Positions 1-64,000 of a DNA stretch of 64,000 bases are shown here, in pieces. The translations under genes and the position numbers were made by a program. The stretch's first letter is position 1; each line of letters opens with the position of its first letter. This DNA comes from an uncultured Solirubrobacteraceae bacterium (lineage in GTDB: Bacteria > Actinomycetota > Thermoleophilia > Solirubrobacterales > Solirubrobacteraceae): positions 120,375-184,374 of the forward strand of contig CAZPQW010000004.1 in NCBI GenBank assembly GCA_964588985.1. The letters are read 5' to 3'. The notes under the pieces were generated by a model, which saw nothing but the letters and a program-made list of their open reading frames with translations, searched no databases and was not told the origin of the DNA.

Positions 1-743
1 CGTCGATGGTTGGCGAACAGCGTGAGCGCGAAGCGCCCGGCGGGATGCTCGCGTGCGCGTTCGACGATCGCCGCCAGCTGCGCTGGCATGACCTCGGGCT
101 GCGGGAGCGAGACCCCGTACACGCTCGGGATGATCACCGGGGCAGACAGGGCCGCGAAGGTCAGGTCGGCGGCGCTGAAGCGCTCGCCGCATAGGTACGG
201 GCGCCCGTCCGAGAGCAGCCCCGCGACGTGGTCGAGCTCGCGGAAGACCGCCGCCTCGTCCTCGACCTCGACGCCCGGGACGATGCCGAGCTCGCGCTTG
301 ACGAAGTGTTGGATGACCGTCCACCCGTGGCGCAGCGCCTGGTCCTCCCAGCGCGGCACGCCCTGGTTGTTGAAGCTCAGCACGAGCTTGCGCGCGGGGA
401 GCATGTGCACGTACATCAGCCGCCGTCCCTGCGGTCCGAACTGTTCGTCGAGGCGCTTGCAGAGCGACTGCACCTCCGCTCGCGCGCTTGGCTCCGTGGG
501 GAACAGTCGTAGCTCGGCCGGCGTGCGCTCGTCGATCCACTCGAGGATCTCCTGGGACTCCCCGATCGCGCCGTCGTCGGTCACGAGCACGGGAACCGTC
601 TTGCCGCCGCCGGCACGCCTCGCGGCCACCTGGTGGACCCCCTGGATGTGGCGCTCCTCGCGGTAGGGCATGTCCGCCCGCTCGAGCGCCCAGCGGGCCT
701 TCTCGCAGTAGTGGCTGATCGGGATCGTTACGAGCCGGAGCAC
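1..743 (-). CDS. Glutathione S-transferase family protein (3' end runs off the window)
   Basis: Not in the ORF track. Manual minus-strand translation from GTG 743 gives MLRLVTIPISHYCEKARWALERAD... (GST N-domain SxYC) and ...GRPYLCGERFSAADLTFAAL (GST C-domain N-capping motif). A TACTGT -10 lies 6 nt upstream. Confidence 0.85.
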   Translation of the reverse strand, partial: MLRLVTIPISHYCEKARWALERADMPYREERHIQGVHQVAARRAGGGKTVPVLVTDDGAIGESQEILEWIDERTPAELRLFPTEPSARAEVQSLCKRLDEQFGPQGRRLMYVHMLPARKLVLSFNNQGVPRWEDQALRHGWTVIQHFVKRELGIVPGVEVEDEAAVFRELDHVAGLLSDGRPYLCGERFSAADLTFAALSAPVIIPSVYGVSLPQPEVMPAQLAAIVERAREHPAGRFALTLFANHR

Positions 744-778
744 CACAGAACAGTATGGAGGGAAAGTTCGTCTGGTTG

Positions 779-2371
779 CTACCGGGCCGCGGCCCGCCTG
801 CTGGTGCGCTCCAGCTCGCTGACGAGCGTGGCGATCGAGCGTTCGAGCTGCTGGATGCTCGCGGCCTCGACGCGCTCGACGCCCACCGCGCGGTTGACCC
901 ACGCGTTGATCTCGCGGTGGCCGCGTCCCTCTTTGCGATGCAGTTCGGCCACCAGGCGGCTGCGCTCCTGACGCAGGTGGTCACGGCGTTCGAAGGCCGC
1001 GACGGGGGCCGCTTCGGGCGCGGGTAGCGGCGCGGCGGTGGATGACTGCGCTCGCTGGGGCGGGCCGAACAGCGTCATCTGCGCTGCGAATTCCGCGTTC
1101 AGCGGCACGAACTCGGCGCTCGGCGACGGCTCTGTTTCGCGCCGCTCGCGGGGCTCGTCCCAGCCCTCCTCGGGCTCGTCGCGGTGGAGCGCGTGGCGCA
1201 GCTCCGTTTCCACCTGCGAGGCGTGGGAGCTGAGCGTCTGCTCGGCGGGCAGGTACAGCCAACTCGGCTCCGGTGGCCTGTCGGGGATCGTGCGCACGAA
1301 CCGCCCGACGATCTGGCGGAAGATCAGCGGCGTCTTCGCCGCGGTCGCGTAGACGCCCACGCGCAGCCTGGGGATGTCGACGCCCTCGGAGACCATGTTC
1401 ACCGCGACGATCCACGGATCGCGCGAGCCGCGGAAGTCCGCGAGCTTGCGCGCGGCGTTGGCCTCGGTGTGGAGCACCACCACCGGTGCGCGCCCGGTCA
1501 CCTCGCCGAGGAGCTTCGCGATCCTCCTGGCGTGGGTCGCGTCGGCCGCGACCGCGAGCCCGCCCGCGTCTCGGTGGCCCTCGGCGCGCAGTGCGGCCAG
1601 CTTCGCGTGCGCCTCTTTGAGGATCCGCGGCAGGCCGTCGGGTAGCTCGGTGGAGATCGCGGTGCGGTAGCGGCGGCTCGCCTCGCGGGCGCTCAGCACG
1701 GTCTCGAACGACGATTCGATCACGTCGTCTCCGCTGCGCCACGACAGCGTTCCGTCGAACGTCACGAACGCCACCGGGCGACAGATCCCGTCTGCGACCG
1801 CCTGGGCGTAGGTGTAGGACACGTCCGGGACGACCACGCCGTCGGCGTCGTAGCGCACGCCGGGAATGGGGGTCGCGTCGGAGCGAAACGGGGTCCCCGA
1901 CAGCAGCAGCCAGCGCGGCGAGGAGGAGAACGCACGCTGGAAGCCGGTGCCCCACGCGAGATCCTCGCCCAGGTGGTGAGCCTCGTCGACCACCACGAGC
2001 GTCTCCACGGACGCCTTCGCCGCCCAGCCGGTCGGGTCGCTGGCGACGCGCGCGTAGGTGACCGACACGCCGTGGAAGTCCCGAGGCGGGTTCGGTCCGG
2101 CGGCATCGGGCTGCAGCTGCACGCCGAGGATCGCCGCCGCGGCCGCCCACTGGCGCGTGAGCGGCGTGGTCGGGCACAGCACCACCACGCGCTTGACGAT
2201 CCGCCTCGCCAGCAGGTCCCTGGCGAGCTCCAGCGCGGGGCGCGTCTTGCCCGCCCCTGGGGCGGCCGAGATCAGGAACGGGCCCTCCCGCCAGTCGGCG
2301 AGCCGGTCGAGCGCGTGGCGTTGCCACCCGCGCAGCGATGTGGGGGAGGAGCGAGTCAAAGAGCCCGGCAT
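779..2371 (-). CDS. Superfamily 2 DEAD/DEAH-box helicase (ResIII-like)
   Basis: LRGWQ Q-motif, Walker A AAPGAGKT, DEAHH, LSGTP (motif III), MVSEGVDIP (V), QIVGRFVR (VI). Confidence 0.9.
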   Translation of the reverse strand: MPGSLTRSSPTSLRGWQRHALDRLADWREGPFLISAAPGAGKTRPALELARDLLARRIVKRVVVLCPTTPLTRQWAAAAAILGVQLQPDAAGPNPPRDFHGVSVTYARVASDPTGWAAKASVETLVVVDEAHHLGEDLAWGTGFQRAFSSSPRWLLLSGTPFRSDATPIPGVRYDADGVVVPDVSYTYAQAVADGICRPVAFVTFDGTLSWRSGDDVIESSFETVLSAREASRRYRTAISTELPDGLPRILKEAHAKLAALRAEGHRDAGGLAVAADATHARRIAKLLGEVTGRAPVVVLHTEANAARKLADFRGSRDPWIVAVNMVSEGVDIPRLRVGVYATAAKTPLIFRQIVGRFVRTIPDRPPEPSWLYLPAEQTLSSHASQVETELRHALHRDEPEEGWDEPRERRETEPSPSAEFVPLNAEFAAQMTLFGPPQRAQSSTAAPLPAPEAAPVAAFERRDHLRQERSRLVAELHRKEGRGHREINAWVNRAVGVERVEAASIQQLERSIATLVSELERTSRRAAAR

Positions 2372-2589
2372 CCTGCGGCACGGCGCGGACGGACACTCGG
2401 CGCAGGGCGCGATGTCGCTTGGTTGAGGGCGTTTGGGCCGTGGTGGTGCAGTTGGTCGATCCGGCCCACGAAGGTCGTCGTCTGTATTGACCAGAACGAC
2501 ACGGTATGTTTACAACACCGGCCAGTGGAATTCGACGACTCGGTCCGGGGTTTCATAGGCATCATTGGGGCGTGCTCCGGGGAGAATGG

Positions 2590-4023
2590 ATGGACGATCA
2601 GCAGCGACGGGTGCGGCCTGGTACGCGACCCCGTTTGCGTTTCTCCACCGACGACAGGCTGATCGGGCTCGTGCGTCACGGGGATCCGACCGCGTTCGAG
2701 ATCCTCTACGAACGGCACGTACGCGAGCTTCTGTCCTTCTGTCGCTACATGCTGGGCTCGCGCCAGGACGCCGAAGACGCGGTGCAGGCGACGTTTGCGT
2801 CCGCCTACAGGGCGCTGATCGCGGACGAGCGCGAGATCGTTCTGCGTCCGTGGCTGTTCGCGATCGCGCGAAACGCCTGCCTGAGCGTGCTGCGTCAGCG
2901 TCGTCCGCAGGGCGAGGGCGACGAGGACGTCGCCTCACACGAGGATCCCCTCGTGCACGTGGAGCAGCGCGAGGACCTGCGAACGATGCTCGCGAACATA
3001 CGCGCGCTACCCGAGCGCCAGCGTACGGCGCTCGTGCTCTCCGAGCTGCACGGCCTGAGTCACGAGGAGATAGGAGCTTTGCTTGGGGTCCGCGCGAGCC
3101 AGGTGAAGTCCTACGTGTACCAGGCACGATCGACCCTGATCTCCGATCGCCAGGCGCGCGGCGCGGACTGCCTGGAGATCCGCGAAGAGCTGAGCGTCGC
3201 GCGTGGCGCCGAGCTGTTGAGAAGCCGTCTTCGTCGGCATCTGAGCTCATGTGCGGATTGCCGTGCCTATGCGGACGGCCTCTCTCGCCAACGGCGTCGA
3301 TTCGGCGCGCTGGCGCCTCTCGCGCCGGTGCTGGCGCTCAAGCGACGCGTGCTCGAGGCTGTGCTCGGCAAAGGCTCGGGCGCGACCGCGGGAACATCGC
3401 TCGCGGCACCCACCGCGGATCTTGCTGCCGGCGGCTTGAAGATGATCGTCGTCAAGGCGCTCACGGTTGCTGCGTGCGTTGGCGCGAGCGCCGGTATCGG
3501 AGTCGGCGCGCACCTGCTGGGCGGGAGCGCGTCAGGTGCACATCGGGGTGACGTGCGGCTCGAGCTCACCGCATCCAAGCGGAGGGCATCCGTGGGCGCA
3601 TCGCCTACGCCTGTGCAGCCGGCGGCGAGCGCTCGTGCACGTGCGGAGGTCATCGACAGCCCTGTTCCTTCCGCGGGGGAGGGGCGGAGCGCTGACGGTG
3701 GGAGCGTTCAGGTCCTCCCAGCAGAGACACCCGTAGCTGGGCAGCGAGCGAGTCAGGAATCACATGCCAGCGGCGAAGAAGCCCGCAAGGTCAAGAGTGG
3801 CGGCGAAGCACACGGCAAGAGCGAAGAAGCTCACGGGAAGGCTGAAGAACCGCACGGCAAGAGCGAAGAAGCCCCTGGGAAGTCCGAAGAAGTCCACGGC
3901 AAGAGCGAAGAACCGCATGGCAAGAGCGAAGAAGCTCACAGTCCGAGCGAAGCGGTTGCGGCCCACGGTGAAGGCGAAACCTCTCGCGGCAAGAGCGAAG
4001 AAGCGCACGGAAAGGCCAAATAG
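2590..4023 (+). CDS. ECF RNA polymerase sigma factor with C-terminal extension (zinc-finger anti-sigma motif, TM helix, His-rich repeats)
   Basis: Sigma region 2 (DAEDAVQATF, PWLFAIARN), region 4 (LPERQRTALVL..GLSHEEI), HLSSCADC Hx3Cx2C motif, hydrophobic segment VVKALTVAACVGASAGIGVGA. ATG 2590 follows GGAG. Confidence 0.88.
   Translation: MDDQQRRVRPGTRPRLRFSTDDRLIGLVRHGDPTAFEILYERHVRELLSFCRYMLGSRQDAEDAVQATFASAYRALIADEREIVLRPWLFAIARNACLSVLRQRRPQGEGDEDVASHEDPLVHVEQREDLRTMLANIRALPERQRTALVLSELHGLSHEEIGALLGVRASQVKSYVYQARSTLISDRQARGADCLEIREELSVARGAELLRSRLRRHLSSCADCRAYADGLSRQRRRFGALAPLAPVLALKRRVLEAVLGKGSGATAGTSLAAPTADLAAGGLKMIVVKALTVAACVGASAGIGVGAHLLGGSASGAHRGDVRLELTASKRRASVGASPTPVQPAASARARAEVIDSPVPSAGEGRSADGGSVQVLPAETPVAGQRASQESHASGEEARKVKSGGEAHGKSEEAHGKAEEPHGKSEEAPGKSEEVHGKSEEPHGKSEEAHSPSEAVAAHGEGETSRGKSEEAHGKAK
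3811..4020 (+). repeat. 21-nt tandem repeat encoding HGKSEE(A/P/V) heptads (about 6 contiguous units, then degenerate copies)
   Basis: cacggcaagagcgaagaagct-like units start at 3811, 3832, 3853, 3874, 3895 and 3916; variation is largely synonymous in the HGKSEE frame. Confidence 0.9.
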
Positions 4024-4124
4024 GTCCGCGCCGGTACGCCAACTTGTATCCAACTCGTATCTCCGCCCAACCTCCGTGGCCAGTAGGCGTTTCAACACGC
4101 AAAGGACTACGAAGGAGAGGGAAC

Positions 4125-4670
4125 ATGAGACGAATTCTGGCGCGACTGGTCGCTGTTGCGGCTGCGCTCTCGTCGATCGGGACGGCCGGCATCATGGCCG
4201 CGCCGGCGAGCGCTGCTGGCACGGCATGCACGGGCAACTCGGGGGCGGTTACGTTCTCCCCGGGGCTCACGGGTACGGCGAAGGTGCAGAACATCGTGAT
4301 CAAGGGAAGCTTCACCGGCTGCACAGGCTCGACGGTGAACTCGGCGACATACGTGGCGAAACTCAAGTCTGCGCACGCGGCGACCTGCGCGACGCTGGCC
4401 GTGGCAGGGGAAACGGCGTCCGGGTCATTCGTGGTGAAGTGGTCGCCAAAGGGTCAGGGCAACTCGCACGGCACGCTCACGTTGACGGAGACGGGCGGAA
4501 CCGGGGCAAGCGCGGCGGGCACGATCAGCGAAGGCCTGTTCTCGGGGCTGGGCGTCTCCGGATCGGCAGAAGCGCTCACGCCGATCTTCACCGGCACCGG
4601 CGAACCGTGCACCAAGAAGAACCCGCTCAAGAAAGCAACGTTTACGAGCTCGGGCATCGCGATCTCCTGA
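4125..4670 (+). CDS. Secreted Thr/Gly-rich hypothetical protein with four Cys
   Basis: AGGAG RBS, Sec signal peptide MRRILARLVAVAAALSS...ASA, beta-rich mature part. Confidence 0.8.
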   Translation: MRRILARLVAVAAALSSIGTAGIMAAPASAAGTACTGNSGAVTFSPGLTGTAKVQNIVIKGSFTGCTGSTVNSATYVAKLKSAHAATCATLAVAGETASGSFVVKWSPKGQGNSHGTLTLTETGGTGASAAGTISEGLFSGLGVSGSAEALTPIFTGTGEPCTKKNPLKKATFTSSGIAIS

Positions 4671-4774
4671 AGCTCTGCTGACTGCGCGAGATGGTGGCCC
4701 TGGACCCCACTCCTGGGGCCGCCATCTCGCGCGGATGTGGCGGTGAGCACCTGAAGACGGGACAATGCGGGGCA

Positions 4775-5182
4775 GTGGACGGTCATCGCCAGCGCAACAT
4801 CGACGCCCACCGCTCGGTGGTCGAGGCGGTCAACGCACGTGAGGTCCCCGAGGCGCTGCTGGCGCCCGGCTTCTCGATGGAGAACCGTCTCAGCGCGGTG
4901 ACCGACTACGACTACCACGGCGCGACCGGATTCGCCGACTGGATGAGCGACTTGTTCGAAGTGTTCGCGGAGGGTGCACTCTACGAGGTCGAGGAGGTAC
5001 TCGCCGCAGGCGAGGACTACGTGGCGGCGATGTTCTGTGTCGCTGGTCGAGGCGCCCGCTCGCGGCTGCCGCTCGAGTTCCGCTGGGCGGGCGTGACGTG
5101 GTTTCGCGGCGGTCTCGCCACGAAGGCGGTCGGCTACAGCTCGCGCGAGGAGGCGCTGAAAGCGGTCGACCTGAAGCCTTGA
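4775..5182 (+). CDS. SnoaL/NTF2-like domain protein
   Basis: YHGATGFADW...YEVEEVLAAGEDYVAA...FRGGLA...YSSREEALKAV is the typical pattern of actinobacterial SnoaL-like proteins; start uncertain (4691 or 4775). Confidence 0.75.
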   Translation: MDGHRQRNIDAHRSVVEAVNAREVPEALLAPGFSMENRLSAVTDYDYHGATGFADWMSDLFEVFAEGALYEVEEVLAAGEDYVAAMFCVAGRGARSRLPLEFRWAGVTWFRGGLATKAVGYSSREEALKAVDLKP

Positions 5183-5233
5183 GTCGCGCGCTACGACCTT
5201 CGTCCAGAGCGCTTTCAAAGGCTAACGGCAAGC

Positions 5234-5261
5234 GTTTCGATGGGTCGAATCATCGGGGTAG
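5234..5261 (+). promoter_or_regulatory. Possible SigB/SigF-type promoter (GTTT-N18-GGGTAG)
   Basis: Sits upstream of the anti-anti-sigma gene; the spacer is slightly longer than the usual consensus. Confidence 0.35.
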
Positions 5262-5283
5262 AAACCCCCTGGAAGGAGACGCG

Positions 5284-5649
5284 ATGTCGTCGTTCTACAT
5301 CACCGAGGACGTGCAGGCCGACGGCCTCGCCGTACTTGCGGTCAGCGGAGAGATCGACTTCGAGGTGAGCCCGCGGTTGAGGGCCTCCATCGACCGCCAC
5401 GTCAAGGCCGGGCACGGTCGCCTGATGCTCGACCTCTCAGAGGCGAGCTTCATCGACTCCACCGCGATCGGCGTGATCGCCGGGTGCGCCACGAGCCTGC
5501 GCAGGTCGGGGGAGGGGCTGATGGTGATCGTCTGTCCGGTGGAGAACCGCAAGATCATGCGGATCTTCGAGATCGCGGGGTTGGAGCGCGCCGTCGACGT
5601 TCACCCGTCTCGCGAGGATGCGCTGGCCGATCTCGCCGCCGCCGCGTGA
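5284..5649 (+). CDS. STAS-domain anti-sigma factor antagonist (RsbV-like)
   Basis: VSGEID...LDLSEASFIDSTAIG (phosphorylatable Ser), RIFEIAGL; AAGGAG RBS. Confidence 0.92.
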   Translation: MSSFYITEDVQADGLAVLAVSGEIDFEVSPRLRASIDRHVKAGHGRLMLDLSEASFIDSTAIGVIAGCATSLRRSGEGLMVIVCPVENRKIMRIFEIAGLERAVDVHPSREDALADLAAAA

Positions 5650-5650
5650 C

Positions 5651-6058
5651 ATGACCGCTCAGGCCGAGTTGAGCCTCGCTTCGGAGCTGCGCCTGCGCGC
5701 CACCGCATACGATCTCGCCGGCGCACGCGACTACGCGGCTGCGGCCGCGGCCGCCTTCGGGTTGAGTCCCGACGACGGCTACGACTTCGTGTACGCCGTC
5801 AACGAGGCGGTGACCAACGCGATCCGCCACGGCTCGCCCGACGAGCACGGGCAGATCGTGTTGAGCGTCGGCGCCGTCGGCGAGCGGCTGGTGTTCTCCG
5901 TGCGCGACTACGGGACGTTCGCGATGCCCGCCTCCGCGTCCGCCTCGGACCTCGAGGGCGGCCGTGGTTTCGCCCTGATGGAGCAACTGGTCGACGACGT
6001 GCAGGTGCAGGCCGACGGCGATGGCACAACCGTGACCCTGTCGAAGGCTCGTATGTGA
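5651..6058 (+). CDS. Anti-sigma factor / Ser kinase, HATPase_c (RsbW-like)
   Basis: AVNEAVTNAIRHG (N box), VRDYG (G1), GGRGFALM (G2), GTTV. Confidence 0.92.
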   Translation: MTAQAELSLASELRLRATAYDLAGARDYAAAAAAAFGLSPDDGYDFVYAVNEAVTNAIRHGSPDEHGQIVLSVGAVGERLVFSVRDYGTFAMPASASASDLEGGRGFALMEQLVDDVQVQADGDGTTVTLSKARM

Positions 6059-6062
6059 TCAT

Positions 6063-7913
6063 GTGGGCGCACGGACTCATACGGAGGGGGTGAGGGTTGG
6101 TTTGATCTGCCACCGAAAGTCCAGAGGCCAACATCCCACACGGCGGGTGACGTGGCGTTCGCTCTGCCTCGTGTGCGCCGTCGTCGTCGCGCCCTCGCCC
6201 GTCGCCGCCACAGCCGCGACTCTGAATCTGTCGTTGTTGGGCTCATCCTCGAACGGGCAGCACTCATCGCTCCTCGGGATCGCAGTCTCGCCCAATCTGA
6301 CGGTGGAACTGCCGGCGGTGAAAGTCGAACTGCCGTTGCTGCCGAAGGTCGAAGCCACGCTGCCGAAGGTGGAAGTGCCTCTGCCCAAGGTCGAAGTGAC
6401 CCCCTCGCAGCAGCCCGAAACGCCATCCGCTCCGACGAGCAGCACGCCGGCGCCTGCGCCGACGAGCCCCTCTGCTCCCGCGGGCGAAACGCCGTCGAGC
6501 GCTGGGGGCGGCACGTCCACCGCCCCGACAGCAGGCGCGAGCACGGCGACGATCGCATCGGTCCGCGCTTCGGGCAATGCTCCAGCCACCGCCGCGAGCG
6601 CCGAACAGATTCGCTCGCGAGCACCGCATCGGCACCATCAGACAAATCCGCAGAAGCCGGTGGGACGCAGCGGCCCCCCTCGTCTGCTCGCTGTGAGCTA
6701 CCCGACCGCGCCGGTGCCCGCCGCAAGCGCCTCAGGCACCACAGGAGCGGCTCGTGCGCACGCGACAGCCGCTGCGAATCCGCTCGATGCGCTCGGCAGG
6801 CACCTACCGATTCCGCTGCCCGTGCCGGACTGGAGCAAGCCGATCATCCTTCTGCTGTTGCTCGCGGCGCTGTGGTTCGGCGCGCGCTCTCGTCTGGCCG
6901 TCCGCCGCGCGCACCGCCTCGAGGGGCAGCGCGACCTGCTCCTGCAGGATCTCGGAGTGATGCAGACGACGCTCGTGCCGGTGATCCCGCGCCGGGTCGG
7001 CGAGTTGGCGGTGTCGGTGGCGTACCGTCCGGCCGACGGTCCGGCGGCGGGCGGCGACTTCTACGACGTGTTCGAGCTCGAGAGCGGCAGGGTGGCGGTG
7101 ATCCTGGGGGACGTGGCCGGCCACGGCCACGAGGCGCTCACGCAGGCGGCGCTGACGCGCTACACGCTGCGCGCCTACCTCCAGGCCGGCCTGGAGCCGC
7201 GCGCGGCGCTAGCGCTCGCTGGAAGCGTGCTCGCGGATGCCTCGGCGGCGCACTTCGCGACCGTGGCGGTCGGGATCTACGACGGCTCCCGCGGCACGCT
7301 CGTCCACGCGAGCGCCGGACATCCGCCGCCGATCCTGACGGGCTTCGACGCGCCCGAGCCGCTCACGGTGTGCTGCTCTCCGCCGGTCGGGTGGGACGTG
7401 CCGACCGGCCGTCGCCAGACGACGCTCTCGCTGCCCGCGGGCGCTGGGGTGTGCTTCTTCAGCGACGGCCTGATCGAGGCTCGCACGAAGGACGGTCTGC
7501 TCGGCCGCGATCGCCTGACGGGCATGCTCGCCGAGCTCGGCGCGCGTCCGACCTCGGCCGAGCTGCTCGAGCGGGTGCAGGCGGGAGCCGAGTCCACGCC
7601 CGACGACATGGTGGCCTGCATCCTCGCGCCGCAGGTGACCGTCGCCTCGGTTAGCTGTCATGTGGAGGAGCTGGAAGTCGACGCCGACGATCTCCGCGGT
7701 GACGGCATGGAGCGCTTCCTCGATGCGTGTGGCGTGGCTGGGCCCGAGATCGCGGCGGCGTCGGCTCGTGCGCGGGAGCTCCTCGATGCCGGCGAGACGG
7801 CGCTGCTGCACGTCGAGTGCACGTCTGACGGTAGTCCCGCGGCCGTCGCGGTCGTGCCGGGTCTCGAAGCGCCGGTCGATGCGCAGGCTCATGTCGAGTT
7901 GAGCCGCCTCTAG
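6063..7913 (+). CDS. Membrane-anchored PP2C/SpoIIE-family Ser phosphatase (RsbU-like) with Pro/Ala/Thr-rich extracytoplasmic N-terminus
   Basis: GGDFYD, GDVAGHG, ASAGHPPP, FSDGLIE, DDMV motifs; TM KPIILLLLLAALWFG; true start possibly GTG near 6147. Confidence 0.88.
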   Translation: MGARTHTEGVRVGLICHRKSRGQHPTRRVTWRSLCLVCAVVVAPSPVAATAATLNLSLLGSSSNGQHSSLLGIAVSPNLTVELPAVKVELPLLPKVEATLPKVEVPLPKVEVTPSQQPETPSAPTSSTPAPAPTSPSAPAGETPSSAGGGTSTAPTAGASTATIASVRASGNAPATAASAEQIRSRAPHRHHQTNPQKPVGRSGPPRLLAVSYPTAPVPAASASGTTGAARAHATAAANPLDALGRHLPIPLPVPDWSKPIILLLLLAALWFGARSRLAVRRAHRLEGQRDLLLQDLGVMQTTLVPVIPRRVGELAVSVAYRPADGPAAGGDFYDVFELESGRVAVILGDVAGHGHEALTQAALTRYTLRAYLQAGLEPRAALALAGSVLADASAAHFATVAVGIYDGSRGTLVHASAGHPPPILTGFDAPEPLTVCCSPPVGWDVPTGRRQTTLSLPAGAGVCFFSDGLIEARTKDGLLGRDRLTGMLAELGARPTSAELLERVQAGAESTPDDMVACILAPQVTVASVSCHVEELEVDADDLRGDGMERFLDACGVAGPEIAAASARARELLDAGETALLHVECTSDGSPAAVAVVPGLEAPVDAQAHVELSRL

Positions 7914-8251
7914 CGACGGATGTGGCGACGGCGGGAGCTCGTCGGCCGGGACACGCTCCTGGGCCCTCCGCGCAGCTGAAGCTGGCCGAGCGGACTGCCG
8001 GGCTCGGGCGGCGGACGTTCGAGGCCTTCAACCAGCTCGGCGAGGCTGACGCCGAGGGCGTTGATGATCTTGACCACGGTGGTCCATCCCGGACTGTTGA
8101 GTCCGCGTTCGATCCTCGACAGCGACGAGACCGTGATGCCGGCCTCGTAGGCGAGGTCTTCCTGGGTGATGTCGCGCTCCTCGCGGAGCTGTTTCACGAC
8201 CGCTGCCAGGACTGGATCGGGCTGCTCGTGCACCTCAGAAACGTGCCTCAA
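7910..8251 (-). CDS. XRE-family HTH transcriptional regulator
   Basis: VKQLREERDITQEDLA...LSRIERG..SP...IINALGVS. Confidence 0.88.
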   Translation of the reverse strand: MRHVSEVHEQPDPVLAAVVKQLREERDITQEDLAYEAGITVSSLSRIERGLNSPGWTTVVKIINALGVSLAELVEGLERPPPEPGSPLGQLQLRGGPRSVSRPTSSRRRHIRR

Positions 8252-8412
8252 TACCCGGCCTCGGGTCCAGAGGTACGACGCCTAGGACTGCTTGCTTTGT
8301 TGGAGACATTGCGCTCGTCCGCTCCGCTTCGCGTTCGCCCGACGGGTGCTGGGTTTCGGCGCTTCGACGACCGATCTACCGGTCGGTGCCGCGACGGCTG
8401 CACTTGTCAATG

Positions 8413-8426
8413 CGAACATGTGTTCG
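8413..8426. promoter_or_regulatory. LexA (SOS/Cheo) box CGAAC-ATGT-GTTCG
   Basis: Perfect match to the Gram-positive/actinobacterial CGAAC-N4-GTTCG consensus, 1 nt before ATG 8428. Confidence 0.8.
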
Positions 8427-8427
8427 T

Positions 8428-8751
8428 ATGGGTCTTGGACCATATCACCCCGTTCGCGACCTCGAACGAGCTCTCGAGCGCGGTGACCTGGAGATGGCGA
8501 TCGCGCTCGCGAAGGACGTCTCGCGCGAGCACGGACGCCCGATCCACATCGATCTCGCGTTGCGTCTGCTGGCGCTCGTGGCGGTGCAGCGGCTCGAGGA
8601 GTACGACCGCTGGGCCTGCCGCTGGCTCGCACGGTGGCTCGGCGAGACCGCCGGAGCGACGATCGACCAGACGGCCGAGATCGCGGGTGCGCTGGCGGAA
8701 CTTCCGGAGGAGCCGCGCTCGCTGGATGCGATCCGCGGGGTGCTGCGCTGA
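8428..8751 (+). CDS. Small all-helical hypothetical protein, probably LexA-regulated
   Basis: GC-rich codon pattern; MGLGPYHPVRDLERALERGDLEMAIALAKD...RWACRWLARWLGE. Confidence 0.75.
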   Translation: MGLGPYHPVRDLERALERGDLEMAIALAKDVSREHGRPIHIDLALRLLALVAVQRLEEYDRWACRWLARWLGETAGATIDQTAEIAGALAELPEEPRSLDAIRGVLR

Positions 8752-8757
8752 GAGGCG

Positions 8758-9075
8758 CTACCTGCCGGTCGTGCGGTGCATGGAGGCGCGTTTGTGGCCC
8801 GGGCTGCCTCGTCCCGTGGCCGCGCCGCTTGAGCTCGCGCCATGGGCGGGCGTGGGCGTGCGGCGGATGAGCATGCGCAGCGCTCGGTCGCCCGCGCCCT
8901 CCTCGGCCCGCTCGCTCAGCGTCTTCGGGTCTACCGTGCGCAGCACGGGACCGCGGCTGGGGTCGAGAACCGCGACGACGACCTTGGCTCTGCTGGGCAC
9001 GTCGAACACGATCCCGTCGAGGGCCGGGCCGCCGTCCGCGACCGTGACGAGTTCACCAGCGGTTGCGGACTCCAT
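8758..9075 (-). CDS. Hypothetical protein (small beta domain plus basic tail)
   Basis: Fills the gap between convergent/divergent genes; DGIVFDVPSRAKVVVAVLD. Confidence 0.65.
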   Translation of the reverse strand: MESATAGELVTVADGGPALDGIVFDVPSRAKVVVAVLDPSRGPVLRTVDPKTLSERAEEGAGDRALRMLIRRTPTPAHGASSSGAATGRGSPGHKRASMHRTTGR

Positions 9076-9156
9076 CGCCACAGCCTACTGCGCCGCTCCG
9101 GCGACGTGTCTCTGTTTGCGGTGCATACGACCTGACGCACGCATACGCTCTCGGTA

Positions 9157-10608
9157 GTGCAACCCCTGGAGAAGCTGCGTGCGCGCATGGCCGAGCTCTC
9201 GGACCTCGCGTCGATCGAGATGCTGCTCAGCTGGGATCAGCTGGTGATGATGCCCTCACAGGGCGGCGAGTCCAGGGGACAGCACCTCGGCACCCTCGCG
9301 CGCGTCACACACGAGCTTGCGACCGCGCAGGAGATCGGAAGCTGGCTCGAGGAGCTCGACGGCGCCGCGCTCGACGGCCTGGACGCCGATGTGGTGCGGC
9401 TGGCGCGGCGCGACTTCGAGCGCGCGCGCCGCGTTCCGGAAGATCTCGCTGTGGAGCTGGCCCGCGCGGGCACCGAGGGTCAGGAGATCTGGCAGCAGGC
9501 GCGCGCGGATGACGACTTCGGCGCGTTCGCTCCGGCGCTCGAGCGAAACGTGGAGCTTGCGCGCTCCTACGGCGAATGCGTGGCGGGCGAGGACGAGAGC
9601 GCTTACGAGGGCCTGCTCGGCGATTACGACTTCGGTCTGCGCACGGATGAGCTGCGCCGCGTGTTCGATGCGCTCGCGGTAGCGCTGCCACCGCTCGTGG
9701 AGCGCGCGAGCGCGTGCTCTCCACCTCGGAGCATCGAGGTGCCGATCAGCGCACAGCAGGCGGCCGTGACGGGCACGCTGCGTCGCCTGGGCGTGGAGAG
9801 CGACAGCTGGAGGGTGGACGTATCGACGCACCCGTTCACCGCGTGGATCGGGCGCGGAGACTCGCGCGTGACGACGCGCTACGGCGACGGCGAGGTGGAG
9901 TCGCTGCTGAGCTCGCTGCACGAGTACGGGCACGCGCTGTACGAGCGCCAGGTCGACCCGCTGCTGGACCGCACGAACCTCGGCGGCGGCACGTCGATGT
10001 CGATCCACGAGTCCCAGAGCAAGCTGTGGGAGAACCACGTCGCGCGCAACCGCGCGTTCGCCGAGGTGCTCGCGGCGGAGCTGCGCGGCGGAGGGTTCGA
10101 GGTGACGGCGGCGGAGCTGCACGCGAGCCTCGTCGGCGTCGCGCCCTCGGCGATCCGCGTGTCCGCCGACCCGCTCACATACCCGCTGCACATCGTGCTG
10201 CGCTTCGAGCTGGAGCTTGCGCTGATCGCAGGCGATCTCGCGGTCGCGGACCTGCCGGACGCGTGGCGTGAGGGGATGCGCCGTCTGCTCGGGGTGGAGG
10301 TCGCCTCGGACGCGGTTGGTTGTCTGCAGGACGTGCACTGGAGCTCGGGCAGCTTCGGCTACTTCCCCAGCTATGCGCTCGGCTGCCTGATCGCGGCGCA
10401 GCTGTGGGAGGCGATGGAGGCCGAGATCGGCCCGCGCGAGGAGGATCTGCGCCGCGGCGAGGTGGCCCCGATTCAGCGCTGGCTCGGCGAGCGGGTGCAC
10501 CGCCACGGCAGGCGCATGGACACGACGGAGCTGGTCGAGCACGCCACGGGGCGGGCGTTGGAGATCGAGCCGTTCCTGCGCTACGTGGCGCCGCTCGCCG
10601 AAGGCTGA
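9157..10608 (+). CDS. M32 carboxypeptidase (carboxypeptidase Taq family)
   Basis: HPF, HEYGH zinc motif, HESQSKLWEN, IRVSAD, QDVHW, GYFPSYALG. Confidence 0.95.
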   Translation: MQPLEKLRARMAELSDLASIEMLLSWDQLVMMPSQGGESRGQHLGTLARVTHELATAQEIGSWLEELDGAALDGLDADVVRLARRDFERARRVPEDLAVELARAGTEGQEIWQQARADDDFGAFAPALERNVELARSYGECVAGEDESAYEGLLGDYDFGLRTDELRRVFDALAVALPPLVERASACSPPRSIEVPISAQQAAVTGTLRRLGVESDSWRVDVSTHPFTAWIGRGDSRVTTRYGDGEVESLLSSLHEYGHALYERQVDPLLDRTNLGGGTSMSIHESQSKLWENHVARNRAFAEVLAAELRGGGFEVTAAELHASLVGVAPSAIRVSADPLTYPLHIVLRFELELALIAGDLAVADLPDAWREGMRRLLGVEVASDAVGCLQDVHWSSGSFGYFPSYALGCLIAAQLWEAMEAEIGPREEDLRRGEVAPIQRWLGERVHRHGRRMDTTELVEHATGRALEIEPFLRYVAPLAEG

Positions 10609-10627
10609 CCCGCGAGGACCCAGAGCC

Positions 10628-12289
10628 TCAGGCGGTTGCCGCCGCCGCGGCCCGGCCGGCGATCCGTCCAGAGAACAGGCAGCCGCCGAGGAACGTTCCC
10701 TCGAGCGCCCGGTAGCCGTGCACGCCGCCGCCGCCGAAGCCCGCGACCTCGCCCGCCGCGTACAGCCCCGCAAGCGGCTCGCCGGTGCTCTGCAGCACAC
10801 GGCTGGAGAGGTCCGTCTGCAGCCCGCCGAGCGTCTTGCGCGTGAGGATGCTCAGGCGCACGGCGATCAGCGGGCCGGCGTCTGGGTCGAGGATGCGGTG
10901 CGGCGCGGCGATGCGGGTGATCCTGTCGGCCCAGTAGGCGCGCGCGCCACGGATGGCGGTGACCTGCAGGTCCTTGGTATAGGGGTTGGCGATCTCGCGG
11001 TCACGGGCGAGGACTTCGCTCTCGACCTGCGCGAGCTCCAGCAGCGGCTCGTCGGTGATCGCGTTCATGCCGGCCACCAGCGCGCGCAGGTCGCGCTCGA
11101 CGACGAAGTCCGCGCCGTGGCGCTTGAACGCCTCGACCGGCGGGGGCGCGCCCTTGCCGAGGCGCGAGGCGAGCACCTGGCGCACGCTCTTGGAGGCGAG
11201 GTCGGGGTTCTGCTCGGAGCCCGACAGCGCGAACTCCTTCTCGATGATCTTCTGCGTGAGCAGGAACCACGTGTGCTCGTGGCCGGTGCGCATGATGTGC
11301 TCGAGCGTGCCGAGCGTGTCGAAGCCGGGAAACAGCGGCACCGGCAGGCGTTTGCCGGTCGCGTCGAGCCACAGCGAGGACGGGCCGGGGATGATGCGGA
11401 TGCCGTGCCGGCTCCAGATCGGGTCCCAGTTCTCGAGGCCCTCGACGTAGTGCCACATGCGATCGGGGTTGATCACGTTCGCACCGGCGCTCTGCGAGAT
11501 CTCGATCATGCGCCCGTCGACGTGGTCGGGCACGCCCGCGACCATCCGCGTGGGGGGTTTGCCGAGACGCTCCGGCCAGTTGCGGCGCACCAGATCGAAG
11601 TTCGCTCCGATGCCGCCGGAGGTCACGATCACCGCCTGCGCGGAGAGTTCGAACGTCCCCACCGCGACGCGCGAGCTGGGTCGCCCGCGCTCGACGGCGC
11701 TGTGCTCGAGGATCTCGCCCGAGACACCGTCGATCGCGCCGGCGCTCGCGGTGAGCGCGTCGACCTTGTGCCTGAAGCGCAGCTCGACCAGGCCGCGCCG
11801 CTGCGCCTCGCGCACGCGCCTGACGAACGGCTCGATCACGCCAGGGCCGACGCCCCACGTGAGATGGAAGCGCGGCACTGAGTTGCCGGGCCCATTGGCG
11901 CCGTAGCCGCCGCGCTCGGCCCAGCCGACGTTCGGCACGAAGCGCACCCCCTGGGCGTGCAGCCATGCACGCTTCTCGCCGGACGCGAAGTCCACGTAGG
12001 CCTCCGCCCAACGGCGCGGCCACTCGTCCTCCGGGCGGTCGAACCCAGCGGTGCCGAGCCAGTCCTGCCAAGCGAGCTCGCGCGAGTCGCGGATGCGCAT
12101 CCGCCGCTGCTCGGGGCTGTCGACGAGGAACAGGCCGCCCAGCGACCAGAACGCCTGCCCGCCGAGCGACGCCTCGGGCTCCTGGTCGAGCACGAGCACA
12201 CGGCGTCCCGCGTCGGCGAGCTCGGCGGTGGCCACGAGGCCGGCGAGGCCGCCGCCGACGACGATCACATCGGCATCGAGAGCGCTCAT
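10628..12289 (-). CDS. FAD-binding dehydrogenase (KsdD-like, COG3573 type)
   Basis: VVGGGLAG Rossmann motif, GNSVPRFHLTWG, TRKTLGGLQTD, GLYAAGEVAGFGGGGVHGY. Confidence 0.92.
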   Translation of the reverse strand: MSALDADVIVVGGGLAGLVATAELADAGRRVLVLDQEPEASLGGQAFWSLGGLFLVDSPEQRRMRIRDSRELAWQDWLGTAGFDRPEDEWPRRWAEAYVDFASGEKRAWLHAQGVRFVPNVGWAERGGYGANGPGNSVPRFHLTWGVGPGVIEPFVRRVREAQRRGLVELRFRHKVDALTASAGAIDGVSGEILEHSAVERGRPSSRVAVGTFELSAQAVIVTSGGIGANFDLVRRNWPERLGKPPTRMVAGVPDHVDGRMIEISQSAGANVINPDRMWHYVEGLENWDPIWSRHGIRIIPGPSSLWLDATGKRLPVPLFPGFDTLGTLEHIMRTGHEHTWFLLTQKIIEKEFALSGSEQNPDLASKSVRQVLASRLGKGAPPPVEAFKRHGADFVVERDLRALVAGMNAITDEPLLELAQVESEVLARDREIANPYTKDLQVTAIRGARAYWADRITRIAAPHRILDPDAGPLIAVRLSILTRKTLGGLQTDLSSRVLQSTGEPLAGLYAAGEVAGFGGGGVHGYRALEGTFLGGCLFSGRIAGRAAAAATA

Positions 12290-12398
12290 CTGCGGGTGGA
12301 TGCGAGCCGTCGGCTCGGCTGGGTCGCGGTGTGGGTCATGGTCGGCGCGCGGAAGTATCGCAGCGTCTCCGCCGCGCGCGCCGTTCAGGCGAGGCGAG

Positions 12399-13472
12399 TC
12401 AGGCGGCGGGGACCGCGATGGTGAAGGCGTCCACGCTGGGCGTGACTTTGCCGGTCCTGTCCACGCCGGTGTATTCGCCGGTGATCTGCGTCGCGGTCAC
12501 CGCGAGGCGCAGGAACCCCCACTGCTTCGCTTCGAACTGGTCGAGCACGCAGTCCGGCTTCACTTTGAGGCCCGGGACCGCTTCGCGCGCCATCGCGTGC
12601 AGGTTGTGGTAGCCGCTGGCGCCGCACACGACGTAGGAGAGGGTTCGATTCCCGATCGTGCGCGTGAAGCGCTGGTAGTTGTGTACGTGTCCGCTGAGCA
12701 CGAGGTCCGGGTAGCGTCCGGCCGCCGCGAACGCGCGATCGAGCACTTCACCCATGGCCGGCGAGCCACCGTGGTGGGCGTCGGATGAGTAGGGCGGATG
12801 GTGCAGGGTGACGATCAGCGCGCGACCCGCCGGCGCCGCCTGCAGCTCGCCGACGAGCCATTGCTCCTGGTCGGGGTGGATCACCCCTCCGCTCGGCACG
12901 TTGGAGTACAGGCCGACGATCGTCACGAGATCGTCCGTGAGCGTCCAGAACACGTTCGGCTGGTCCATCGTGTCGCGGTTGTACTCGGCCACCTCCGGCA
13001 ACAGCCGCGGCTCGCTGTCGCAGAAGTAGCGCACGAACGCCTGCAGGCTTTCTTCGCCGTCTTCTTCGGGGTCGCCGTCGTGGTTGCCGGGAATCGCGAG
13101 GATCGGGCGGTTGTAGTGCGCGTAGGCCTCGAAGAACTGTGGTGGGTATTCGACCTTCGCGCCGTTGAAGTACACGACGTCGCCGACCGAGTAGCAGAGC
13201 TCCGCGGGCAGCTTCTGCGCTTCGAGGTCCTCGATCAGCGCTTTGGCGACCTCCGCCTGCGGGTTGGGGTCCTTGACGCCGCCGTGGTCTCCGATCACGT
13301 GGAGCGTGCGCTGGGTCGGGTTGAGCTCAGGCGTGACCGTCGAGAGCGCCAGCCGGTAGGGCGGGGCGCCGGTGGGTTTGGGCAGCGGCTGGAACGGTTC
13401 CTTCGCGCCGGTGCTCTGGTCGCGCTGGGCCTGCTCGACCGCGGTCGACGGCTCGATTCCGAAGCGCCGCAT
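12399..13472 (-). CDS. Calcineurin-like metallophosphoesterase (purple acid phosphatase-like), no signal peptide
   Basis: GDHG, GDVVY, GNHD, HHPPY, GHVH metal-ligand motifs. Confidence 0.9.
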   Translation of the reverse strand: MRRFGIEPSTAVEQAQRDQSTGAKEPFQPLPKPTGAPPYRLALSTVTPELNPTQRTLHVIGDHGGVKDPNPQAEVAKALIEDLEAQKLPAELCYSVGDVVYFNGAKVEYPPQFFEAYAHYNRPILAIPGNHDGDPEEDGEESLQAFVRYFCDSEPRLLPEVAEYNRDTMDQPNVFWTLTDDLVTIVGLYSNVPSGGVIHPDQEQWLVGELQAAPAGRALIVTLHHPPYSSDAHHGGSPAMGEVLDRAFAAAGRYPDLVLSGHVHNYQRFTRTIGNRTLSYVVCGASGYHNLHAMAREAVPGLKVKPDCVLDQFEAKQWGFLRLAVTATQITGEYTGVDRTGKVTPSVDAFTIAVPAA

Positions 13473-14278
13473 CAGGCGACCTTGTCGATCACCCAGAAGT
13501 CAGAGCTGAGGCCGAGACTCGGTTCTGAGAGCCATCGAGCGTCCATCCAGAAGTGCCCTTTATCGCCCCATCCCGCGCCCCACGAGTTGCGGACCTCGAA
13601 CACGTTGACCGGGAACCTCTTTAGCGAGAAGTCCCAGCCGATCACCACCACGCAGTGGCCGCCGATGGGTTTGTCGCCGGCCGCCGGCAGCGGCAGATAT
13701 TCCTTGTCCGGCTGCCAGGTCTGGCTCTCGAACACCGACGGGACGGAGAATCCGAAGACCACCGGATACCCCTCCTGGATCGGGGTTCGAATCGGCGAGC
13801 CAGCTTGCCCAGGGAGCACGCGGAAGTATTCCATTGCCAAGTATTTTTTCGCGTCTTCGTAGGCTTTGGCGGGAGGTTTCTCGGCGAACTTGGCGATGTC
13901 GTATGGCCAGTCGGGTTCCTCCGGCGGTGCGCCATCGCTCGCCACGGCCTTGATGCCGTCGCGGATCTGGGCGCCGGAATCCTGACCGACGGTCCCCTCG
14001 ATGACGCGCTCGTTGTAGTAGATGAACAGGCGCGAAGGTGTGGCGGCCGGCAGGCCGCCTCTGATCTGGGCGTGCTCGAGGATCGCCCCCACACCGTTGC
14101 CCGTGCAGGATCCAAGCTGTCCCTGGTCATAGACGGGCGGCATCTCCGCGCGCAGGGAGAACACCGGCGGCAGTTCGACGGCGCGCTGCACGACCCGCTC
14201 GAGGTTGTAGATGCGGTCGCGGTGGTCCGGGAAATCCGGCTGCCAGCCGTAGCGTTCGATCTTGCGCGCGGTGGACAT
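13472..14278 (-). CDS. Papain-like C1 cysteine peptidase (xylellain-like)
   Basis: YGWQPDFPDHRD N-terminus, DQGQLGSCTG (catalytic Cys), GGHCV (His), RNSWG (Asn); AGGAGG RBS; TGATG overlap with the downstream gene. Confidence 0.92.
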   Translation of the reverse strand: MSTARKIERYGWQPDFPDHRDRIYNLERVVQRAVELPPVFSLRAEMPPVYDQGQLGSCTGNGVGAILEHAQIRGGLPAATPSRLFIYYNERVIEGTVGQDSGAQIRDGIKAVASDGAPPEEPDWPYDIAKFAEKPPAKAYEDAKKYLAMEYFRVLPGQAGSPIRTPIQEGYPVVFGFSVPSVFESQTWQPDKEYLPLPAAGDKPIGGHCVVVIGWDFSLKRFPVNVFEVRNSWGAGWGDKGHFWMDARWLSEPSLGLSSDFWVIDKVA

Positions 14279-14624
14279 CGACTACCTCCTGTTGGCCGAG
14301 AATGCGTCTGAGGGTGCCTCCGGCCCGCAGCCCAGTCGAACCCAGTGCAGGTATCGGCCGTTTCGCCCAAGCCGGCGATTTCTGTGAGCGTGAATATCAG
14401 ACGATTCGACAGGCGTCAATGCCAGATGTGAACTCATGTAATTACTCGGATTGAATCTCTCGCAACGAGCGACAATTTCACGCGCGTGCGGTCACCGAAT
14501 TCTCGAGATGATCACCGGCAAAGCAAGATTGGTGAAAAATGTTTCTCTCTTAATCCAGGCGTATGCCGGCGCTCGGATCTTCACCATGAAACCTGCCCGG
14601 CTGGCAGCTAGGTGATAATGGATG

Positions 14625-16445
14625 CTAGAGGTGGCCGGCGATCGGCTCGGTGGCCGCCCAGCCTTCCAGGAACTTCGCGGTGTCGGCGGCGTCGAGCGGA
14701 CGCGCGAACAGGAAGCCCTGACCGCTGTCGCAGCTCTCGCCCTGCAGCAATGTGAGCTCGTGGGCCTGCTCGATGCCCTCGGCGAGGGTCTCGATCGAGA
14801 GCGCCTTGCCGAGCTGCACGAGCGTGCGCAGGATCGTCTCGCCCTCCTCGTTGTGGGACATCTGTGCGATGAACGAGCGGTCGATCTTGAGCGCGTCGAC
14901 GGGGAAGTGCTGGAGGTGGGCCATCGAGGAGTAGCCGGTGCCGAAGTCGTCGATCGCGATGCGCACGCCCAGCTCCTTGACCGCCGCGAGGCGTGCGGCG
15001 GTGGCCACGGTGTCGTGCATGATCGCCGTCTCGGTGACCTCGATCGTGAGCGCGCCCGGTTCGAGGCCGGTCTCCTCGAGGATGCGCCGCACGTCGAGGA
15101 CGAACTCGTCGCTGTCGAGCTGCTTGGCGGAGACGTTGACGGCGATGCCGATCGGATGGCCGGCTTCGCGCCAGCGCACGCCCTGGCTGCAGGCTTCGCG
15201 CAGCACCCACCTGCCGACCGCGACGATCAGACCGGTCTCCTCGAGCAGTCCGATGAAGTTGTCCGGCTGGACGACGTCGCGGGTGGGGCTGTCCCAGCGG
15301 ATCAGCGCCTCGACGCCCGTGGGGCGCATGTCCTGCAGACTGAACGTGGGCTGGTAGACGAGGAAGAACTCGTCGTTCTCGAGCGCCATGCGCAGATCCA
15401 TCTCCAGCTCCATGCGCGTCTGCACGGCCGTCTGCATGCCGGATTCGAAGGAGACGTAGCCGTGGTGTCCGTCCCACTTGGCCTGATACATGGCGATGTC
15501 CGCGTCGCGCAGCAGATCGCCAGCGCAGGTACGGTCTCCCGAGGCGATGCCGATGCTCGCGGTGACCTTCAGCTGACTCTCGCCGGCGGCCTCGAGCTTG
15601 AACGGCTGCGCGAGCGCTTCGAGCAGACGCTCGGCGATCAGCTGCGGTCCCGAGCCGAGCGAGAGCTCGCCGGCGATCACCACGAACTCGTCGCCGCCGA
15701 GACGCCCGACCGCGTCGGACTCGCGCACGACGGCGGTGAGTCGCTGCGCGACCGCGCGCAGGAGCTCGTCTCCGGCCGCATGGCCGAAGGAGTCGTTGAC
15801 CGCCTTGAAGTTGTCGAGGTCGACGAACAGCGCCGCGAGCGGAGTGTGGTTACGGCGTGCGTGCAACATCAGCTGCTCGACTCGGTCGAGGATCAGGGTG
15901 CGGTTGGGCAGGCCGGTGAGTGCGTCGTGCGTGGCCAGGAACGCGAGCTCGTGCTGGCGGCGGGCGAGCTCCTCCTCCGTGCGCCTGCGCTCGGACTCGA
16001 AGGACTCGCACATGCGCACGAGCGTCACGTTGAGGCTGCGCTGGAGCATCGCGAGAGCCTCCGCCAGTACATGATCCTCAAGTTGCAGCGTTCTCGCGCA
16101 CTCGCGGACCACATCCGCCGCCGAGTCGCACCAGCGCAGGCAGCGCTTGGTGACCTCGTTGAGGGGAGCGGCGCGCTGGGAGGCGAGCTGGGCGAAGATC
16201 TGCCATGACTCCTGCCCGACCTCGCGGGCGGCGTCCGCGCCCTCGCCGGCCATCCAGCGGGCGACCGCGACGGTGGACACGGTTCCCACGCGAGCAAAGC
16301 GCTCCTCGACGGCGTCGTCGAGCTGACATCCCGACTGGCGGGTTCGCGTCAGCATCCCGCTGACCACGTCTTCCGTGCGAGCGTTCAGCGCGTGTCCGAG
16401 GCGATGGATGTCCTCTGTCAGCGCGTATGGCGATGTCTCTGGCAT
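14625..16445 (-). CDS. GGDEF-EAL c-di-GMP diguanylate cyclase/phosphodiesterase with helical N-terminal sensor domain
   Basis: HDALTGLPNR, RESD I-site, RLGGDEF, VEALIRW, DDFGTGYSS, QGFLFARP. Confidence 0.95.
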   Translation of the reverse strand: MPETSPYALTEDIHRLGHALNARTEDVVSGMLTRTRQSGCQLDDAVEERFARVGTVSTVAVARWMAGEGADAAREVGQESWQIFAQLASQRAAPLNEVTKRCLRWCDSAADVVRECARTLQLEDHVLAEALAMLQRSLNVTLVRMCESFESERRRTEEELARRQHELAFLATHDALTGLPNRTLILDRVEQLMLHARRNHTPLAALFVDLDNFKAVNDSFGHAAGDELLRAVAQRLTAVVRESDAVGRLGGDEFVVIAGELSLGSGPQLIAERLLEALAQPFKLEAAGESQLKVTASIGIASGDRTCAGDLLRDADIAMYQAKWDGHHGYVSFESGMQTAVQTRMELEMDLRMALENDEFFLVYQPTFSLQDMRPTGVEALIRWDSPTRDVVQPDNFIGLLEETGLIVAVGRWVLREACSQGVRWREAGHPIGIAVNVSAKQLDSDEFVLDVRRILEETGLEPGALTIEVTETAIMHDTVATAARLAAVKELGVRIAIDDFGTGYSSMAHLQHFPVDALKIDRSFIAQMSHNEEGETILRTLVQLGKALSIETLAEGIEQAHELTLLQGESCDSGQGFLFARPLDAADTAKFLEGWAATEPIAGHL

Positions 16446-16454
16446 CAATCCAGC

Positions 16455-16481
16455 GGATCGGCAGCCGGCGCTGATCCCTAA
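16455..16481 (-). promoter_or_regulatory. Putative sigma28 (FliA/WhiG)-type promoter TTAG-N15-GCCGATCC
   Basis: GCCGAT -10 with 15-nt spacing, directly upstream of the GGDEF-EAL start. Confidence 0.45.
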
Positions 16482-16523
16482 ATATGTTGACTATTCGTTA
16501 GCTAGCGTTTCTTAATCTCATCT

Positions 16524-17294
16524 CTAGGGTGGGCAGGGGGTCGATGTGCGCGCGGTCCTGTGAGTTCCGTCGGAGAACGCGAACGTGGCGGCAAATGGGA
16601 ATCCTCCCGCGGGGCAGCTCTTCGGCAGCCGAATCCCGCGAGGGTGGAACGCGATCGTCCTGCCGTTGACGCGTTCGTAGTAGGTCAGATGTTCGGGGCC
16701 GATCGTCGCGTGGAGATGGACGAGTGCGACGTCCGCGCCTTCGGGAAGGCTCGGCACGAGCGGTAGGTGGATGTCGACCTTGCCTCCAAAAGGGCTGCTG
16801 GCGCTCAGCAGGAACGCCGGCAATGCGAGCTGCGCCTGGACCGGACTGCTCCCGTCGGCGTAGAAGATCAGCGCGAAACGTCCGTGAGACACGGGCGCGC
16901 GCACGACGGTGAGCTTGGTCGTCTCGCGCACGATCGTGGGACCGACGGGGATCTCGACGGCCGCGGCCCCGCTGCCCATGATCGAGTTGGGCGGGCAGGC
17001 GCTCAGTCCACGCGCTTCGAGCGACTTCTGGACGCACGTGTCCAGGCCCAGGCCACTCAGCCCGATGCCGATGTTGTTCGGGTAGCGCAGGGCGATCCCG
17101 AGCACCGGCGACGGGGCGCGGCCGTGCGGGGCGCGGATGCGCAGGTCGAACCCGAGCGCGGTGTCGTGACCGAGTATCTCCGGGCTCAGTGTGGCCCTCA
17201 GCTGTACCGACTGTCTCGCTTGTGCCGCGGTGGGAAGGCAGGTGCAGAGGAGCATCGCGCCAAGCGCCGCGATAGCGCGAATCGTTGCCGGCAC
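16524..17294 (-). CDS. Secreted beta-rich hypothetical protein (paralog of 43150-43917)
   Basis: Signal peptide AIAALGAMLLCTCLPTAAQA; C-terminus GIRLPKSCPAGGFPFAATFAFSDG...PCPP. The upstream extension in the ORF track overlaps the next gene and was discarded. Confidence 0.8.
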   Translation of the reverse strand: MPATIRAIAALGAMLLCTCLPTAAQARQSVQLRATLSPEILGHDTALGFDLRIRAPHGRAPSPVLGIALRYPNNIGIGLSGLGLDTCVQKSLEARGLSACPPNSIMGSGAAAVEIPVGPTIVRETTKLTVVRAPVSHGRFALIFYADGSSPVQAQLALPAFLLSASSPFGGKVDIHLPLVPSLPEGADVALVHLHATIGPEHLTYYERVNGRTIAFHPRGIRLPKSCPAGGFPFAATFAFSDGTHRTARTSTPCPP

Positions 17295-17314
17295 AGCGCT
17301 CTCCGTGGACCTGT

Positions 17315-17836
17315 TCAGTAGGAGATGCTGCCGGTGGTTTGCACGGTCATGGAGTAGGTGTAGCGGTCGAGCACCCCATAGAAGCCAGCGCGTCCGTGTG
17401 CATGCCGGTAGCTGCCGGTGCCGCCGGTTGCGGTGAGCGAGCCGCCGAAGCTTTCGTAGCGACCGGATCCGTGTGGAGTGGCCGACGCGTGTCCGACGAT
17501 CGTCCCGTGAGGCGTGAAGATCGTGAACGTCGCCGTTAGCGTGGGGCCGATGTTGGCGTATACGTGCATGCCGCCAGGGATGGTTCCAGTGGCCGTGCCT
17601 TCCTCGAACAACCGCGAGCCGGAGCTCTTGCTCTGGATGCAGTGGAGCTTGGCGGAATCCCTCGCTCTCAGCGTGCGGGCCGTGGTCGCCCGGATTTGGG
17701 CGCTCGCGAGCGGATCCGGTAGGGCGGCGAGGGTGAACGCGCTCAGAGTCAGCAGACAGGCCACCGTGCGAGTCAGGGCACGGCACGTCGCTGATTTGAT
17801 GTCGATCGAGAGCTGTACCCTCATGTTCATATCCAC
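17315..17836 (-). CDS. Secreted protein with dirigent/allene-oxide-cyclase-like TGGTGxYxxAxG motif
   Basis: Signal-like TVACLLTLSAFTLAALPDPLASA; GGSLTATGGTGSYRHAHG. Confidence 0.7.
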   Translation of the reverse strand: MDMNMRVQLSIDIKSATCRALTRTVACLLTLSAFTLAALPDPLASAQIRATTARTLRARDSAKLHCIQSKSSGSRLFEEGTATGTIPGGMHVYANIGPTLTATFTIFTPHGTIVGHASATPHGSGRYESFGGSLTATGGTGSYRHAHGRAGFYGVLDRYTYSMTVQTTGSISY

Positions 17837-17884
17837 GAACGAGATGGTCGAACGATATCGCTTGTCTGGTTGCCTGTCGCGCCC

Positions 17885-18583
17885 TCATCGTCCACCGAAC
17901 CGTCGTCGGCGGGCGTTGAACTCAGCCAGCGCCTCTTCGAGATGCCCGCGGGTGAAATCTGGCCACAGCTCGTCGCTGAAGACGAGCTCCGAATACGCCG
18001 CCTGCCAGAGCAGGAAGTTCGACAGCCGCCGCTCTCCGCCCGTGCGGATGATCAGATCGGGGTCGTGCATATCGGGGGCGTAGAGGTGCCTGTGGAACTC
18101 GTCCTCGCAGTCGGTGCGCACGCCTCTGGCGGCATCGACGATCTCCGCGCGCCCGCCGTAGTTGACCGCGACGAACAGCGTGATCAAACGGTTCTTCGCC
18201 GTCAGGGCTTCGGCCCGCTCCATCACCTCCACGAGTTCGCTGGCCACGCCCTGGCGACGCCCGATGAAACGCATGCGTACGCTGTGTCGGTGCAGTTCGG
18301 GCGCCTCGCGCGCGATTCGCTTGGCGAGCACGGAGATCAGGTCCCGCACCTCCTCGACCGGCCTCGACCAGTTCTCGGTCGAGAACGAGTAGATCGTCAG
18401 CTGCTCGATCCCCAGCTCGACCGCGTCGCGCAGTCGTGCCTTGAGCGTATCCGCGCCCGCGTCGTGACCGTCCTTGATCGACAGGCGCCGCGCCCGTGCC
18501 CAGCGGCCGTTGCCGTCGGTGATGATCGCGACGTATCTCGCCGTACCGAACGGTGCATGCTCGGCGGTGGCGGTGGGGCTCAT
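17885..18583 (-). CDS. uppS: Cis-prenyltransferase (UppS-family polyprenyl diphosphate synthase)
   Basis: AIITDGNGRWA, YSFSTENWSRP, NYGGRAEI, PDLIIRTGGERRLSNFLLWQAAYSE, RRFGG; ATGA overlap with the upstream gene. Confidence 0.95.
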   Translation of the reverse strand: MSPTATAEHAPFGTARYVAIITDGNGRWARARRLSIKDGHDAGADTLKARLRDAVELGIEQLTIYSFSTENWSRPVEEVRDLISVLAKRIAREAPELHRHSVRMRFIGRRQGVASELVEVMERAEALTAKNRLITLFVAVNYGGRAEIVDAARGVRTDCEDEFHRHLYAPDMHDPDLIIRTGGERRLSNFLLWQAAYSELVFSDELWPDFTRGHLEEALAEFNARRRRFGGR

Positions 18584-19806
18584 GCCGCGCCACCCACCGA
18601 CTCCGGGATCTGAGATCCGTGGCGCGTGCGAACACGCTTCATCGCGCGCCACGTGTGCATCACCGCGAGCGTTGGTCCGATCAACGGCCGCAGACGGCGC
18701 GTGACGTGCTCGGTGACCGGTAGCGCGAACTCGTTCTTGGCGGTCGGGGCGGAGGTGTAGTAGGCGACCACGCCCACGAGGGTCATGACGTGATGGGCTC
18801 CGTGGGGAGCGCGCCGAGCATGGCCGACGGCGTCGTCGATGACACTCACGAGTCGTCCTGCGAGCACGTCGCGATCGTCGTAGTACTGCACGTACCCGGG
18901 CTGCCCCGCGTTGAGATCGCGCTCGTAGTCGATCAAGCTGTCGAGGATCGTTGGGAGCACGGAGATCGACAGGTAGATCCTGTCGATCTCGAGCGCCTGC
19001 TCGTAGGTGGTGCGCGCATCTGCGGCGGCCGCGATGAGCGCGTGCACGGCGAGCACCGAGCACGCGGCGCCGGCGAGGAACTCGCGCCACTGCAGCGGTG
19101 TTCCAACCGCGTTGAGCTTTGCCCAGCGTTCCAGCTGGCCGGGGCCCGACAGCGTGGCGGCATGAATGCGCAACTGCGCTTCCGCACCACGCTCCGCGCT
19201 TCGCTGCAGGATGTCGGTGAACCTGGTGGTCGAGGGTAGCCTCGCGAGGGCTGCTCGTACGGTGGCGACCAGCTCGTCGAGATAACCGCCGTCCTCGGAG
19301 TGGGGGTGGTAGCGGTAGTAGTCGCCGATCGGCGCGAGCATCGGCGTGACCGCGTCGGTGAAGGCGGCGAACAGGCGATAGCCGTCGTCGGGCGATTCGT
19401 GCGACGGCGACTCGGTCAGGCCATCCAGGTAGTCGTAGAGGACCTCCAGCGCGACGATCGCGGTGACGGTGTCGCCGCGGTGGGATCGCGGCACGAGCGT
19501 CGCGAGCATCGCCGCGACCTCCGCGTTGAAGCCCTCCTCGGCCAGCTTCTGCGAAGCGAGCGCGCGCAGGGTCGGATCGCGGATCTCCTCGGCGCGGCTG
19601 CGCCAGCGGCTCAACTGCTGGGCGACCGGCCGCGCAACGCTCGACCAGTAGCGCACGTTCGCGACCAGCAGCGCGCGGCCGGCTTGGGCGGCAAGGCGGC
19701 CGTCCATTACGGCGGTCGTCCCTTCGATATGGCGAACGCTGCTGAGCTGCTGAGGCGTGTGGGGGCGCCGCGGCGGTGGTGCTACGAGGGTCGGCGGCCT
19801 ACTCAT
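18580..19806 (-). CDS. YtpB/DUF2600-like (tetraprenyl-beta-curcumene synthase family, class IB) terpene synthase
   Basis: QQLSRWRSRAEEIRDPTLRALA N-terminus, DYLDGLTE and LDSLIDYERD Asp-rich motifs, DGGYLDELV, WREFLAGAACS; start may be later (MDGRL). Confidence 0.8.
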   Translation of the reverse strand: MSRPPTLVAPPPRRPHTPQQLSSVRHIEGTTAVMDGRLAAQAGRALLVANVRYWSSVARPVAQQLSRWRSRAEEIRDPTLRALASQKLAEEGFNAEVAAMLATLVPRSHRGDTVTAIVALEVLYDYLDGLTESPSHESPDDGYRLFAAFTDAVTPMLAPIGDYYRYHPHSEDGGYLDELVATVRAALARLPSTTRFTDILQRSAERGAEAQLRIHAATLSGPGQLERWAKLNAVGTPLQWREFLAGAACSVLAVHALIAAAADARTTYEQALEIDRIYLSISVLPTILDSLIDYERDLNAGQPGYVQYYDDRDVLAGRLVSVIDDAVGHARRAPHGAHHVMTLVGVVAYYTSAPTAKNEFALPVTEHVTRRLRPLIGPTLAVMHTWRAMKRVRTRHGSQIPESVGGAA

Positions 19807-22381
19807 CGAGGGCTAGCGTGGGGGAGGTGCGCGAAGCCCACCAGCCTGGAATGGCGACGAAGGCCATGACGACCACGATCACCAGCGCGATGATCTCGAG
19901 GGGACGCAGGCTCCCGGCGAGGTTCGCCACGGGGAAGCCCGTCACATGCTTGAGGTAGCTGTCGATGATGATCTGACCGTAGATACCCGCCACAGCGCCC
20001 GTGACGCACCCTGCGCTCAGCATCAGCGTGGCTTCCGTGAGCAGGATGCGCCGCAGACGAGAGGGGCGCACTCCCGCGAGGCGCAGCCCGGCGAGCGATG
20101 CCCGTCGCTGCCAGATGCTGGATCCCAGGGCCGAGGCCATCGCCAGCATCGCGGCCGCGATCAGCAGCGTGGATATCTCGCCGAGGCGGCTGAGCCCTTC
20201 GCTTGTGAGATGGTCGATCCGCTGCTCGCGGGTGTGCGAGGAGGACACTTCCAGCCCGCTCGTCGGGCCGAGCAGGTGAGCGATCTCGGCGCGGATCCGC
20301 TCGAGGTCAGCGCCTGGAGTCAGCTTCACGCCGAGCGCGGTCGGAGCTGTGCTGGACCAGTAGCGACGGTAGTCCGAGCTGCCGATGAAGATCGCGCCGG
20401 GACTCCAGGCTAGGTTGGTCGTGGTCGCTGCCAGTCGGAAGGGGATGTCTCCCATTGGCGTTGGAAGGGAGAGCGATTCCCCGATACCGACGTGGTGTTC
20501 GTCTGCGATTTGCTTTGACAGCACGATCCAGCCAGTTTCTCCCAGACGCTTGACGGAGTCGGCTGCGCTGCCTTCGACGACTTGACTCGTGAGGACGTGT
20601 CTGTTCGACCCGGCCGGTCGCGCGATCATCCACACACGCCTGTTGCCCAGTGCCAGGAATCCCCCCTGATATTCGTTGACACTCATGACACCGGGTATCC
20701 GCGCAACGCGCGTCGAATAGTGATCGGACATGAACGTGATGGTTGCCTGGTTGTCACCTGGGTTGCTGATCCACAGATCTGCATCGACGGAATAACTGTG
20801 TGCGAAGCCGGCGATTCCACGGAGCAGATCGTCTCGCGAGCCCCCCAGTGCGATGCTGCCGAAGATAGCGACGGCACCGGTCGCTGCAAGCGCAAGCGAG
20901 CGCAGCGTGGCGGCTCTCAACGACGCGAGCGAGATCTGGAGAACGGTGAGCCGCTGAACGCGCTCGGTCAGAGCCGTGCCGGCACGCAGCACTCCCGCGA
21001 AGACCAGCGGAACCACGAGCACCGTCGCCATCGCCAGCACCCCGCTGGCGACGAAGCCGAGCGACGGGCTCAGCGCGAACAGCACGGTCGAGAGCGCCAC
21101 CAGGGCGATCGAGCCGAGCCCCAGCCACAGCTGGGTCCTGCCGCCCGTCGCGTTACCCGGCGCGCCGTCCTCGAAGTACACAGCGTCCAACGCTCGCCCC
21201 TGGCGCAGGTCGAGCAACGGCACCGCCGAGGCGAGGAACGTGGCGAGGGTGCCGCCGAGCAGCGAGAGCAACAGCGGCTCGAGGCGAACCACGGTGCTCG
21301 TACCCAGCGTGAAGGCCTCCGCGAGGTAGCTGGAGGATTGATGGAAGACGCCCAGCGAGAGCAGGTAGCCGGCGAGCAGGCCGATCGAGGAGGCGGCGAG
21401 GCCGAGGCACAGCGCCTGGAAGGCCACGATCTGCATGATCGCCGCGCGCTTGGTGCCGATCAGCCGCAGATCGGCTATCGCCTGGCGTCGCTCGGGTACG
21501 GTCAGGAGCATCGCGTTGAAAGCGAACAGGAAGCCGAGCAGCACGCTGATGGCGGCGAAGAAGCCGCTCACCTGATCGCTCGGGCCGAGCGCCTGGTGCA
21601 GTTGCGCCACTTCCGCATCGGCAGCGCCCACGGTCAGACGCCCCTGGCCGAGTTTTTTCAGCTCATCGTTCACCAGCGCCTTCTTCCCCGGTTCGGTCTT
21701 GACGAGGATGCGCGTGAGCCGTTCCGGCAGGCCGGCGAGTTGCTGGAGTCGGTTGAGCGGCAGTACCGCCACACGCGCCTGCGCGAGTGCTCCGGCGGCT
21801 TCGTGTCCGAGCACCGCGGCGACTTTCATGTGGTGCGCTTCGCCACGCAACTGCAGCAGGATGTTGCTGTCCAGGTTGGATGGTCCGATACCCAGTTCCC
21901 CGGCGCTCGTCTTGCTCAGCCCGACCGCTCCGGGCGTGAACGCCGCGAGCGGGATCGTGTGGGCCAGGCCGTTGAGCATCGCGAGGCTGACTTCGGTGCC
22001 GGCCAGCTCCACGGTCGCGTGGCGGTCGTGAGGCCCGACGATCGTCGCGGTGAGTTCGAGCAGAGGGGCGGCCTGCTCGACGCCGCGAAGGTGCTCCACG
22101 CGCTTCAGCAGTTGACCGTCGAGACCATCGGGGTCGCGTGCGCGCAGCTCGAGGTTCGCGGGTCCGACGACCGCGTGTACGACTTCTCCGGCCGAGCCGG
22201 CGATGCTGCCGTTGGCGATCAGCACGGCGAACACGAGCGCGACCGCGATCGCCACCCCGAGGCCGGCGAGCAGCTCCTGCACGCGGTGGACGCGCAGGCG
22301 ACTGCGGTAGAGATACACGAGCGCGTATGGCCGAACCAGGGTTCTCGCCTGGAGCGGTTCGGGGCGCCTGGATGGGCTCAC
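19799..22381 (-). CDS. FtsX/MacB-type (type VII) ABC transporter permease, duplicated architecture
   Basis: 860 aa; two extracytoplasmic domains, each followed by ERRQAIADLRLIG or QRRASLAGLRLAG coupling motifs. Confidence 0.9.
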   Translation of the reverse strand: MSPSRRPEPLQARTLVRPYALVYLYRSRLRVHRVQELLAGLGVAIAVALVFAVLIANGSIAGSAGEVVHAVVGPANLELRARDPDGLDGQLLKRVEHLRGVEQAAPLLELTATIVGPHDRHATVELAGTEVSLAMLNGLAHTIPLAAFTPGAVGLSKTSAGELGIGPSNLDSNILLQLRGEAHHMKVAAVLGHEAAGALAQARVAVLPLNRLQQLAGLPERLTRILVKTEPGKKALVNDELKKLGQGRLTVGAADAEVAQLHQALGPSDQVSGFFAAISVLLGFLFAFNAMLLTVPERRQAIADLRLIGTKRAAIMQIVAFQALCLGLAASSIGLLAGYLLSLGVFHQSSSYLAEAFTLGTSTVVRLEPLLLSLLGGTLATFLASAVPLLDLRQGRALDAVYFEDGAPGNATGGRTQLWLGLGSIALVALSTVLFALSPSLGFVASGVLAMATVLVVPLVFAGVLRAGTALTERVQRLTVLQISLASLRAATLRSLALAATGAVAIFGSIALGGSRDDLLRGIAGFAHSYSVDADLWISNPGDNQATITFMSDHYSTRVARIPGVMSVNEYQGGFLALGNRRVWMIARPAGSNRHVLTSQVVEGSAADSVKRLGETGWIVLSKQIADEHHVGIGESLSLPTPMGDIPFRLAATTTNLAWSPGAIFIGSSDYRRYWSSTAPTALGVKLTPGADLERIRAEIAHLLGPTSGLEVSSSHTREQRIDHLTSEGLSRLGEISTLLIAAAMLAMASALGSSIWQRRASLAGLRLAGVRPSRLRRILLTEATLMLSAGCVTGAVAGIYGQIIIDSYLKHVTGFPVANLAGSLRPLEIIALVIVVVMAFVAIPGWWASRTSPTLALDE

Positions 22382-23109
22382 GCTGGCGCAGCCGGAGCGC
22401 GAGGATCGAGCGTGAGTCGAACTCGCTCCTCGCTGAGGCTATGGCCCTCCGTGAACCTGCCGTCGCGTAGCGAACAGTGCCTGTCAGCGAGCAGCGCGGC
22501 CTCCGTGTCGTGGGTGACCAGGAGCACCGCGGCGCCTCGCTCGTGCGCGATCGAGCGCAGCAGCCCGACGATCTCCTTGCTCCGAGCGCTGTCGAGGTTT
22601 CCGGTCGGCTCGTCGGCGAGGATCAGCTTGGGTTCGCCGGCGAGCGCGCGGGCAATCGCGATGCGCTGACGCTCGCCGCCGGAGAGCTCGTGAGGCTTGT
22701 GGTGGAGACGATCGCCGAGCCCGACCCGCTCCAGCCACGGGCGCGCGAGCGCCTGCGCGTCACGGGCGCCCACACCGCCGAGCAGGAGCTTGATCGAGGT
22801 GTTCTCGATCGCCGACACGCGCGGCATCAGATGGAAGTTCTGGTAGATGAAGCCGACGTCCTTGAGGAGGTAGTCGCTCGCCTCTCTCTCGTTCAACGAG
22901 GACAGGTCGCGGCCACCGAAGCGAATCGTGCCGTGGTCCGGTTGCAGCAGTGCGGCGATCAGCAGCAGGATGGTGGTCTTGCCGGAGCCCGACGGTCCCA
23001 GCAGGGCGACGATCTCGCCCGCGTCGACGGTGAGGCTCACGCCGTTGACCGCGTTCACCTCCTCGCCCGCCCCGCGGTAGCGCTTGACCACTTCTTCCAG
23101 CTCGAGCAT
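22378..23109 (-). CDS. ABC transporter ATP-binding protein (LolD/MacB-like), intact motifs
   Basis: GPSGSGKT, LSGGERQR, ILADEPTGNLD, VTHD. Confidence 0.95.
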   Translation of the reverse strand: MLELEEVVKRYRGAGEEVNAVNGVSLTVDAGEIVALLGPSGSGKTTILLLIAALLQPDHGTIRFGGRDLSSLNEREASDYLLKDVGFIYQNFHLMPRVSAIENTSIKLLLGGVGARDAQALARPWLERVGLGDRLHHKPHELSGGERQRIAIARALAGEPKLILADEPTGNLDSARSKEIVGLLRSIAHERGAAVLLVTHDTEAALLADRHCSLRDGRFTEGHSLSEERVRLTLDPRAPAAPA

Positions 23110-23170
23110 GCTCGAAGCTACCCCGCTGCGACTGCTTGGTATCTACACCCGCGCAGGCGCGACGCGCGCA

Positions 23171-23875
23171 TCACGCCGAGCGACGTCGCAGGGGCAGCAC
23201 CGGCGCCAGCTCGCGTGTGGGTCTCCCGTGCAGTTCGCCATCGCTGAGCGTCAGCGCGCGAGCGCCGGAGAGGCCCGTCGACTCGCCGGTGCTCGTGAGG
23301 ACCGCCATGCCCTCCCCCGTGAGGGAGCGCAGCAGCAGCAGGATCGCGTCTCGCGCTAGCAGGTCCACGCCGATCGTGGGCTCGTCGACGAGCAACAGCT
23401 TCGGCTGCAGCGCGATCGCTCGCGCGATCGCCACGCGCACCGCTTCGCCGCCGTCGAGCTCCGTGGGCTTGAGCTTCGCGCAGCTGCCCGCGTCCGCCCG
23501 CTCGAGCGCTTCCCAGGCGCGATTGGTGGCCGTCGATGGCGCGACGCCTCGCGCCAGCTGGCCCACGACGAGATGGTCGAGCACGACCCTACCCTCGTTC
23601 GGGTGAAACGTCTTGCGGCAGTAGCCGATGCTCTCGCCGAGCAGCTCGCAGTGCCGCGCCGACAGATCGCGTCCTCCCAGACGCACGACGCCGCTGTCCG
23701 GAGTCTCCACGCCAGCGGCGATGCGCAGCAGGGTGGAGCGGCCGGAGCGTCGGCGACCCCATATGGCCACCATTTCGCCCGCTTCGACCTCGAGCGATGC
23801 GTCGTGAAGGACCACGTGCTCGTTCAAACCTCGCCCGTAGCGCTTGCTGATGTGCTCGAGCTCGAGCAGGCTCAT
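23171..23875 (-). CDS. ABC ATP-binding protein with degenerate motifs
   Basis: Walker A GRRRSGRST, signature LDGGE, LLVDEP, no H-loop His (TSTGES). Confidence 0.85.
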   Translation of the reverse strand: MSLLELEHISKRYGRGLNEHVVLHDASLEVEAGEMVAIWGRRRSGRSTLLRIAAGVETPDSGVVRLGGRDLSARHCELLGESIGYCRKTFHPNEGRVVLDHLVVGQLARGVAPSTATNRAWEALERADAGSCAKLKPTELDGGEAVRVAIARAIALQPKLLLVDEPTIGVDLLARDAILLLLRSLTGEGMAVLTSTGESTGLSGARALTLSDGELHGRPTRELAPVLPLRRRSA

Positions 23876-24483
23876 CGCGGGGCGTCCCTTCCGTCGGCCA
23901 GCGCTTTGAACTCGCGTCTGGCGTATTCGACCCATGGCAGCTTCGCTTCCATAGCAAGGCGACTCTCCTCGGAGATCAGTCGCGCCGCGAGCCCGGACCC
24001 GGGGTCCCCTGGATGGGGGGCGGGCGTGGGGATCGCGGCCTGGCTGGCCTCTTCCAGGCAGGCCACGCCGTAGCGCTCGATCACCTCGAGAGCCATCTCC
24101 GGTTCGTGGGCGAACACAGCCAACTGGCGCGCGAACAGTCTCGAGCGACGGAAGTCTTCCTGGATCTGCTCGGTGAGACGCTCCTTGTAGCTGTCCACCC
24201 CGTCGGTGGTCGCTCGGTATCGGGGCTTGGGCTGGCGTCCCGAGCGGGTTCCCGGTATCTCGGCGATCAATCCCCTCCGCTGCAGCGTGTCCAGGGCCGT
24301 GTAGACATACGAGACGCCGCTCAGGTGGAGCATCCCCGCGTACGCTGTTTCGAATCTCTGCGCGAGCTCGTAGCCGTAGCTGGGCCGCTCGATCACGAGT
24401 CCGAGCAGCGCCCACTGAACGGCCGACTGCATCGGCCCGGAGCTCTTCTTGGCCCGTGTCTGGACTGCTGTTTGATCTTCCAT
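23872..24483 (-). CDS. PadR-family transcriptional regulator
   Basis: ALLGLVIERPSYGYELAQRF...VYTALDTLQRRGLI...RYRATTDG. Confidence 0.9.
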   Translation of the reverse strand: MEDQTAVQTRAKKSSGPMQSAVQWALLGLVIERPSYGYELAQRFETAYAGMLHLSGVSYVYTALDTLQRRGLIAEIPGTRSGRQPKPRYRATTDGVDSYKERLTEQIQEDFRRSRLFARQLAVFAHEPEMALEVIERYGVACLEEASQAAIPTPAPHPGDPGSGLAARLISEESRLAMEAKLPWVEYARREFKALADGRDAPR

Positions 24484-24577
24484 TTAACGGTACAGGTTAC
24501 TTGGCGAGCAAACGGTCAGCAAAGCGATGTTTCTAACTGTTGTTCCCATATTCCGCGCACTATCCGCAGACAGTCAC

Positions 24578-24590
24578 AATGTAGAACATT
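24578..24590. promoter_or_regulatory. Inverted repeat AATGT-AGA-ACATT in the divergent padR/HTH promoter region (candidate operator)
   Basis: Perfect 5-bp arms in an AT-rich intergenic region; related ATGTTTCTA at 24527. Confidence 0.35.
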
Positions 24591-24640
24591 CAAAGGCGTG
24601 TCTTATCAAGAGTGCCGGTGCGCTGCATCATTCGGTTCCC

Positions 24641-25135
24641 ATGAACACCGATGCAGACATAGGTCAACGGCTTCCGCGCCTAGAGAACGGCTCGCGTCTG
24701 CGCCATCTCAACGGAGGAGCGAACGCCTTGGCAAATGGAGCGCATGCGATTGAGGCCGGCCGAGAGGCCGTGCTGGTGACCGGCGCGGACTCAGAGAAGA
24801 TCGTGATCGAGCTCTCGCCGGCTCAGGTCGACCGCGTCGTGCGCGGCGCGGCCGAGAGCGGCAACATGTCCGTCCTGCTGTCGGGTCTGGACGACGTTCG
24901 CGAGGTGCTCGCGCGCGAGCCGCGCCAGTTGGAGGACTCTCGCCTGTCGCGCTCGCTGCTCGCGGGACTGTTGATGCTCGCCTCGTTTCCCACGGACGGG
25001 AGCTATCTAGGGAACGCCGAAATCGCCCGGATGCTCGACATGAACCCCAGCACGACCCATCGCTACGTCTCCACTCTCGTGGCGGTGGGGCTGCTGGAGC
25101 GCGATCCGGCGACTCGCCGGTACCGACTCGTTTGA
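24641..25135 (+). CDS. Regulator with C-terminal IclR-type HTH and no IclR effector domain
   Basis: SRSLLAGLLMLASF...LGNAEIARMLDMNPSTTHRYVSTLVAVGLLERDPATRRYRL at the C-terminus. Confidence 0.8.
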   Translation: MNTDADIGQRLPRLENGSRLRHLNGGANALANGAHAIEAGREAVLVTGADSEKIVIELSPAQVDRVVRGAAESGNMSVLLSGLDDVREVLAREPRQLEDSRLSRSLLAGLLMLASFPTDGSYLGNAEIARMLDMNPSTTHRYVSTLVAVGLLERDPATRRYRLV

Positions 25136-25159
25136 TGCGCCCCGCGCGAGCGTCGCGAC

Positions 25160-26122
25160 TCACGCCCCTCCGTAGGAGGCCGGCGCGGGAGGATCTTCGC
25201 GGATGCCGGCCAGCAGCCCCAGCAATTGCCGCCCACTGGTACCGCCGAGGACCCGCAGGCGATGCAGTCGGTAGGGATCGTCGTGAGGGTGCGCCCAGCC
25301 GGGGACTACGGTCGTGGACCCCGTATAGCCCGCCGCGCGGACCTCGGCCACGACGGCCGCGTTGTAGTGGCCTGACGGGTAGCAGAACCAGTTGACCGGG
25401 ACGCCATAGCGCTGCTGGACGACGCGTCGCGCGACGGCCACCTGATACCGAAGCTGCTTGGGGTCGAGCGCGATCAGATCCGCGTGGCTGAAGCCCTGCG
25501 TGTCGAGCTCCCAGCCGGCCTTCACGAGACCGCGTATCTCCTCCTGTCCGAGCCCGCCCTGCGAGGGCGGTAGGCCGGTCAGCTGGATGTTCTCGTCGCC
25601 CACCCAGCCGAGCCGCTGCAGGACGGGGAGCGCCTGGGTGTACTGCGACTGGTAGCCGTTGTCGAAGCTGATCACGATCGGCTTGCCCGGGCCGATCGAG
25701 ACGCCCCGACGCCAGTGGGCCTCCACCTGGTCGAGCGTGACCGCGTGCCAGCCAGTGTCCTCGAGCGCCTGCATCTGCTCGGCGAACTGTTGTGGTTCGA
25801 CGTACAGGCCGGGAAACGGCGCGCCCGCGGGAGGCGCGGCGATGACGTGGTACATGAGGATCGGCACCGGGGTCGTGCCGGGAGGACCTACGACCGTCTG
25901 CGTGGTGCTCGGCGATTGCTTGGTGGCGGGCCGGCTGGAGTGGGCCGTGGTTGCGCCCCGCGGATGGTTGTTCGCGGGGGAGCCTCCGGAGCTGGAGGCG
26001 ATGGCTATCGCGGCGGCCGCGCCGAGGAGCAGGGCCGCTGTCAGTACGGTTGCCGTGCGCCGACGCCGGCGGATCTCCCGCCGGCGCTGCTCACGACGGG
26101 TGCGAAGGGCGTGTGAGTCCAT
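25160..26122 (-). CDS. Polysaccharide deacetylase (NodB/IcaB-like), membrane-anchored, atypical metal ligands
   Basis: VPILMYH, ISFDNG, DTQGFSH, FCYPSG. Confidence 0.88.
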   Translation of the reverse strand: MDSHALRTRREQRRREIRRRRRTATVLTAALLLGAAAAIAIASSSGGSPANNHPRGATTAHSSRPATKQSPSTTQTVVGPPGTTPVPILMYHVIAAPPAGAPFPGLYVEPQQFAEQMQALEDTGWHAVTLDQVEAHWRRGVSIGPGKPIVISFDNGYQSQYTQALPVLQRLGWVGDENIQLTGLPPSQGGLGQEEIRGLVKAGWELDTQGFSHADLIALDPKQLRYQVAVARRVVQQRYGVPVNWFCYPSGHYNAAVVAEVRAAGYTGSTTVVPGWAHPHDDPYRLHRLRVLGGTSGRQLLGLLAGIREDPPAPASYGGA

Positions 26123-26205
26123 ACCGTGTGTGGAGGCCGCGACGATCGAGCAGCCGGCGCATCGGGAGGGGAGCATAGTCGCTCGCAAAACGGGAATCAG
26201 CCTTA

Positions 26206-26224
26206 GATAAGACGTAGTCTCATC
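26206..26224. promoter_or_regulatory. Imperfect palindrome GATAAGAC-GTA-GTCTCATC upstream of the metal SBP gene (candidate metalloregulator operator)
   Basis: 7 of 8 bp arms pair; AT-rich; 20 nt upstream of the ATG. Confidence 0.45.
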
Positions 26225-26244
26225 ATTTGTTAGCCTTTCGTGCC

Positions 26245-27186
26245 ATGGGAAAGCGCGCCATCCCGCTTGTCTGGCTGCTGGTGGCAGCCGGGCTCGCGCT
26301 CGTAATCGCCGGATGCGATCGCTCGGGTCTCGCGCCGGTCGACTCCACACCTGCGTCTGCTGGAGGGCCACGCTTCGAGGTGGTGGCGGCGGAGAATTTC
26401 TGGGGGAGCCTCGCCGCGCAGCTGGCCGGCTCCAGGGCGGAGGTTCACAGCGTCATCGTCAACCCCGGCACCGACCCGCACAGCTACCAGCCGACCGCAC
26501 AGGATGCGCGTAGGTTCGCGGGCGCGAACGTGGCGATCGTCAACGGCGTCGGCTACGACGAATGGGCAACGCAGCTGCTGGACGCAAGCTCTGCCAGCGG
26601 ACGCGTGGTACTGAACGTCGGCCGTCTGCTCGGATTGAGCGAAGGCGCAAACCCGCACCGGTGGTACTTCCCCCACGACGTAGCAGGGGTGATCGACTCG
26701 ATCGTGGCCGACTACGACCGCCTGGATCCGTCGGACACGGGGTACTTCGCACAGCGCAAGCAGATGCTGCTGAGTACCGGGCTGGCGCGCTACGAGCAGC
26801 TGCTGCGTGAGATCCGCGCGCGCTACGCGGGCGTGCCGGTCGGCTACAGCGAGAGCATCTTCCAGGGATTGGGTGAATACCTCGACCTGAAGCTCGCAAC
26901 CCCCTACAGCTTCGCCAAGGCGATCGCGGAGGGCACCGACGTGACCGCCCGGGACAAGCAGGCAGTCGACGCCCAGGTTCAGGGCCGCAAGATCGCAGTG
27001 TGGGTTTTCAACACCCAGAACGTGACCCCGGACGTGCAGCGCGTGAACCAGATCGCGCGCGAAGAGCACATCCCGATCGCGACGATCACCGAGACGCTCA
27101 CACCCGCGTCGGCGAGCTTCCAGCAGTGGCAGGTCGAGCAGCTAGAAGGGTTGGCGCGGGCGCTACACGAAGCCACCGGTCGGTAG
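26245..27186 (+). CDS. Zn/Mn ABC transporter substrate-binding lipoprotein (ZnuA/MntA family), orphan
   Basis: Lipobox IAGC, VVAAENFWGS, DPHSYQP, NPHRWY. Confidence 0.9.
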   Translation: MGKRAIPLVWLLVAAGLALVIAGCDRSGLAPVDSTPASAGGPRFEVVAAENFWGSLAAQLAGSRAEVHSVIVNPGTDPHSYQPTAQDARRFAGANVAIVNGVGYDEWATQLLDASSASGRVVLNVGRLLGLSEGANPHRWYFPHDVAGVIDSIVADYDRLDPSDTGYFAQRKQMLLSTGLARYEQLLREIRARYAGVPVGYSESIFQGLGEYLDLKLATPYSFAKAIAEGTDVTARDKQAVDAQVQGRKIAVWVFNTQNVTPDVQRVNQIAREEHIPIATITETLTPASASFQQWQVEQLEGLARALHEATGR

Positions 27187-27288
27187 CGGAACGCGAGTCG
27201 TCGAGCTGGGCCGCGCAGGCCGCACGTGCGCTCGCCGATGCCGGCCGGCGGCGCGGCGGAGCAGTGTCGCGCATGTGTGGAGCGCTGA

Positions 27289-28266
27289 TCAGTCGCCGCT
27301 GAGGTTCGGCGGCAGCGGCTGGCGGGGGGTGGGGGGATCGTCGGCGAGCAATTGGGGGACAGTCACGAGGCGAAGCCCTCGCGCGCGGATCCCGCGGATG
27401 ATCTCCGGCAGTGCCGCGATCGTCTGCGTGCGCACGCCACCCGCGTCGTGCATCAGGAGAATCGCGCCCGGCTGCGCGCCCGCGAGCGCGCGCTGCACGA
27501 TCGTTTCGACGCCCGGCTGCAGGTAGTCGTCGGTGTCGACCGACCACAGAACCATCAGCAGGCGCAGGTGGTGCAGCTCGCGCATGGTGGTTGTGTCGAA
27601 GGAGCCGTAGGGGGGGCGGAACAGGTCCGGCCGCTGCCCGCCGAGCAGTTCGACGCGCAGGATCTGTTCGAAGAGCTCTTCGTACTGGTCGTGGGCTGAC
27701 AGCTTTGCCAGCTCGGGGTGGCTCTCGGTGTGGTCGCCGATCGCGTCCCCGTCTTCGATCTCGCGCACGGTGGATGCGCTGAAGTAGCGCAGCATCTTGC
27801 CGATCACGAAGAACGTCGCGGGGGCGTGGAAGCGCTCCAGCACGCTCAGCACCTGCGGCGTGTAGGGACCCGGTCCGTCGTCGAAGGTCAACGCGACATC
27901 GCGCACGCGCGCGCTTCCCTGTTTGACGAACGGGGTGTACGCGAGGATCGATTTGATGGCCTGTTTGCCGTCCACCTGGCTGTCGCTCGGAGGTTTCGTG
28001 CGCGCCCGACGTGTGCTGGAGCTCTTGGTCGACGCGGAGGCGCCCGGGTGGTGAGACCCCGGCAGAGCGGCGACGAGCGCGATCACGGCCAACACGAGGA
28101 CGAGCACGAGCGCGGCGACCGCACGGCGGCGGCGGATGCGAATGACCTCCGGAGGGTGGGGGCGCGGCTGGGGGGAGGGTGCGCTGGGAGCGGCGGGCTC
28201 AGACGCTGACGCGCGCGCCCGGGCGGCCCTCTGCTCCTCGAAGTCCCAGTTCCAGTCGCGGCCCAT
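27289..28266 (-). CDS. Polysaccharide (peptidoglycan GlcNAc) deacetylase, membrane-anchored
   Basis: Canonical LTFDDGP, HTESH, RPPYG, LMHD. Confidence 0.92.
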   Translation of the reverse strand: MGRDWNWDFEEQRAARARASASEPAAPSAPSPQPRPHPPEVIRIRRRRAVAALVLVLVLAVIALVAALPGSHHPGASASTKSSSTRRARTKPPSDSQVDGKQAIKSILAYTPFVKQGSARVRDVALTFDDGPGPYTPQVLSVLERFHAPATFFVIGKMLRYFSASTVREIEDGDAIGDHTESHPELAKLSAHDQYEELFEQILRVELLGGQRPDLFRPPYGSFDTTTMRELHHLRLLMVLWSVDTDDYLQPGVETIVQRALAGAQPGAILLMHDAGGVRTQTIAALPEIIRGIRARGLRLVTVPQLLADDPPTPRQPLPPNLSGD

Positions 28267-28339
28267 TGGTCAGCGTCAGAGTAGAGCCATTCCGATGATT
28301 CAGCCGCTCTGCCGGCCGCTACGCGAGCGAAGGCTCAGA

Positions 28340-29413
28340 TCAACCCAAAGCCGTAACCGGCCCATGCGCGGCAACGGTCACCTCTGCCCCGACGGGCAGC
28401 GCGTACTCCCCGTGCACCCGCACGAGCAGCGGCTCCGTCAGCTTGGGGCTCTCCGGCCGGATGTGCATCAACGCGTCGTGGCCGTAATACCGGCACTGCT
28501 CCACGTGCCCCCGCAGTAGGCCGTCGGGCTCGCCGCTCCCCGAGTCCTCGCCCGTCTGCGCATACGGCCGCACGTCGAGCTGCTCGGGCCGGACCATCAC
28601 GACCCCCGCGCCGCTGCTAGGAACACCCTCCTGCGCGCGCAGTGTGAGCGCACCGAGCGGTGTGCGGGCGGCGCCGTCGCGGAAGTCGGCGTCGATCACG
28701 TTGACCGCGCCGAGGAAGCGCGCGAGCCGCTCGTCGACCGGACGCTCGTACAGATCGGCGGGCGAGCCCTGCTGGACGATCCGTCCGTCGCGCAGGACGG
28801 CGACGCTGTCGGCCATCGACAGCGCCTCCTCCTGGTCGTGCGTGACGAGCACCGTGGTGACGCCCTGCGCCTTCAGCAGCGAGCTGACCTCCTCGCGGAC
28901 GTGCGTGCGCAGCGACGCGTCGAGCGAGGAGAACGGCTCGTCCAGCAGCAGCGCTTGCGGACGGCGGGCGAGCGCGCGGGCGAGCGCGACACGCTGCTGC
29001 TCGCCGCCTGAGAGCTCGTGCGGCAGGCGCTTGGCGAGCGCGGCGATGCCGACCATCTCGAGCAGCTCTTCCACAGTCGCGCCGCGGCGCTCGCCGCGGG
29101 AGAGCCCGAAGCCGACGTTGCCCTCGACGGTGAGGTGCGGGAACAGCGCTCCCTCCTGCGGTACGTAGCCGACGGAGCGCCGCTCCGGCGGGACGAACGT
29201 GTGGCCGTCGTCGAGCGTCACCCCGGCGAGCGTCACATTGCCTCGTTCGGCGCGCTCGAAGCCCGCGATCACGCGCAGCAGCGTGGTCTTGCCGCAGCCG
29301 GACAGGCCGAGCGTGGCCGTCAGCGAGCCCGCGGGCACGGCGAGCTCGACGCCCTGTAGCACCGGTGCGTGGCCGTAGCTCTTCCACAGGCCGCTCACGT
29401 CGAGGCGGTTCAT
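28340..29413 (-). CDS. Fe3+ ABC transporter ATP-binding protein (FbpC-like)
   Basis: GLSGCGKT, LSGGEQQR, LLDEPFSSLD, TOBE-like tail; ATGA overlap. Confidence 0.92.
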   Translation of the reverse strand: MNRLDVSGLWKSYGHAPVLQGVELAVPAGSLTATLGLSGCGKTTLLRVIAGFERAERGNVTLAGVTLDDGHTFVPPERRSVGYVPQEGALFPHLTVEGNVGFGLSRGERRGATVEELLEMVGIAALAKRLPHELSGGEQQRVALARALARRPQALLLDEPFSSLDASLRTHVREEVSSLLKAQGVTTVLVTHDQEEALSMADSVAVLRDGRIVQQGSPADLYERPVDERLARFLGAVNVIDADFRDGAARTPLGALTLRAQEGVPSSGAGVVMVRPEQLDVRPYAQTGEDSGSGEPDGLLRGHVEQCRYYGHDALMHIRPESPKLTEPLLVRVHGEYALPVGAEVTVAAHGPVTALG

Positions 29414-31011
29414 GCGCTTTGCTCCATGCGCGCGAGCGTAGCCATGCGACGGCTCAGCAGGTAGGCGGGCACGGCGGATATCGCGACCATCGTCGCGGCG
29501 TACGGGGCGGCGGCTCCGTAGGAGAGTTCGCTCGTGTACGCCCAGAACTGGGTCGCGAGCGTGTTCACGCCGGTCGGTCGCAGCAGCAGCGTGGCGGTGA
29601 GCTCGGTGGCGGAGGAGATGAACACGAGCGCGAACGCCGCGCCGAGGCCCGGGGCGATCAGGGGCAGCGTCACCCGCCGCCAGGCCTCGCTGGGGGCGCA
29701 GCCCAGCGAGCGTCCGACCTCCTCCAGGCGCGGGGACGACTGCGCCATCGCCGAGCGCACGCCGACGAGCGCGAGCGGCAGGAACAGGACCGCGTAGGCA
29801 ACGATCAGCTCCAGCGAGCTCTGATACAGGGCGAACGCGTGACGAACGGTGAACGCGACGAGCCCGAGGGCGATCACGAGGCCGGGCAGCGCCATCGGGA
29901 GATACGCGAGACGCTCGATCAGCACGGTGAAGCGGTTGCGGTGGCGGATCGCGAGCGTGCTCACGGGCACTGCGAGCAGCGTCGCGATCGCGGCGGCCGC
30001 GGCGCTGTAGGCGGCGGTGTGTCCGAGCGCGGCGAGGATCGAGGTGGAGGGCAGGGTGCTCGAGCTGCCGCGGACGATCCAGTAGGCGAGCGAGCCGAGC
30101 GGCACGCCGAGCGCGAGGCCGACCAGCGCGATCAGGGCGGCGAGGACTGGCACCACCCTGCGCCCGAGTGGCACCCGCGGTGCGGTGCGACGGGCGCCCG
30201 GTCCGGCGCGCCACGATCGACCGCGCCCGCCGAGCGCGAGCTCCCCGCCGATCGCGGCTACGCTCAGCACGACGAGCACGAGCGCGAGCACGCACGCGCC
30301 GACCGTGTCGAAGCCGAGCTTGAACTCGGTGAAGATCGCGACCGTGAACGTGCGGTACTGCAGGATTTCAAAAGCGCCGAACTCGGCCAGCAGGCCGAGC
30401 GTCACGAGCAGGCACCCGCCGAGCATCGCCGGCCAGATCTGGCGCAGCGTGACCCTCCAGAACGTCTGCCACGGGCCGAGCCCGAGGCTGCGTGCGCTCT
30501 CCTCGAGACCGGCATCGAGTCGCGCCAGGGCGCCGGCGACGGGCAGATAGACGAGCGGGTACAGCGACAGCGTCATCACCATCACCGCGGCCAGGTAGCC
30601 GTGAAGGCTGGGCTCGATCGAGACCCACCCGAAGCTCACCACGAAGTCTGGGATCCCCAGCGGCAGCACCAGCAGCACACTCCAGAATCGCCTGCCGGGC
30701 AACTCGGTTCGCTCGACGCACCATGCGGCCGCGACGCCGACCACCGCGCACAGAAGGGTGCAGGCGAATACGAGGCGGACGGTGTTCCACAGCAACACCG
30801 CGACCGTGTGGCGCAGCAGCAGTCGCTGCACTTCGCTCCACCCGGACTGCTGCGCCTTGAGGAGCACGAAGACGAGCGGCAGCAGCACAAGCGCCGCGGC
30901 TATCGTCGCGCCCGCGACGCTCACCAGCGGCCAGCGCCGCCGGCCCGACCAAGTACGAGTCCATCTGCTGAGGGCGGGCTCGGTGGGAGCGATCGCGTTC
31001 ACCGCCGGCAC
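29410..31011 (-). CDS. Fe3+ ABC transporter permease (FbpB-like)
   Basis: Two EAA-like loops (LEESARSLG, LEEVGRSLG), multiple TMs. Confidence 0.92.
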   Translation of the reverse strand: MPAVNAIAPTEPALSRWTRTWSGRRRWPLVSVAGATIAAALVLLPLVFVLLKAQQSGWSEVQRLLLRHTVAVLLWNTVRLVFACTLLCAVVGVAAAWCVERTELPGRRFWSVLLVLPLGIPDFVVSFGWVSIEPSLHGYLAAVMVMTLSLYPLVYLPVAGALARLDAGLEESARSLGLGPWQTFWRVTLRQIWPAMLGGCLLVTLGLLAEFGAFEILQYRTFTVAIFTEFKLGFDTVGACVLALVLVVLSVAAIGGELALGGRGRSWRAGPGARRTAPRVPLGRRVVPVLAALIALVGLALGVPLGSLAYWIVRGSSSTLPSTSILAALGHTAAYSAAAAAIATLLAVPVSTLAIRHRNRFTVLIERLAYLPMALPGLVIALGLVAFTVRHAFALYQSSLELIVAYAVLFLPLALVGVRSAMAQSSPRLEEVGRSLGCAPSEAWRRVTLPLIAPGLGAAFALVFISSATELTATLLLRPTGVNTLATQFWAYTSELSYGAAAPYAATMVAISAVPAYLLSRRMATLARMEQSA

Positions 31012-32037
31012 CTACAGCAGCCCGAGCTTCTGCTCGAGTTCGAGCGCGGCCCTGCCGTCGCCGAGCTCCGCGGGGGTCAGCGACACGGCCTTCAACCGGG
31101 CGAACGGCGGCAGCCCGGGGGCGGCGGCCACGCCTGGGCGCAGCGGATACTCGTAGCTGTGGCTGTGCGCAATCGCTTCCTGTCCTACACGGCTCACCAG
31201 GAAGGCGAGGAAGGCCTGGGCGTCGGCCTGGTGCGAGCTGGATTTCAGGACCGCGGCGCCGGACACGTTCACGAGGTCGCCCGCGTCGCCCGCGGCGTAT
31301 TGGTGCAGTGCGGAGTGCAGCCCGCCTTGACCGACCTCGTCGCGCAGGCGATACCAGTAGTAGTGGTTGATCGGGGCGAGCGCGCTCTCGCCGTTGTTGA
31401 CCTGCACGACCGCCGCCTCGTTGTCGGGGTAGATCTTCGCGTTGGCCTTCACGCCCGCGAGCCAGCGTTCCGCCGCCGCCACGCCGTCGAGCTTCAAGAT
31501 CGCCGAGATCAGCGGCTGGGCGTCGGTCTCCGAGGGGGCGAAGCCGAGCTTGCCCTTCCACTTCGGATCGGCCAGATCGAGGATGTGGCTCGGCAGTTGC
31601 GCGGAAGCGATCTGCGAGGCGTTGTAGACGAGCACCGAGTCGCGCGCTGAGACGCCGACCCAGGCGCCGGTGGCGGAGTCGTCGCGTCTCGGCACCGCCG
31701 CAAGCGTGGACGGGCGCACCGGCGCCAGCAGGCCTTTCTCGCGCAGTGCTTCCAGGACCGGGGTGTTCTCCGTGTAGAACACGTCCGCGGGAGAGCTCGA
31801 GCCCTCCTGCTCGATCTGGCTCGCGAGCGTGGCCTCGTCGCCGGAGCGAACTTCGACCTTGACGTGCGTCTGTCGTTCGAAGGCCGCGACGAGCAGGGCG
31901 GTGGTCTGTTCGTGTTGACCGTTGTAGAGGGTGAGCGTCGCCTTGCCGTTGCTCGAGGAGCCTGCGCAAGCGGTGAGTAGCAGCGCGGCGGCAATGGCCG
32001 GCAGCAGGCTGAAAACTGGCAGTTGGAAGCGGCTCAT
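31012..32037 (-). CDS. Fe3+ ABC transporter substrate-binding lipoprotein (FbpA/FutA-like)
   Basis: Lipobox LTAC, LYNGQH, EGSSSPADVF, INHYYW tandem Tyr iron ligands. Confidence 0.92.
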   Translation of the reverse strand: MSRFQLPVFSLLPAIAAALLLTACAGSSSNGKATLTLYNGQHEQTTALLVAAFERQTHVKVEVRSGDEATLASQIEQEGSSSPADVFYTENTPVLEALREKGLLAPVRPSTLAAVPRRDDSATGAWVGVSARDSVLVYNASQIASAQLPSHILDLADPKWKGKLGFAPSETDAQPLISAILKLDGVAAAERWLAGVKANAKIYPDNEAAVVQVNNGESALAPINHYYWYRLRDEVGQGGLHSALHQYAAGDAGDLVNVSGAAVLKSSSHQADAQAFLAFLVSRVGQEAIAHSHSYEYPLRPGVAAAPGLPPFARLKAVSLTPAELGDGRAALELEQKLGLL

Positions 32038-32086
32038 CCTTGATATCCGATCCCTGGAGTCGGGATGACAGGACGGGACGGTAGCA

Positions 32087-32105
32087 CAGAGTTAGGGTCC
32101 CCTAA
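32087..32105. promoter_or_regulatory. DtxR/IdeR-like iron box (TTAGG-GTCC-CCTAA)
   Basis: Matches the TTAGG-N4-CCTAA core of the DtxR/IdeR consensus; upstream of the Fe3+ ABC operon. Confidence 0.6.
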
Positions 32106-32153
32106 TAGCTGTGGGCGCGCACATTCGCCGTCGAATGCGTGAGAATCACCGCC

Positions 32154-32612
32154 ATGCACGTAACCGCAAAGGCCGACTACGCCGTAAGGGCCGTCGTCGA
32201 GCTCGTCGACTCGAGCCAGGAATCGCCACGCAAGGTCGACGAGGTGGCGAAGGCGCAGGGCATCCCCGTGTCCTTCCTGGAGAACATCCTCACCCAGCTG
32301 CGCTCGTCGGGGATCGTTCGTTCTCAGCGCGGTCCCGAGGGCGGCTACTGGCTGGCGCTGCCGGCCGACGAGGTCAACCTCGCGCACATCATCCGCGCGG
32401 TCGAGGGACCCTTGGTGGGTGTTCGCGGACAGCGTCCCGAGGAGATCGAGTACGTCGGCTCCGCGGAGGCTCTGCAGCAGGTGTGGATCGCGCTGCGCGC
32501 CAACCTGCGCAAAGTGCTCGAGCATGTGACCATCGCCGACGTTGCCGCGGGCAAGCTGCCGAAGGACGTCATCGCGCTCACACGCGACGAGGCCGCCTGG
32601 GAAACGCGTTAA
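32154..32612 (+). CDS. Rrf2-family transcriptional regulator (CymR-like, no Fe-S Cys ligands)
   Basis: [30 protein letters not shown]; adjacent to the sulfate ABC. Confidence 0.92.
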
Positions 32613-33565
32613 CCGGCGAACACGCGCGGCGAAGGTAGGCGCACGGAGAGGATCTGGCCCTCCGTGAGTTCCAGCTCCTGGGCGTTCTCGCGCGTGACCT
32701 GGGCCCAGATCTCCCGGCCGTCGTGGAGCTTGAGCTCGACGCGGACCTCGAAGCCGAGGTGCACGACGCGCTCGACGAGCGCCTCGCTGCCGGTGCCGTC
32801 GTCCTGCGCCAGGATCTGGATGTCGTGCGGGCGCACAAACGCGTCGCCGAGGCGGTTGACAGGGCCGATGAACGACATCACGAACTCGTTCGCCGGACTC
32901 TCGTAGAGATCGCGCGGTGCTCCGGCCTGCTCGACGCGCCCCTTGTTCATCACCACGATCTGCTCGGCGACTTCCATCGCCTCCTCCTGGTCGTGGGTGA
33001 CGAAGATCGTGGTCACGTGGATCTCCTCGTGCAACCTGCGCAGCCATTCGCGCAGCTCCGCGCGCACCTGCGCGTCGAGCGCGCCGAACGGCTCGTCCAG
33101 CAGCAGCACCTGAGGCTGTACGGCGAGCGCGCGGGCGAGCGCCATCCGCTGCAGCTGGCCGCCCGAGAGCTGGGAGGGGTAGCGCTCGGCGAGGCCGTCG
33201 AGGCGCACGAGGCCGAGCAGCTCCTTGACGCGCTCCTGGATCTCGGCCTTGGGGCGCTTGCGCACGCTCAGCCCGAAACCGACGTTGTCGTGCACGGTCA
33301 TGTGCTTGAAGGGCGCGTAGTGCTGGAAGACGAAGCCCACGCCGCGAGTTCGCGCTGGGGAGTTGGTGACGTCCTCTCCGCCGATCAGCACCTCGCCCGT
33401 GTCAGGTGTCTCGAGGCCCGCGATGATGCGCAGCAACGTGGACTTGCCGCTTCCGCTCGGCCCCAGGAGTGCCGTCAGGGCGCCGTCGCCGACGGTGACG
33501 TTGACGTCTTCGAGCGCGACGAAGTCGCCGAATTTCTTGCCGACGTTGCGAGCCTCGATCGCCAT
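32609..33565 (-). CDS. cysA: Sulfate/thiosulfate ABC ATP-binding protein
   Basis: [29 protein letters not shown], operon context. Confidence 0.92.
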
Positions 33566-34371
33566 CAGACGGCCACCTTTCGATGGGTGCGCCGGGTCAG
33601 CAGGTTCATCGCGAGCAGCGTCCCGAGCGCGAGCAGCGCGAGCACCACGGCGGCGGTGTAGGCGCCCGTGGGGTCGAAGTTCTCGAAGCGATCCTGCACG
33701 AACAGCGGCAGCGTCTGCGTCTGGCCCTCGATCCGCCCGGAGACGATGCTCACCGCGCCGAACTCGCCGAGCGCGCGCGCGGTGGTGAGCACGACGCCGT
33801 AGACCACGCCCCAGCGGATGCCGGGCAACGTGATGCGCCAGAACGTCTGCCAGGCGCTCGCGCCGAGCGTCTCGGCGGCCTGCTCGGCGTCGATGCCGAG
33901 CTCACGCAGCACCGGCATCGTCTCGCGCACGACGAACGGCAGCGACACGACGGCGGTAGCGATCACCATCCCGGGGACGGAGAAGATGACCTGGATGCCC
34001 TGTTCGGCGAGCCAGTCGCCGAGCCAGCCGGTTTTGCCGTAGACGAGTACCAGCGACAGGCCGACTACGACCGGCGAGATCGCGAACGGCAGGTCGATCA
34101 GCGTGCCCAGCACCGCCTTGCCGCGGAAGCGGCCGCGCTCGAGCAGCAGCGCCATGCCGATCCCGAACGCGGTGTTCAGCGGCACCGCGATCGCGACGAT
34201 CTCGAGCGACAGCCAGAAGGCGTGCACCGCGTTGGGCTGGGTGATGGAGCTCCACACGGGGGAGAGGCCGTGTTCGAACGTGCGGTAGAAGATCATCGCG
34301 ACCGGCGCGAGCAGCAGCAGCGCGAGGTAGCCGAGCGCGACCGTGCGCACGCCGTACTTCCTAAAGGACAT
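33565..34371 (-). CDS. cysW: Sulfate ABC permease
   Basis: [28 protein letters not shown]. Confidence 0.92.
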
Positions 34372-35221
34372 GCTGGGACCTCTTGCGCAGGACGAACCCG
34401 AGCACCGCGAGCACGAGCAGCGCGATCACCAGCAGGAACACCGACACGGCGGCCGCGGCTGGCAGGTTTTCGTCTTGGATCTGTCCGAAGATGTACACGG
34501 AGCCGACCTCCGTCTTGAACGGCAGCTCGCCGGTGATCAGCACCAGCGATCCGTACTCGCCGAGCGCGCGCGCGAAGCTGAGCGCGACGCCGGAGATGAT
34601 CGCCGGGGCGAGCGTCGGCAGCACGATCCGGCGCAGGATCGTGAACTGGCTCGCGCCGAGCGAGGATGCCGCTTCCTCCATCGAGCGGTCGAGCTCGAGC
34701 AGCACCGGCTGGACCGAACGCACCACGAACGGCAGCGTCACGAACAGCAGCGCCAAGCCGATCGACGCGCGCGTGAACGCGACGTCGATGCCGACAGGGC
34801 TTTTGTTGCCATACAACGCCAGCAGCACGACACCCGCGACGATCGTGGGCAGCGCGAACGGCAGGTCGATCAGGGCGTTGACGATCTTCTTGCCGGGGAA
34901 CTCGTCGCGCACGAGCACCCACGCGATGATCGTGCCGAAGAACGCGTTGATCGCGACCACGATCACCGCGGCGATCAGCGTTAGCTTGATCGCCGCCGTC
35001 GCCTCTGGATTGGAGACCTCGCGCCAGAACGCGCCCAGCCCGCCCGTCGAGGACTTCACGAGCAGCGCCGCGATCGGCAACAGCACGAGCGCCGTCAGGT
35101 AGATCCCGAGCACGCCCTTTCCGAGCGTGCCGACGCCGCGGGCTCCGATGCGAAACCCGCCCGCGGCGCCGCGCCTTCCAAGCGCGACCGATGAGGGGCT
35201 ACTTGGCAGTGGAGACCCCAA
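34361..35221 (-). CDS. cysT: Sulfate ABC permease (start uncertain)
   Basis: IDLPFALPTIVAG, FVTLPFVVRSVQPVL, ARALGEYGS. Confidence 0.92.
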   Translation of the reverse strand: MGSPLPSSPSSVALGRRGAAGGFRIGARGVGTLGKGVLGIYLTALVLLPIAALLVKSSTGGLGAFWREVSNPEATAAIKLTLIAAVIVVAINAFFGTIIAWVLVRDEFPGKKIVNALIDLPFALPTIVAGVVLLALYGNKSPVGIDVAFTRASIGLALLFVTLPFVVRSVQPVLLELDRSMEEAASSLGASQFTILRRIVLPTLAPAIISGVALSFARALGEYGSLVLITGELPFKTEVGSVYIFGQIQDENLPAAAAVSVFLLVIALLVLAVLGFVLRKRSQHVL

Positions 35222-36218
35222 GCGACTGCTCGATCTTCGTCACGATCCCCGTTTCGGGTTCGAAGAATTCCTTGGAGACCTTCTTCCAGCCCCCGAGCGT
35301 GTCGATCGTGAACTGTCCCGCGGGCGTCGGGAACTTCGACGCGCCCGCGACTCCGGAAATCACCGGGCGGTAGCCCTTTTCGGCCCAGATCGCCTGGCCG
35401 GCGGGGGAGAGTAGGTATTCGACGAACGCCTTCGCGGCCGTCGAGGAGCCCGCCACCGCGATCGGGTTCTGGATCTCGATCGTGTCCTTGGGGATCACGT
35501 ATTCGATCGCCGCGCCCTTCTTCTTGTCGGAGATCGCCTCGTTCTCGTAGTCGATCAGCGCGTCGCCGCGGCCGGAGAGGAACGTCTGCAGCGCGTTGCG
35601 CGCGGAGCTGTCCTGGCTGACGACGTTGTGGAACAGCGTCTTCAGGTATTCCTGCGCCTGCGCGGGCGTCTTGCCTTCCTTCAGCTGCGCGCCGTAGGCG
35701 GCCATCACGTTCCAACGCGCGCTGCCGGAGGTGAACGGGTTGGGCGTGAGCACCTGCACGCCCGGCTTGACGAGATCTGCCCAGCCGGTTATGTGCTTGG
35801 GGTTGCCCTTGCGCACGATGATCACGGCCACCGAGTCGCTGACGAAGCCGTGTGTGGCGTTCTGGTTCCACGTGGGAGACACGAGGCCGGCCTTCACGAG
35901 CCGTTCGACGTCTGGTTCGAGCGAGAAGTTGACCACGTCGGCGTGCAGCCCGTTGGCGACCGAGCGGCTCTGTTCACCGGAGGGGCCGTAGGACTGGCTG
36001 AAGGAGACGCCTTTGCCCGCCGGCGTCGCCTCGAACGCGGGGATGAGCTTTTCGAAGACTCCCTGCGGCGTCGAGTAGGCCACGAGCGTCAGGTGCGAGC
36101 CGCCCGAGCTGGAGCTGGAGGACGAGCCGCATGCGGCAAGTCCGAGCGTGGCTGCGATCAGCGAGACGACAACGACGGCGGTGCGTTTGATCATGGTCAC
36201 TTTCTGCGTAGAGAACAT
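35199..36218 (-). CDS. sbp: Sulfate-binding lipoprotein
   Basis: Lipobox LAAC, SYGPSGEQSR, TPNPFTSGSARWN, YENEA; alternative start 36194. Confidence 0.92.
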   Translation of the reverse strand: MFSTQKVTMIKRTAVVVVSLIAATLGLAACGSSSSSSSGGSHLTLVAYSTPQGVFEKLIPAFEATPAGKGVSFSQSYGPSGEQSRSVANGLHADVVNFSLEPDVERLVKAGLVSPTWNQNATHGFVSDSVAVIIVRKGNPKHITGWADLVKPGVQVLTPNPFTSGSARWNVMAAYGAQLKEGKTPAQAQEYLKTLFHNVVSQDSSARNALQTFLSGRGDALIDYENEAISDKKKGAAIEYVIPKDTIEIQNPIAVAGSSTAAKAFVEYLLSPAGQAIWAEKGYRPVISGVAGASKFPTPAGQFTIDTLGGWKKVSKEFFEPETGIVTKIEQSLGVSTAK

Positions 36219-36455
36219 GGAAATGGGTTCCAAAGTGAGAAAGCCTACTGGAATTAGGACATATCCAAGCGAATCGAGTGGAAAGCACGGGATACCCCGG
36301 AGGGTGTCCACGGGCTTCTGTGCGATACGGCACATTCGATGCGGGGGCGTGCGCCTTCGGGTACCCTGTCAAGGGTCAAGGGCCGGCTCTGTCAAGGGTC
36401 GAGCTCGACGCCATCCCCTCACGGCGTCCCCGCATCCAAAAGGAGATTTCACCCG

Positions 36456-37781
36456 ATGTCAGCTTCACCGTCAGCCGTTTCGTCTGTCGACAGCCCTCCG
36501 GCCGCGGACGTCACCGAGGCCGCCGAGGCGGCGGTTCAGGCGATCACCGGCTCAGCCAACCAGGACGTGACGTTCTCGCTGGCGCTGACCCAGGACCAGA
36601 AGGACATCCGTGATTGGGTCCACGGCTTCGCCGCCGACGTGATGCGTCCGGCCGCCCACGAGTGGGACGAGAAGGAGAAAACCCCCTGGCCGATCATCCA
36701 AGAGGCCGCGAAGATCGGCCTGTACGGGTTCGAAGGCCTGGCGCAGTTCTTCGCCGACCCGACCGGCCTGACGCTGCCGATCGTCAACGAGGAGCTGTTC
36801 TGGGGCGACGCCGGGATCGGAATGTCGATCATGGGCACCGCGCTGGCGGTGGCGGCGATCTTCGGGCAGGGCTCGGGCGAGCAGATCGGCGAATGGATCC
36901 CGAGGTGCTTCGGCACCCCGGAGGACCTGAAGGTCGCGGCGTTCTGCGCCTCGGAGCCGAACGCCGGCTCGGACGTGTCCGGCGTTCGCACGCGCGCGAA
37001 GTTCGACGAGGCGACGAACGAGTGGGTGATCAACGGCCAGAAGGCGTGGGCCACGAACGGCGGCATCTCCGACGTGCACGTGGTGATCGCGACCGTCGAC
37101 CCCGAGCTCGGCTCGAAAGGCCACGCGGCGTTCGTCATTCCGATGAGCGAAGCGAAGGGCATCTCCGAAGGCACGAAGGTCTCCAAGCACGGCCTGCGCG
37201 CGTCGCACACGGCGGACGTGTTCCTCGACGACTGTCGCATCCCCGCCGGCTACGTGCTCGGCGGCAAGGAGAAGCTCGACGAGCGCATCGCGCGCGTTCG
37301 CGAGGGCAAGAAGGGCAAGTCCCAGGCCGCGATGCAGACCTTCGAGGCCTCGCGTCCGACGGTCGGCTCGCAGGCGCTCGGCATCGCCCGCGCGGCGTAT
37401 GAGTACTCGCTGGAGTACGCCAAGGACCGCGAACAGTTCGGCAAGAAGATCATCGAGAACCAGTCGATCGCGTTCACGCTCGCGCGCATGAAGATGGAGA
37501 TCGACGCGGCCCGCCTGCTCGTGTGGCGTGCCTCGTGGATGGGGCGCAACCAGGTCCCGTTCGAGAACGCGGAGGGCTCGATGAGCAAGCTCAAGTCCGG
37601 CGAGGTGGCGGTGTGGGCGACCGAGCGTGCGATCCAGATCCTCGGCGGCAACGGCTACACGCGCGAGTTCCCCGTCGAGCGCTGGCACCGCGACGCGAAG
37701 ATCTACGACATCTTCGAGGGCACCGCCGAGATCCAGCAGCTGGTGATCTCGCGCGCGATCTCCGGGATGCACATCAAGTAG
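36456..37781 (+). CDS. Acyl-CoA dehydrogenase
   Basis: CASEPNAGSD, INGQKAWATNG, REQFGKKI, QILGGNGY...RDAKIYDIFEGT; AGGAG RBS. Confidence 0.95.
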   Translation: MSASPSAVSSVDSPPAADVTEAAEAAVQAITGSANQDVTFSLALTQDQKDIRDWVHGFAADVMRPAAHEWDEKEKTPWPIIQEAAKIGLYGFEGLAQFFADPTGLTLPIVNEELFWGDAGIGMSIMGTALAVAAIFGQGSGEQIGEWIPRCFGTPEDLKVAAFCASEPNAGSDVSGVRTRAKFDEATNEWVINGQKAWATNGGISDVHVVIATVDPELGSKGHAAFVIPMSEAKGISEGTKVSKHGLRASHTADVFLDDCRIPAGYVLGGKEKLDERIARVREGKKGKSQAAMQTFEASRPTVGSQALGIARAAYEYSLEYAKDREQFGKKIIENQSIAFTLARMKMEIDAARLLVWRASWMGRNQVPFENAEGSMSKLKSGEVAVWATERAIQILGGNGYTREFPVERWHRDAKIYDIFEGTAEIQQLVISRAISGMHIK

Positions 37782-37798
37782 CCAGCTGGAGTCTCCGT

Positions 37799-37843
37799 AA
37801 CTGATCGGGGGGTTGACAGTTAGCAACCTCCCGATTAGTTTTT
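37799..37843 (+). terminator. Long hairpin plus T-run after the acyl-CoA dehydrogenase
   Basis: AACTGATCGGGGGGTTG-N8-CAACCTCCCGATTAGTT(TTT): 17-bp stem with two G-U pairs. Confidence 0.6.
37813..37841 (+). promoter_or_regulatory. Sigma70/HrdB-type promoter TTGACA-N17-TAGTTT
   Basis: Perfect -35, 17-nt spacer, TAnnnT -10; upstream of the gene at 37920. Confidence 0.7.
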
Positions 37844-37919
37844 CTCAAGTAGGGAGATGGGGAATGGGCTTGCGACGCCGCACGGCGTCGTGGGTCTGAC
37901 GATGGAGAACGGAGACAAC

Positions 37920-38720
37920 ATGATTGGAAGGATTCCTGCGCGTGCGGCGAAGCTCGTCGTGGCGCTACTCGCGATGAGTGCCGCGTCGGCCGCCACGGCA
38001 AGCGCGTCGACGTCGATCTACGACAACATCCCGATGCCGCTGCCGGGGAACATGGTCTCGATGGCGTTCGAGGCGACCTCGACGTCGGAGTTCGGCGCAC
38101 AGGTCGAATTCGCGGGCACGGTCCGCAAGAACCCGACGGTCACGGTCACGATGAGCAGCTGGGCGTGTCAGAACCTGAAAGGCGGCGCGGCGTGCCTCAC
38201 GGCATCAGGCGCGACGTTCGAATGGCCAATCACGCTGAACGTGTATGCGGTCGGCGCGGGCAATGCGCCCGGTGCGCTGCTGGCGACGCAGACGACGACG
38301 TTCAAGATCCCGTATCGCCCGTCCGCCAACACGAAGAAGTGCTCGCTGACGGCCGAAGGCGTGATCGGCTGGGGCAAGGAATGCTATTCCGGCAAGACGC
38401 ACAACATCACGTTCCACCTGTCCGGCGTTACGTTGCCGGCGAAGGCGATCCTGGCGATCGCCTACAACACGAGCGACTACGGCTACGCGCCGACGCACGG
38501 GCCGGACATCGGGCAGGACTCGATGAACGTGGCCGTGCGCGAACCGGCCGAAGGCGGCCCGTCGGTCGGAAGCGACCCGCTGCCCTCCGGCGCCTACCTG
38601 AACTCGCTGTGGTCCGGCGCGTACTGCGAAGGCGCGCTCGGGACGGGCACGTTCCGGCTCGACGAAGGCTGCTGGACCGGCTACCAGCCGGCGATCGCGG
38701 TCAAGGCCGTCAAAGGCTGA
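37920..38720 (+). CDS. Secreted hypothetical protein with several Cys
   Basis: GGAG RBS; signal peptide KLVVALLAMSAASAATASA; VTVTMSSWAC. Confidence 0.82.
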   Translation: MIGRIPARAAKLVVALLAMSAASAATASASTSIYDNIPMPLPGNMVSMAFEATSTSEFGAQVEFAGTVRKNPTVTVTMSSWACQNLKGGAACLTASGATFEWPITLNVYAVGAGNAPGALLATQTTTFKIPYRPSANTKKCSLTAEGVIGWGKECYSGKTHNITFHLSGVTLPAKAILAIAYNTSDYGYAPTHGPDIGQDSMNVAVREPAEGGPSVGSDPLPSGAYLNSLWSGAYCEGALGTGTFRLDEGCWTGYQPAIAVKAVKG

Positions 38721-38748
38721 GCCGAGGTCTGAGAGGAGAGCGCCGGAT

Positions 38749-38774
38749 GAGGGCCTCGCTTCGGCGGGGCCCTC
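38749..38774 (+). terminator. GC-rich hairpin with C(UUCG)G tetraloop
   Basis: GAGGGCCTCGC-TTCG-GCGGGGCCCTC, 29 nt after the stop codon. Confidence 0.65.
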
Positions 38775-38866
38775 GCCGTCTCCGCGGCGTACCCGCCGTG
38801 CGCTAAGTTCCCACGCTGGCAGGACGCGCCCAGGCCGGGAGCTGGTCTCCCGTGGATCGGAGGCAG

Positions 38867-39481
38867 ATGTCAGCGGACGAGGACTGGCGGCTCATCGCCC
38901 AATGCGATGAGGATTTGACAGGCGGAGCGCTCGATGCGCTACGCGGCAAGGTCCGTGGCAGTGGCGTGCTCGGCGACGTGGAGGCCGCGGTCGCGCACGA
39001 CGTGGTGATCACGCACGACGGTCGCAGGCTGTTCGCCTACGCCGCCAGCGAGGAGGCCCTGTCTGCAGCGCGCGGTGCGATGGAGAACGTGCTGCTTCAG
39101 GACCAACGCACAGCGGAGATCGTCGTCAGCCACTGGGACACGCAGCTGGACGCGTGGCGGCAGATCGATCCTCCGCTCGTTGGCGAGGCCGCCGCAAGCG
39201 AGCAGGCTGCCGAGCGCGACGCCGAGACTCCCGAAACGAGCACGGTCGTGGCAAGCGCAGGCAGGGAGGTGCGCGCATCCTTCGAGAGCTCGCTCCAGAC
39301 GTGGGCGCAGCAGCTTGGCATCACCTGCACGATCGTCGAGCATCCGCACCTGCTGACGACTCAGGTCGCGTTCACCGTCACCGGTCCGCGCCGCAAGATC
39401 GAAGAGTTCCGGGAGGGGCTGCGGGCAGAGGCGGTGGCCACCATGCGCGCCGAGCGTCAGGTGATGATCAGTCCGCTGTAG
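38867..39481 (+). CDS. Hypothetical protein
   Basis: GGAGG RBS; protein-like alpha/beta composition. Confidence 0.75.
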   Translation: MSADEDWRLIAQCDEDLTGGALDALRGKVRGSGVLGDVEAAVAHDVVITHDGRRLFAYAASEEALSAARGAMENVLLQDQRTAEIVVSHWDTQLDAWRQIDPPLVGEAAASEQAAERDAETPETSTVVASAGREVRASFESSLQTWAQQLGITCTIVEHPHLLTTQVAFTVTGPRRKIEEFREGLRAEAVATMRAERQVMISPL

Positions 39482-39514
39482 CGGCCGATCGGCAGACGAG
39501 CCTGTGCTGTGTTG

Positions 39515-39817
39515 CTACCAGGCCTGGTCGGTGCCGCAGTGCGGGCAGACGACGCTGGTCGATACGTCCGCGCTGAACAGGTAGCCGCACGCGCAGCTGT
39601 AGGAGGCGTGATCCTCGGGCCCGCCGGCCTCCTGGACTCGCTGGACATCCGGGTCGGGTACGTGCGCGTCAGGCGTTGAAGTCGGCTCGGAGCCGGGTAC
39701 GGCGAGTGGCTCGACCACGGTCGCGGCAGGCGCCGCGCTCGGCGCGCCCCTCCTGCGACGGTGCCGGCGTGTATGGCGACCCTCGCCCAGAGGGTGCAGA
39801 AGTCTCGGTTTCATCAT
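39515..39817 (-). CDS. Small protein with C-terminal zinc ribbon (CxC...CxxC)
   Basis: YSCACGYLF...VVCPHCG. Confidence 0.72.
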   Translation of the reverse strand: MMKPRLLHPLGEGRHTRRHRRRRGAPSAAPAATVVEPLAVPGSEPTSTPDAHVPDPDVQRVQEAGGPEDHASYSCACGYLFSADVSTSVVCPHCGTDQAW

Positions 39818-39964
39818 CGCTACCCCCTAAGACGTCATTTACGCGGGAAGGTTTCGCCCTGCACGAGCTTTTTCCTCGTCCCCCGTCCACATCCGGGCGC
39901 TGGAGGAGGCCCGAGCCGGGCGAGCCGGAACGGCTGTGGGCGGGGTTTGAGATACTTGCTGGCG

Positions 39965-40390
39965 ATGAATCCCGCGCGCAAGCGAACGGTGCGCCTGGTG
40001 GTGGCGTTGAGCGCAGCAGTGTTTCTGGCCAGTGCGCTGATCTACACGAGCTTCAGTGCTGCCAGCCCGGCCCTCACGCCCACACAGCTCGCTCACGAGG
40101 CTCAGCCCGGCCGCAGCTACCAGGTCACCGGCACGGTTGCCGGTGGATCGGTGCACCGCGTTGGCGCCGTGCTCGACTTCACCGTGGAGGATCGCAGCGG
40201 CGGTCAGGGCGCGACGAAGATCCCGCTCGCCTACACCGGCACCGTGCCCGACCCGTTCCGCGAAGGCCGCGAGGTGATCGTGACGGTGCAGAAGCAGGGT
40301 GGACGCTACGTGGGCGAACCCAACTCGCTGATCACGAAGTGCCCGTCGAAGTACAAGACCGCTCCCGCCGGCGAGAACCAGAACGCTTAG
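39965..40390 (+). CDS. ccmE: Cytochrome c maturation heme chaperone, CxxxY type
   Basis: N-terminal TM, YTGTVPDPFREG, LITKCPSKY. Confidence 0.9.
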   Translation: MNPARKRTVRLVVALSAAVFLASALIYTSFSAASPALTPTQLAHEAQPGRSYQVTGTVAGGSVHRVGAVLDFTVEDRSGGQGATKIPLAYTGTVPDPFREGREVIVTVQKQGGRYVGEPNSLITKCPSKYKTAPAGENQNA

Positions 40391-40402
40391 ATGGTTGTCT
40401 AA

Positions 40403-42562
40403 GTGGCCGGCCTCGGATTCGTCTGTCTGCTGCTGGCGCTCGCGGTGTGCGTCTACGGCATCGGCGCGTCGCTGTACGGCGTGCGCAGCGGCCGCGTGGA
40501 GTTCTCGGCGTCCGGGCGGCGCGCGGTGTATGCGCTCGCGGGCGTCCTGACGGTCGCCTTCGCGGTGCTCGAGGTGGCTTTCCTGCGCAACGACTTCACG
40601 TTCAACGCCGTCGCCGACACCTCCAGCCGCACCACGCCGGCCGCCTACCGCGCCGCCGCGGTGTGGTCCTCGCAGGAAGGCTCCTTGCTCCTGTGGGCGT
40701 GGCTGTTGTCGCTGTGGTCGAGCCTCGCGCTGTTCCTCACGCGCAAGCGCTTGCGCGACGTTGCCAGCTACGCGACCGCGATCCTGCTTGGCTTCGGCGG
40801 CTTCTTCATCTCGCTGATGATCTTCTACGCGGACCCGTTCGCGAGCACCCATCCGGCGCCGAGCGAAGGCGTGGGCCTCGATCCGCTGCTGCGCTTCCCG
40901 ACGATGATGATCCACCCGCCGATGCTGTACTCCGGCTACACGCTGTGCACGATCCCGCTGGCGTTCGGGATGGGGGCGTTGCTGGCGCGCAGGGTGGACG
41001 CGGACTGGATCAAAGTCATCAGACGCTTCGCGTTCGCCGCGTGGCTGTTCCTCGGCATGGGCATCCTGCTGGGCGCGCGCTGGTCCTACGCCGAGCTCGG
41101 CTGGGGCGGCTACTGGGGCTGGGACCCGGTCGAGAACGCGTCGCTGCTGCCGTGGCTGACCGGCACCGCGTTCCTGCACTCGCTGATGATCCAGGAGAAA
41201 CGCGGGATGCTGAAGGTGTGGAACGTATCGCTCGTGCTCGCCACGGGCACGCTCGCGATCATGGGCACGTTCCTCGTCAGAAGCGGCGTGCTGAACTCGA
41301 TCCACGCCTTCGGCGGCGCGACGCTGGGCGTGCCGTTCGTGACTCTGATCGGCGTGCTCCTGGCCGGCTCGATCTACCTCGTGGTCTCGCGCCGGGACAT
41401 GCTGCGCTCCGAGCACCGCCTCGACTCGCTGCTCTCACGCGAGTCGATCTTCCTCGCGAACAACCTCGTGCTGGTGGCGCTGTGCTTCGTGATCTTCTGG
41501 GGCACGTACTTCCCGCTGATCTCAGAGGCGCTCACCGGACAGGAAGCGTCGGTGGGGCCACCGTGGTTCGACCGCTACACGGTGCCGCTCGCGCTGGTCC
41601 TGGTGCTGCTCAGCGGCATCGGCCCGGTGATCTCGTGGCGCAGGGCGACGTTGGCCAACGTGAGGCGCAACTTCCTCGTGCCCGTGCTCACGGCGCTGGT
41701 GACCCTCGTGGCGCTGCTGGCCGCCGGAATCGGGGACAAGCCGCTGGCGATCGCGATGTTCTGCTGCGCGGCGTTCGTGTTCGGCTCGATCGGGCAGGAG
41801 TTCTTCCGCGGCTCACGCGCACGGCGCGCGATGGCGGGCGAGCCAGCGCCGCTGGCGCTGGTTGCGCTCGTGCGCCGCAACCGCAGGCGCTACGGCGGCT
41901 ACGTCGTGCACCTTGGGATCGCGGTGCTGTTCGTCGGTGTGGCGGCATCCTCGTCCTTCCAGCACGCGTCCGAGCTTGGCCTCTCGCCGGGCCAGTCGAC
42001 CCGCGTGGGCGCCTACAAGGTGACCTACGTGCGTCCGACCGCCACGATCACGCCCAAGTACGACGAGGCGCACACCGGCTCCACGCTCAGCCTCGGGGCG
42101 TTGCTCGACGTGACGGAAGCCCGCCCGCCCGGGCGTCACGTCGCGACGCTCAACCCGAGCGAGGGCTTCTACGCCTCCCAGGAAGCGAGCCAGGGCTCCG
42201 TGGGCAGCCTGATCGGCGGCCAGCCGGTGAGCCACATCGCGATGGACGCGGGCGTCACGCGGGACGTGTGGAGTGCGATCGAGCCCAACATCGAAGCTCC
42301 AGCGCTGGCGCGGATCGTGAAGGCGGGCAATCGCACGCTGCCGCCCGAAGACGCGCTGGTGGCGATCGGCTACCTCGCTCGCGAATATCTCAAGCACCCG
42401 CCGCAGGCGCAGTTCCACTTCATCGTCTCGCCGCTGGTGATGTGGATCTGGATCGGCGGGGGAATCGTTTTCGGCGGCGCCCTGATCGCGATCTGGCCTG
42501 CGCCGAGCGTCGTGCGCCGGCGCGTCGCGATGCGTGTGCGCGCCCGCACCGTCCGCGCCTGA
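40403..42562 (+). CDS. ccmF: Heme lyase CcmF/NrfE family
   Basis: QEGSLLLW, IHPPMLY, WGGYWGWDPVEN (WWD motif), SIHAF. Confidence 0.95.
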   Translation: MAGLGFVCLLLALAVCVYGIGASLYGVRSGRVEFSASGRRAVYALAGVLTVAFAVLEVAFLRNDFTFNAVADTSSRTTPAAYRAAAVWSSQEGSLLLWAWLLSLWSSLALFLTRKRLRDVASYATAILLGFGGFFISLMIFYADPFASTHPAPSEGVGLDPLLRFPTMMIHPPMLYSGYTLCTIPLAFGMGALLARRVDADWIKVIRRFAFAAWLFLGMGILLGARWSYAELGWGGYWGWDPVENASLLPWLTGTAFLHSLMIQEKRGMLKVWNVSLVLATGTLAIMGTFLVRSGVLNSIHAFGGATLGVPFVTLIGVLLAGSIYLVVSRRDMLRSEHRLDSLLSRESIFLANNLVLVALCFVIFWGTYFPLISEALTGQEASVGPPWFDRYTVPLALVLVLLSGIGPVISWRRATLANVRRNFLVPVLTALVTLVALLAAGIGDKPLAIAMFCCAAFVFGSIGQEFFRGSRARRAMAGEPAPLALVALVRRNRRRYGGYVVHLGIAVLFVGVAASSSFQHASELGLSPGQSTRVGAYKVTYVRPTATITPKYDEAHTGSTLSLGALLDVTEARPPGRHVATLNPSEGFYASQEASQGSVGSLIGGQPVSHIAMDAGVTRDVWSAIEPNIEAPALARIVKAGNRTLPPEDALVAIGYLAREYLKHPPQAQFHFIVSPLVMWIWIGGGIVFGGALIAIWPAPSVVRRRVAMRVRARTVRA

Positions 42563-42590
42563 GGCGCGTGGACTCGGTCATCTCAGCCGC

Positions 42591-42926
42591 ATGAGCGTTC
42601 CGGTCGCAATCCTCGCCGTGGTGCTGTTTGCGCTCGTGGTGCTCGTCGTCTCCGCGCCGCTGCGCAGCGGGAGGGGCGAGCACGCGCCCGACCCAGCCAC
42701 GAGCGACTCGTCGCGGCAGCAGGCCTCGCGGCAGGTCATCGACCTGAACGAGCTGCACTCCGAGCGCGACGCGAAGTACCGCGAGATCCGAGACGCGGAG
42801 CTGGATTTCAGGACCGGAAAGCTCTCCGCGGAGGACTACGAGACGATCGACGCGCAGCTGCGCGCGGAGGCGCTCGAGATCCTCGACCGCCTGGAGGCGG
42901 CGGAGGCTTCTACGAGAAGCTCTTGA
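42591..42926 (+). CDS. Ccm-associated small membrane protein (CcmI N-terminus-like)
   Basis: N-terminal TM, then KYREIRDAELDFRTGKLSAEDY. Confidence 0.75.
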   Translation: MSVPVAILAVVLFALVVLVVSAPLRSGRGEHAPDPATSDSSRQQASRQVIDLNELHSERDAKYREIRDAELDFRTGKLSAEDYETIDAQLRAEALEILDRLEAAEASTRSS

Positions 42927-43140
42927 GCAGCAGGATCGCGTTCAGGAAGAACAGCACCGCGAAGGCGACCGTCCAGCGGTTGAGGTTGCGCTCGACCATT
43001 GAGCCGCCACCCAGCGGACCGGCTCCGCTGCCCACGCCGAACGCGCCGGAGAGCCCCGAGTCTTTGCCCGAGTGCATCAGCACCAGGAAGATCAGGATCA
43101 CCGCGATCGCCACCTGCACGATTGAGAGGATCGTTTCCAC
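42910..43140 (-). CDS. secG: Preprotein translocase subunit SecG
   Basis: Two TMs flanking LMHSGKDSGLSGAFG...VERNLNRWT. Confidence 0.92.
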   Translation of the reverse strand: METILSIVQVAIAVILIFLVLMHSGKDSGLSGAFGVGSGAGPLGGGSMVERNLNRWTVAFAVLFFLNAILLLKSFS

Positions 43141-43149
43141 AGGAGCAGA

Positions 43150-43917
43150 TTATCGCTTCGGGCACGGAACGTCGCGCTTGGCCATCACCGTCGAGCCGTC
43201 GAAGAAGCTGAACTGCGAGGCGACCGGCCAGCCTCCGCGTGGGCAGCTGTGGGGGAGGATGATGCCCTTGATGGGGAGCTGCTCGCGCTTGCCGTGCACG
43301 ATCTTGGAGTAGGTCTGGCCTTTGGCTCCAAGGTTCAGGAACGCGCTCGAGGCGGATGCGTAGGAGGCTTCGGGGAGGGGTTGGATGAGCGGCACGTCGA
43401 GGCTGAAGCCGAGTCCGTAGGGCTTGGGTCCGCGGATCACGGTGGCGTCGAAGTAGATTTCGATCGCGGCCGGCGTGTGTCCGACGAGGTAGATAACCAT
43501 TTTCGTGTGGCCCGGGCGGTTGTCGGTGAGGAAGAGTTCGAAGGTGTATTTCTCTTCGATGATTTCTTTGGCGAGTTCGTAGACGCCCATGCCGCCGCCG
43601 GTCCCCGCTCTGGAGTTCTTGGGGCACGTGCCGGTCCGTTCGAGGAATTCCTGGTTGCACGTGGTGCTGCCTTGAAGGTCGAGGGTCAGCCCGGACGGTC
43701 CGTACACGTCGATGTGCGTGATCGGCGAGGGCATCGGGCCGTCCGTCGAGCCGAGCGTGGCGCTGCCGAACACGTCCGTCGCGGCTCCGAGCCTGTCGGG
43801 CGAGAAGCTCACCTGCCCGATGGTCACGGTGTCCTGCGCGTACGCTGCTCCCGTCGCTGTGGCGAGCAGCACGCTGCCCCAGGCCAGCACTGTCAGGATC
43901 CGACCCCATGCACGCAT
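43150..43917 (-). CDS. Secreted beta-rich hypothetical protein (paralog of 16524-17294)
   Basis: Signal peptide ...ATGAAYA; C-terminus GIILPHSCPRGGWPVASQFSFFDG...PCPKR; GGAG RBS. Confidence 0.82.
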   Translation of the reverse strand: MRAWGRILTVLAWGSVLLATATGAAYAQDTVTIGQVSFSPDRLGAATDVFGSATLGSTDGPMPSPITHIDVYGPSGLTLDLQGSTTCNQEFLERTGTCPKNSRAGTGGGMGVYELAKEIIEEKYTFELFLTDNRPGHTKMVIYLVGHTPAAIEIYFDATVIRGPKPYGLGFSLDVPLIQPLPEASYASASSAFLNLGAKGQTYSKIVHGKREQLPIKGIILPHSCPRGGWPVASQFSFFDGSTVMAKRDVPCPKR

Positions 43918-44190
43918 CGTCTCATCTCCCCTTTGTCGCGGGCCACGGAAGCCGTGGCGCCTCGATCCTCCACCCTAGAGTCCAGCATTCTGAACAAAAC
44001 AGCGCTGCTGGGCAACCGTTGGACGGCGAGACATGTGCTCGGGAGGACTACTCAAGCCCTCCGCGAACGGGTATCTGTGGGCGATTCGTCCAATTACGGG
44101 CTTTCCGCCGTGTTCGGGGCTACGGTCCGGGCGCGATGGAGCCGATGGATACGGCGCGATACATGTTTTTCAGTTCGATTACGAATCCTT

Positions 44191-44217
44191 TACGGATTCC
44201 TGCTTGCCTGCCGATAT
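44191..44217 (+). promoter_or_regulatory. Putative sigma28-type promoter TACG-N15-GCCGATAT, overlapping palindrome GAATCC-TTTAC-GGATTC (44183-44199)
   Basis: Near-consensus GCCGATAT -10 upstream of the lytic transglycosylase. Confidence 0.4.
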
Positions 44218-44312
44218 GAATCCTGGTTGGCGTATCCCGCACTTGTGGGCGAGCCGCGTTGACCACGACCACTGGACCACTGGGATACCCCCGAGATGAT
44301 CGATCCGAGCAT

Positions 44313-46883
44313 ATGCCGCCCCTGATCAGCGCCCGTAGGCGCGCGCTGCGCACGCTTCTATCGGCCGTCGCCGGCGGCGGCCTGACCGCGGCCGGCCTGG
44401 GCGGGCCGTTGGCCAATACGGCGCTCGGCGCGGGCACGCCCGTCTCGACGGACACGACCACCACGCCGACGCCGACCGAAACAACCCCGGCCGAACAGCC
44501 GGCCGCGCCAGCCGAACAGCCGACGACGAGCACGGCGACTACGCCCCCGACCGCGACCACTCCCGCGAGCTCGACGGTCCCGCAGGCGACCACGCCCGCG
44601 CCACCGCCGGCGGAAGCACCGAAAGTGGTGCTGCAGCGCAAGCAGAAGGCCACGCCGAGCCCCGCTGTGAGCCCGAGCGCGACGAACACGGCCGAAACGA
44701 CGAAGGCCGCGGCAAAGAAGAAGAAGAAGGCGAAGGGCCCCAACAACGTGGCCGCCTCGCCGCAGTCGGTCGCCCAGGCGGGGGCTCTCGCGGCGATCCT
44801 AGCGTCCTCACAGGCAAACGCCCAGGCGCTCGCCTTCTACCGCATTCCGCTGTTCCTGCTGCCGATCTACAAGGCCGCGGCGGTGCAGTACGGAGTGCCG
44901 TGGCAGATCCTCGCGGCGGTCAACGAAATCGAGACCAACTACGGCACCGATCAGTCGGTGTCCTCGGCCGGAGCGGTGGGATGGATGCAGTTCATGCCCG
45001 CGACCTGGCTGCAGTACGGCGTGGACGCGCTGGACGCCGGCTACGCGGACCCTTACAACCCGGTGGACGCGATCTTCGCTGCGGCTCGCTACCTGCGGGC
45101 TGCGGGCGCGCAGACGAACCTGCGCGGGGCGATCCTCGCCTATAACCACTCCGAAGAATATGCCGACTCGGTTCTGCTGCGGGCGAAGCTGATCTCCACC
45201 TACCCGAAGGCGGTGATCGCGACGCTCACCGGCCTTGTCGACGGGCGCCTGCCGGTGACGGGCAAGCAGATCGCGTGGAGCGCGCTCCCGGTCGCCCCGC
45301 CCTCGCCCTCGCCCTCCACCGCCACCGCGAATGCCACGGCGCTCGGCAGTGCGGCGGCCGGCTCGACAGGCGAAGCGCAGGCGGCGACGGGATCGAGCGA
45401 AACCTCCGCCTCAGCCACACCCGGCTCGACGGCTGCTCCGGCGCCGAACGCCGTGGCGGCAGCCGCGACAGCGCCGAGCTCGGCGGCGAGCGGGCAGACG
45501 CTGGGATTGGTCGACGTCCGCAGTGGCGCGAACGCCTCGGTCGTGGCGGTGCACGACGGCCGCATCGTCAAGCTCGGCGACTCCCGCGTGCTCGGCAAGT
45601 ACGTCGTTCTGCGCGACGTCTACGGCGACCTGTTCGTGTACGCCGGCCTGGGCAGCATCGCCCCGACGTACTCGCTGGCGAAGCCGTCCCACGCGCGCGC
45701 GAAGTCGCACGTGGTCGAAGTGGCGAGCACGCACGACCCGGCGCCCTCGCTGCCGGCAAGCGCGGGAAACCAATCCCCGCTCACCCTCACCGTCAAAGCG
45801 CCCGCGCCGAAGGGCCCCGCGAAGTCAGCCGTCGCGGGCAAGGTGTCGGTATCTGCGGCCGCTCAGGAAGAAGCTCCGAACGACGGCGGCAAGGTGCGCC
45901 TGTTCGCTCACCCGAGCAACCCGGACTCGCGTGCCGCGGCTGCGGTCACCGCGGCGATTCGCGCCCGCAACAGCGCCGCCGGTCAGCGCCTGCCGCTGAA
46001 GCGCGGTTCGGTGGTGGCGAGCGGCACGGTGCTGGGGAAGGTACGCGTGCCCAAGGGAGCGAAGGACGGCCACCTGCGCTTCTCGATCCGCCCGGCGGGC
46101 GATGCCTCCGCGATCGACCCGGGGCCGGTGCTCGCCAACTGGGCGCAGCTGCAGACCGCGCTGCACCCGCAGGGCGCGAAAGCGACCAATGCGCTGCTGG
46201 GCGCCACCGCGAGCGATGTGTTCCTGCTCTCCAAAGCGCAGCTCGAGCGCTCGGTGCTCGCCGACCCCGGGATCACGATCTACGCGTGCGGGCGCCACGA
46301 CATCGCGGCCGGCTCGGTCGACAAACGCGTGCTGGCGGTGCTCGCGTTCCTCTCGCGCAGCGGCCTGAAGCCGACCGTCAGCGCGCTGCGCTGCGGACAG
46401 TCGCGCTACACCTCCGCGGGCACGCCCTCAGCGCAATACGCGGGCGACGCGGTGGACATCTCCGCGATCAACGGCGTACCGATCGGTGGGCACCAGGGGG
46501 CCGGGACGATCACCGATCTCACCATCCGCACTCTGCTGACGCTCCCCGCGCAGTTCGTGCCGCACGAGGTGGCCAGCCTGATGCGCTACCCGGGCATGGC
46601 CAACACTCACGCCAACCCGCAGTACTGGAACCAGATCCACCTCGCCTTCAAGCCCGCCCCGAAGGTCGCCGCGGTCAAGGCAGCGGCGCCCACGACGGTC
46701 GCGCACTCGGCGCACTCAGGGCCGACCGCGCCGGTGCCCGTGGTCACCACGAGCGTGCTCAGTCCCACGCAGTGGAGCCAGCTGATGACCCGCGTGGGTG
46801 GGCTGCAGATGCCGGTCGTGGCGAGGAAGCCGAGCGACCAGGCGATTCCGGACCCGAAGACCAAGACGAAGATGGGGCACTAG
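44313..46883 (+). CDS. Secreted lytic transglycosylase (SLT) fused to degenerate M23-like and M15-like peptidase domains
   Basis: Twin-Arg-like signal, P/T linker, EIETNYG, GWMQF, AYNHS; downstream VVAVHDG...HLRF and GDAVDI...IHL. Confidence 0.85.
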   Translation: MPPLISARRRALRTLLSAVAGGGLTAAGLGGPLANTALGAGTPVSTDTTTTPTPTETTPAEQPAAPAEQPTTSTATTPPTATTPASSTVPQATTPAPPPAEAPKVVLQRKQKATPSPAVSPSATNTAETTKAAAKKKKKAKGPNNVAASPQSVAQAGALAAILASSQANAQALAFYRIPLFLLPIYKAAAVQYGVPWQILAAVNEIETNYGTDQSVSSAGAVGWMQFMPATWLQYGVDALDAGYADPYNPVDAIFAAARYLRAAGAQTNLRGAILAYNHSEEYADSVLLRAKLISTYPKAVIATLTGLVDGRLPVTGKQIAWSALPVAPPSPSPSTATANATALGSAAAGSTGEAQAATGSSETSASATPGSTAAPAPNAVAAAATAPSSAASGQTLGLVDVRSGANASVVAVHDGRIVKLGDSRVLGKYVVLRDVYGDLFVYAGLGSIAPTYSLAKPSHARAKSHVVEVASTHDPAPSLPASAGNQSPLTLTVKAPAPKGPAKSAVAGKVSVSAAAQEEAPNDGGKVRLFAHPSNPDSRAAAAVTAAIRARNSAAGQRLPLKRGSVVASGTVLGKVRVPKGAKDGHLRFSIRPAGDASAIDPGPVLANWAQLQTALHPQGAKATNALLGATASDVFLLSKAQLERSVLADPGITIYACGRHDIAAGSVDKRVLAVLAFLSRSGLKPTVSALRCGQSRYTSAGTPSAQYAGDAVDISAINGVPIGGHQGAGTITDLTIRTLLTLPAQFVPHEVASLMRYPGMANTHANPQYWNQIHLAFKPAPKVAAVKAAAPTTVAHSAHSGPTAPVPVVTTSVLSPTQWSQLMTRVGGLQMPVVARKPSDQAIPDPKTKTKMGH

Positions 46884-46929
46884 CCCGGGGCCAGCGATCA
46901 CTCCGTTTCGCGGCTATGCCGTCGATGCC

Positions 46930-46958
46930 TTGACAGCCCCGTACGACGTACGTACGAT
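46930..46958 (+). promoter_or_regulatory. Sigma70-type promoter TTGACA-N17-TACGAT with overlapping CGTACG-N5-CGTACG operator; leaderless transcript
   Basis: ATG 46965 is 6 nt after the -10; GTAC repeats are typical RHH operator half-sites. Confidence 0.75.
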
Positions 46959-46964
46959 GACTGT

Positions 46965-47216
46965 ATGCGTACACAGCGCCTTGAGCTACGACTCAGCGAC
47001 GACGAGCGCCAGATAGATAGCGCGGCGGCAACTGCTGTCGGTGAGACCTTGAGCGACTTCTTTCGACGTGCTGCGAGTGCTCGCGCGCAGGAAGTCCTCA
47101 CCGATCAGCAGCAGATCGCGCTCAGCGAGGATGAGGCAGCACGCTTTCTGGACGCGCTGGAGGACGTCGATCAGGACTCGGTAGCGCGCTTGCGAGACCT
47201 GCGCCAGCGAGCGTGA
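46965..47216 (+). CDS. DUF1778 RHH antitoxin (TacA/AtaR-like)
   Basis: RLELRLS...IDSAAA..GETLSDF...AQEVL...IALS...FLDAL. Confidence 0.88.
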   Translation: MRTQRLELRLSDDERQIDSAAATAVGETLSDFFRRAASARAQEVLTDQQQIALSEDEAARFLDALEDVDQDSVARLRDLRQRA

Positions 47217-47728
47217 GCGCCCAATTCGGGGGCACCGAGCGCTACGACCCAACCCGACACGACGCATCAGCGTTCTGTTGTGGCAACGAACTCCTCGACC
47301 GCTGGCTCATCCGGTATGCCGGACAGAACGAGCGGCGCGACGCGGCGCGCACATTCGTTGCCACAACCACCAACCAAGCCATCTATGGCTACTACACGCT
47401 GATTGCCGGCCAGCTCGAACACAACGAGGCCACAGCTCAGACCCGAAAGGGCTTGTCCAGGCACTTCCCAATCCCGGTAGCGATTCTCGCCCGACTGGCC
47501 ATCGCCTCCGATCAACAAAGCCGCGGGTTCGGTGCCGCCTTGCTCAACGATGCGCTCGTGCGCGTTTGCCGAGCCTCAGAGCAGGTCGCTGTTCGTGCCG
47601 TGGTCGTACACGCGGTCGATGAGAACGCGGCTGGGTTCTACGCGCGATTCGGCTTCAAGGCGCTCAGTGCGGGTCCTCGAACACTGATGGCTACGCTCGC
47701 TGAGCTGCGCGCTGCGGGCTACACGTAG
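47213..47728 (+). CDS. GNAT acetyltransferase toxin (TacT/AtaT-like)
   Basis: HDASAFCCGNELLDRWL, GYYTL, PVAILARLA, QSRGFG, VHAVDENAAGFYARFGF; GTGA overlap. Confidence 0.9.
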   Translation: MSAQFGGTERYDPTRHDASAFCCGNELLDRWLIRYAGQNERRDAARTFVATTTNQAIYGYYTLIAGQLEHNEATAQTRKGLSRHFPIPVAILARLAIASDQQSRGFGAALLNDALVRVCRASEQVAVRAVVVHAVDENAAGFYARFGFKALSAGPRTLMATLAELRAAGYT

Positions 47729-47790
47729 CTCCGGGACCGCGCTGAGCACGATCCCGGAACCCGTGTCGTCGTTGCTGCCGGCCTCGTGCG

Positions 47791-48471
47791 TCAGCCAGCC
47801 GGCGTAGGCGGCGACCCCGGCACGGCACCCGGTGCGGCCCTGAGCCCTTTGCGCAGGATGCTCGCGCACTTCAACTGCGCCGCTTTGAACTTGGCGCTTG
47901 CGACGTTGATTCCGCGAGTGTTGAAGATCGGGCCTTTGCCCGACGTGTTGGCGGCCGGGATGTTGACGCCGTTTTCGCGTAGGCACGTGGCGAATTTGGC
48001 GAGCGCCTGTCTGAACTGGCCGCTTTTGAGGCGGGTGACGGCGCCGCCGAAGCGTCCGCCGTTCGGGAAGCCGCCGCACTTCTTGAGCGCCGCCTGATAC
48101 TGCGCGGCGGTCACGCCCTTCGGCAGCTGTGGTGCGCCTCCGGCGAGAAAGCCGGCTCCCGGCGCCTGCTGGCCCGGTGTCCTTTTGGGCAGCACGATGC
48201 CGCTCTTCTGGAGGCATTCGCGCACGGCCAGGAAGCGCGTGCGCGCCCCGGCGAACCCTTTGCTCGTCGCTTTGGTCGTAGCTTTCGTCGTGCCGGTGGC
48301 ATTGCCCGAGGCGCTCGCGGTCGTCGCGGCGGTCGTCGCTGTACTCGAAGTGGACGAGCTGGAGGAGGCGCTGGACGAGCTCCCGCAGGCCGCCAGTGCG
48401 AGGCTCGCTAGGACGAGCAGGAGACCGGCCGCGAGTGCGGGTCTTGATCTGTTGCTGCTGAATCGAGGCAT
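47791..48471 (-). CDS. Ser/Thr/Gly-rich lipoprotein with two repeated Cys-containing units
   Basis: Lipobox LAAC; CLQKSGI..P / CLRENGVNIP and ALKKC / AQLKC repeats. Confidence 0.8.
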   Translation of the reverse strand: MPRFSSNRSRPALAAGLLLVLASLALAACGSSSSASSSSSTSSTATTAATTASASGNATGTTKATTKATSKGFAGARTRFLAVRECLQKSGIVLPKRTPGQQAPGAGFLAGGAPQLPKGVTAAQYQAALKKCGGFPNGGRFGGAVTRLKSGQFRQALAKFATCLRENGVNIPAANTSGKGPIFNTRGINVASAKFKAAQLKCASILRKGLRAAPGAVPGSPPTPAG

Positions 48472-48561
48472 TGAACTCCTTGTCGATGATCTGCTGACGA
48501 ACGCGCCGCCTCTAGGCGAATGCGGTTCGAAAGATAGTGAGCGATGTAGCTAAGTCCCCGC

Positions 48562-49263
48562 TCAACCGCCGTTTCCGAACAGCGCCGGCGAGCCTCCGCC
48601 GCTCGCTCCACCGCCTGTCGCGGTCGGGCCGCCACCGCGGCCGGCGCCGAACAGGGCCGCGAGACCGCCGCCGGTGGATCCGACGCTGATCGTTTCGGCG
48701 CTTACGGTGCCGTTCTTGCCGGTGGCGCCGAGGATCGTGACGGTTTCCCCGGGGTGGATGGACTTGACGTGAGAGCTGACGGTCTTGGTGACCGTGGTGC
48801 CCGCCGACGTGAGCACCTTGACGGTGTTGCCTTCGGCGTCGGTCACGTACAGCGTGCTGCCTGAGAGATAGGAGACTTCGCCGGACGTTCGCCCAGCGCC
48901 GGCGGCGCCGGGAAAGCCACCCGCGCCCGTGTCGCTGGATCGGCTGCGCGCGCCTGTGGCGGCGCCGGAGCGCAGTGCCGCGAAGCGCGCCGCGAGTCCC
49001 CCGGCGCCGCCACCGCTCGAGCTGGAGGAGCTCTGCCCCTTCTCCACGAGCACGCCGCCGATGAAACCGCAGGCGATCAGCAGGACCGCGAGCAGCGTCA
49101 GGGCGATTGGATTCCCGCCCACCCCGAGCAGCCGGCGGCGCGGGCGGCGGGGCAGCTCGGAGGGCTCCTCCATCCAGTCCTCGTCCTCGAGTCGCTCGTC
49201 GGTGAGTGTGGTTTGGTCGTCGGGCATCACAGGCTCCTCGTGGGGGGAAGTCGGGTCACTCAA
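48562..49263 (-). CDS. Single-TM Gly-rich protein with small OB-like domain (exporter-associated)
   Basis: TM LTLLAVLLIACGFIGGVLV; GEVSYLSGSTLYVTD. Confidence 0.75.
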   Translation of the reverse strand: MSDPTSPHEEPVMPDDQTTLTDERLEDEDWMEEPSELPRRPRRRLLGVGGNPIALTLLAVLLIACGFIGGVLVEKGQSSSSSSGGGAGGLAARFAALRSGAATGARSRSSDTGAGGFPGAAGAGRTSGEVSYLSGSTLYVTDAEGNTVKVLTSAGTTVTKTVSSHVKSIHPGETVTILGATGKNGTVSAETISVGSTGGGLAALFGAGRGGGPTATGGGASGGGSPALFGNGG

Positions 49264-50473
49264 AGCGCAGCGCTTCGATCGGTCGCAGGGACGCGGCGCG
49301 GGCGGCGGGGTAGGTGCCGAAGAACAGGCCCGAGAGCGCCGCGGCGCCGAAGGCGAGGAAGATCGAGTACGTGGCGATCTCGGGTTTCACTCCGGCGATT
49401 TCGAACTGGCTGCCGAGCACGCCGACGAGCACGCCGGTGAGGCCGCCGATCAACGACACGAGCACGGCCTCGGTGAGGAACTGGGTGAGGATGTCGCTGC
49501 GACGCGCGCCGATCGCCTTGCGGATGCCGATCTCGCGGGTGCGCTCGGTGACGCTCACGAGCATGATGTTCATCACGCCGATCCCGCCCACCAGCAGCGA
49601 GATCGCCGCGACCTCGCCGAGCAGGGTGGTGAACACGCTGCTCGTGGAGCTGGACGTGGACAGCAGCGAGCCCTGGTTGAGGACGTTGAAGCCCGGTTCG
49701 GAGGTGTTGGTGATCTTGTGGCGTTCCTCGATGATCGAGGTGGCCTCTCCTTCGGCGGCGTTCAAGGCCGCTTCGGACTTCGCCTCGACCGTGATCGAGT
49801 CGATCGGTCCGTAGCCGGTGAGCGAGTCCTGGACGGTGGAGATCGGGGCCATCACCACGTCGTCCTCGTTGGTGGCGCCGTTGGTGCCCTTCGCGGCGAG
49901 CACGCCGACGACTTCGAAGTTGCTGCCGTCGACCTTGACGTTCTGCCCGACGGCGCTCGCTCCGGAGAACAGTTCCTGCACGACCGTCTGTCCGATCACG
50001 GCGACGCGCCTGTGCTGGCTGACGTCCGCCGCGGTGAACGACGCGCCTTCCTGGAGCCTGTAGCTGTGGGCGGTGAGGTAGGAGGGGATGGTGCCGACGA
50101 ACGAGGACGGTTCGTAGCTCGTGCTGCCCGCGACCAGTTTCACCGCGCTCGCGTTGACGACCGGCGAGGCGCTCAGCACGTCGGGGGCCTTGCCCGGTTC
50201 CTGCAGCGCTTCGGCGTCTCGCTTGGTGAGCGACACGGTGCCGGCCGAGGCGAAGCGAGCGCCGCCGCGTCCGCCGCCGGCCTGCACGAGCAGGACGTTC
50301 GTGCCGAGGCTCTGGATCGTCGACTTGACCGCTCGCGAGGAGCCGTTGCCGACCGCGATCAGGACGATCACCGAGGCGACGCCGATCGTCATCCCGAGGA
50401 TCGTCAGCCCGGAGCGGAGCTTGTTGGCGGTGATGCCGCTCCACGCGATCCGCAGCGTCTCGGGCCCGATCAT
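49256..50473 (-). CDS. MacB-like ABC permease
   Basis: RSGLTILGMTIGV, GGIGVMNIMLVSVTERTREIGIRKAIGA, PIEALRFE. Confidence 0.95.
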   Translation of the reverse strand: MIGPETLRIAWSGITANKLRSGLTILGMTIGVASVIVLIAVGNGSSRAVKSTIQSLGTNVLLVQAGGGRGGARFASAGTVSLTKRDAEALQEPGKAPDVLSASPVVNASAVKLVAGSTSYEPSSFVGTIPSYLTAHSYRLQEGASFTAADVSQHRRVAVIGQTVVQELFSGASAVGQNVKVDGSNFEVVGVLAAKGTNGATNEDDVVMAPISTVQDSLTGYGPIDSITVEAKSEAALNAAEGEATSIIEERHKITNTSEPGFNVLNQGSLLSTSSSTSSVFTTLLGEVAAISLLVGGIGVMNIMLVSVTERTREIGIRKAIGARRSDILTQFLTEAVLVSLIGGLTGVLVGVLGSQFEIAGVKPEIATYSIFLAFGAAALSGLFFGTYPAARAASLRPIEALRFE

Positions 50474-51258
50474 GGCCGTGCCTCGGTGAGACCCGCGTCG
50501 AGGGGGCGCTGGTGGGCGGACTTCTGTCCGCGCGGAGCGGGCGGCGGGTCGTGGACGGCGAGCGTGCGGGTGTCCTGCACGACGGCTCCGTCGCTCAGCC
50601 TGATCACGCGCTTGGTCTGTTCGGCGACGTCGGGCTCGTGGGTGATCAGCACCACCGTTCGCCCGTCCTCGTTGAGGCCCGTGAAGATCTCGAGCACGTC
50701 CTCGGTGGAGTGCGAGTCGAGGTTCCCGGTGGGCTCGTCGGCGAGGATCAGCGATGGGTTGGTGACGATCGCGCGCGCGACCGCGACGCGCTGCTGCTGG
50801 CCGCCGGAGAGCTCGGAGGGCTGGTGGTGCAGCCGGTGTGCCATCCCGACCGAGCGCAGGGCCTGCTCGGCGCGGCGTCGTCGCTCGGCGCCCTTCAGGC
50901 CGGCGTAGGCGAGCGGCAGCTCGACGTTCACGAGCGCGCTGGTGCGCGCTACGAGGTTGAAGCTCTGGAAGACGAACCCGATCTTGCGGTTGCGCAGGTC
51001 GGCGAGGTCGTCCTCGTCCATTTCGCTCACGTCGACGCCGTCGATCAGGTAGCGCCCGCTGGTGGGTATGTCGAGGCAGCCGAGGATGTTCATCAGCGTG
51101 CTCTTGCCGCTGCCGGAGCTGCCCATGATCGCGACCATGTCGCCGGTGTCGATGCGCAGCGTCACGTCGCGCAGCGCGCGCACGCGGATCTGCCCGAGGT
51201 CGAACACCTTGCTCACCTCGCGCACCGCGATCACCGGACGCTGGCGTACCAGGACCAT
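50470..51258 (-). CDS. ABC ATP-binding protein (MacB-like)
   Basis: GSSGSGKS, LSGGQQQR, ILADEPTGNLD, ITHE. Confidence 0.95.
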   Translation of the reverse strand: MVLVRQRPVIAVREVSKVFDLGQIRVRALRDVTLRIDTGDMVAIMGSSGSGKSTLMNILGCLDIPTSGRYLIDGVDVSEMDEDDLADLRNRKIGFVFQSFNLVARTSALVNVELPLAYAGLKGAERRRRAEQALRSVGMAHRLHHQPSELSGGQQQRVAVARAIVTNPSLILADEPTGNLDSHSTEDVLEIFTGLNEDGRTVVLITHEPDVAEQTKRVIRLSDGAVVQDTRTLAVHDPPPAPRGQKSAHQRPLDAGLTEARP

Positions 51259-52652
51259 CAGCCGCCGCCCCTGAAGAACGCCGCGCCACCGCCGGCGAAG
51301 CCGCCCCCGCCGCCGAGTCCGAGTGCGCCGGCGCGGCGGCCGAGCAGTGAGCTCGTGCCGCTGGAGCTGCTCGTGGTGGCGCTCGGAAGCACGATCGTTT
51401 CGCCCGCCTTGAGGCCGCTGAGGACGATCGTGGAGCTGTTGCCGGCCAACCCGGTGACGACTCGTTGGCTCACGTGCTTGGTGCCGTGCACGACCGTGAC
51501 GGCGCCGGCGGAGATCGCGCTGGTGGGCACGTTGATGCCTTCGGCCTGCTTGACGACGACTTCGGCGGTCGCGCTCATACCGGGCTTGAGGCCCGCCTCG
51601 AGCTGGTCGAGTTGGAAGGTGACGTCGTAGCTGACGACGCCGCTGTTGCTCGTCGAGAGGATCGCGACTTCGCGCACGTGCGCGGCCACCTTGCGCCCGC
51701 TCAGCGCTTCGATGGTGACGGTGGCGATCTGGCCGGCCCTGACGTTGCCGATTTCGGACTCGCTGAGCGGCACGACGAGCTCCATCGAGCTGAGGTCGCT
51801 GAGGACCGCGAACGCGGAGCTGGAAGAGCTCGAAGAGCTGGCGGAGCTGGAGCTGGCGGCGGCGCTCGAACGCGCGCCCGTCGCCGATGAGCCGCCGCTG
51901 CCCGAGCCCGATCCGCTGGACGAGGAAGCGCTCGCGGTGTCCCTGCTCGTGCCGCTCGCCGAGACGGTTTCACCGACTTCGCCGGCGAGCGAGGCGATCG
52001 TGCCGGCCTCGGGTGCGTAGAGCTTCGTGTCCTGCACAGCCTCCTCGTCGCCGCGAACGGTGAGCGCGTCGCTCTTGACGGCGGCTCTCGCCGAGGCGAG
52101 GTTTGCTTCGCGTGTCGCGGTGCTGATCGTGGTGGTGGAGGACGATTCCGTGGTGGTTTTCGAAGCGTGTTCCTTCTTGGCGGTGGATTCGCGCTTGGAC
52201 GCGGCTTCTTCGGAGGTAGCGGCCGCCCCCGCCTTTGTCGAGCCCGACCCGCCCCCGCCGCCGGACCCTTCGCCGCCGGTTTCTTCTTCCTTGGCGAGGT
52301 TCGCTTCGGCGGACTGCAGGGAGGCGCGCGCCTGTTCGAGCGTGACTTCCGCGCTCTGGGGGTCGAGTGTGGCGAGCAGTTGGCCCTGCGTCACTTCCTG
52401 TCCCTGTGCGACATAGATGTGTGTGACCGTTCCGCTCGTCTTGAAGCCGAGGTTCAGCTGGCTCTCCGGCTGCAGGTTGCCGGTTCCCGACACGGTTGAC
52501 TGCACGACTCCCCGTGCGACGGTGGCGGTGCGCGTGACGGTGCTCTGGCTGCCGGAGGCTGGTCCGACGACGAGCACGGCGGCGACGATCGCACCGGCGC
52601 AGAGGGCCGCAAGTGCGAAGACGACCCAGGATGCTCCGGTGCGTTCGGTCAT
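51258..52652 (-). CDS. Efflux membrane-fusion/adaptor protein (HlyD/MacA-like)
   Basis: N-terminal TM, SGTVTHIYVAQGQEVTQGQLL lipoyl-like half, LYAPEAG, LKPGMSA. Confidence 0.9.
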   Translation of the reverse strand: MTERTGASWVVFALAALCAGAIVAAVLVVGPASGSQSTVTRTATVARGVVQSTVSGTGNLQPESQLNLGFKTSGTVTHIYVAQGQEVTQGQLLATLDPQSAEVTLEQARASLQSAEANLAKEEETGGEGSGGGGGSGSTKAGAAATSEEAASKRESTAKKEHASKTTTESSSTTTISTATREANLASARAAVKSDALTVRGDEEAVQDTKLYAPEAGTIASLAGEVGETVSASGTSRDTASASSSSGSGSGSGGSSATGARSSAAASSSSASSSSSSSSAFAVLSDLSSMELVVPLSESEIGNVRAGQIATVTIEALSGRKVAAHVREVAILSTSNSGVVSYDVTFQLDQLEAGLKPGMSATAEVVVKQAEGINVPTSAISAGAVTVVHGTKHVSQRVVTGLAGNSSTIVLSGLKAGETIVLPSATTSSSSGTSSLLGRRAGALGLGGGGGFAGGGAAFFRGGG

Positions 52653-52727
52653 GTCTCTCGAGTAGATAGTCCGCACGATCCGTAAGACGCGGCGAAGAAA
52701 GCGCACAAAGGGGGATAAAGTCTGCGC

Positions 52728-53723
52728 ATGCCCTCCTATGGCGGGATCGACCTGGGTGGCACGAAGATCCAGGCGGCGATCCTCGACGCGGACCACAACG
52801 TGCTCGGCTCGGCGCGTCGTCCGACGCCCACGAGCGGGGGTCCGGCGGACGTGGCGAGGGAGATGGAGGCGGCGCTGCGCGACGCCGCCAAGGCGGCGGA
52901 GCTCGAGCCGGCGACGCTGGTCGGAGTGGGGGTGGGCTCGCCCGGCACGATCGAGGACGGCGAGGTGACGAGCGCGCGCAACCTGCCCGACTGGGAAGGC
53001 ACTTTCCCGCTGGCCAAGACGCTCGCGGACGCGCTCGGCTGCGAGGTGAAGGTGGGCAACGACGTGCAGGTGGCAACCGACGCGGAGTTCAAACTGGGCG
53101 CGGGGCGGCTGTACGACTCGGTGCTGGGCGTCTTCTGGGGTACTGGGGTCGGAGGTGGGCTGATCCTCGACGGCAAGCCGTGGACGGGGCGCGGCGGGGC
53201 TGGGGAGATCGGTCACGTGGTGGTGGAGATCGACGGCGCGCGGTGCACGTGTGGGCGGATCGGCTGCATGGAGGCCTACGCGGGCCGCTCGGCGATGGAA
53301 CGCCACGCGGCGGAGCTCGTGGAGAAGGGCCGCAAGACGGACCTGTTCAAGTTGATGAAGGAGCGCGAGCGTTCGCGCGTTACGAGCGGCATCTGGGCGC
53401 GGGCGCTGGAGCACGGCGACAAGCTCGCGGTGCACATGGTCGACCGCGCGATACGTGCGCTCGGCGCGGGGATCGCGTCGGTGGTGAACGTGCTCGACGT
53501 GGAGGGTGTGATCGTCGGCGGCGGCATGGGCGTGCGCCTCGGCCACCCGTATGTGAAGCGGATCTCCGACGCGATGCAGCCGCACCTGTTCGCCGACTCG
53601 CGCCCGCCGCACGTGCATGTCGCCGCACTCGGCGATCTCGGCGGCGCGATTGGGGCGTCGCTGCTGCTCAGTCGCGAGGACCCGCCTCGCGGCGCCCGCC
53701 GGCGCACCCGCGCCAAGAAGTAG
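52728..53723 (+). CDS. ROK family sugar kinase (glucokinase-like)
   Basis: GIDLGGTK, GNDVQVA, GTGVGGG, GEIGH, CTCGRIGCME. Confidence 0.93.
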   Translation: MPSYGGIDLGGTKIQAAILDADHNVLGSARRPTPTSGGPADVAREMEAALRDAAKAAELEPATLVGVGVGSPGTIEDGEVTSARNLPDWEGTFPLAKTLADALGCEVKVGNDVQVATDAEFKLGAGRLYDSVLGVFWGTGVGGGLILDGKPWTGRGGAGEIGHVVVEIDGARCTCGRIGCMEAYAGRSAMERHAAELVEKGRKTDLFKLMKERERSRVTSGIWARALEHGDKLAVHMVDRAIRALGAGIASVVNVLDVEGVIVGGGMGVRLGHPYVKRISDAMQPHLFADSRPPHVHVAALGDLGGAIGASLLLSREDPPRGARRRTRAKK

Positions 53724-53742
53724 CCGCGCCGAGCCGCGCCGG

Positions 53743-55053
53743 CTACAGGCCGACGACGGTGATCACGACGAGCGCGATCGACAGCGAGGAGGTCAGCACG
53801 ACGGTGACGGCGGCGGCGCCGTTGAGCACACCGCGGCTGCGTCGCTCGCCCATCACGTGATGTGACTGGGAGAGGCGCCAGATGAAGAACAGGTTGATCG
53901 GCAGCAGCAGTCCGTTGACGACCTGGACACCGACGAGCAGCGAGATCACGGGCAGCCCGGGGATGATCGCGACGAACGTGCTGATGAGGATCATCGCGGT
54001 GATGATGTTCATGAACACGGGCGCATCCTCGCGGCGCCGGCCGATCCCCTTCTCGTAGCCGAGCGACTCGGAGACCACGTAGGAGGTGGCGATCGGCAGG
54101 ATCGCGGCGGCGAGCAGGCTCGCGCCGAGCAGCCCGACGCCGAACAGCACCTCCGCGTATTCGCCTGCGAAGGGCGCGAGTGAGCGGGCGGCGTCGGCGG
54201 CGGAGGAGATGCTGTGCACGCCGTGGGTGAACAGCGTGGCGCCGGTGGCGATGATGATGAACGCGGCGATGATGTTCGCGAACACCGCACCGGCGACGGC
54301 CTCGCGCTCCTCCTTGCCGAGCTCGTCCTCGCGCACCCCGCGCTCGACGACCGCGGACTGCAGGTAGAGCTGCATGTACGGGGTGATGGTGGTGCCGGCG
54401 GTCGCGATCAGCAGCAGCAGGAAGGCGGAGTTGGCGTGCAGCTGCGGCACGACGAGCGCTTTGCCGACGGACGCCCAGTGGGGGTGGGCGACGATCGCGG
54501 CGATCGGGTAGGCGAAGAACGGGATGGTGAACCAGATGAAGATCCGCTCGGCCGAGCGGTAGGAGCCGCGCATGATGATCAGCCAGATTCCGAGTGCGGC
54601 GATCGGGACGCTGATCTGGGCGGGTATGCCGGCGAGCCCGAGCGCGGCGCCGACGCCGACGAAGTCCGAGATGCAGATGCCGAGGTTGGCTATCAGCACG
54701 GCGCTGGTGGCGAGCACCGACCAGCGGATGCCGTACTCCTCGCGCACGAGCTCGGCGAGGCCCTTGCCGGTGACGACGCCCATGCGCGCGGCGAGCATCT
54801 GCACGAGCCCGAGTGAGATGGTGATCAGCACGATCGTCCACAGCAGGCCGTAGCCGTACTTGGCGCCGACGGAGGAGTACGTCGCGATGCCGCCCGCGTC
54901 GTTGCCCGCGTTGGCGGCGATCAGACCCGGGCCGAGCAGGCCGAGGAAGGCGAAGATGCGCGCGCGGCGGGGGTTAAAGCGGGCAGGCAGGCGCGGTCGG
55001 CCACGAATGGCCGACCTGGTGCGACGCATGACGGACGGTACTCGGACCGCCAT
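53743..55053 (-). CDS. NRAMP-related divalent metal (probably Mg2+) transporter
   Basis: GPGLIAANAGNDAGG in TM1, GTTITPY in TM6. Confidence 0.9.
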   Translation of the reverse strand: MAVRVPSVMRRTRSAIRGRPRLPARFNPRRARIFAFLGLLGPGLIAANAGNDAGGIATYSSVGAKYGYGLLWTIVLITISLGLVQMLAARMGVVTGKGLAELVREEYGIRWSVLATSAVLIANLGICISDFVGVGAALGLAGIPAQISVPIAALGIWLIIMRGSYRSAERIFIWFTIPFFAYPIAAIVAHPHWASVGKALVVPQLHANSAFLLLLIATAGTTITPYMQLYLQSAVVERGVREDELGKEEREAVAGAVFANIIAAFIIIATGATLFTHGVHSISSAADAARSLAPFAGEYAEVLFGVGLLGASLLAAAILPIATSYVVSESLGYEKGIGRRREDAPVFMNIITAMILISTFVAIIPGLPVISLLVGVQVVNGLLLPINLFFIWRLSQSHHVMGERRSRGVLNGAAAVTVVLTSSLSIALVVITVVGL

Positions 55054-55092
55054 CGAACTTTCCGCTGGGAACGTTCACGACGGCCAGTGTAA

Positions 55093-56379
55093 TCAGTCCT
55101 CGCCGAGGAGACCGAAGCGCCGACGCCAACCCCGCGGCAGCATCGCCTCGAGCACGTCGTCGACGGTGACGACGCCCACCATGCGCTCGTGCTGGTCGAC
55201 GACGGGGATCGAGGTGAGGTTGTAGTCGGCCATCAGCCGCGCGACCTCCTCGAAGTGGGCGTTTGGCTTCAGGCAGGGGATCTCGTGCTTGACGATCAGC
55301 TCGAGCGGCTGGCTGGGCTCGACGCGCAGCAGCGCGGTGACCGGGATGCTCCCCTCGAGCTTGCCGTCGGCGGAGCTGACGAACACCGCGCCGAGCAGCT
55401 CGGGGGCGATGCGGCTGTGGCGGACCGATTCGAGCGCCTCGCCGGCCGTGGTCGAGCCGCGCAGCAGGACGAAGTCCGGGCTCATCAGCCCGCCGGCCTC
55501 GGCCGGGTCGTAGCCGAGCAGCGCGCGCACCTTGACGCGGTGGCTGACGGGCAGCAGCGCGAGCACCGGCTCGCGGCGGTCCTCGTCGAGCTCGCCGACG
55601 ATGTCGGCGGCGTCGTCGGGCGCCATCCGCGAGAGGATCTCGGCCACCTGGTCGTTGGGGCGGTCCTCGAGGAACTCGCGTTGGTGCTGGTCGTCGAGCT
55701 CCTCGAACACGTCCGCCTCGAGCTCGCGGTCGTCGTCGCCGACGGCCTGGATGATCTCCTCGCCCTCGTGGCGCGAGGCGGCCTCCACGAGGTCCGCGAT
55801 CTGTGCGGGGTGGAGCTTTGCGAGCTTGGGGTGGGGAACACGCAGGCGCACCGTGGGCACGTGTCCGACGAACGGCTCGACGCCCGCCCAGTCGAGGAAC
55901 TCGCCGGTGCCGATGTGCGCGCCGAGCCGCTTGGGCAGCAGGCGGCGGAAGCCTCCGCGCGGGCCGGTGTCGACGCCGACGACGCGCCACATGCCGCCGA
56001 TCAGCGCGAGCTCGATCTCGTTGGAGCGCACGAGGCGCGCGCCCTCGACGTTGATCAGCTGGCGGTCGAGCAGGTCGCGCTTGAGCAGCACCTCCTCGGG
56101 GCGGCGTTCGAAGCGGCGCAGGTCGAGCTTGGCCTTGCGCAGGGTCACGCCCTCGGGCGCGATCTCCGAGGCGCGGTCGGCGCCGAGGAACGAGGTGCGT
56201 CCCGCGACGCTCACGAGCAGGCCGGTGATCGGCGGGTAGCCGACGCCGCCGAGTCGGACGATCAGGTCCTGGACCTTGCCGAGGCGCTCGCCGTCGGCGT
56301 CGCGCAGCGGGCTGCCGACGATCGAGGAGAGGTGGAGGATCGGCGGCGTCTGGGCGGCGGGGGCGCTCATGGTGCTCAT
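55093..56379 (-). CDS. Soluble PRC-barrel / MgtE N-domain / CBS-pair protein
   Basis: LRDADGERLGKVQD, LHPAQIADLVE, MAPDDAADI, AGGLM, GVVTVDDV; no TM domain. Confidence 0.88.
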   Translation of the reverse strand: MSTMSAPAAQTPPILHLSSIVGSPLRDADGERLGKVQDLIVRLGGVGYPPITGLLVSVAGRTSFLGADRASEIAPEGVTLRKAKLDLRRFERRPEEVLLKRDLLDRQLINVEGARLVRSNEIELALIGGMWRVVGVDTGPRGGFRRLLPKRLGAHIGTGEFLDWAGVEPFVGHVPTVRLRVPHPKLAKLHPAQIADLVEAASRHEGEEIIQAVGDDDRELEADVFEELDDQHQREFLEDRPNDQVAEILSRMAPDDAADIVGELDEDRREPVLALLPVSHRVKVRALLGYDPAEAGGLMSPDFVLLRGSTTAGEALESVRHSRIAPELLGAVFVSSADGKLEGSIPVTALLRVEPSQPLELIVKHEIPCLKPNAHFEEVARLMADYNLTSIPVVDQHERMVGVVTVDDVLEAMLPRGWRRRFGLLGED

Positions 56380-56435
56380 CGTAAGACTCTCCGGCAGCGG
56401 TGGCGCGGCGGCGTGCGGATAACTATGTTGGATGA

Positions 56436-57305
56436 GTGCCGCCCTTCTGGACATCGATCGTGGTGCTCTCCTTCGTGCAGGGCGTGCTCGTGGCGCTTCC
56501 GGGCGCGATCTCGATTCCGCGCGTGGCGCGGTTGCGCGCTCGGCGCTGGGCGCTGATTCCGCCGCTGTCGGTGGTGGGCTTCGTGTTCGTCGCGCGTGCG
56601 GCCGAACGCGCGAGCGCGCAGGGGCTCACGTATCTCGCGGTGTGTGCCGTGCCGGTGCTCGCCGCGCTGGCGCTGGGCTGGCTGTTGTGGCGTCCACGCC
56701 CCCGTTGGGCGCTGCTCGTGGTGCCGCTGTTCGCGCTCGCGTGGCTCGATCGTGGCGGGCTGGCGGGGGAGACGGCGGCGCTGGCGCTCTCGGGGCTCAG
56801 CTGTGTGGCGCTCGGCGTGCTGTTGGCGAGCATCACTCCGCCGCGGTGGTTAGCGGCGGGGGTCGTGGCGATGGCGGTGGCGGACAGTGCGCTGGTGATC
56901 TCGGACCTGCTGCAGCGTCCGAACGACGCGCTCAACGCGGCGCACCCCGCGGCGGGCCTGCCGCGGCTGCAGAGCGCTGTGTTCGGGCACGCGGTGATGG
57001 GTTACGGCGACCTGTTCATCGCGGGCGCCCTCGGGGGGTTGTTGGCGGCGACGGTCGGTCGGTCGTTGCAGCTGCGCACGGCGCGGCTGACGGCGGCGCT
57101 CGCGCTCGTGTTCGACCTGCTGTTCTTCGTCGTCAGCGAGCTGCCCGCCACGGTGCCGGTGGCGTGTGCGCTGATCGTGGTCGTGCTCACGCGCCGGCGG
57201 GAAGCCTCTCCGCGGGGGCTGCGTGCTCCTGCGGCGGCACGGATCGGATCCGTGGGCGCTCGGGCGCCTCGCTCTGCGGCTGTGCGGCGATCGCCCTCGC
57301 GGTGA
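56436..57305 (+). CDS. Polytopic membrane protein, candidate GxGD (presenilin/SPP-like) intramembrane aspartyl protease
   Basis: About 8-9 hydrophobic segments; AVAD, MGYGDL and LPATVP in presenilin order. Confidence 0.65.
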   Translation: MPPFWTSIVVLSFVQGVLVALPGAISIPRVARLRARRWALIPPLSVVGFVFVARAAERASAQGLTYLAVCAVPVLAALALGWLLWRPRPRWALLVVPLFALAWLDRGGLAGETAALALSGLSCVALGVLLASITPPRWLAAGVVAMAVADSALVISDLLQRPNDALNAAHPAAGLPRLQSAVFGHAVMGYGDLFIAGALGGLLAATVGRSLQLRTARLTAALALVFDLLFFVVSELPATVPVACALIVVVLTRRREASPRGLRAPAAARIGSVGARAPRSAAVRRSPSR

Positions 57306-58431
57306 TCTCCACCGCGTCGGGCGCGCGCACCTCGCGTTCTGAGGCGGCGCCGGCCTGCTCGATGCGACGCACCTGTGGCATCACGCGGCTGTCGAACGAG
57401 CCGACCGCCTCGTTGTAGGCGGCGGTGGCGGAGCCGAGTTGGCGTCCGACCTTCGCGAGCGGCTCGACGAAGCGTCCCAGCCGGCCGTGGAGCTCGCGCG
57501 CGGACTCCGCGATCTCGCGCGCGGATTCCGCGATCAGCTCCTGGCGCCAGCCGTAGTGGACGGCCCACAGCAGCCCGATCAGGGTGGTGGGGGTCGCCAT
57601 CAGCACCTGCTGCTGGACGCCGTATTCGATCAGCGCCGGATCCTGGGCGAGGGCCGCCTGGTAGATGCCGTCGGAGGGCACGAACATGACGACGAACTCG
57701 GGCGTGGAGTCGAACTGGTTCTGGTAGCCCTTGGAGGCGAGCTTGGCGATGTGGTCGCGCGTCTGGCGCGCGTGGCGGATCGCGTGCGCCTCGCGCTCGT
57801 CCTCGCCTGTGGCCTCGAGTGAGGAGAGGTATGCGTCGAGGGGCACCTTCGAGTCGACCACGACGAGCTTTTCGCCGGGCAGGCGCACAAGCATGTCGGG
57901 GCGCAGCATTCCTTCGCCGGTCTGGATCGTGCTCTGCTCGACGAAGTCGCAGTGCGCGACCATGCCGGCCATCTCGACCACGTTGCGCAGCTGGATCTCT
58001 CCCCAGGAGCCGCGAGTCGTGGGGCGCTTCAGGGCGGAGACGAGGTTGCCGGCCTCCTGGCGCAGCGTGCCCACGCCGTCGCTCAGCTGGCGCACCATCT
58101 GGGCGAGCTCGCCCTGCGCCTGTCGGCGCTCGCGCTCGAGGCGCCCGATCTCGCTCTCCATCCGTCCGAGCTTCTCCTGGACCGGGCCGACGATGCCCTT
58201 GATCTCCTCGGCCCGTCGCGCCATCTCCCCGGAGGCGCGCTCCTCTTCGGCCCGGCGCGATTCCGAGACTCGCTGAGCGAGCGACTCGCCGGTCTGGGCG
58301 AGGACGTCCACGGAGATCGCCTTCAGCTCGTCGCGCATGCGCGCGCGACTCGCGCGCATCAGCGCGGCGGCGCAGGCGCCGCCCGCGAGGACTCCGACGA
58401 TCAGCAGCAGCAGCACACTCGTTATCGACAT
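57187..58431 (-). CDS. rmuC: DNA recombination protein RmuC
   Basis: RGSWGEIQL, RPDMLVRLP, VDSKVP, FVVMFVP, ATPTTL. Confidence 0.93.
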   Translation of the reverse strand: MSITSVLLLLIVGVLAGGACAAALMRASRARMRDELKAISVDVLAQTGESLAQRVSESRRAEEERASGEMARRAEEIKGIVGPVQEKLGRMESEIGRLERERRQAQGELAQMVRQLSDGVGTLRQEAGNLVSALKRPTTRGSWGEIQLRNVVEMAGMVAHCDFVEQSTIQTGEGMLRPDMLVRLPGEKLVVVDSKVPLDAYLSSLEATGEDEREAHAIRHARQTRDHIAKLASKGYQNQFDSTPEFVVMFVPSDGIYQAALAQDPALIEYGVQQQVLMATPTTLIGLLWAVHYGWRQELIAESAREIAESARELHGRLGRFVEPLAKVGRQLGSATAAYNEAVGSFDSRVMPQVRRIEQAGAASEREVRAPDAVEITARAIAAQPQSEAPERPRIRSVPPQEHAAPAERLPAGA

Positions 58432-58519
58432 CGGTTCACGACCCTTCTCGCTTTGCTCGGCCAACCAATGTGCCAGCCGGCTCGGACGCTTCGCGAGAGC
58501 CCGCAACCGTTCGTACCAC

Positions 58520-58548
58520 TTGACATTTGGAGAACTCGTGGGTATCTT
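58520..58548 (+). promoter_or_regulatory. Sigma70-type promoter TTGACA-N17-TATCTT
   Basis: Perfect -35, 17-nt spacer, near-consensus -10. Confidence 0.75.
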
Positions 58549-58654
58549 GCCGCTAGCTCTCCGGAGAAGGTTAGCTAGGGGAGCGCTCTATAGAGGGATA
58601 AACCAGAGGGGGCTGTGCCTGCGGGCATGTCCCGCACGTATAGGAGGATGTGAG

Positions 58655-59719
58655 ATGTCAGCCACGAATGGCTTGGCTTTTTCGCTCCGTTCACGGAGTG
58701 GACTTATCGGGTGCTGCATGGCGCTCGTGCTGCTGGCCTCGGCGCTTTTCGCGTCGGCCGCTAGCGCAAAAACGCCGCTCAAACCGACGGCGTATGTGGC
58801 GATCGGCGACTCACTCGCCTTTGGTTACACACAGGAAAAATTCGACCTCAACCTGCCCACGGAGAACCCAGCGAACTTCGAAGGCGGCTACGCAAACTAC
58901 GTGGCCACGAAGCTCGCGATGAAAGAAAAACACGCGGGCAACGCACTGCAGCTGGTCAACCTCGGTTGTCCGGGTGAGACGAGCAACGGTGTCATCGGTC
59001 ACACGCTCGGTAACCCGGGTCCGGAATATGACCCGTGCGCTTACCACAACCTCGCTGGCTTCCCGCTGCACGTGCCCTTCGGGAGCGCGTCCGAGCTCGA
59101 AGCTGCGATCGGTGCGGTGACCGGTCCGGTGCCCGTCAAGCTGGTGACGATCAACATCGGCTCCAACGACGAGCTCGCGTCGGTCGGCAAATGCGAGAAC
59201 CCCGCCTACCTGGCAGAACAGGGCTTCACCGGCGGTCTGCTCGAATGCCTCGTCACCGAAGTCGGTCCGGGAAGTCACCAGTACCCCGGCCTCGGCGTGT
59301 TCGGTCACATCATCACCAACGTCGGAACGACCGTTGGCGTGCTGCGGGCCTATGGCTACGCGGGTCCGGTTGTCATTGCCGGCTTCTACAACCCGCAGGC
59401 CGAGCTTCTGCCCGGCAGCGACTCGTTGCAGAAGGCTTTCAACGAAACGTTCGAAGGCTACATCGCCGGTAAAGCGTTCGGTCCGGGCGTGACGTTCGCC
59501 AACCCGTTCTCGACGTTCAACCCGCAGAACAAAAACGAGCAGACTCGTATCTGCCAGTTGACCGAAGAGTGCAACGCGTTCGACAAAAAAGTGAACCTGG
59601 AAGCAATCACCAAATCACCGGTCACGGCTGAAGAAGCCGCTGGTTACCCGGTGGGTGACATTCACCCGACGCCGCTGGGCTACGAAAAGCTCGGCAAGAT
59701 CATCTACAAAGCCATCTAG
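58655..59719 (+). CDS. Secreted SGNH/GDSL hydrolase
   Basis: AGGAGG RBS, signal peptide, AIGDSL, NLGCPG, IGSND, GDIHP. Confidence 0.9.
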   Translation: MSATNGLAFSLRSRSGLIGCCMALVLLASALFASAASAKTPLKPTAYVAIGDSLAFGYTQEKFDLNLPTENPANFEGGYANYVATKLAMKEKHAGNALQLVNLGCPGETSNGVIGHTLGNPGPEYDPCAYHNLAGFPLHVPFGSASELEAAIGAVTGPVPVKLVTINIGSNDELASVGKCENPAYLAEQGFTGGLLECLVTEVGPGSHQYPGLGVFGHIITNVGTTVGVLRAYGYAGPVVIAGFYNPQAELLPGSDSLQKAFNETFEGYIAGKAFGPGVTFANPFSTFNPQNKNEQTRICQLTEECNAFDKKVNLEAITKSPVTAEEAAGYPVGDIHPTPLGYEKLGKIIYKAI

Positions 59720-59739
59720 TAGATAGCTGAGTAGCAGGG

Positions 59740-60690
59740 TTACGCACGGGGCGTCCGGCCGTTGGTCGGGCGCCCCGCGCTCTTTAAATGACTCAGCCGT
59801 CCGGCTTCCTGTTCGAGGATGCCGAGCATCGCCGGGCCCGCCGGCACGAGGCGCGCGCCCGCCGGGGCGGCGGCGATCACCTGTCGCACGGGAGGGCTGG
59901 GGGAGAGGGCGCGGATGGCGATGTCATCGCGGACGACCGACAGCGCGAGCTCCGGTATCAGCGCGACGCCGACGCCGGCCGCGACGAGGCCCTGGACGGT
60001 TTGGTAGTCGTCGCTCTCGAACGCGACGTTCGGCTCGAATCCGGCGGCGTGGCAGCTGCGCACGACGTGCCTGGCGCATGGGCTCGAGCTGGACGTCTGC
60101 ACCCACGCGTCGCGCGCGAGATCCTCGAGGCGGATCTTCTGCCTGGCCGCAAGCCGGTGCTCGCTCGGCAGCGCGAGGTACATCGGGTCCTCGAGCAGGT
60201 CGACGCGCGTCATGTCGCGCTGCAGGCGGATCTCGTCCCCGAACTCGAACAGCAGCGCGAGATCGAGCTCGCCGGCGCGCAGGCGCGGCACGATCTCCTC
60301 GGGCTCGCCCTCCTCGAGTGTCAGCTCGACGTCGGGGTAGGAGGCGCGGAAGGTGGCGATGGCGAGCGGCATGAGCGTTGCCCCGGCGGTTGAGAACGAC
60401 GCCATCCGCAGTCGTCCTCCGCGCAACCCGGCGATCGCCGACAGCGCCGCCTCGGCGGTCTCGAGGCGCGCGAGGATCCCCTCGGCGTGCCCCACGAGGG
60501 CCTGTCCGGCGGCGGTGAGGGTGACCCCGCGGGGGTGGCGCTCGAGCAGCGCCATGCCGGTCTCGGCCTCGAGTGTGGCGATCTGCTGGGAGACGGCCGA
60601 CTGCGTGTAGGAGAGGGCCTCGGCGGCGGCGGAGAACGAGCCGTGGTAGGCGACCTCCTTCAGGACCTTCAGCCGAGTCACGTTAAGCAT
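59740..60690 (-). CDS. LysR-family transcriptional regulator
   Basis: GSFSAAAEALSYTQSAVSQQIATLE...LTAAG. Confidence 0.95.
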   Translation of the reverse strand: MLNVTRLKVLKEVAYHGSFSAAAEALSYTQSAVSQQIATLEAETGMALLERHPRGVTLTAAGQALVGHAEGILARLETAEAALSAIAGLRGGRLRMASFSTAGATLMPLAIATFRASYPDVELTLEEGEPEEIVPRLRAGELDLALLFEFGDEIRLQRDMTRVDLLEDPMYLALPSEHRLAARQKIRLEDLARDAWVQTSSSSPCARHVVRSCHAAGFEPNVAFESDDYQTVQGLVAAGVGVALIPELALSVVRDDIAIRALSPSPPVRQVIAAAPAGARLVPAGPAMLGILEQEAGRLSHLKSAGRPTNGRTPRA

Positions 60691-60703
60691 AAGAACAACT
60701 TAT
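60689..60703. promoter_or_regulatory. LTTR box ATAAG-AACAA-CTTAT (T-N11-A) overlapping the LysR start
   Basis: Perfect dyad; a second dyad CATCA-N16-TGATG follows toward the usp gene. Confidence 0.7.
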
Positions 60704-60805
60704 AGCAACCATCAAGAAGATCATTGGGACTGATGGCAGGAGCGTGTCACTCTGTAGCGAAACGAGCTTCGAAATCTCAAACTTCAACAACACAGGAGAG
60801 CCGCA

Positions 60806-61501
60806 ATGTCCACCAAGATCATCGTTTCCTACGACGGCACCGCGAACGAGGTCGACGCGATCGCCCTCGGCCGCGTCCTCGGCCAGGCCGGCGGCGAGGT
60901 ATCGCTCGCATACGTACGCCACACCCCCGAGACCGACAGCGCTCGCGAGGAGATCGCTCAGCGCGAGGCGCAGGGCCTGCTCGACCGCGGCGTCGAGCTG
61001 CTCGGCGACCCGGGCGCCAAGCGCCACGTCGTGACCGACCGCTCCACGCCTCAGGGCCTTGCGACGCTGGCCGCGAGCGAGGGTGCCGAGGTGATCGTGT
61101 TCTGCTCGGACTCGCACACCGCCAAGGGTCACGTGGCGGTCGGCAACTCCGCCCAGCGCCTGCTGGAAGGCGGCAACGCCGCGATCGCGATCGCTCCGGC
61201 TGGTCTGGCCGAGCGCGTCGAAGGAGCGGGCATCCAGAAGATCGTCGCGATCGGCGACGGCGAGGGCGGCGCGCGTGAGACCGCGGAGGCGCTCGCGGGC
61301 GCGCTCGGCGCGTCGGTGGTTCCGGTCGTCAACGACGAGGCCGACCTGCTCGTGATCGACTCGCGCGCAGACGTCGAGGCGGGGCGCGTCTCGCTGAGCT
61401 CCTCGGCGGCGCACCTGATCGAGACGGCCGCGTGCGCGGTGCTGGTGCTGCCGCGTGGCGCCAAGCCCGCCTTCGGCCGCGCCGTCGCAGCAACCGCGTA
61501 G
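60806..61501 (+). CDS. Universal stress protein (tandem USP, second domain truncated)
   Basis: KIIVSYDG, GNSAQRLL, SSAAHLIETAACAVLVLP; AGGAG RBS. Confidence 0.88.
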   Translation: MSTKIIVSYDGTANEVDAIALGRVLGQAGGEVSLAYVRHTPETDSAREEIAQREAQGLLDRGVELLGDPGAKRHVVTDRSTPQGLATLAASEGAEVIVFCSDSHTAKGHVAVGNSAQRLLEGGNAAIAIAPAGLAERVEGAGIQKIVAIGDGEGGARETAEALAGALGASVVPVVNDEADLLVIDSRADVEAGRVSLSSSAAHLIETAACAVLVLPRGAKPAFGRAVAATA

Positions 61502-61544
61502 CAAGCAGCAGTCAGCAGCAGCGCATCGGCGCGCGGGCGGACCG

Positions 61545-61697
61545 TCAGCGAACGGTTCGTCCGCGCGCCCGCGCGAGCGCGTAGCGCCCGAGCGCCTGCG
61601 CGAAGTCCAGCACGCCGCCGAGCAGGTGGCCGACCGGGCCGGTCCACAGCCATGTCTCGGCGCGCCGGTGTGGGGGAGGGCTCTGGCGGACTGTCAT
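61545..61697 (-). CDS. Small 50-aa hypothetical protein
   Basis: MTVRQSPPPHRRAETWLWTGPVGHLLGGVLDFAQALGRYALARARGRTVR fills the usp-tig gap; TACCGT -10 lies 8 nt upstream. Confidence 0.5.
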   Translation of the reverse strand: MTVRQSPPPHRRAETWLWTGPVGHLLGGVLDFAQALGRYALARARGRTVR

Positions 61698-61722
61698 GGG
61701 CAGGCACGGTATCGTGGCGCTG

Positions 61723-63183
61723 ATGGCGCCCGCCCTGAAGACCACCGTCACCGAGCTCGCGGACTCGCGCGTGCGGCTGCAGGTGGAGGTTCCGCCAGAG
61801 GAGCTCCAGGGCCGGCTCGAGCGCAAGGCCCAGCAGCTCGGACGTGAGCTGAAGCTCCCGGGCTTTCGCCGCGGCAAGGTGCCGGCGCCGCTTGTGATCC
61901 AGCGCGTCGGTCGCGAGGTGGTGCTCGAGGAAGCGGTGCGCGACACGCTCTCGAGCTGGTATTCGAATGCGATCGAGACGGCGGGGATCGTGCCGGTGGG
62001 CGATCCGAAGCTGGATCTCGGCCAGCTGCCGGAGCAGGGCGGCGCGCTCGAGTTCTCGATCGAGATAGGCGTGCTGCCGAAGGCCGAGCTGGGCGAGTAC
62101 AAGGGCCTGGAGGTCGGTCGTCGCGAGCCGGAGATCTCCGACGAGCAGATCCAGCAGGAACTGGACGGGATGCGCGAGCGTCTCGCGCGCCTGGAGACGG
62201 CGGATCGTCCGGCCGAGGAGGGCGACTTCATCGTGGTCGACTACGTCGGCTCGCTTGCCCCCGACGAGCCCGCGGAGCCGGACGAGCCGTGGGAGCAGTT
62301 CGCGGGCGGAGAGGGCCGCGATCAGCTGATCGAGCTCGGCAGCGGCAACCTGATCCCCGGTTTCGAGGAGGGGCTGCTCGGCGCGAGCGCCGGCGAGACG
62401 CGCACGGTGAAGCTGACGTTCCCCGCCGACTACGGCAACACCGAGCTGGCGGGGCGCGACACGTCGTTCGAGATCACGGTCAAGGAGGTCAAGCTCAAGG
62501 AGCTGCCGGCGGTGGACGACGACTTCGCGATCGACGCGGGCTTCGACGACCTCGACGAGCTGCGCGCGGACATCCGCAGCCGACTGATCGAGGCCGAGGA
62601 GGAGCGCATCGAGGCCGAGTTCCGCCAGGCGGCGCTCGACGCGGCGGTGGCGGCGGCGAAAGTGCAGGTCACGCCGGAGCTCGCCCAGGCGCGGGCGCAG
62701 GAGATGTGGGAGCGGATGCTCCACTCGCTCTCCCACCGCGGGATCTCGCGTGAGGCGTACCTGCAGATCAGCGGTCGCGAGGAGGCCGACATCCTCGCGG
62801 AGATGGCGCCGGAAGCCGAACTGGGGCTGCGCCGCGAGGCGGTGATCACAGCGATCGTCGCCGGCGAGGGCATCGCCCCCACGGAGGAGCAGGTCCTGGC
62901 CGCGCTCGCGCCGACGGCAGAGCGCGAGGGCGTCGAGCCGCAGAAGCTGCTCACCGAACTGCGCGGCGCGGGGCGCCTGGAGGAGGTGCGCGAGGATCTC
63001 GCGGCACGCCAGGCGATCGACCTCGTGGCGGAGGCCGCCAAGCCGATCCCGCTCGCGCAGGCGCAGGCCCGCGAGCAGATCTGGACTCCGGAGAAGGAGG
63101 GCGCGGCGGTCGTCGGCGCTGGTCAGGGCGCGGGCGAGGCGGGGCGTTTGTGGACACCAACCGATCAAGGATCGGCCAGCTAG
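61723..63183 (+). CDS. tig: Trigger factor
   Basis: PGFRRGKVP ribosome-binding motif, FKBP domain LIPGFEEGL...FPADY. Confidence 0.96.
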   Translation: MAPALKTTVTELADSRVRLQVEVPPEELQGRLERKAQQLGRELKLPGFRRGKVPAPLVIQRVGREVVLEEAVRDTLSSWYSNAIETAGIVPVGDPKLDLGQLPEQGGALEFSIEIGVLPKAELGEYKGLEVGRREPEISDEQIQQELDGMRERLARLETADRPAEEGDFIVVDYVGSLAPDEPAEPDEPWEQFAGGEGRDQLIELGSGNLIPGFEEGLLGASAGETRTVKLTFPADYGNTELAGRDTSFEITVKEVKLKELPAVDDDFAIDAGFDDLDELRADIRSRLIEAEEERIEAEFRQAALDAAVAAAKVQVTPELAQARAQEMWERMLHSLSHRGISREAYLQISGREEADILAEMAPEAELGLRREAVITAIVAGEGIAPTEEQVLAALAPTAEREGVEPQKLLTELRGAGRLEEVREDLAARQAIDLVAEAAKPIPLAQAQAREQIWTPEKEGAAVVGAGQGAGEAGRLWTPTDQGSAS

Positions 63184-63231
63184 CCTCTGATAGAGGATTC
63201 CGGTCGACGAAGCGAAACAAAGGCGAGGACT

Positions 63232-63816
63232 ATGAGCCCACTTGTCCCAATGGTTGTCGAGCAGACCTCGCGAGGAGAGCGAGCGTTCGACATCTACAGT
63301 CGTCTGCTCAACGAGCGGATCATCTTTCTCGGCACGCCCGTGGACGATCAGATCGCGAACCTGATCGTGGCGCAGCTGCTGCACCTGGAGTCCGAGGACC
63401 CGGAGAAGGACGTGTCGCTGTACATCAATTCACCCGGCGGCTCCGTCTACGCGGGTCTGGCGATCTACGACACGATGCAGTTCATCAAGCCTGACGTGCA
63501 GACGATCTGCGTGGGCATCGCGATGTCGATGGGCGCGCTGCTGCTGGCGGGAGGCGCGGCGGGCAAGCGGATGGCGCTGCCGAACGCGAAGATCCTCATC
63601 CACCAGGTCTCATCTAGCTTCCAGGGGCAGGCGACGGACATCGAGATCCACGCGAAGGAGATCATCGACGTGCGCCACCGTCTGGACGAGATCATCGCCA
63701 AGCACACCGGCAAGGCGCTCGAGGACGTCAGCAAAGACACCGAGCGGGACTACTTCATGAGCTCGGAGGAGGCCAAGCAGTACGGCATCATCGACAGGGT
63801 GATCTCCGAGCACTAG
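63232..63816 (+). CDS. clpP: ATP-dependent Clp protease proteolytic subunit
   Basis: [36 protein letters not shown]. Confidence 0.97.
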
Positions 63817-63861
63817 GGCAGCGCCGTGTAAGTCGCAGGGCGGCAGGGGAAGGATCTACAT

Positions 63862-64000
63862 ATGGCCAGACCAACAGACTCCAACGAGCAGCTCCTCTGT
63901 AGCTTCTGCGGCAAGTCCCAGCGGCAGGTCAAGAAGCTGATCGCGGGCCCGGGCGTCTACATCTGCGACGAGTGCATCGATCTCTGCAACGAGATCATCG
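63862..64000 (+). CDS. clpX: ATP-dependent Clp protease ATP-binding subunit (5' part, runs off the window)
   Basis: Manual translation [46 protein letters not shown] (C4 zinc finger). Confidence 0.96.

Follow-up and report, generated by a model that had tools for sequence, protein, structure and literature searches.

A UppS-linked DUF2600 locus as a candidate member of a lineage-specific, multi-copy terpenoid synthesis-and-export cassette family in an uncultured Solirubrobacterales genus

The closest described relatives of the central enzyme of this locus are YtpB, the tetraprenyl-beta-curcumene synthase of Bacillus subtilis, and BalTS of B. alcalophilus (PDB 5yo8), with which it shares the Pfam family PF10776 (DUF2600). 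The Bacillus class IB enzymes use all-trans heptaprenyl diphosphate (PMC7839719; PMC5939612), and in BalTS, which has a class I-like fold, all six Asp residues are essential (PMC5939612). YtpB, the one studied DUF2600 protein, is stress-induced and in genetic interaction with bacitracin resistance (bioRxiv 10.1101/2024.01.17.576085).

Unlike the Bacillus genes, the synthase gene reported here shares its operon with genes for a cis-prenyltransferase and for a type VII ABC transporter, and its genus carries many DUF2600 paralogs per genome. Plant trichomes are known to use pairs (tomato zFPS, NDPS1 and CPT2 with their TPS partners) in which a UppS-family enzyme feeds a Z-configured diphosphate to a dedicated synthase; these plant enzymes are short-chain (C10-C20) and partnered with canonical class I TPS, whereas the synthase here is of class IB. 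Cyclisation of a long prenyl diphosphate of Z type has a chemical precedent within Actinomycetota in mycobacterial heptaprenylcycline, reportedly described by Sato et al. in 2008 as a cyclic C35 terpene derived from a Z-type C35 polyprenyl diphosphate. To our knowledge no cyclase gene has been assigned to it, and since a sample of 400 other genomes from the phylum yielded no DUF2600 (0/400), a different enzyme is likely to be responsible. Type VII ABC systems, for their part, are known to act at the membrane's outer face and are not known to export products of the cytoplasm.

The window, that is the whole 64,000-nucleotide stretch of DNA analysed, contains nine co-oriented minus-strand genes at 14625-24483 (gene calls and Pfam), as a sequence-only reading had claimed, and a tenth, divergent gene:

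24527/24728-25135, plus strand: small regulator with HTH_IclR only (Pfam HTH_IclR 44 bits), divergent from padR, the tenth gene
24484..24727, no strand: AT-richer intergenic stretch that separates padR from the divergent HTH gene, as read in the sequence
23872..24483, minus strand: PadR-family regulator, first operon gene (PF03551 42.8 bits)
23171..23875, minus strand: ATPaseB, degenerate ABC nucleotide-binding protein (ABC_tran 86.8 bits)
22378..23109, minus strand: ATPaseA, canonical ABC ATPase (ABC_tran 125.2 bits)
19799..22381, minus strand: fused tandem FtsX permease, 860 aa (FtsX in 2 stretches, MacB_PCD in 2 stretches)
18580..19806, minus strand: DUF2600 / class IB terpene synthase (PF10776 198.6 bits, cut-off 25)
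17885..18583, minus strand: UppS, second copy (PF01255 249.5 bits)
17315..17836, minus strand: secreted protein Sec1, with an N-terminal hydrophobic signal (no Pfam match at E<=0.01)
16524..~17294, minus strand: secreted beta-rich protein Sec2, from its translation (no Pfam match at E<=0.01)
14625..16448, minus strand: GGDEF-EAL protein (GGDEF 148.9 bits, EAL 235.4 bits)

The start/stop overlaps that had been proposed at four junctions can all be read directly in the sequence: ATGA at 23875-23872 (padR/ATPaseB), GTGA at 22381-22378 (ATPaseA/permease), ATGA at 18583-18580 (synthase/uppS), and an 8-nt overlap in which the permease stop TAG (19801-19799) lies within the synthase begun at ATG 19806, an alternative synthase start being the ATG at 19707. 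The likely start of the HTH_IclR gene, judged by GC3, is 24728. Translation of Sec2 from ATG 17255 begins MLLCTC..., and a start near 17294 would give a full signal peptide. The locus was not contained in any RNA run looked through.

We consider it slightly more probable than otherwise that an uncultured Solirubrobacterales genus has a multi-copy, lineage-specific family of regulated cassettes for making and exporting terpenoids, and that the window locus is one of its members, from the UppS-linked lineage; such a cassette in an uncultured soil actinobacterium, one of many in its genus, would point to exported terpene lipids of a family not described so far. Around the 80 nearest DUF2600 loci, which come from about 74 MAGs (all genomes compared are MAGs, with frameshifts in several loci), the full set of PadR, ATPaseB, ATPaseA and permease lies upstream of DUF2600 in 74, and UppS adjoins DUF2600 in 62. 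The 38 UppS-linked rows that are well placed all belong to a single DUF2600 clade (SH-aLRT 99), which comprises 47 rows, the other 9 being nested members without UppS, so that the expected conservation of the linkage was indeed found. However, the UppS-synthase pair does not stand as the core of the system, as the other four cassettes in the source genome, and most cassettes in relatives, are without UppS: the conserved core is the transporter with DUF2600. Since UppS is absent from 18 of the 80 same-clade loci and from four of the five cassettes of the genome, the synthase cannot in general depend on the paralog. The presence of five PadR-ABC-ABC-permease-DUF2600 cassettes in the source genome, of which the window locus is one, is the main point that the earlier reading missed.

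We infer the product, its export and any signalling, as well as all of the chemistry, in the following order: 1) the UppS paralog would make a medium- or long-chain (2Z)-polyprenyl diphosphate dedicated to the pathway; 2) the translationally coupled class IB synthase would use its two acidic motifs to bind the diphosphate via Mg2+ and would ionise it, yielding a large terpene that is linear or monocyclic, and a 2Z substrate would let the ring close without prior isomerisation; 3) the type VII ABC machine, with an active and a degenerate ATPase and a fused permease bearing two extracytoplasmic domains, would extract or expel the lipid at the membrane's outer face; 4) Sec1, predicted to be a dirigent-like barrel, and its partner Sec2 would bind or further process the product; and, 5) the divergent promoters would be governed by PadR together with the small HTH protein of IclR type. 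Overall, the interpretation given in the sequence-only reading, a terpene made by a dedicated enzyme pair, exported and coupled to signalling, is partly supported.

For the second step, the DUF2600 profile was matched, and the two motifs previously noted, DYLDGLTE and DSLIDYERD, are present and align with DYLDNLCD and DYFIDQEED of BalTS (5yo8, E 1.1e-27). Like BalTS and YtpB, the synthase has two acidic motifs at equal alignment positions with six acidic residues, although only roughly between a quarter and a third of its residues, as estimated by eye from the alignment, agree with those of BalTS. Compared with the published forms, DYLDNLxD and DY(F,L,W)IDxxED, it ends motif 1 with Glu in place of Asp and carries Ser and Arg within motif 2; these deviations count against the terpene-synthase explanation. 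The Glu variant is the rule in the subfamily (123/129 rows), and the six acidic positions are kept in 31/34 paralogs and in 122-127 of the 129 aligned subfamily rows.

A LolCDE/MacB-like transporter had been proposed. ATPaseA is nearest to LolD (221.9 bits, under the NCBIfam cut-off of 307.75), and the permease, which is upstream of DUF2600 in 77/80 loci and is, like DUF2600, lineage-specific, is nearest to LolCE (53 bits, under the cut-off of 362) and LolF (E 6e-4 against PDB; MacB E 1.3e-3). The permease shares FtsX and MacB_PCD domains with the MacB, LolCDE, FtsEX and BceAB systems, but the window proteins score under every NCBIfam cut-off, the two permease halves are fused via a 2-TM linker, and one of the two ATPases is degenerate and conserved as such. 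ATPaseB has the Walker A sequence GRRRSGRS, with Arg for Lys, and the signature LDGGE, and lacks the H-loop His; in relatives the Walker A Lys is replaced by Arg in 66/73 and the H-loop His is missing in 66/67, whereas ATPaseA retains them (72/75 and 72/72, respectively). In the earlier gene list it went unnoticed that the ATPase genes number two, one of them degenerate. The established outer-face role of type VII systems counts against export of a cytoplasmic terpene, and, in contrast to Lol-type hosts, the host here is an actinobacterium and presumed monoderm.

An alternative which we regard as improbable is that the cassettes form an envelope-stress or antibiotic-resistance module, in which the FtsX-type ABC machine guards lipid-carrier intermediates, as BceAB does, DUF2600 removes polyprenyl diphosphate that is in surplus or bound by antibiotic, destroying its diphosphate head, the additional UppS replenishes the carrier pool, and the many PadR-controlled paralogous cassettes are a repertoire against different compounds. 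Hydropathy gives the permease roughly 10 TM segments, arranged in the 4+2+4 layout that is known for BceB; however, it has two large extracytoplasmic MacB_PCD-like domains, not one, and no match to any BceB structure among PDB sequences. B. subtilis ytpB belongs to a bacitracin-induced sigma-M operon, and cells that lose it are sensitised through heptaprenyl diphosphate, which accumulates and competes at BceAB (bioRxiv 10.1101/2024.01.17.576085; also PMC5939612). The combination of PadR and ABC genes in many copies, with up to 17 DUF2600 matches per genome in genus relatives, resembles a resistance repertoire, and the UppS paralog resembles an ordinary enzyme of the medium-chain type. Nevertheless, the loci examined have neither a BceRS-type two-component system nor a UPP phosphatase, and resistance assigns no role to the cytochrome P450, a hallmark of biosynthesis, that some sister cassettes carry in place of UppS (others carry neither) and that directly follows DUF2600 in 6/20 loci of G002/G009. 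Two loci are bare DUF2600-UppS-P450 operons without the transporter, with 4-nt overlaps joining all three genes in L133 and a longer, 38-nt DUF2600/UppS overlap in L105, and these favour biosynthesis over antibiotic resistance.

Returning to the terpenoid cassette, a second housekeeping uppS was sought and found (G000:C3) within rpsB-tsf-pyrH-frr-uppS-cdsA...dxr-rseP, so that the operon gene is an additional copy. Its product (TIGR00055 229.3 bits, above the cut-off of 109.55) is 66.4% identical to the housekeeping UppS, and both have Ser and Ile at the chain-length positions A69 and L137 of E. coli. The best PDB match is E. coli UPPS (1jp3, 194 bits), against 111 bits for short-chain Rv1086 and 136-141 bits for plant cis-prenyltransferases, the trichome enzymes thus being weaker homologues. 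By sequence comparison it is closest to the medium-chain UPPS, not to the short-chain enzymes, and arose by recent duplication of the housekeeping gene of its own lineage: 9/10 UppS paralogs fall in one clade, and a single clade of 39 paralogs is compatible with the data (not rejected, p-AU 0.775). Given these residues and the housekeeping-like identity, a distinct Z-configured substrate is no more than possible, and the paralog may simply make ordinary undecaprenyl diphosphate.

The resemblance to the housekeeping enzyme would also suit a reading in which UppS and DUF2600 adjoin each other through descent alone, with the paralog serving as a spare synthase of the cell-wall carrier lipid and the DUF2600 enzyme using all-trans heptaprenyl diphosphate as in Bacillus. 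The genome's two trans-polyprenyl synthases and one squalene-hopene-cyclase homologue could serve such a sesquarterpene route, and UppS was lost from the 9 nested clade members. We give this reading little credence, however, as the genes are joined by the ATGA overlap, their adjacency is kept in most loci, through a gene-order swap (L016, L101) and in operons that lost the transporter, and the additional full-length uppS copies in 24 genus relatives (11 loci in 9 other genomes) all adjoin DUF2600.

That DUF2600 instead transfers a prenyl chain to an acceptor (small molecule, peptide or lipid), the conjugate being handled by the ABC machine and secreted proteins, appears equally doubtful: prenyl transfer is known from repurposed folds of class I type (an article on an algal N-prenyltransferase reportedly mentions class IB), the motifs differ from the Bacillus type, and tight exporter coupling would be more in keeping with an amphiphilic product than with a hydrocarbon, but no conserved candidate acceptor-forming gene occurs in the cassettes examined, the enzyme retains the six metal-binding acidic positions of the characterised synthases, and it is true terpene synthases that P450 tailoring usually accompanies.

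A barrel-type secreted protein had also been suggested, and Sec1 is predicted to be an 8-stranded beta barrel of dirigent/AOC/DUF3224 type (AF2, pLDDT 82.6, pTM 0.73). Structural alignment of the model (VIA-align) gave Z 12.2 for 2q03, 11.5 for AtDIR6 and 10.1 for AOC, and, across dirigent, AOC, DUF3224 and the pericyclases PloI4, Cyc15, AbnU and PyrI4, the predicted fold aligned at Z 10-12 over 104-120 of 128 residues. The barrels of these families bind hydrophobic small molecules, and several steer cyclisations; Sec1 differs from them in having no sequence-level Pfam match and in being secreted and paired with Sec2. Its place beside the transporter is formally like that of the soluble acceptor LolA, although the predicted fold is not that of LolA. 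Sec1 is present in 42/80 related loci, and in the genus it is found in 5/5 genomes with DUF2600 and 0/5 without, a co-distribution with the cassettes that does not fit the resistance module. Sec2, for which neither Pfam nor NCBIfam gave a match and whose AF2 model (pLDDT 55.7) is unusable for fold, is present in 43/80 loci, in 35 of them jointly with UppS and Sec1.

The proposed coupling to c-di-GMP did not survive comparison. A GGDEF-EAL orthologue is downstream in only 16/80 loci (621-1192 bits in 14, 405 in L062, 368 in L105), mostly in the window's near subclade, where an unrelated upstream deacetylase is likewise kept (21/80); this is local synteny and not evidence of coupling, and the GGDEF-EAL gene is probably a co-oriented syntenic neighbour outside the conserved unit. 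PadR is upstream in 75/80 related loci. A palindrome, AATGT-N3-ACATT, lies near 24578-24592 in the HTH/padR intergenic region, and was seen upstream of padR in the window and only 4 listed close loci, the 5-nt half-site recurring weakly (4/76). The HTH_IclR protein has no IclR_C ligand domain in Pfam; a homologue is divergent and upstream of PadR in 54/80 related loci, and in the nearest subclade (L057-L079) it scores 200-242 bits in 21/23 loci and 144 bits in L076.

The sequence-only reading had described nine co-oriented genes, several of them joined by overlapping start and stop codons, and this arrangement is confirmed by gene calls, domain matches and a direct reading of four overlaps. 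The nine genes, which lie in a region of coding sequence with a GC content of about 66–70%, are given in order of transcription, followed by a small divergent gene.

Genes of the cassette and its divergent neighbour (window coordinates)
23872–24483, minus strand: PadR regulator, first of the nine genes
23171–23875, minus strand: ABC ATPase-like protein (ATPaseB)
22378–23109, minus strand: canonical ABC ATPase (ATPaseA; ABC_tran 125.2 bits)
19799–22381, minus strand: permease of 860 aa (FtsX 68.5 bits in two stretches, MacB_PCD 52.1 bits in two stretches)
18580–19806, minus strand: DUF2600 synthase (PF10776, 198.6 bits)
17885–18583, minus strand: UppS-family cis-prenyltransferase (PF01255, 249.5 bits)
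17315–17836, minus strand: Sec1, N-terminal signal-like segment, no Pfam or NCBIfam match
16524 to about 17294, minus strand: Sec2, N-terminal signal-like segment, no Pfam or NCBIfam match
14625–16448, minus strand: GGDEF-EAL protein (GGDEF 148.9 bits, EAL 235.4 bits)
24527/24728–25135, divergent from padR: small gene with an HTH_IclR domain only

The padR/ATPaseB and synthase/uppS junctions are ATGA overlaps, that between ATPaseA and the permease is GTGA, and the permease and synthase overlap by 8 nt, provided that the synthase starts at the ATG at 19806; the other intergenic gaps in the operon are 48–75 nt. A scan for promoters and terminators gave no site above shuffles and no prominent terminator-like site on the minus strand, and no RNA run was listed as carrying the locus. 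The GC3-based gene calling is crude, and some genes were missed by the caller.

With 198.6 bits (cut-off 25) the profile search placed the synthase in DUF2600, and a search of the whole genome scored it at 199 bits; its residues 57–355 match BalTS, the class IB synthase of B. alcalophilus (5yo8_A, E 1.1e-27, 100.4 bits). Both of the motifs first noticed, DYLDGLTE and DSLIDYERD, are present and align opposite DYLDNLCD and DYFIDQEED of BalTS. In the published description, the first class IB motif is DYLDNLxD with three Asp, and all six motif Asp of the enzyme are essential and bind the diphosphate via Mg2+ (PMC5939612). The second class IB motif, DY(F,L,W)IDxxED, again contains three Asp; the DSLIDYERD of the window synthase retains Asp at positions 1, 5 and 9 but differs from it in that Tyr2 is replaced by Ser and Glu8 by Arg. 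In motif 1 two Asp are retained and the third acidic residue is Glu, which is the norm of the subfamily (123 of 129 rows), and the six acidic positions are thus five Asp and one Glu. Of the best 150 family representatives, 128 are full-length, and with the window synthase they make up these 129 rows; each acidic position is kept in 122–127 of the rows. Three genomes supplied 34 paralogs, of which 31 follow the same pattern, D-[YF]-x-D-x-x-x-E and then D-x-x-x-D-x-x-x-D; the others are accounted for by one Glu, one Asn and one pseudogene. On these alignments the window-type proteins are a distinct sequence subfamily and, because the acidic pattern is kept across both sets, they look catalytically competent. 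Among 1.84 billion representatives, 1082 clusters (50% identity) match the window synthase at E<=1e-3, and 321 of these, by their scores to the window protein, do so at E<=1e-30. DUF2600 is a small family, and cassettes of this type may account for a sizeable part of the diversity known in it, judged by score alone.

The host genome (G000, 3.4 Mb) has five DUF2600 genes, all of them preceded by PadR, the degenerate ATPase, a second ATPase and a permease of 840–870 aa. The synthases of the four further cassettes (L009:4693-11104, L010:9453-15202, L011:4799-11161 and L012:8893-15865) are 34–36% identical to that of the window. UppS is found at the window cassette only, a small HTH_IclR gene lies near four of the five (it was not detected at L010), and at L012 the synthase is followed by a Sec1 homologue. 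DUF2600 is present in 18 of 24 other genomes of the genus, with up to 15–17 matches each, fragments included, and in none of 16 genomes from five other families of the order. Nor was it found, at E<=1e-10, in 400 other genomes sampled across the phylum, 8 of them from other genera of the same family, and among 14 control genomes only B. subtilis has it. In the well-assembled relatives G002 and G009, 20 DUF2600 loci were analysed, with the permease and ATPases immediately upstream in canonical order in 17, in another order in L028 and absent from L030 and L034. Many cassettes also include a full-length IclR regulator with its ligand-binding domain.

Signs of cassette turnover were seen at L022 (G011:C13), L025:8673-9539, L036:2436-3068, L033:7523-9565, L014 and L016. 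In one case permease and ATPase are separated by an IS-type integrase (rve), a group II intron reverse transcriptase adjoins a cassette, and one UppS-type cassette is heavily frameshifted; an inserted gene also splits one DUF2600 gene, and there are single frameshifts in others, which may be assembly errors. The host genome also encodes one protein of the squalene-hopene-cyclase family (438.7 bits) and two trans-polyprenyl synthases (G000:C6:122851-123819, G000:C13:36918-37583 and G000:C9:103766-104446), and none of these genes is near a DUF2600 gene there.

The cis-prenyltransferase exceeds the TIGR00055 equivalog cut-off of 109.55 with 229.3 bits, and is nearest to medium-chain enzymes (194 bits to 1jp3 vs 111 bits to the short-chain Rv1086). 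Aligned to 1jp3, it has all the catalytic residues of E. coli UPPS, D26, H43, S71, N74, W75 and R77 in a numbering that agrees with this alignment, together with the RTGGExRxSNFLLWQ block. The same catalytic residues are present in 10 of 11 aligned paralogs, the other, at L022, being a pseudogene. The sequence-only reading placed this uppS outside the housekeeping frr-uppS-cdsA context, and a second, housekeeping uppS indeed lies on G000:C3 within rpsB-tsf-pyrH-frr-uppS-cdsA...dxr-rseP; as that context belongs to the other copy, the window gene is a paralog and not the housekeeping gene. The two proteins are 66.4% identical. In a tree, 9 of 10 paralogs group together and branch from within the housekeeping UppS of the order, and a single clade for 39 paralogs is not rejected (p-AU 0.775). 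This nesting implies that the paralog is the product of a duplication inside the lineage. Paralog and housekeeping copy agree at the A69 and L137 positions, and differ consistently in helix alpha-3 (GLIxMLA vs GLMxMFS) and in RTGGE vs RTSGE; at the A143 position the window paralog has Val vs Phe. On the alignment these differences are small and point neither to C55 nor to any other chain length. At the housekeeping locus a pair of paralogous genes, each for a TIG/IPT-domain protein of about 520 aa, is inserted between cdsA and dxr (L008:11270-14537, on G000:C3).

The association of UppS with the synthase, proposed from this one locus, holds well beyond it. Every extra full-length uppS among 24 genus relatives adjoins DUF2600 (nine other genomes, 11 loci, one of them degraded), and 10 retrieved loci repeat the unit in full, as HTH / PadR-ATPaseB-ATPaseA-permease-DUF2600-UppS-Sec1-Sec2, one with the order permease-UppS-DUF2600 and one heavily frameshifted. 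A scan of species-representative genomes gave 353 relatives of the window synthase lineage, and the best 80 loci were analysed, from about 74 metagenome-assembled genomes titled Solirubrobacteraceae (47) or Solirubrobacterales (33). The query was a close 8-row alignment, so these loci are biased to the window's own lineage and do not bear on other phyla, and as at least four of them are on the same contigs as other loci of this analysis, the sets are not independent. UppS is beside the synthase in 62 of the 80, PadR and all transporter genes are upstream in 74, Sec1 is present in 42 and Sec2 in 43, and UppS, Sec1 and Sec2 occur jointly in 35. A tree was built of 72 synthases, from every second of the 80 loci and 32 paralogs; L093, L103 and L113 were left out of its reading, their branch of 3.8 changes per site probably reflecting mis-extracted ORFs. 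All other UppS-linked rows are in one DUF2600 clade (SH-aLRT 99) of 47 rows, 38 with UppS and 9 nested rows without it, and the other cassette lineages have no UppS. This topology fits a single capture of UppS followed by several losses. By a hand count, about 63 of 151 sampled genus genomes of at least 85% completeness (one, G442, unpublished) have at least two full-length uppS.

The transporter had been called LolCDE/MacB-like, of which the superfamily assignment stands and equivalogy to LolCDE does not. As in type VII ABC (MacB/FtsX-type) systems, it has an FtsX transmembrane domain, a MacB-like periplasmic core domain and a separate ABC ATPase. The nearest named families are LolD, LolCE/LolF and MacB, all under curated cut-offs or with weak E-values; the LolD equivalog scores 221.9 bits (cut-off 307.75) and that of lolCE 53 bits (cut-off 362.45). 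Hydropathy, a crude method, suggests for the permease about 10 TM segments, arranged as 4+2+4, and a pair of large outer domains. In BceAB-type transporters the 10-TM permease has one large outer domain, placed between TM7 and TM8, and the system is paired with its own two-component system, BceRS. The window permease has two large outer domains where BceB has one, and the cassettes have PadR and IclR-type regulators where BceAB systems have BceRS. The closest permease homologues in five sister-genus or family genomes are only 22–27% identical, so the lineage specificity of the transporter matches that of the synthase.

The two ATPases are not alike. In ATPaseB, 66 of 73 relatives have Arg for the Walker A Lys, 66 of 67 have no H-loop His and the signature is non-canonical, whereas the partner ATPaseA has the Walker A Lys in 72 of 75 and the H-loop His in 72 of 72. 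By these residues ATPaseB is a conserved degenerate nucleotide-binding protein, which implies an asymmetric ATPase pair. Such a pair is, to our knowledge, unusual among FtsX-type systems.

Barrel proteins had been proposed among the secreted products, and for Sec1 the predicted structure agrees. An AlphaFold2 model of the mature protein, from a 15-row alignment, has eight strands (pLDDT 82.6, pTM 0.73), and when it was aligned against 48,161 PDB representatives the best matches were DUF3224 proteins (2q03, Z 12.2; 2ooj, Z 10.4), dirigent proteins (5lal, Z 11.5; 8th2, Z 11.3), allene oxide cyclase (1z8k, Z 10.1) and beta-barrel Diels-Alderases and cyclases (7x80, 8of7, 7dvi and 7dvk), with outer-membrane barrels ranking behind. 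Sec1 is thus predicted to be an eight-stranded antiparallel dirigent/AOC-like barrel, at Z 10.1–12.2 to solved members, a fold that by itself shows no function. Barrels of this kind bind small molecules, and several guide cyclisations. At the level of sequence Sec1 matches neither PF03018, PF18678 nor PF11528, nor any Pfam family at E<=0.01, and the Atlas gives feature-based leads only (0.81–0.87). A Sec1 profile finds 3–11 copies in all five genus genomes examined that have DUF2600 and none in the five that lack it (completeness 71–92%), these genomes being relatives and not independent samples. Sec1-Sec2 pairs are also found divergently upstream of other cassette lineages. The Sec2 model is poor (pLDDT 55.7), and CARDB is an unconfirmed Atlas lead for it (0.82).

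As the likeliest mechanism, we propose that the paralog would supply a (2Z)-polyprenyl diphosphate, so that the cell-wall carrier pool is not drained, and that the class IB synthase would ionise it. As the C2–C3 bond would already be Z, established terpene chemistry suggests that closure of a curcumene-type ring could skip the isomerisation which an all-trans substrate requires. The product, being hydrophobic, may then be handled on the outer side of the membrane by the type VII ABC machine and the secreted barrel, and PadR and the HTH protein may regulate expression of the cassette. Sato, in 2008, reportedly described the cyclisation of a Z-type C35 diphosphate in mycobacteria, which would be a chemical precedent. 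The terpene interpretation first offered for this locus is partly supported, in its enzyme families, their linkage and its conservation, whereas GGDEF-EAL is probably not a member. The analysis shows the genes present, their conservation, the motifs, where the paralog came from and a predicted fold for Sec1; substrate, product, transport direction, regulation and what Sec1 and Sec2 do are inferred.

Other members of the family bear on whether the cassettes are biosynthetic. A P450 gene (PF00067; 148–159 bits in the two scanned) directly follows the synthase in 6 of the 20 G002 and G009 loci, which belong to another cassette lineage (L023, L024, L025, L033, L035 at 3561-4760 and L038 at 8563-9840). 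Inside the UppS clade, L133:9968-13130 and L105:10034-13144 are compact DUF2600-UppS-P450 operons with neither transporter nor PadR, embedded among housekeeping genes (uvrB, coaE and rpsA; glyoxalase and SCO1); 4-nt overlaps join all three genes of L133, and in L105 DUF2600 and UppS overlap by 38 nt. In its standard form a bacterial terpenoid gene cluster joins a terpene synthase to a gene for precursor supply and to a P450. It is hard to see what a P450 would do in a target-protection module, which is why we think it improbable that the cassettes are a target-protection or resistance repertoire. Many-copy, PadR-controlled ABC systems do look like such a repertoire, and one preprint reports that ytpB of B. 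subtilis, the sole DUF2600 gene studied, is induced by sigma-M and bacitracin, and that its loss sensitises cells because heptaprenyl-PP accumulates and competes at the FtsX-type BceAB (bioRxiv 10.1101/2024.01.17.576085).

The biosynthetic reading has an ambitious form, which we regard as rather unlikely. Here, a soil genus of Solirubrobacterales would carry a self-contained surface terpene lipid machine, multiplied to more than 10 copies per genome in some species, in which the substrates of a class IB synthase are cis-polyprenyl diphosphates reaching C50–C55, a BceB/LolCE-like mechanotransmission ABC transporter with a built-in degenerate ATPase extracts the product from the membrane, and an extracellular dirigent-like barrel receives or cyclises it, each cassette exporting a different lipid. 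If true, the C50–C55 substrates would be far beyond any known terpene synthase substrate and the first of Z type, and there would be a Lol-like terpenoid relay in a presumed monoderm actinobacterium.

The enzyme families themselves are already known; for class IB synthases the examples are a few Bacillus enzymes, whose substrates are all-trans C25–C35 diphosphates. Their role outside Firmicutes is termed an open target in the class IB report (PMC5939612). What appears to be new is the combination: the class IB synthase is tied to a type VII ABC system and comes with secreted dirigent-type barrels and a captured cis-prenyltransferase, which in sister cassettes gives way to a P450, all in many copies in one uncultured soil genus. 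No description of this combination, or of a synthase-ABC-barrel link, was found in the openly accessible main texts searched, and nothing in them was relevant on class IB and large-terpene synthases, on bacterial pairs of cis-prenyltransferase and terpene synthase, on curcumene synthase together with UPPS or a Z-prenyltransferase, or on terpene clusters of Solirubrobacterales. The enzyme pair, with P450 in some relatives, could yield a new class of large Z-derived terpenoids. Moreover, the cassettes provide a hard genetic link from terpene synthesis to a type VII ABC machine and a secreted dirigent-type barrel; they have multiplied strikingly in one abundant lineage of soil and rhizosphere, and may partly explain the surface chemistry or the chemical ecology of a common uncultured soil group.

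Upstream of padR no inverted repeats of at least 8 nt were found. The padR/HTH intergenic region contains the palindrome AATGT-N3-ACATT (window 24578–24592), common only to the closest loci L058–L061, and at 8 of 76 related loci the region before padR has a different one, TCCAAA-N1-TTTGGA.

The GGDEF-EAL protein has both domains with their signature residues (LGGDEF and EALIRW), and had been taken as part of the system. It was dropped from the unit, since an orthologue is downstream on the same strand in only 16 of the 80 loci (621–1192 bits in 14, 405 at L062 and 368 at L105). Nearly all of these are within the window's near subclade, more distant UppS cassettes lack the gene, and in 5 of the 16 it comes directly after UppS, with Sec1 and Sec2 missing. 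An unrelated upstream polysaccharide deacetylase is also kept in the near subclade (21 of 80), and we read the conservation of GGDEF-EAL as probable local synteny; a subclade-specific link to the cassette is possible. The deacetylase beside the cassette in those 21 loci corresponds to the nearer of two such genes (window 25160–26371 and 27289–28266) that lie on either side of a ZnuA-like gene, close to the upstream end of the cassette.
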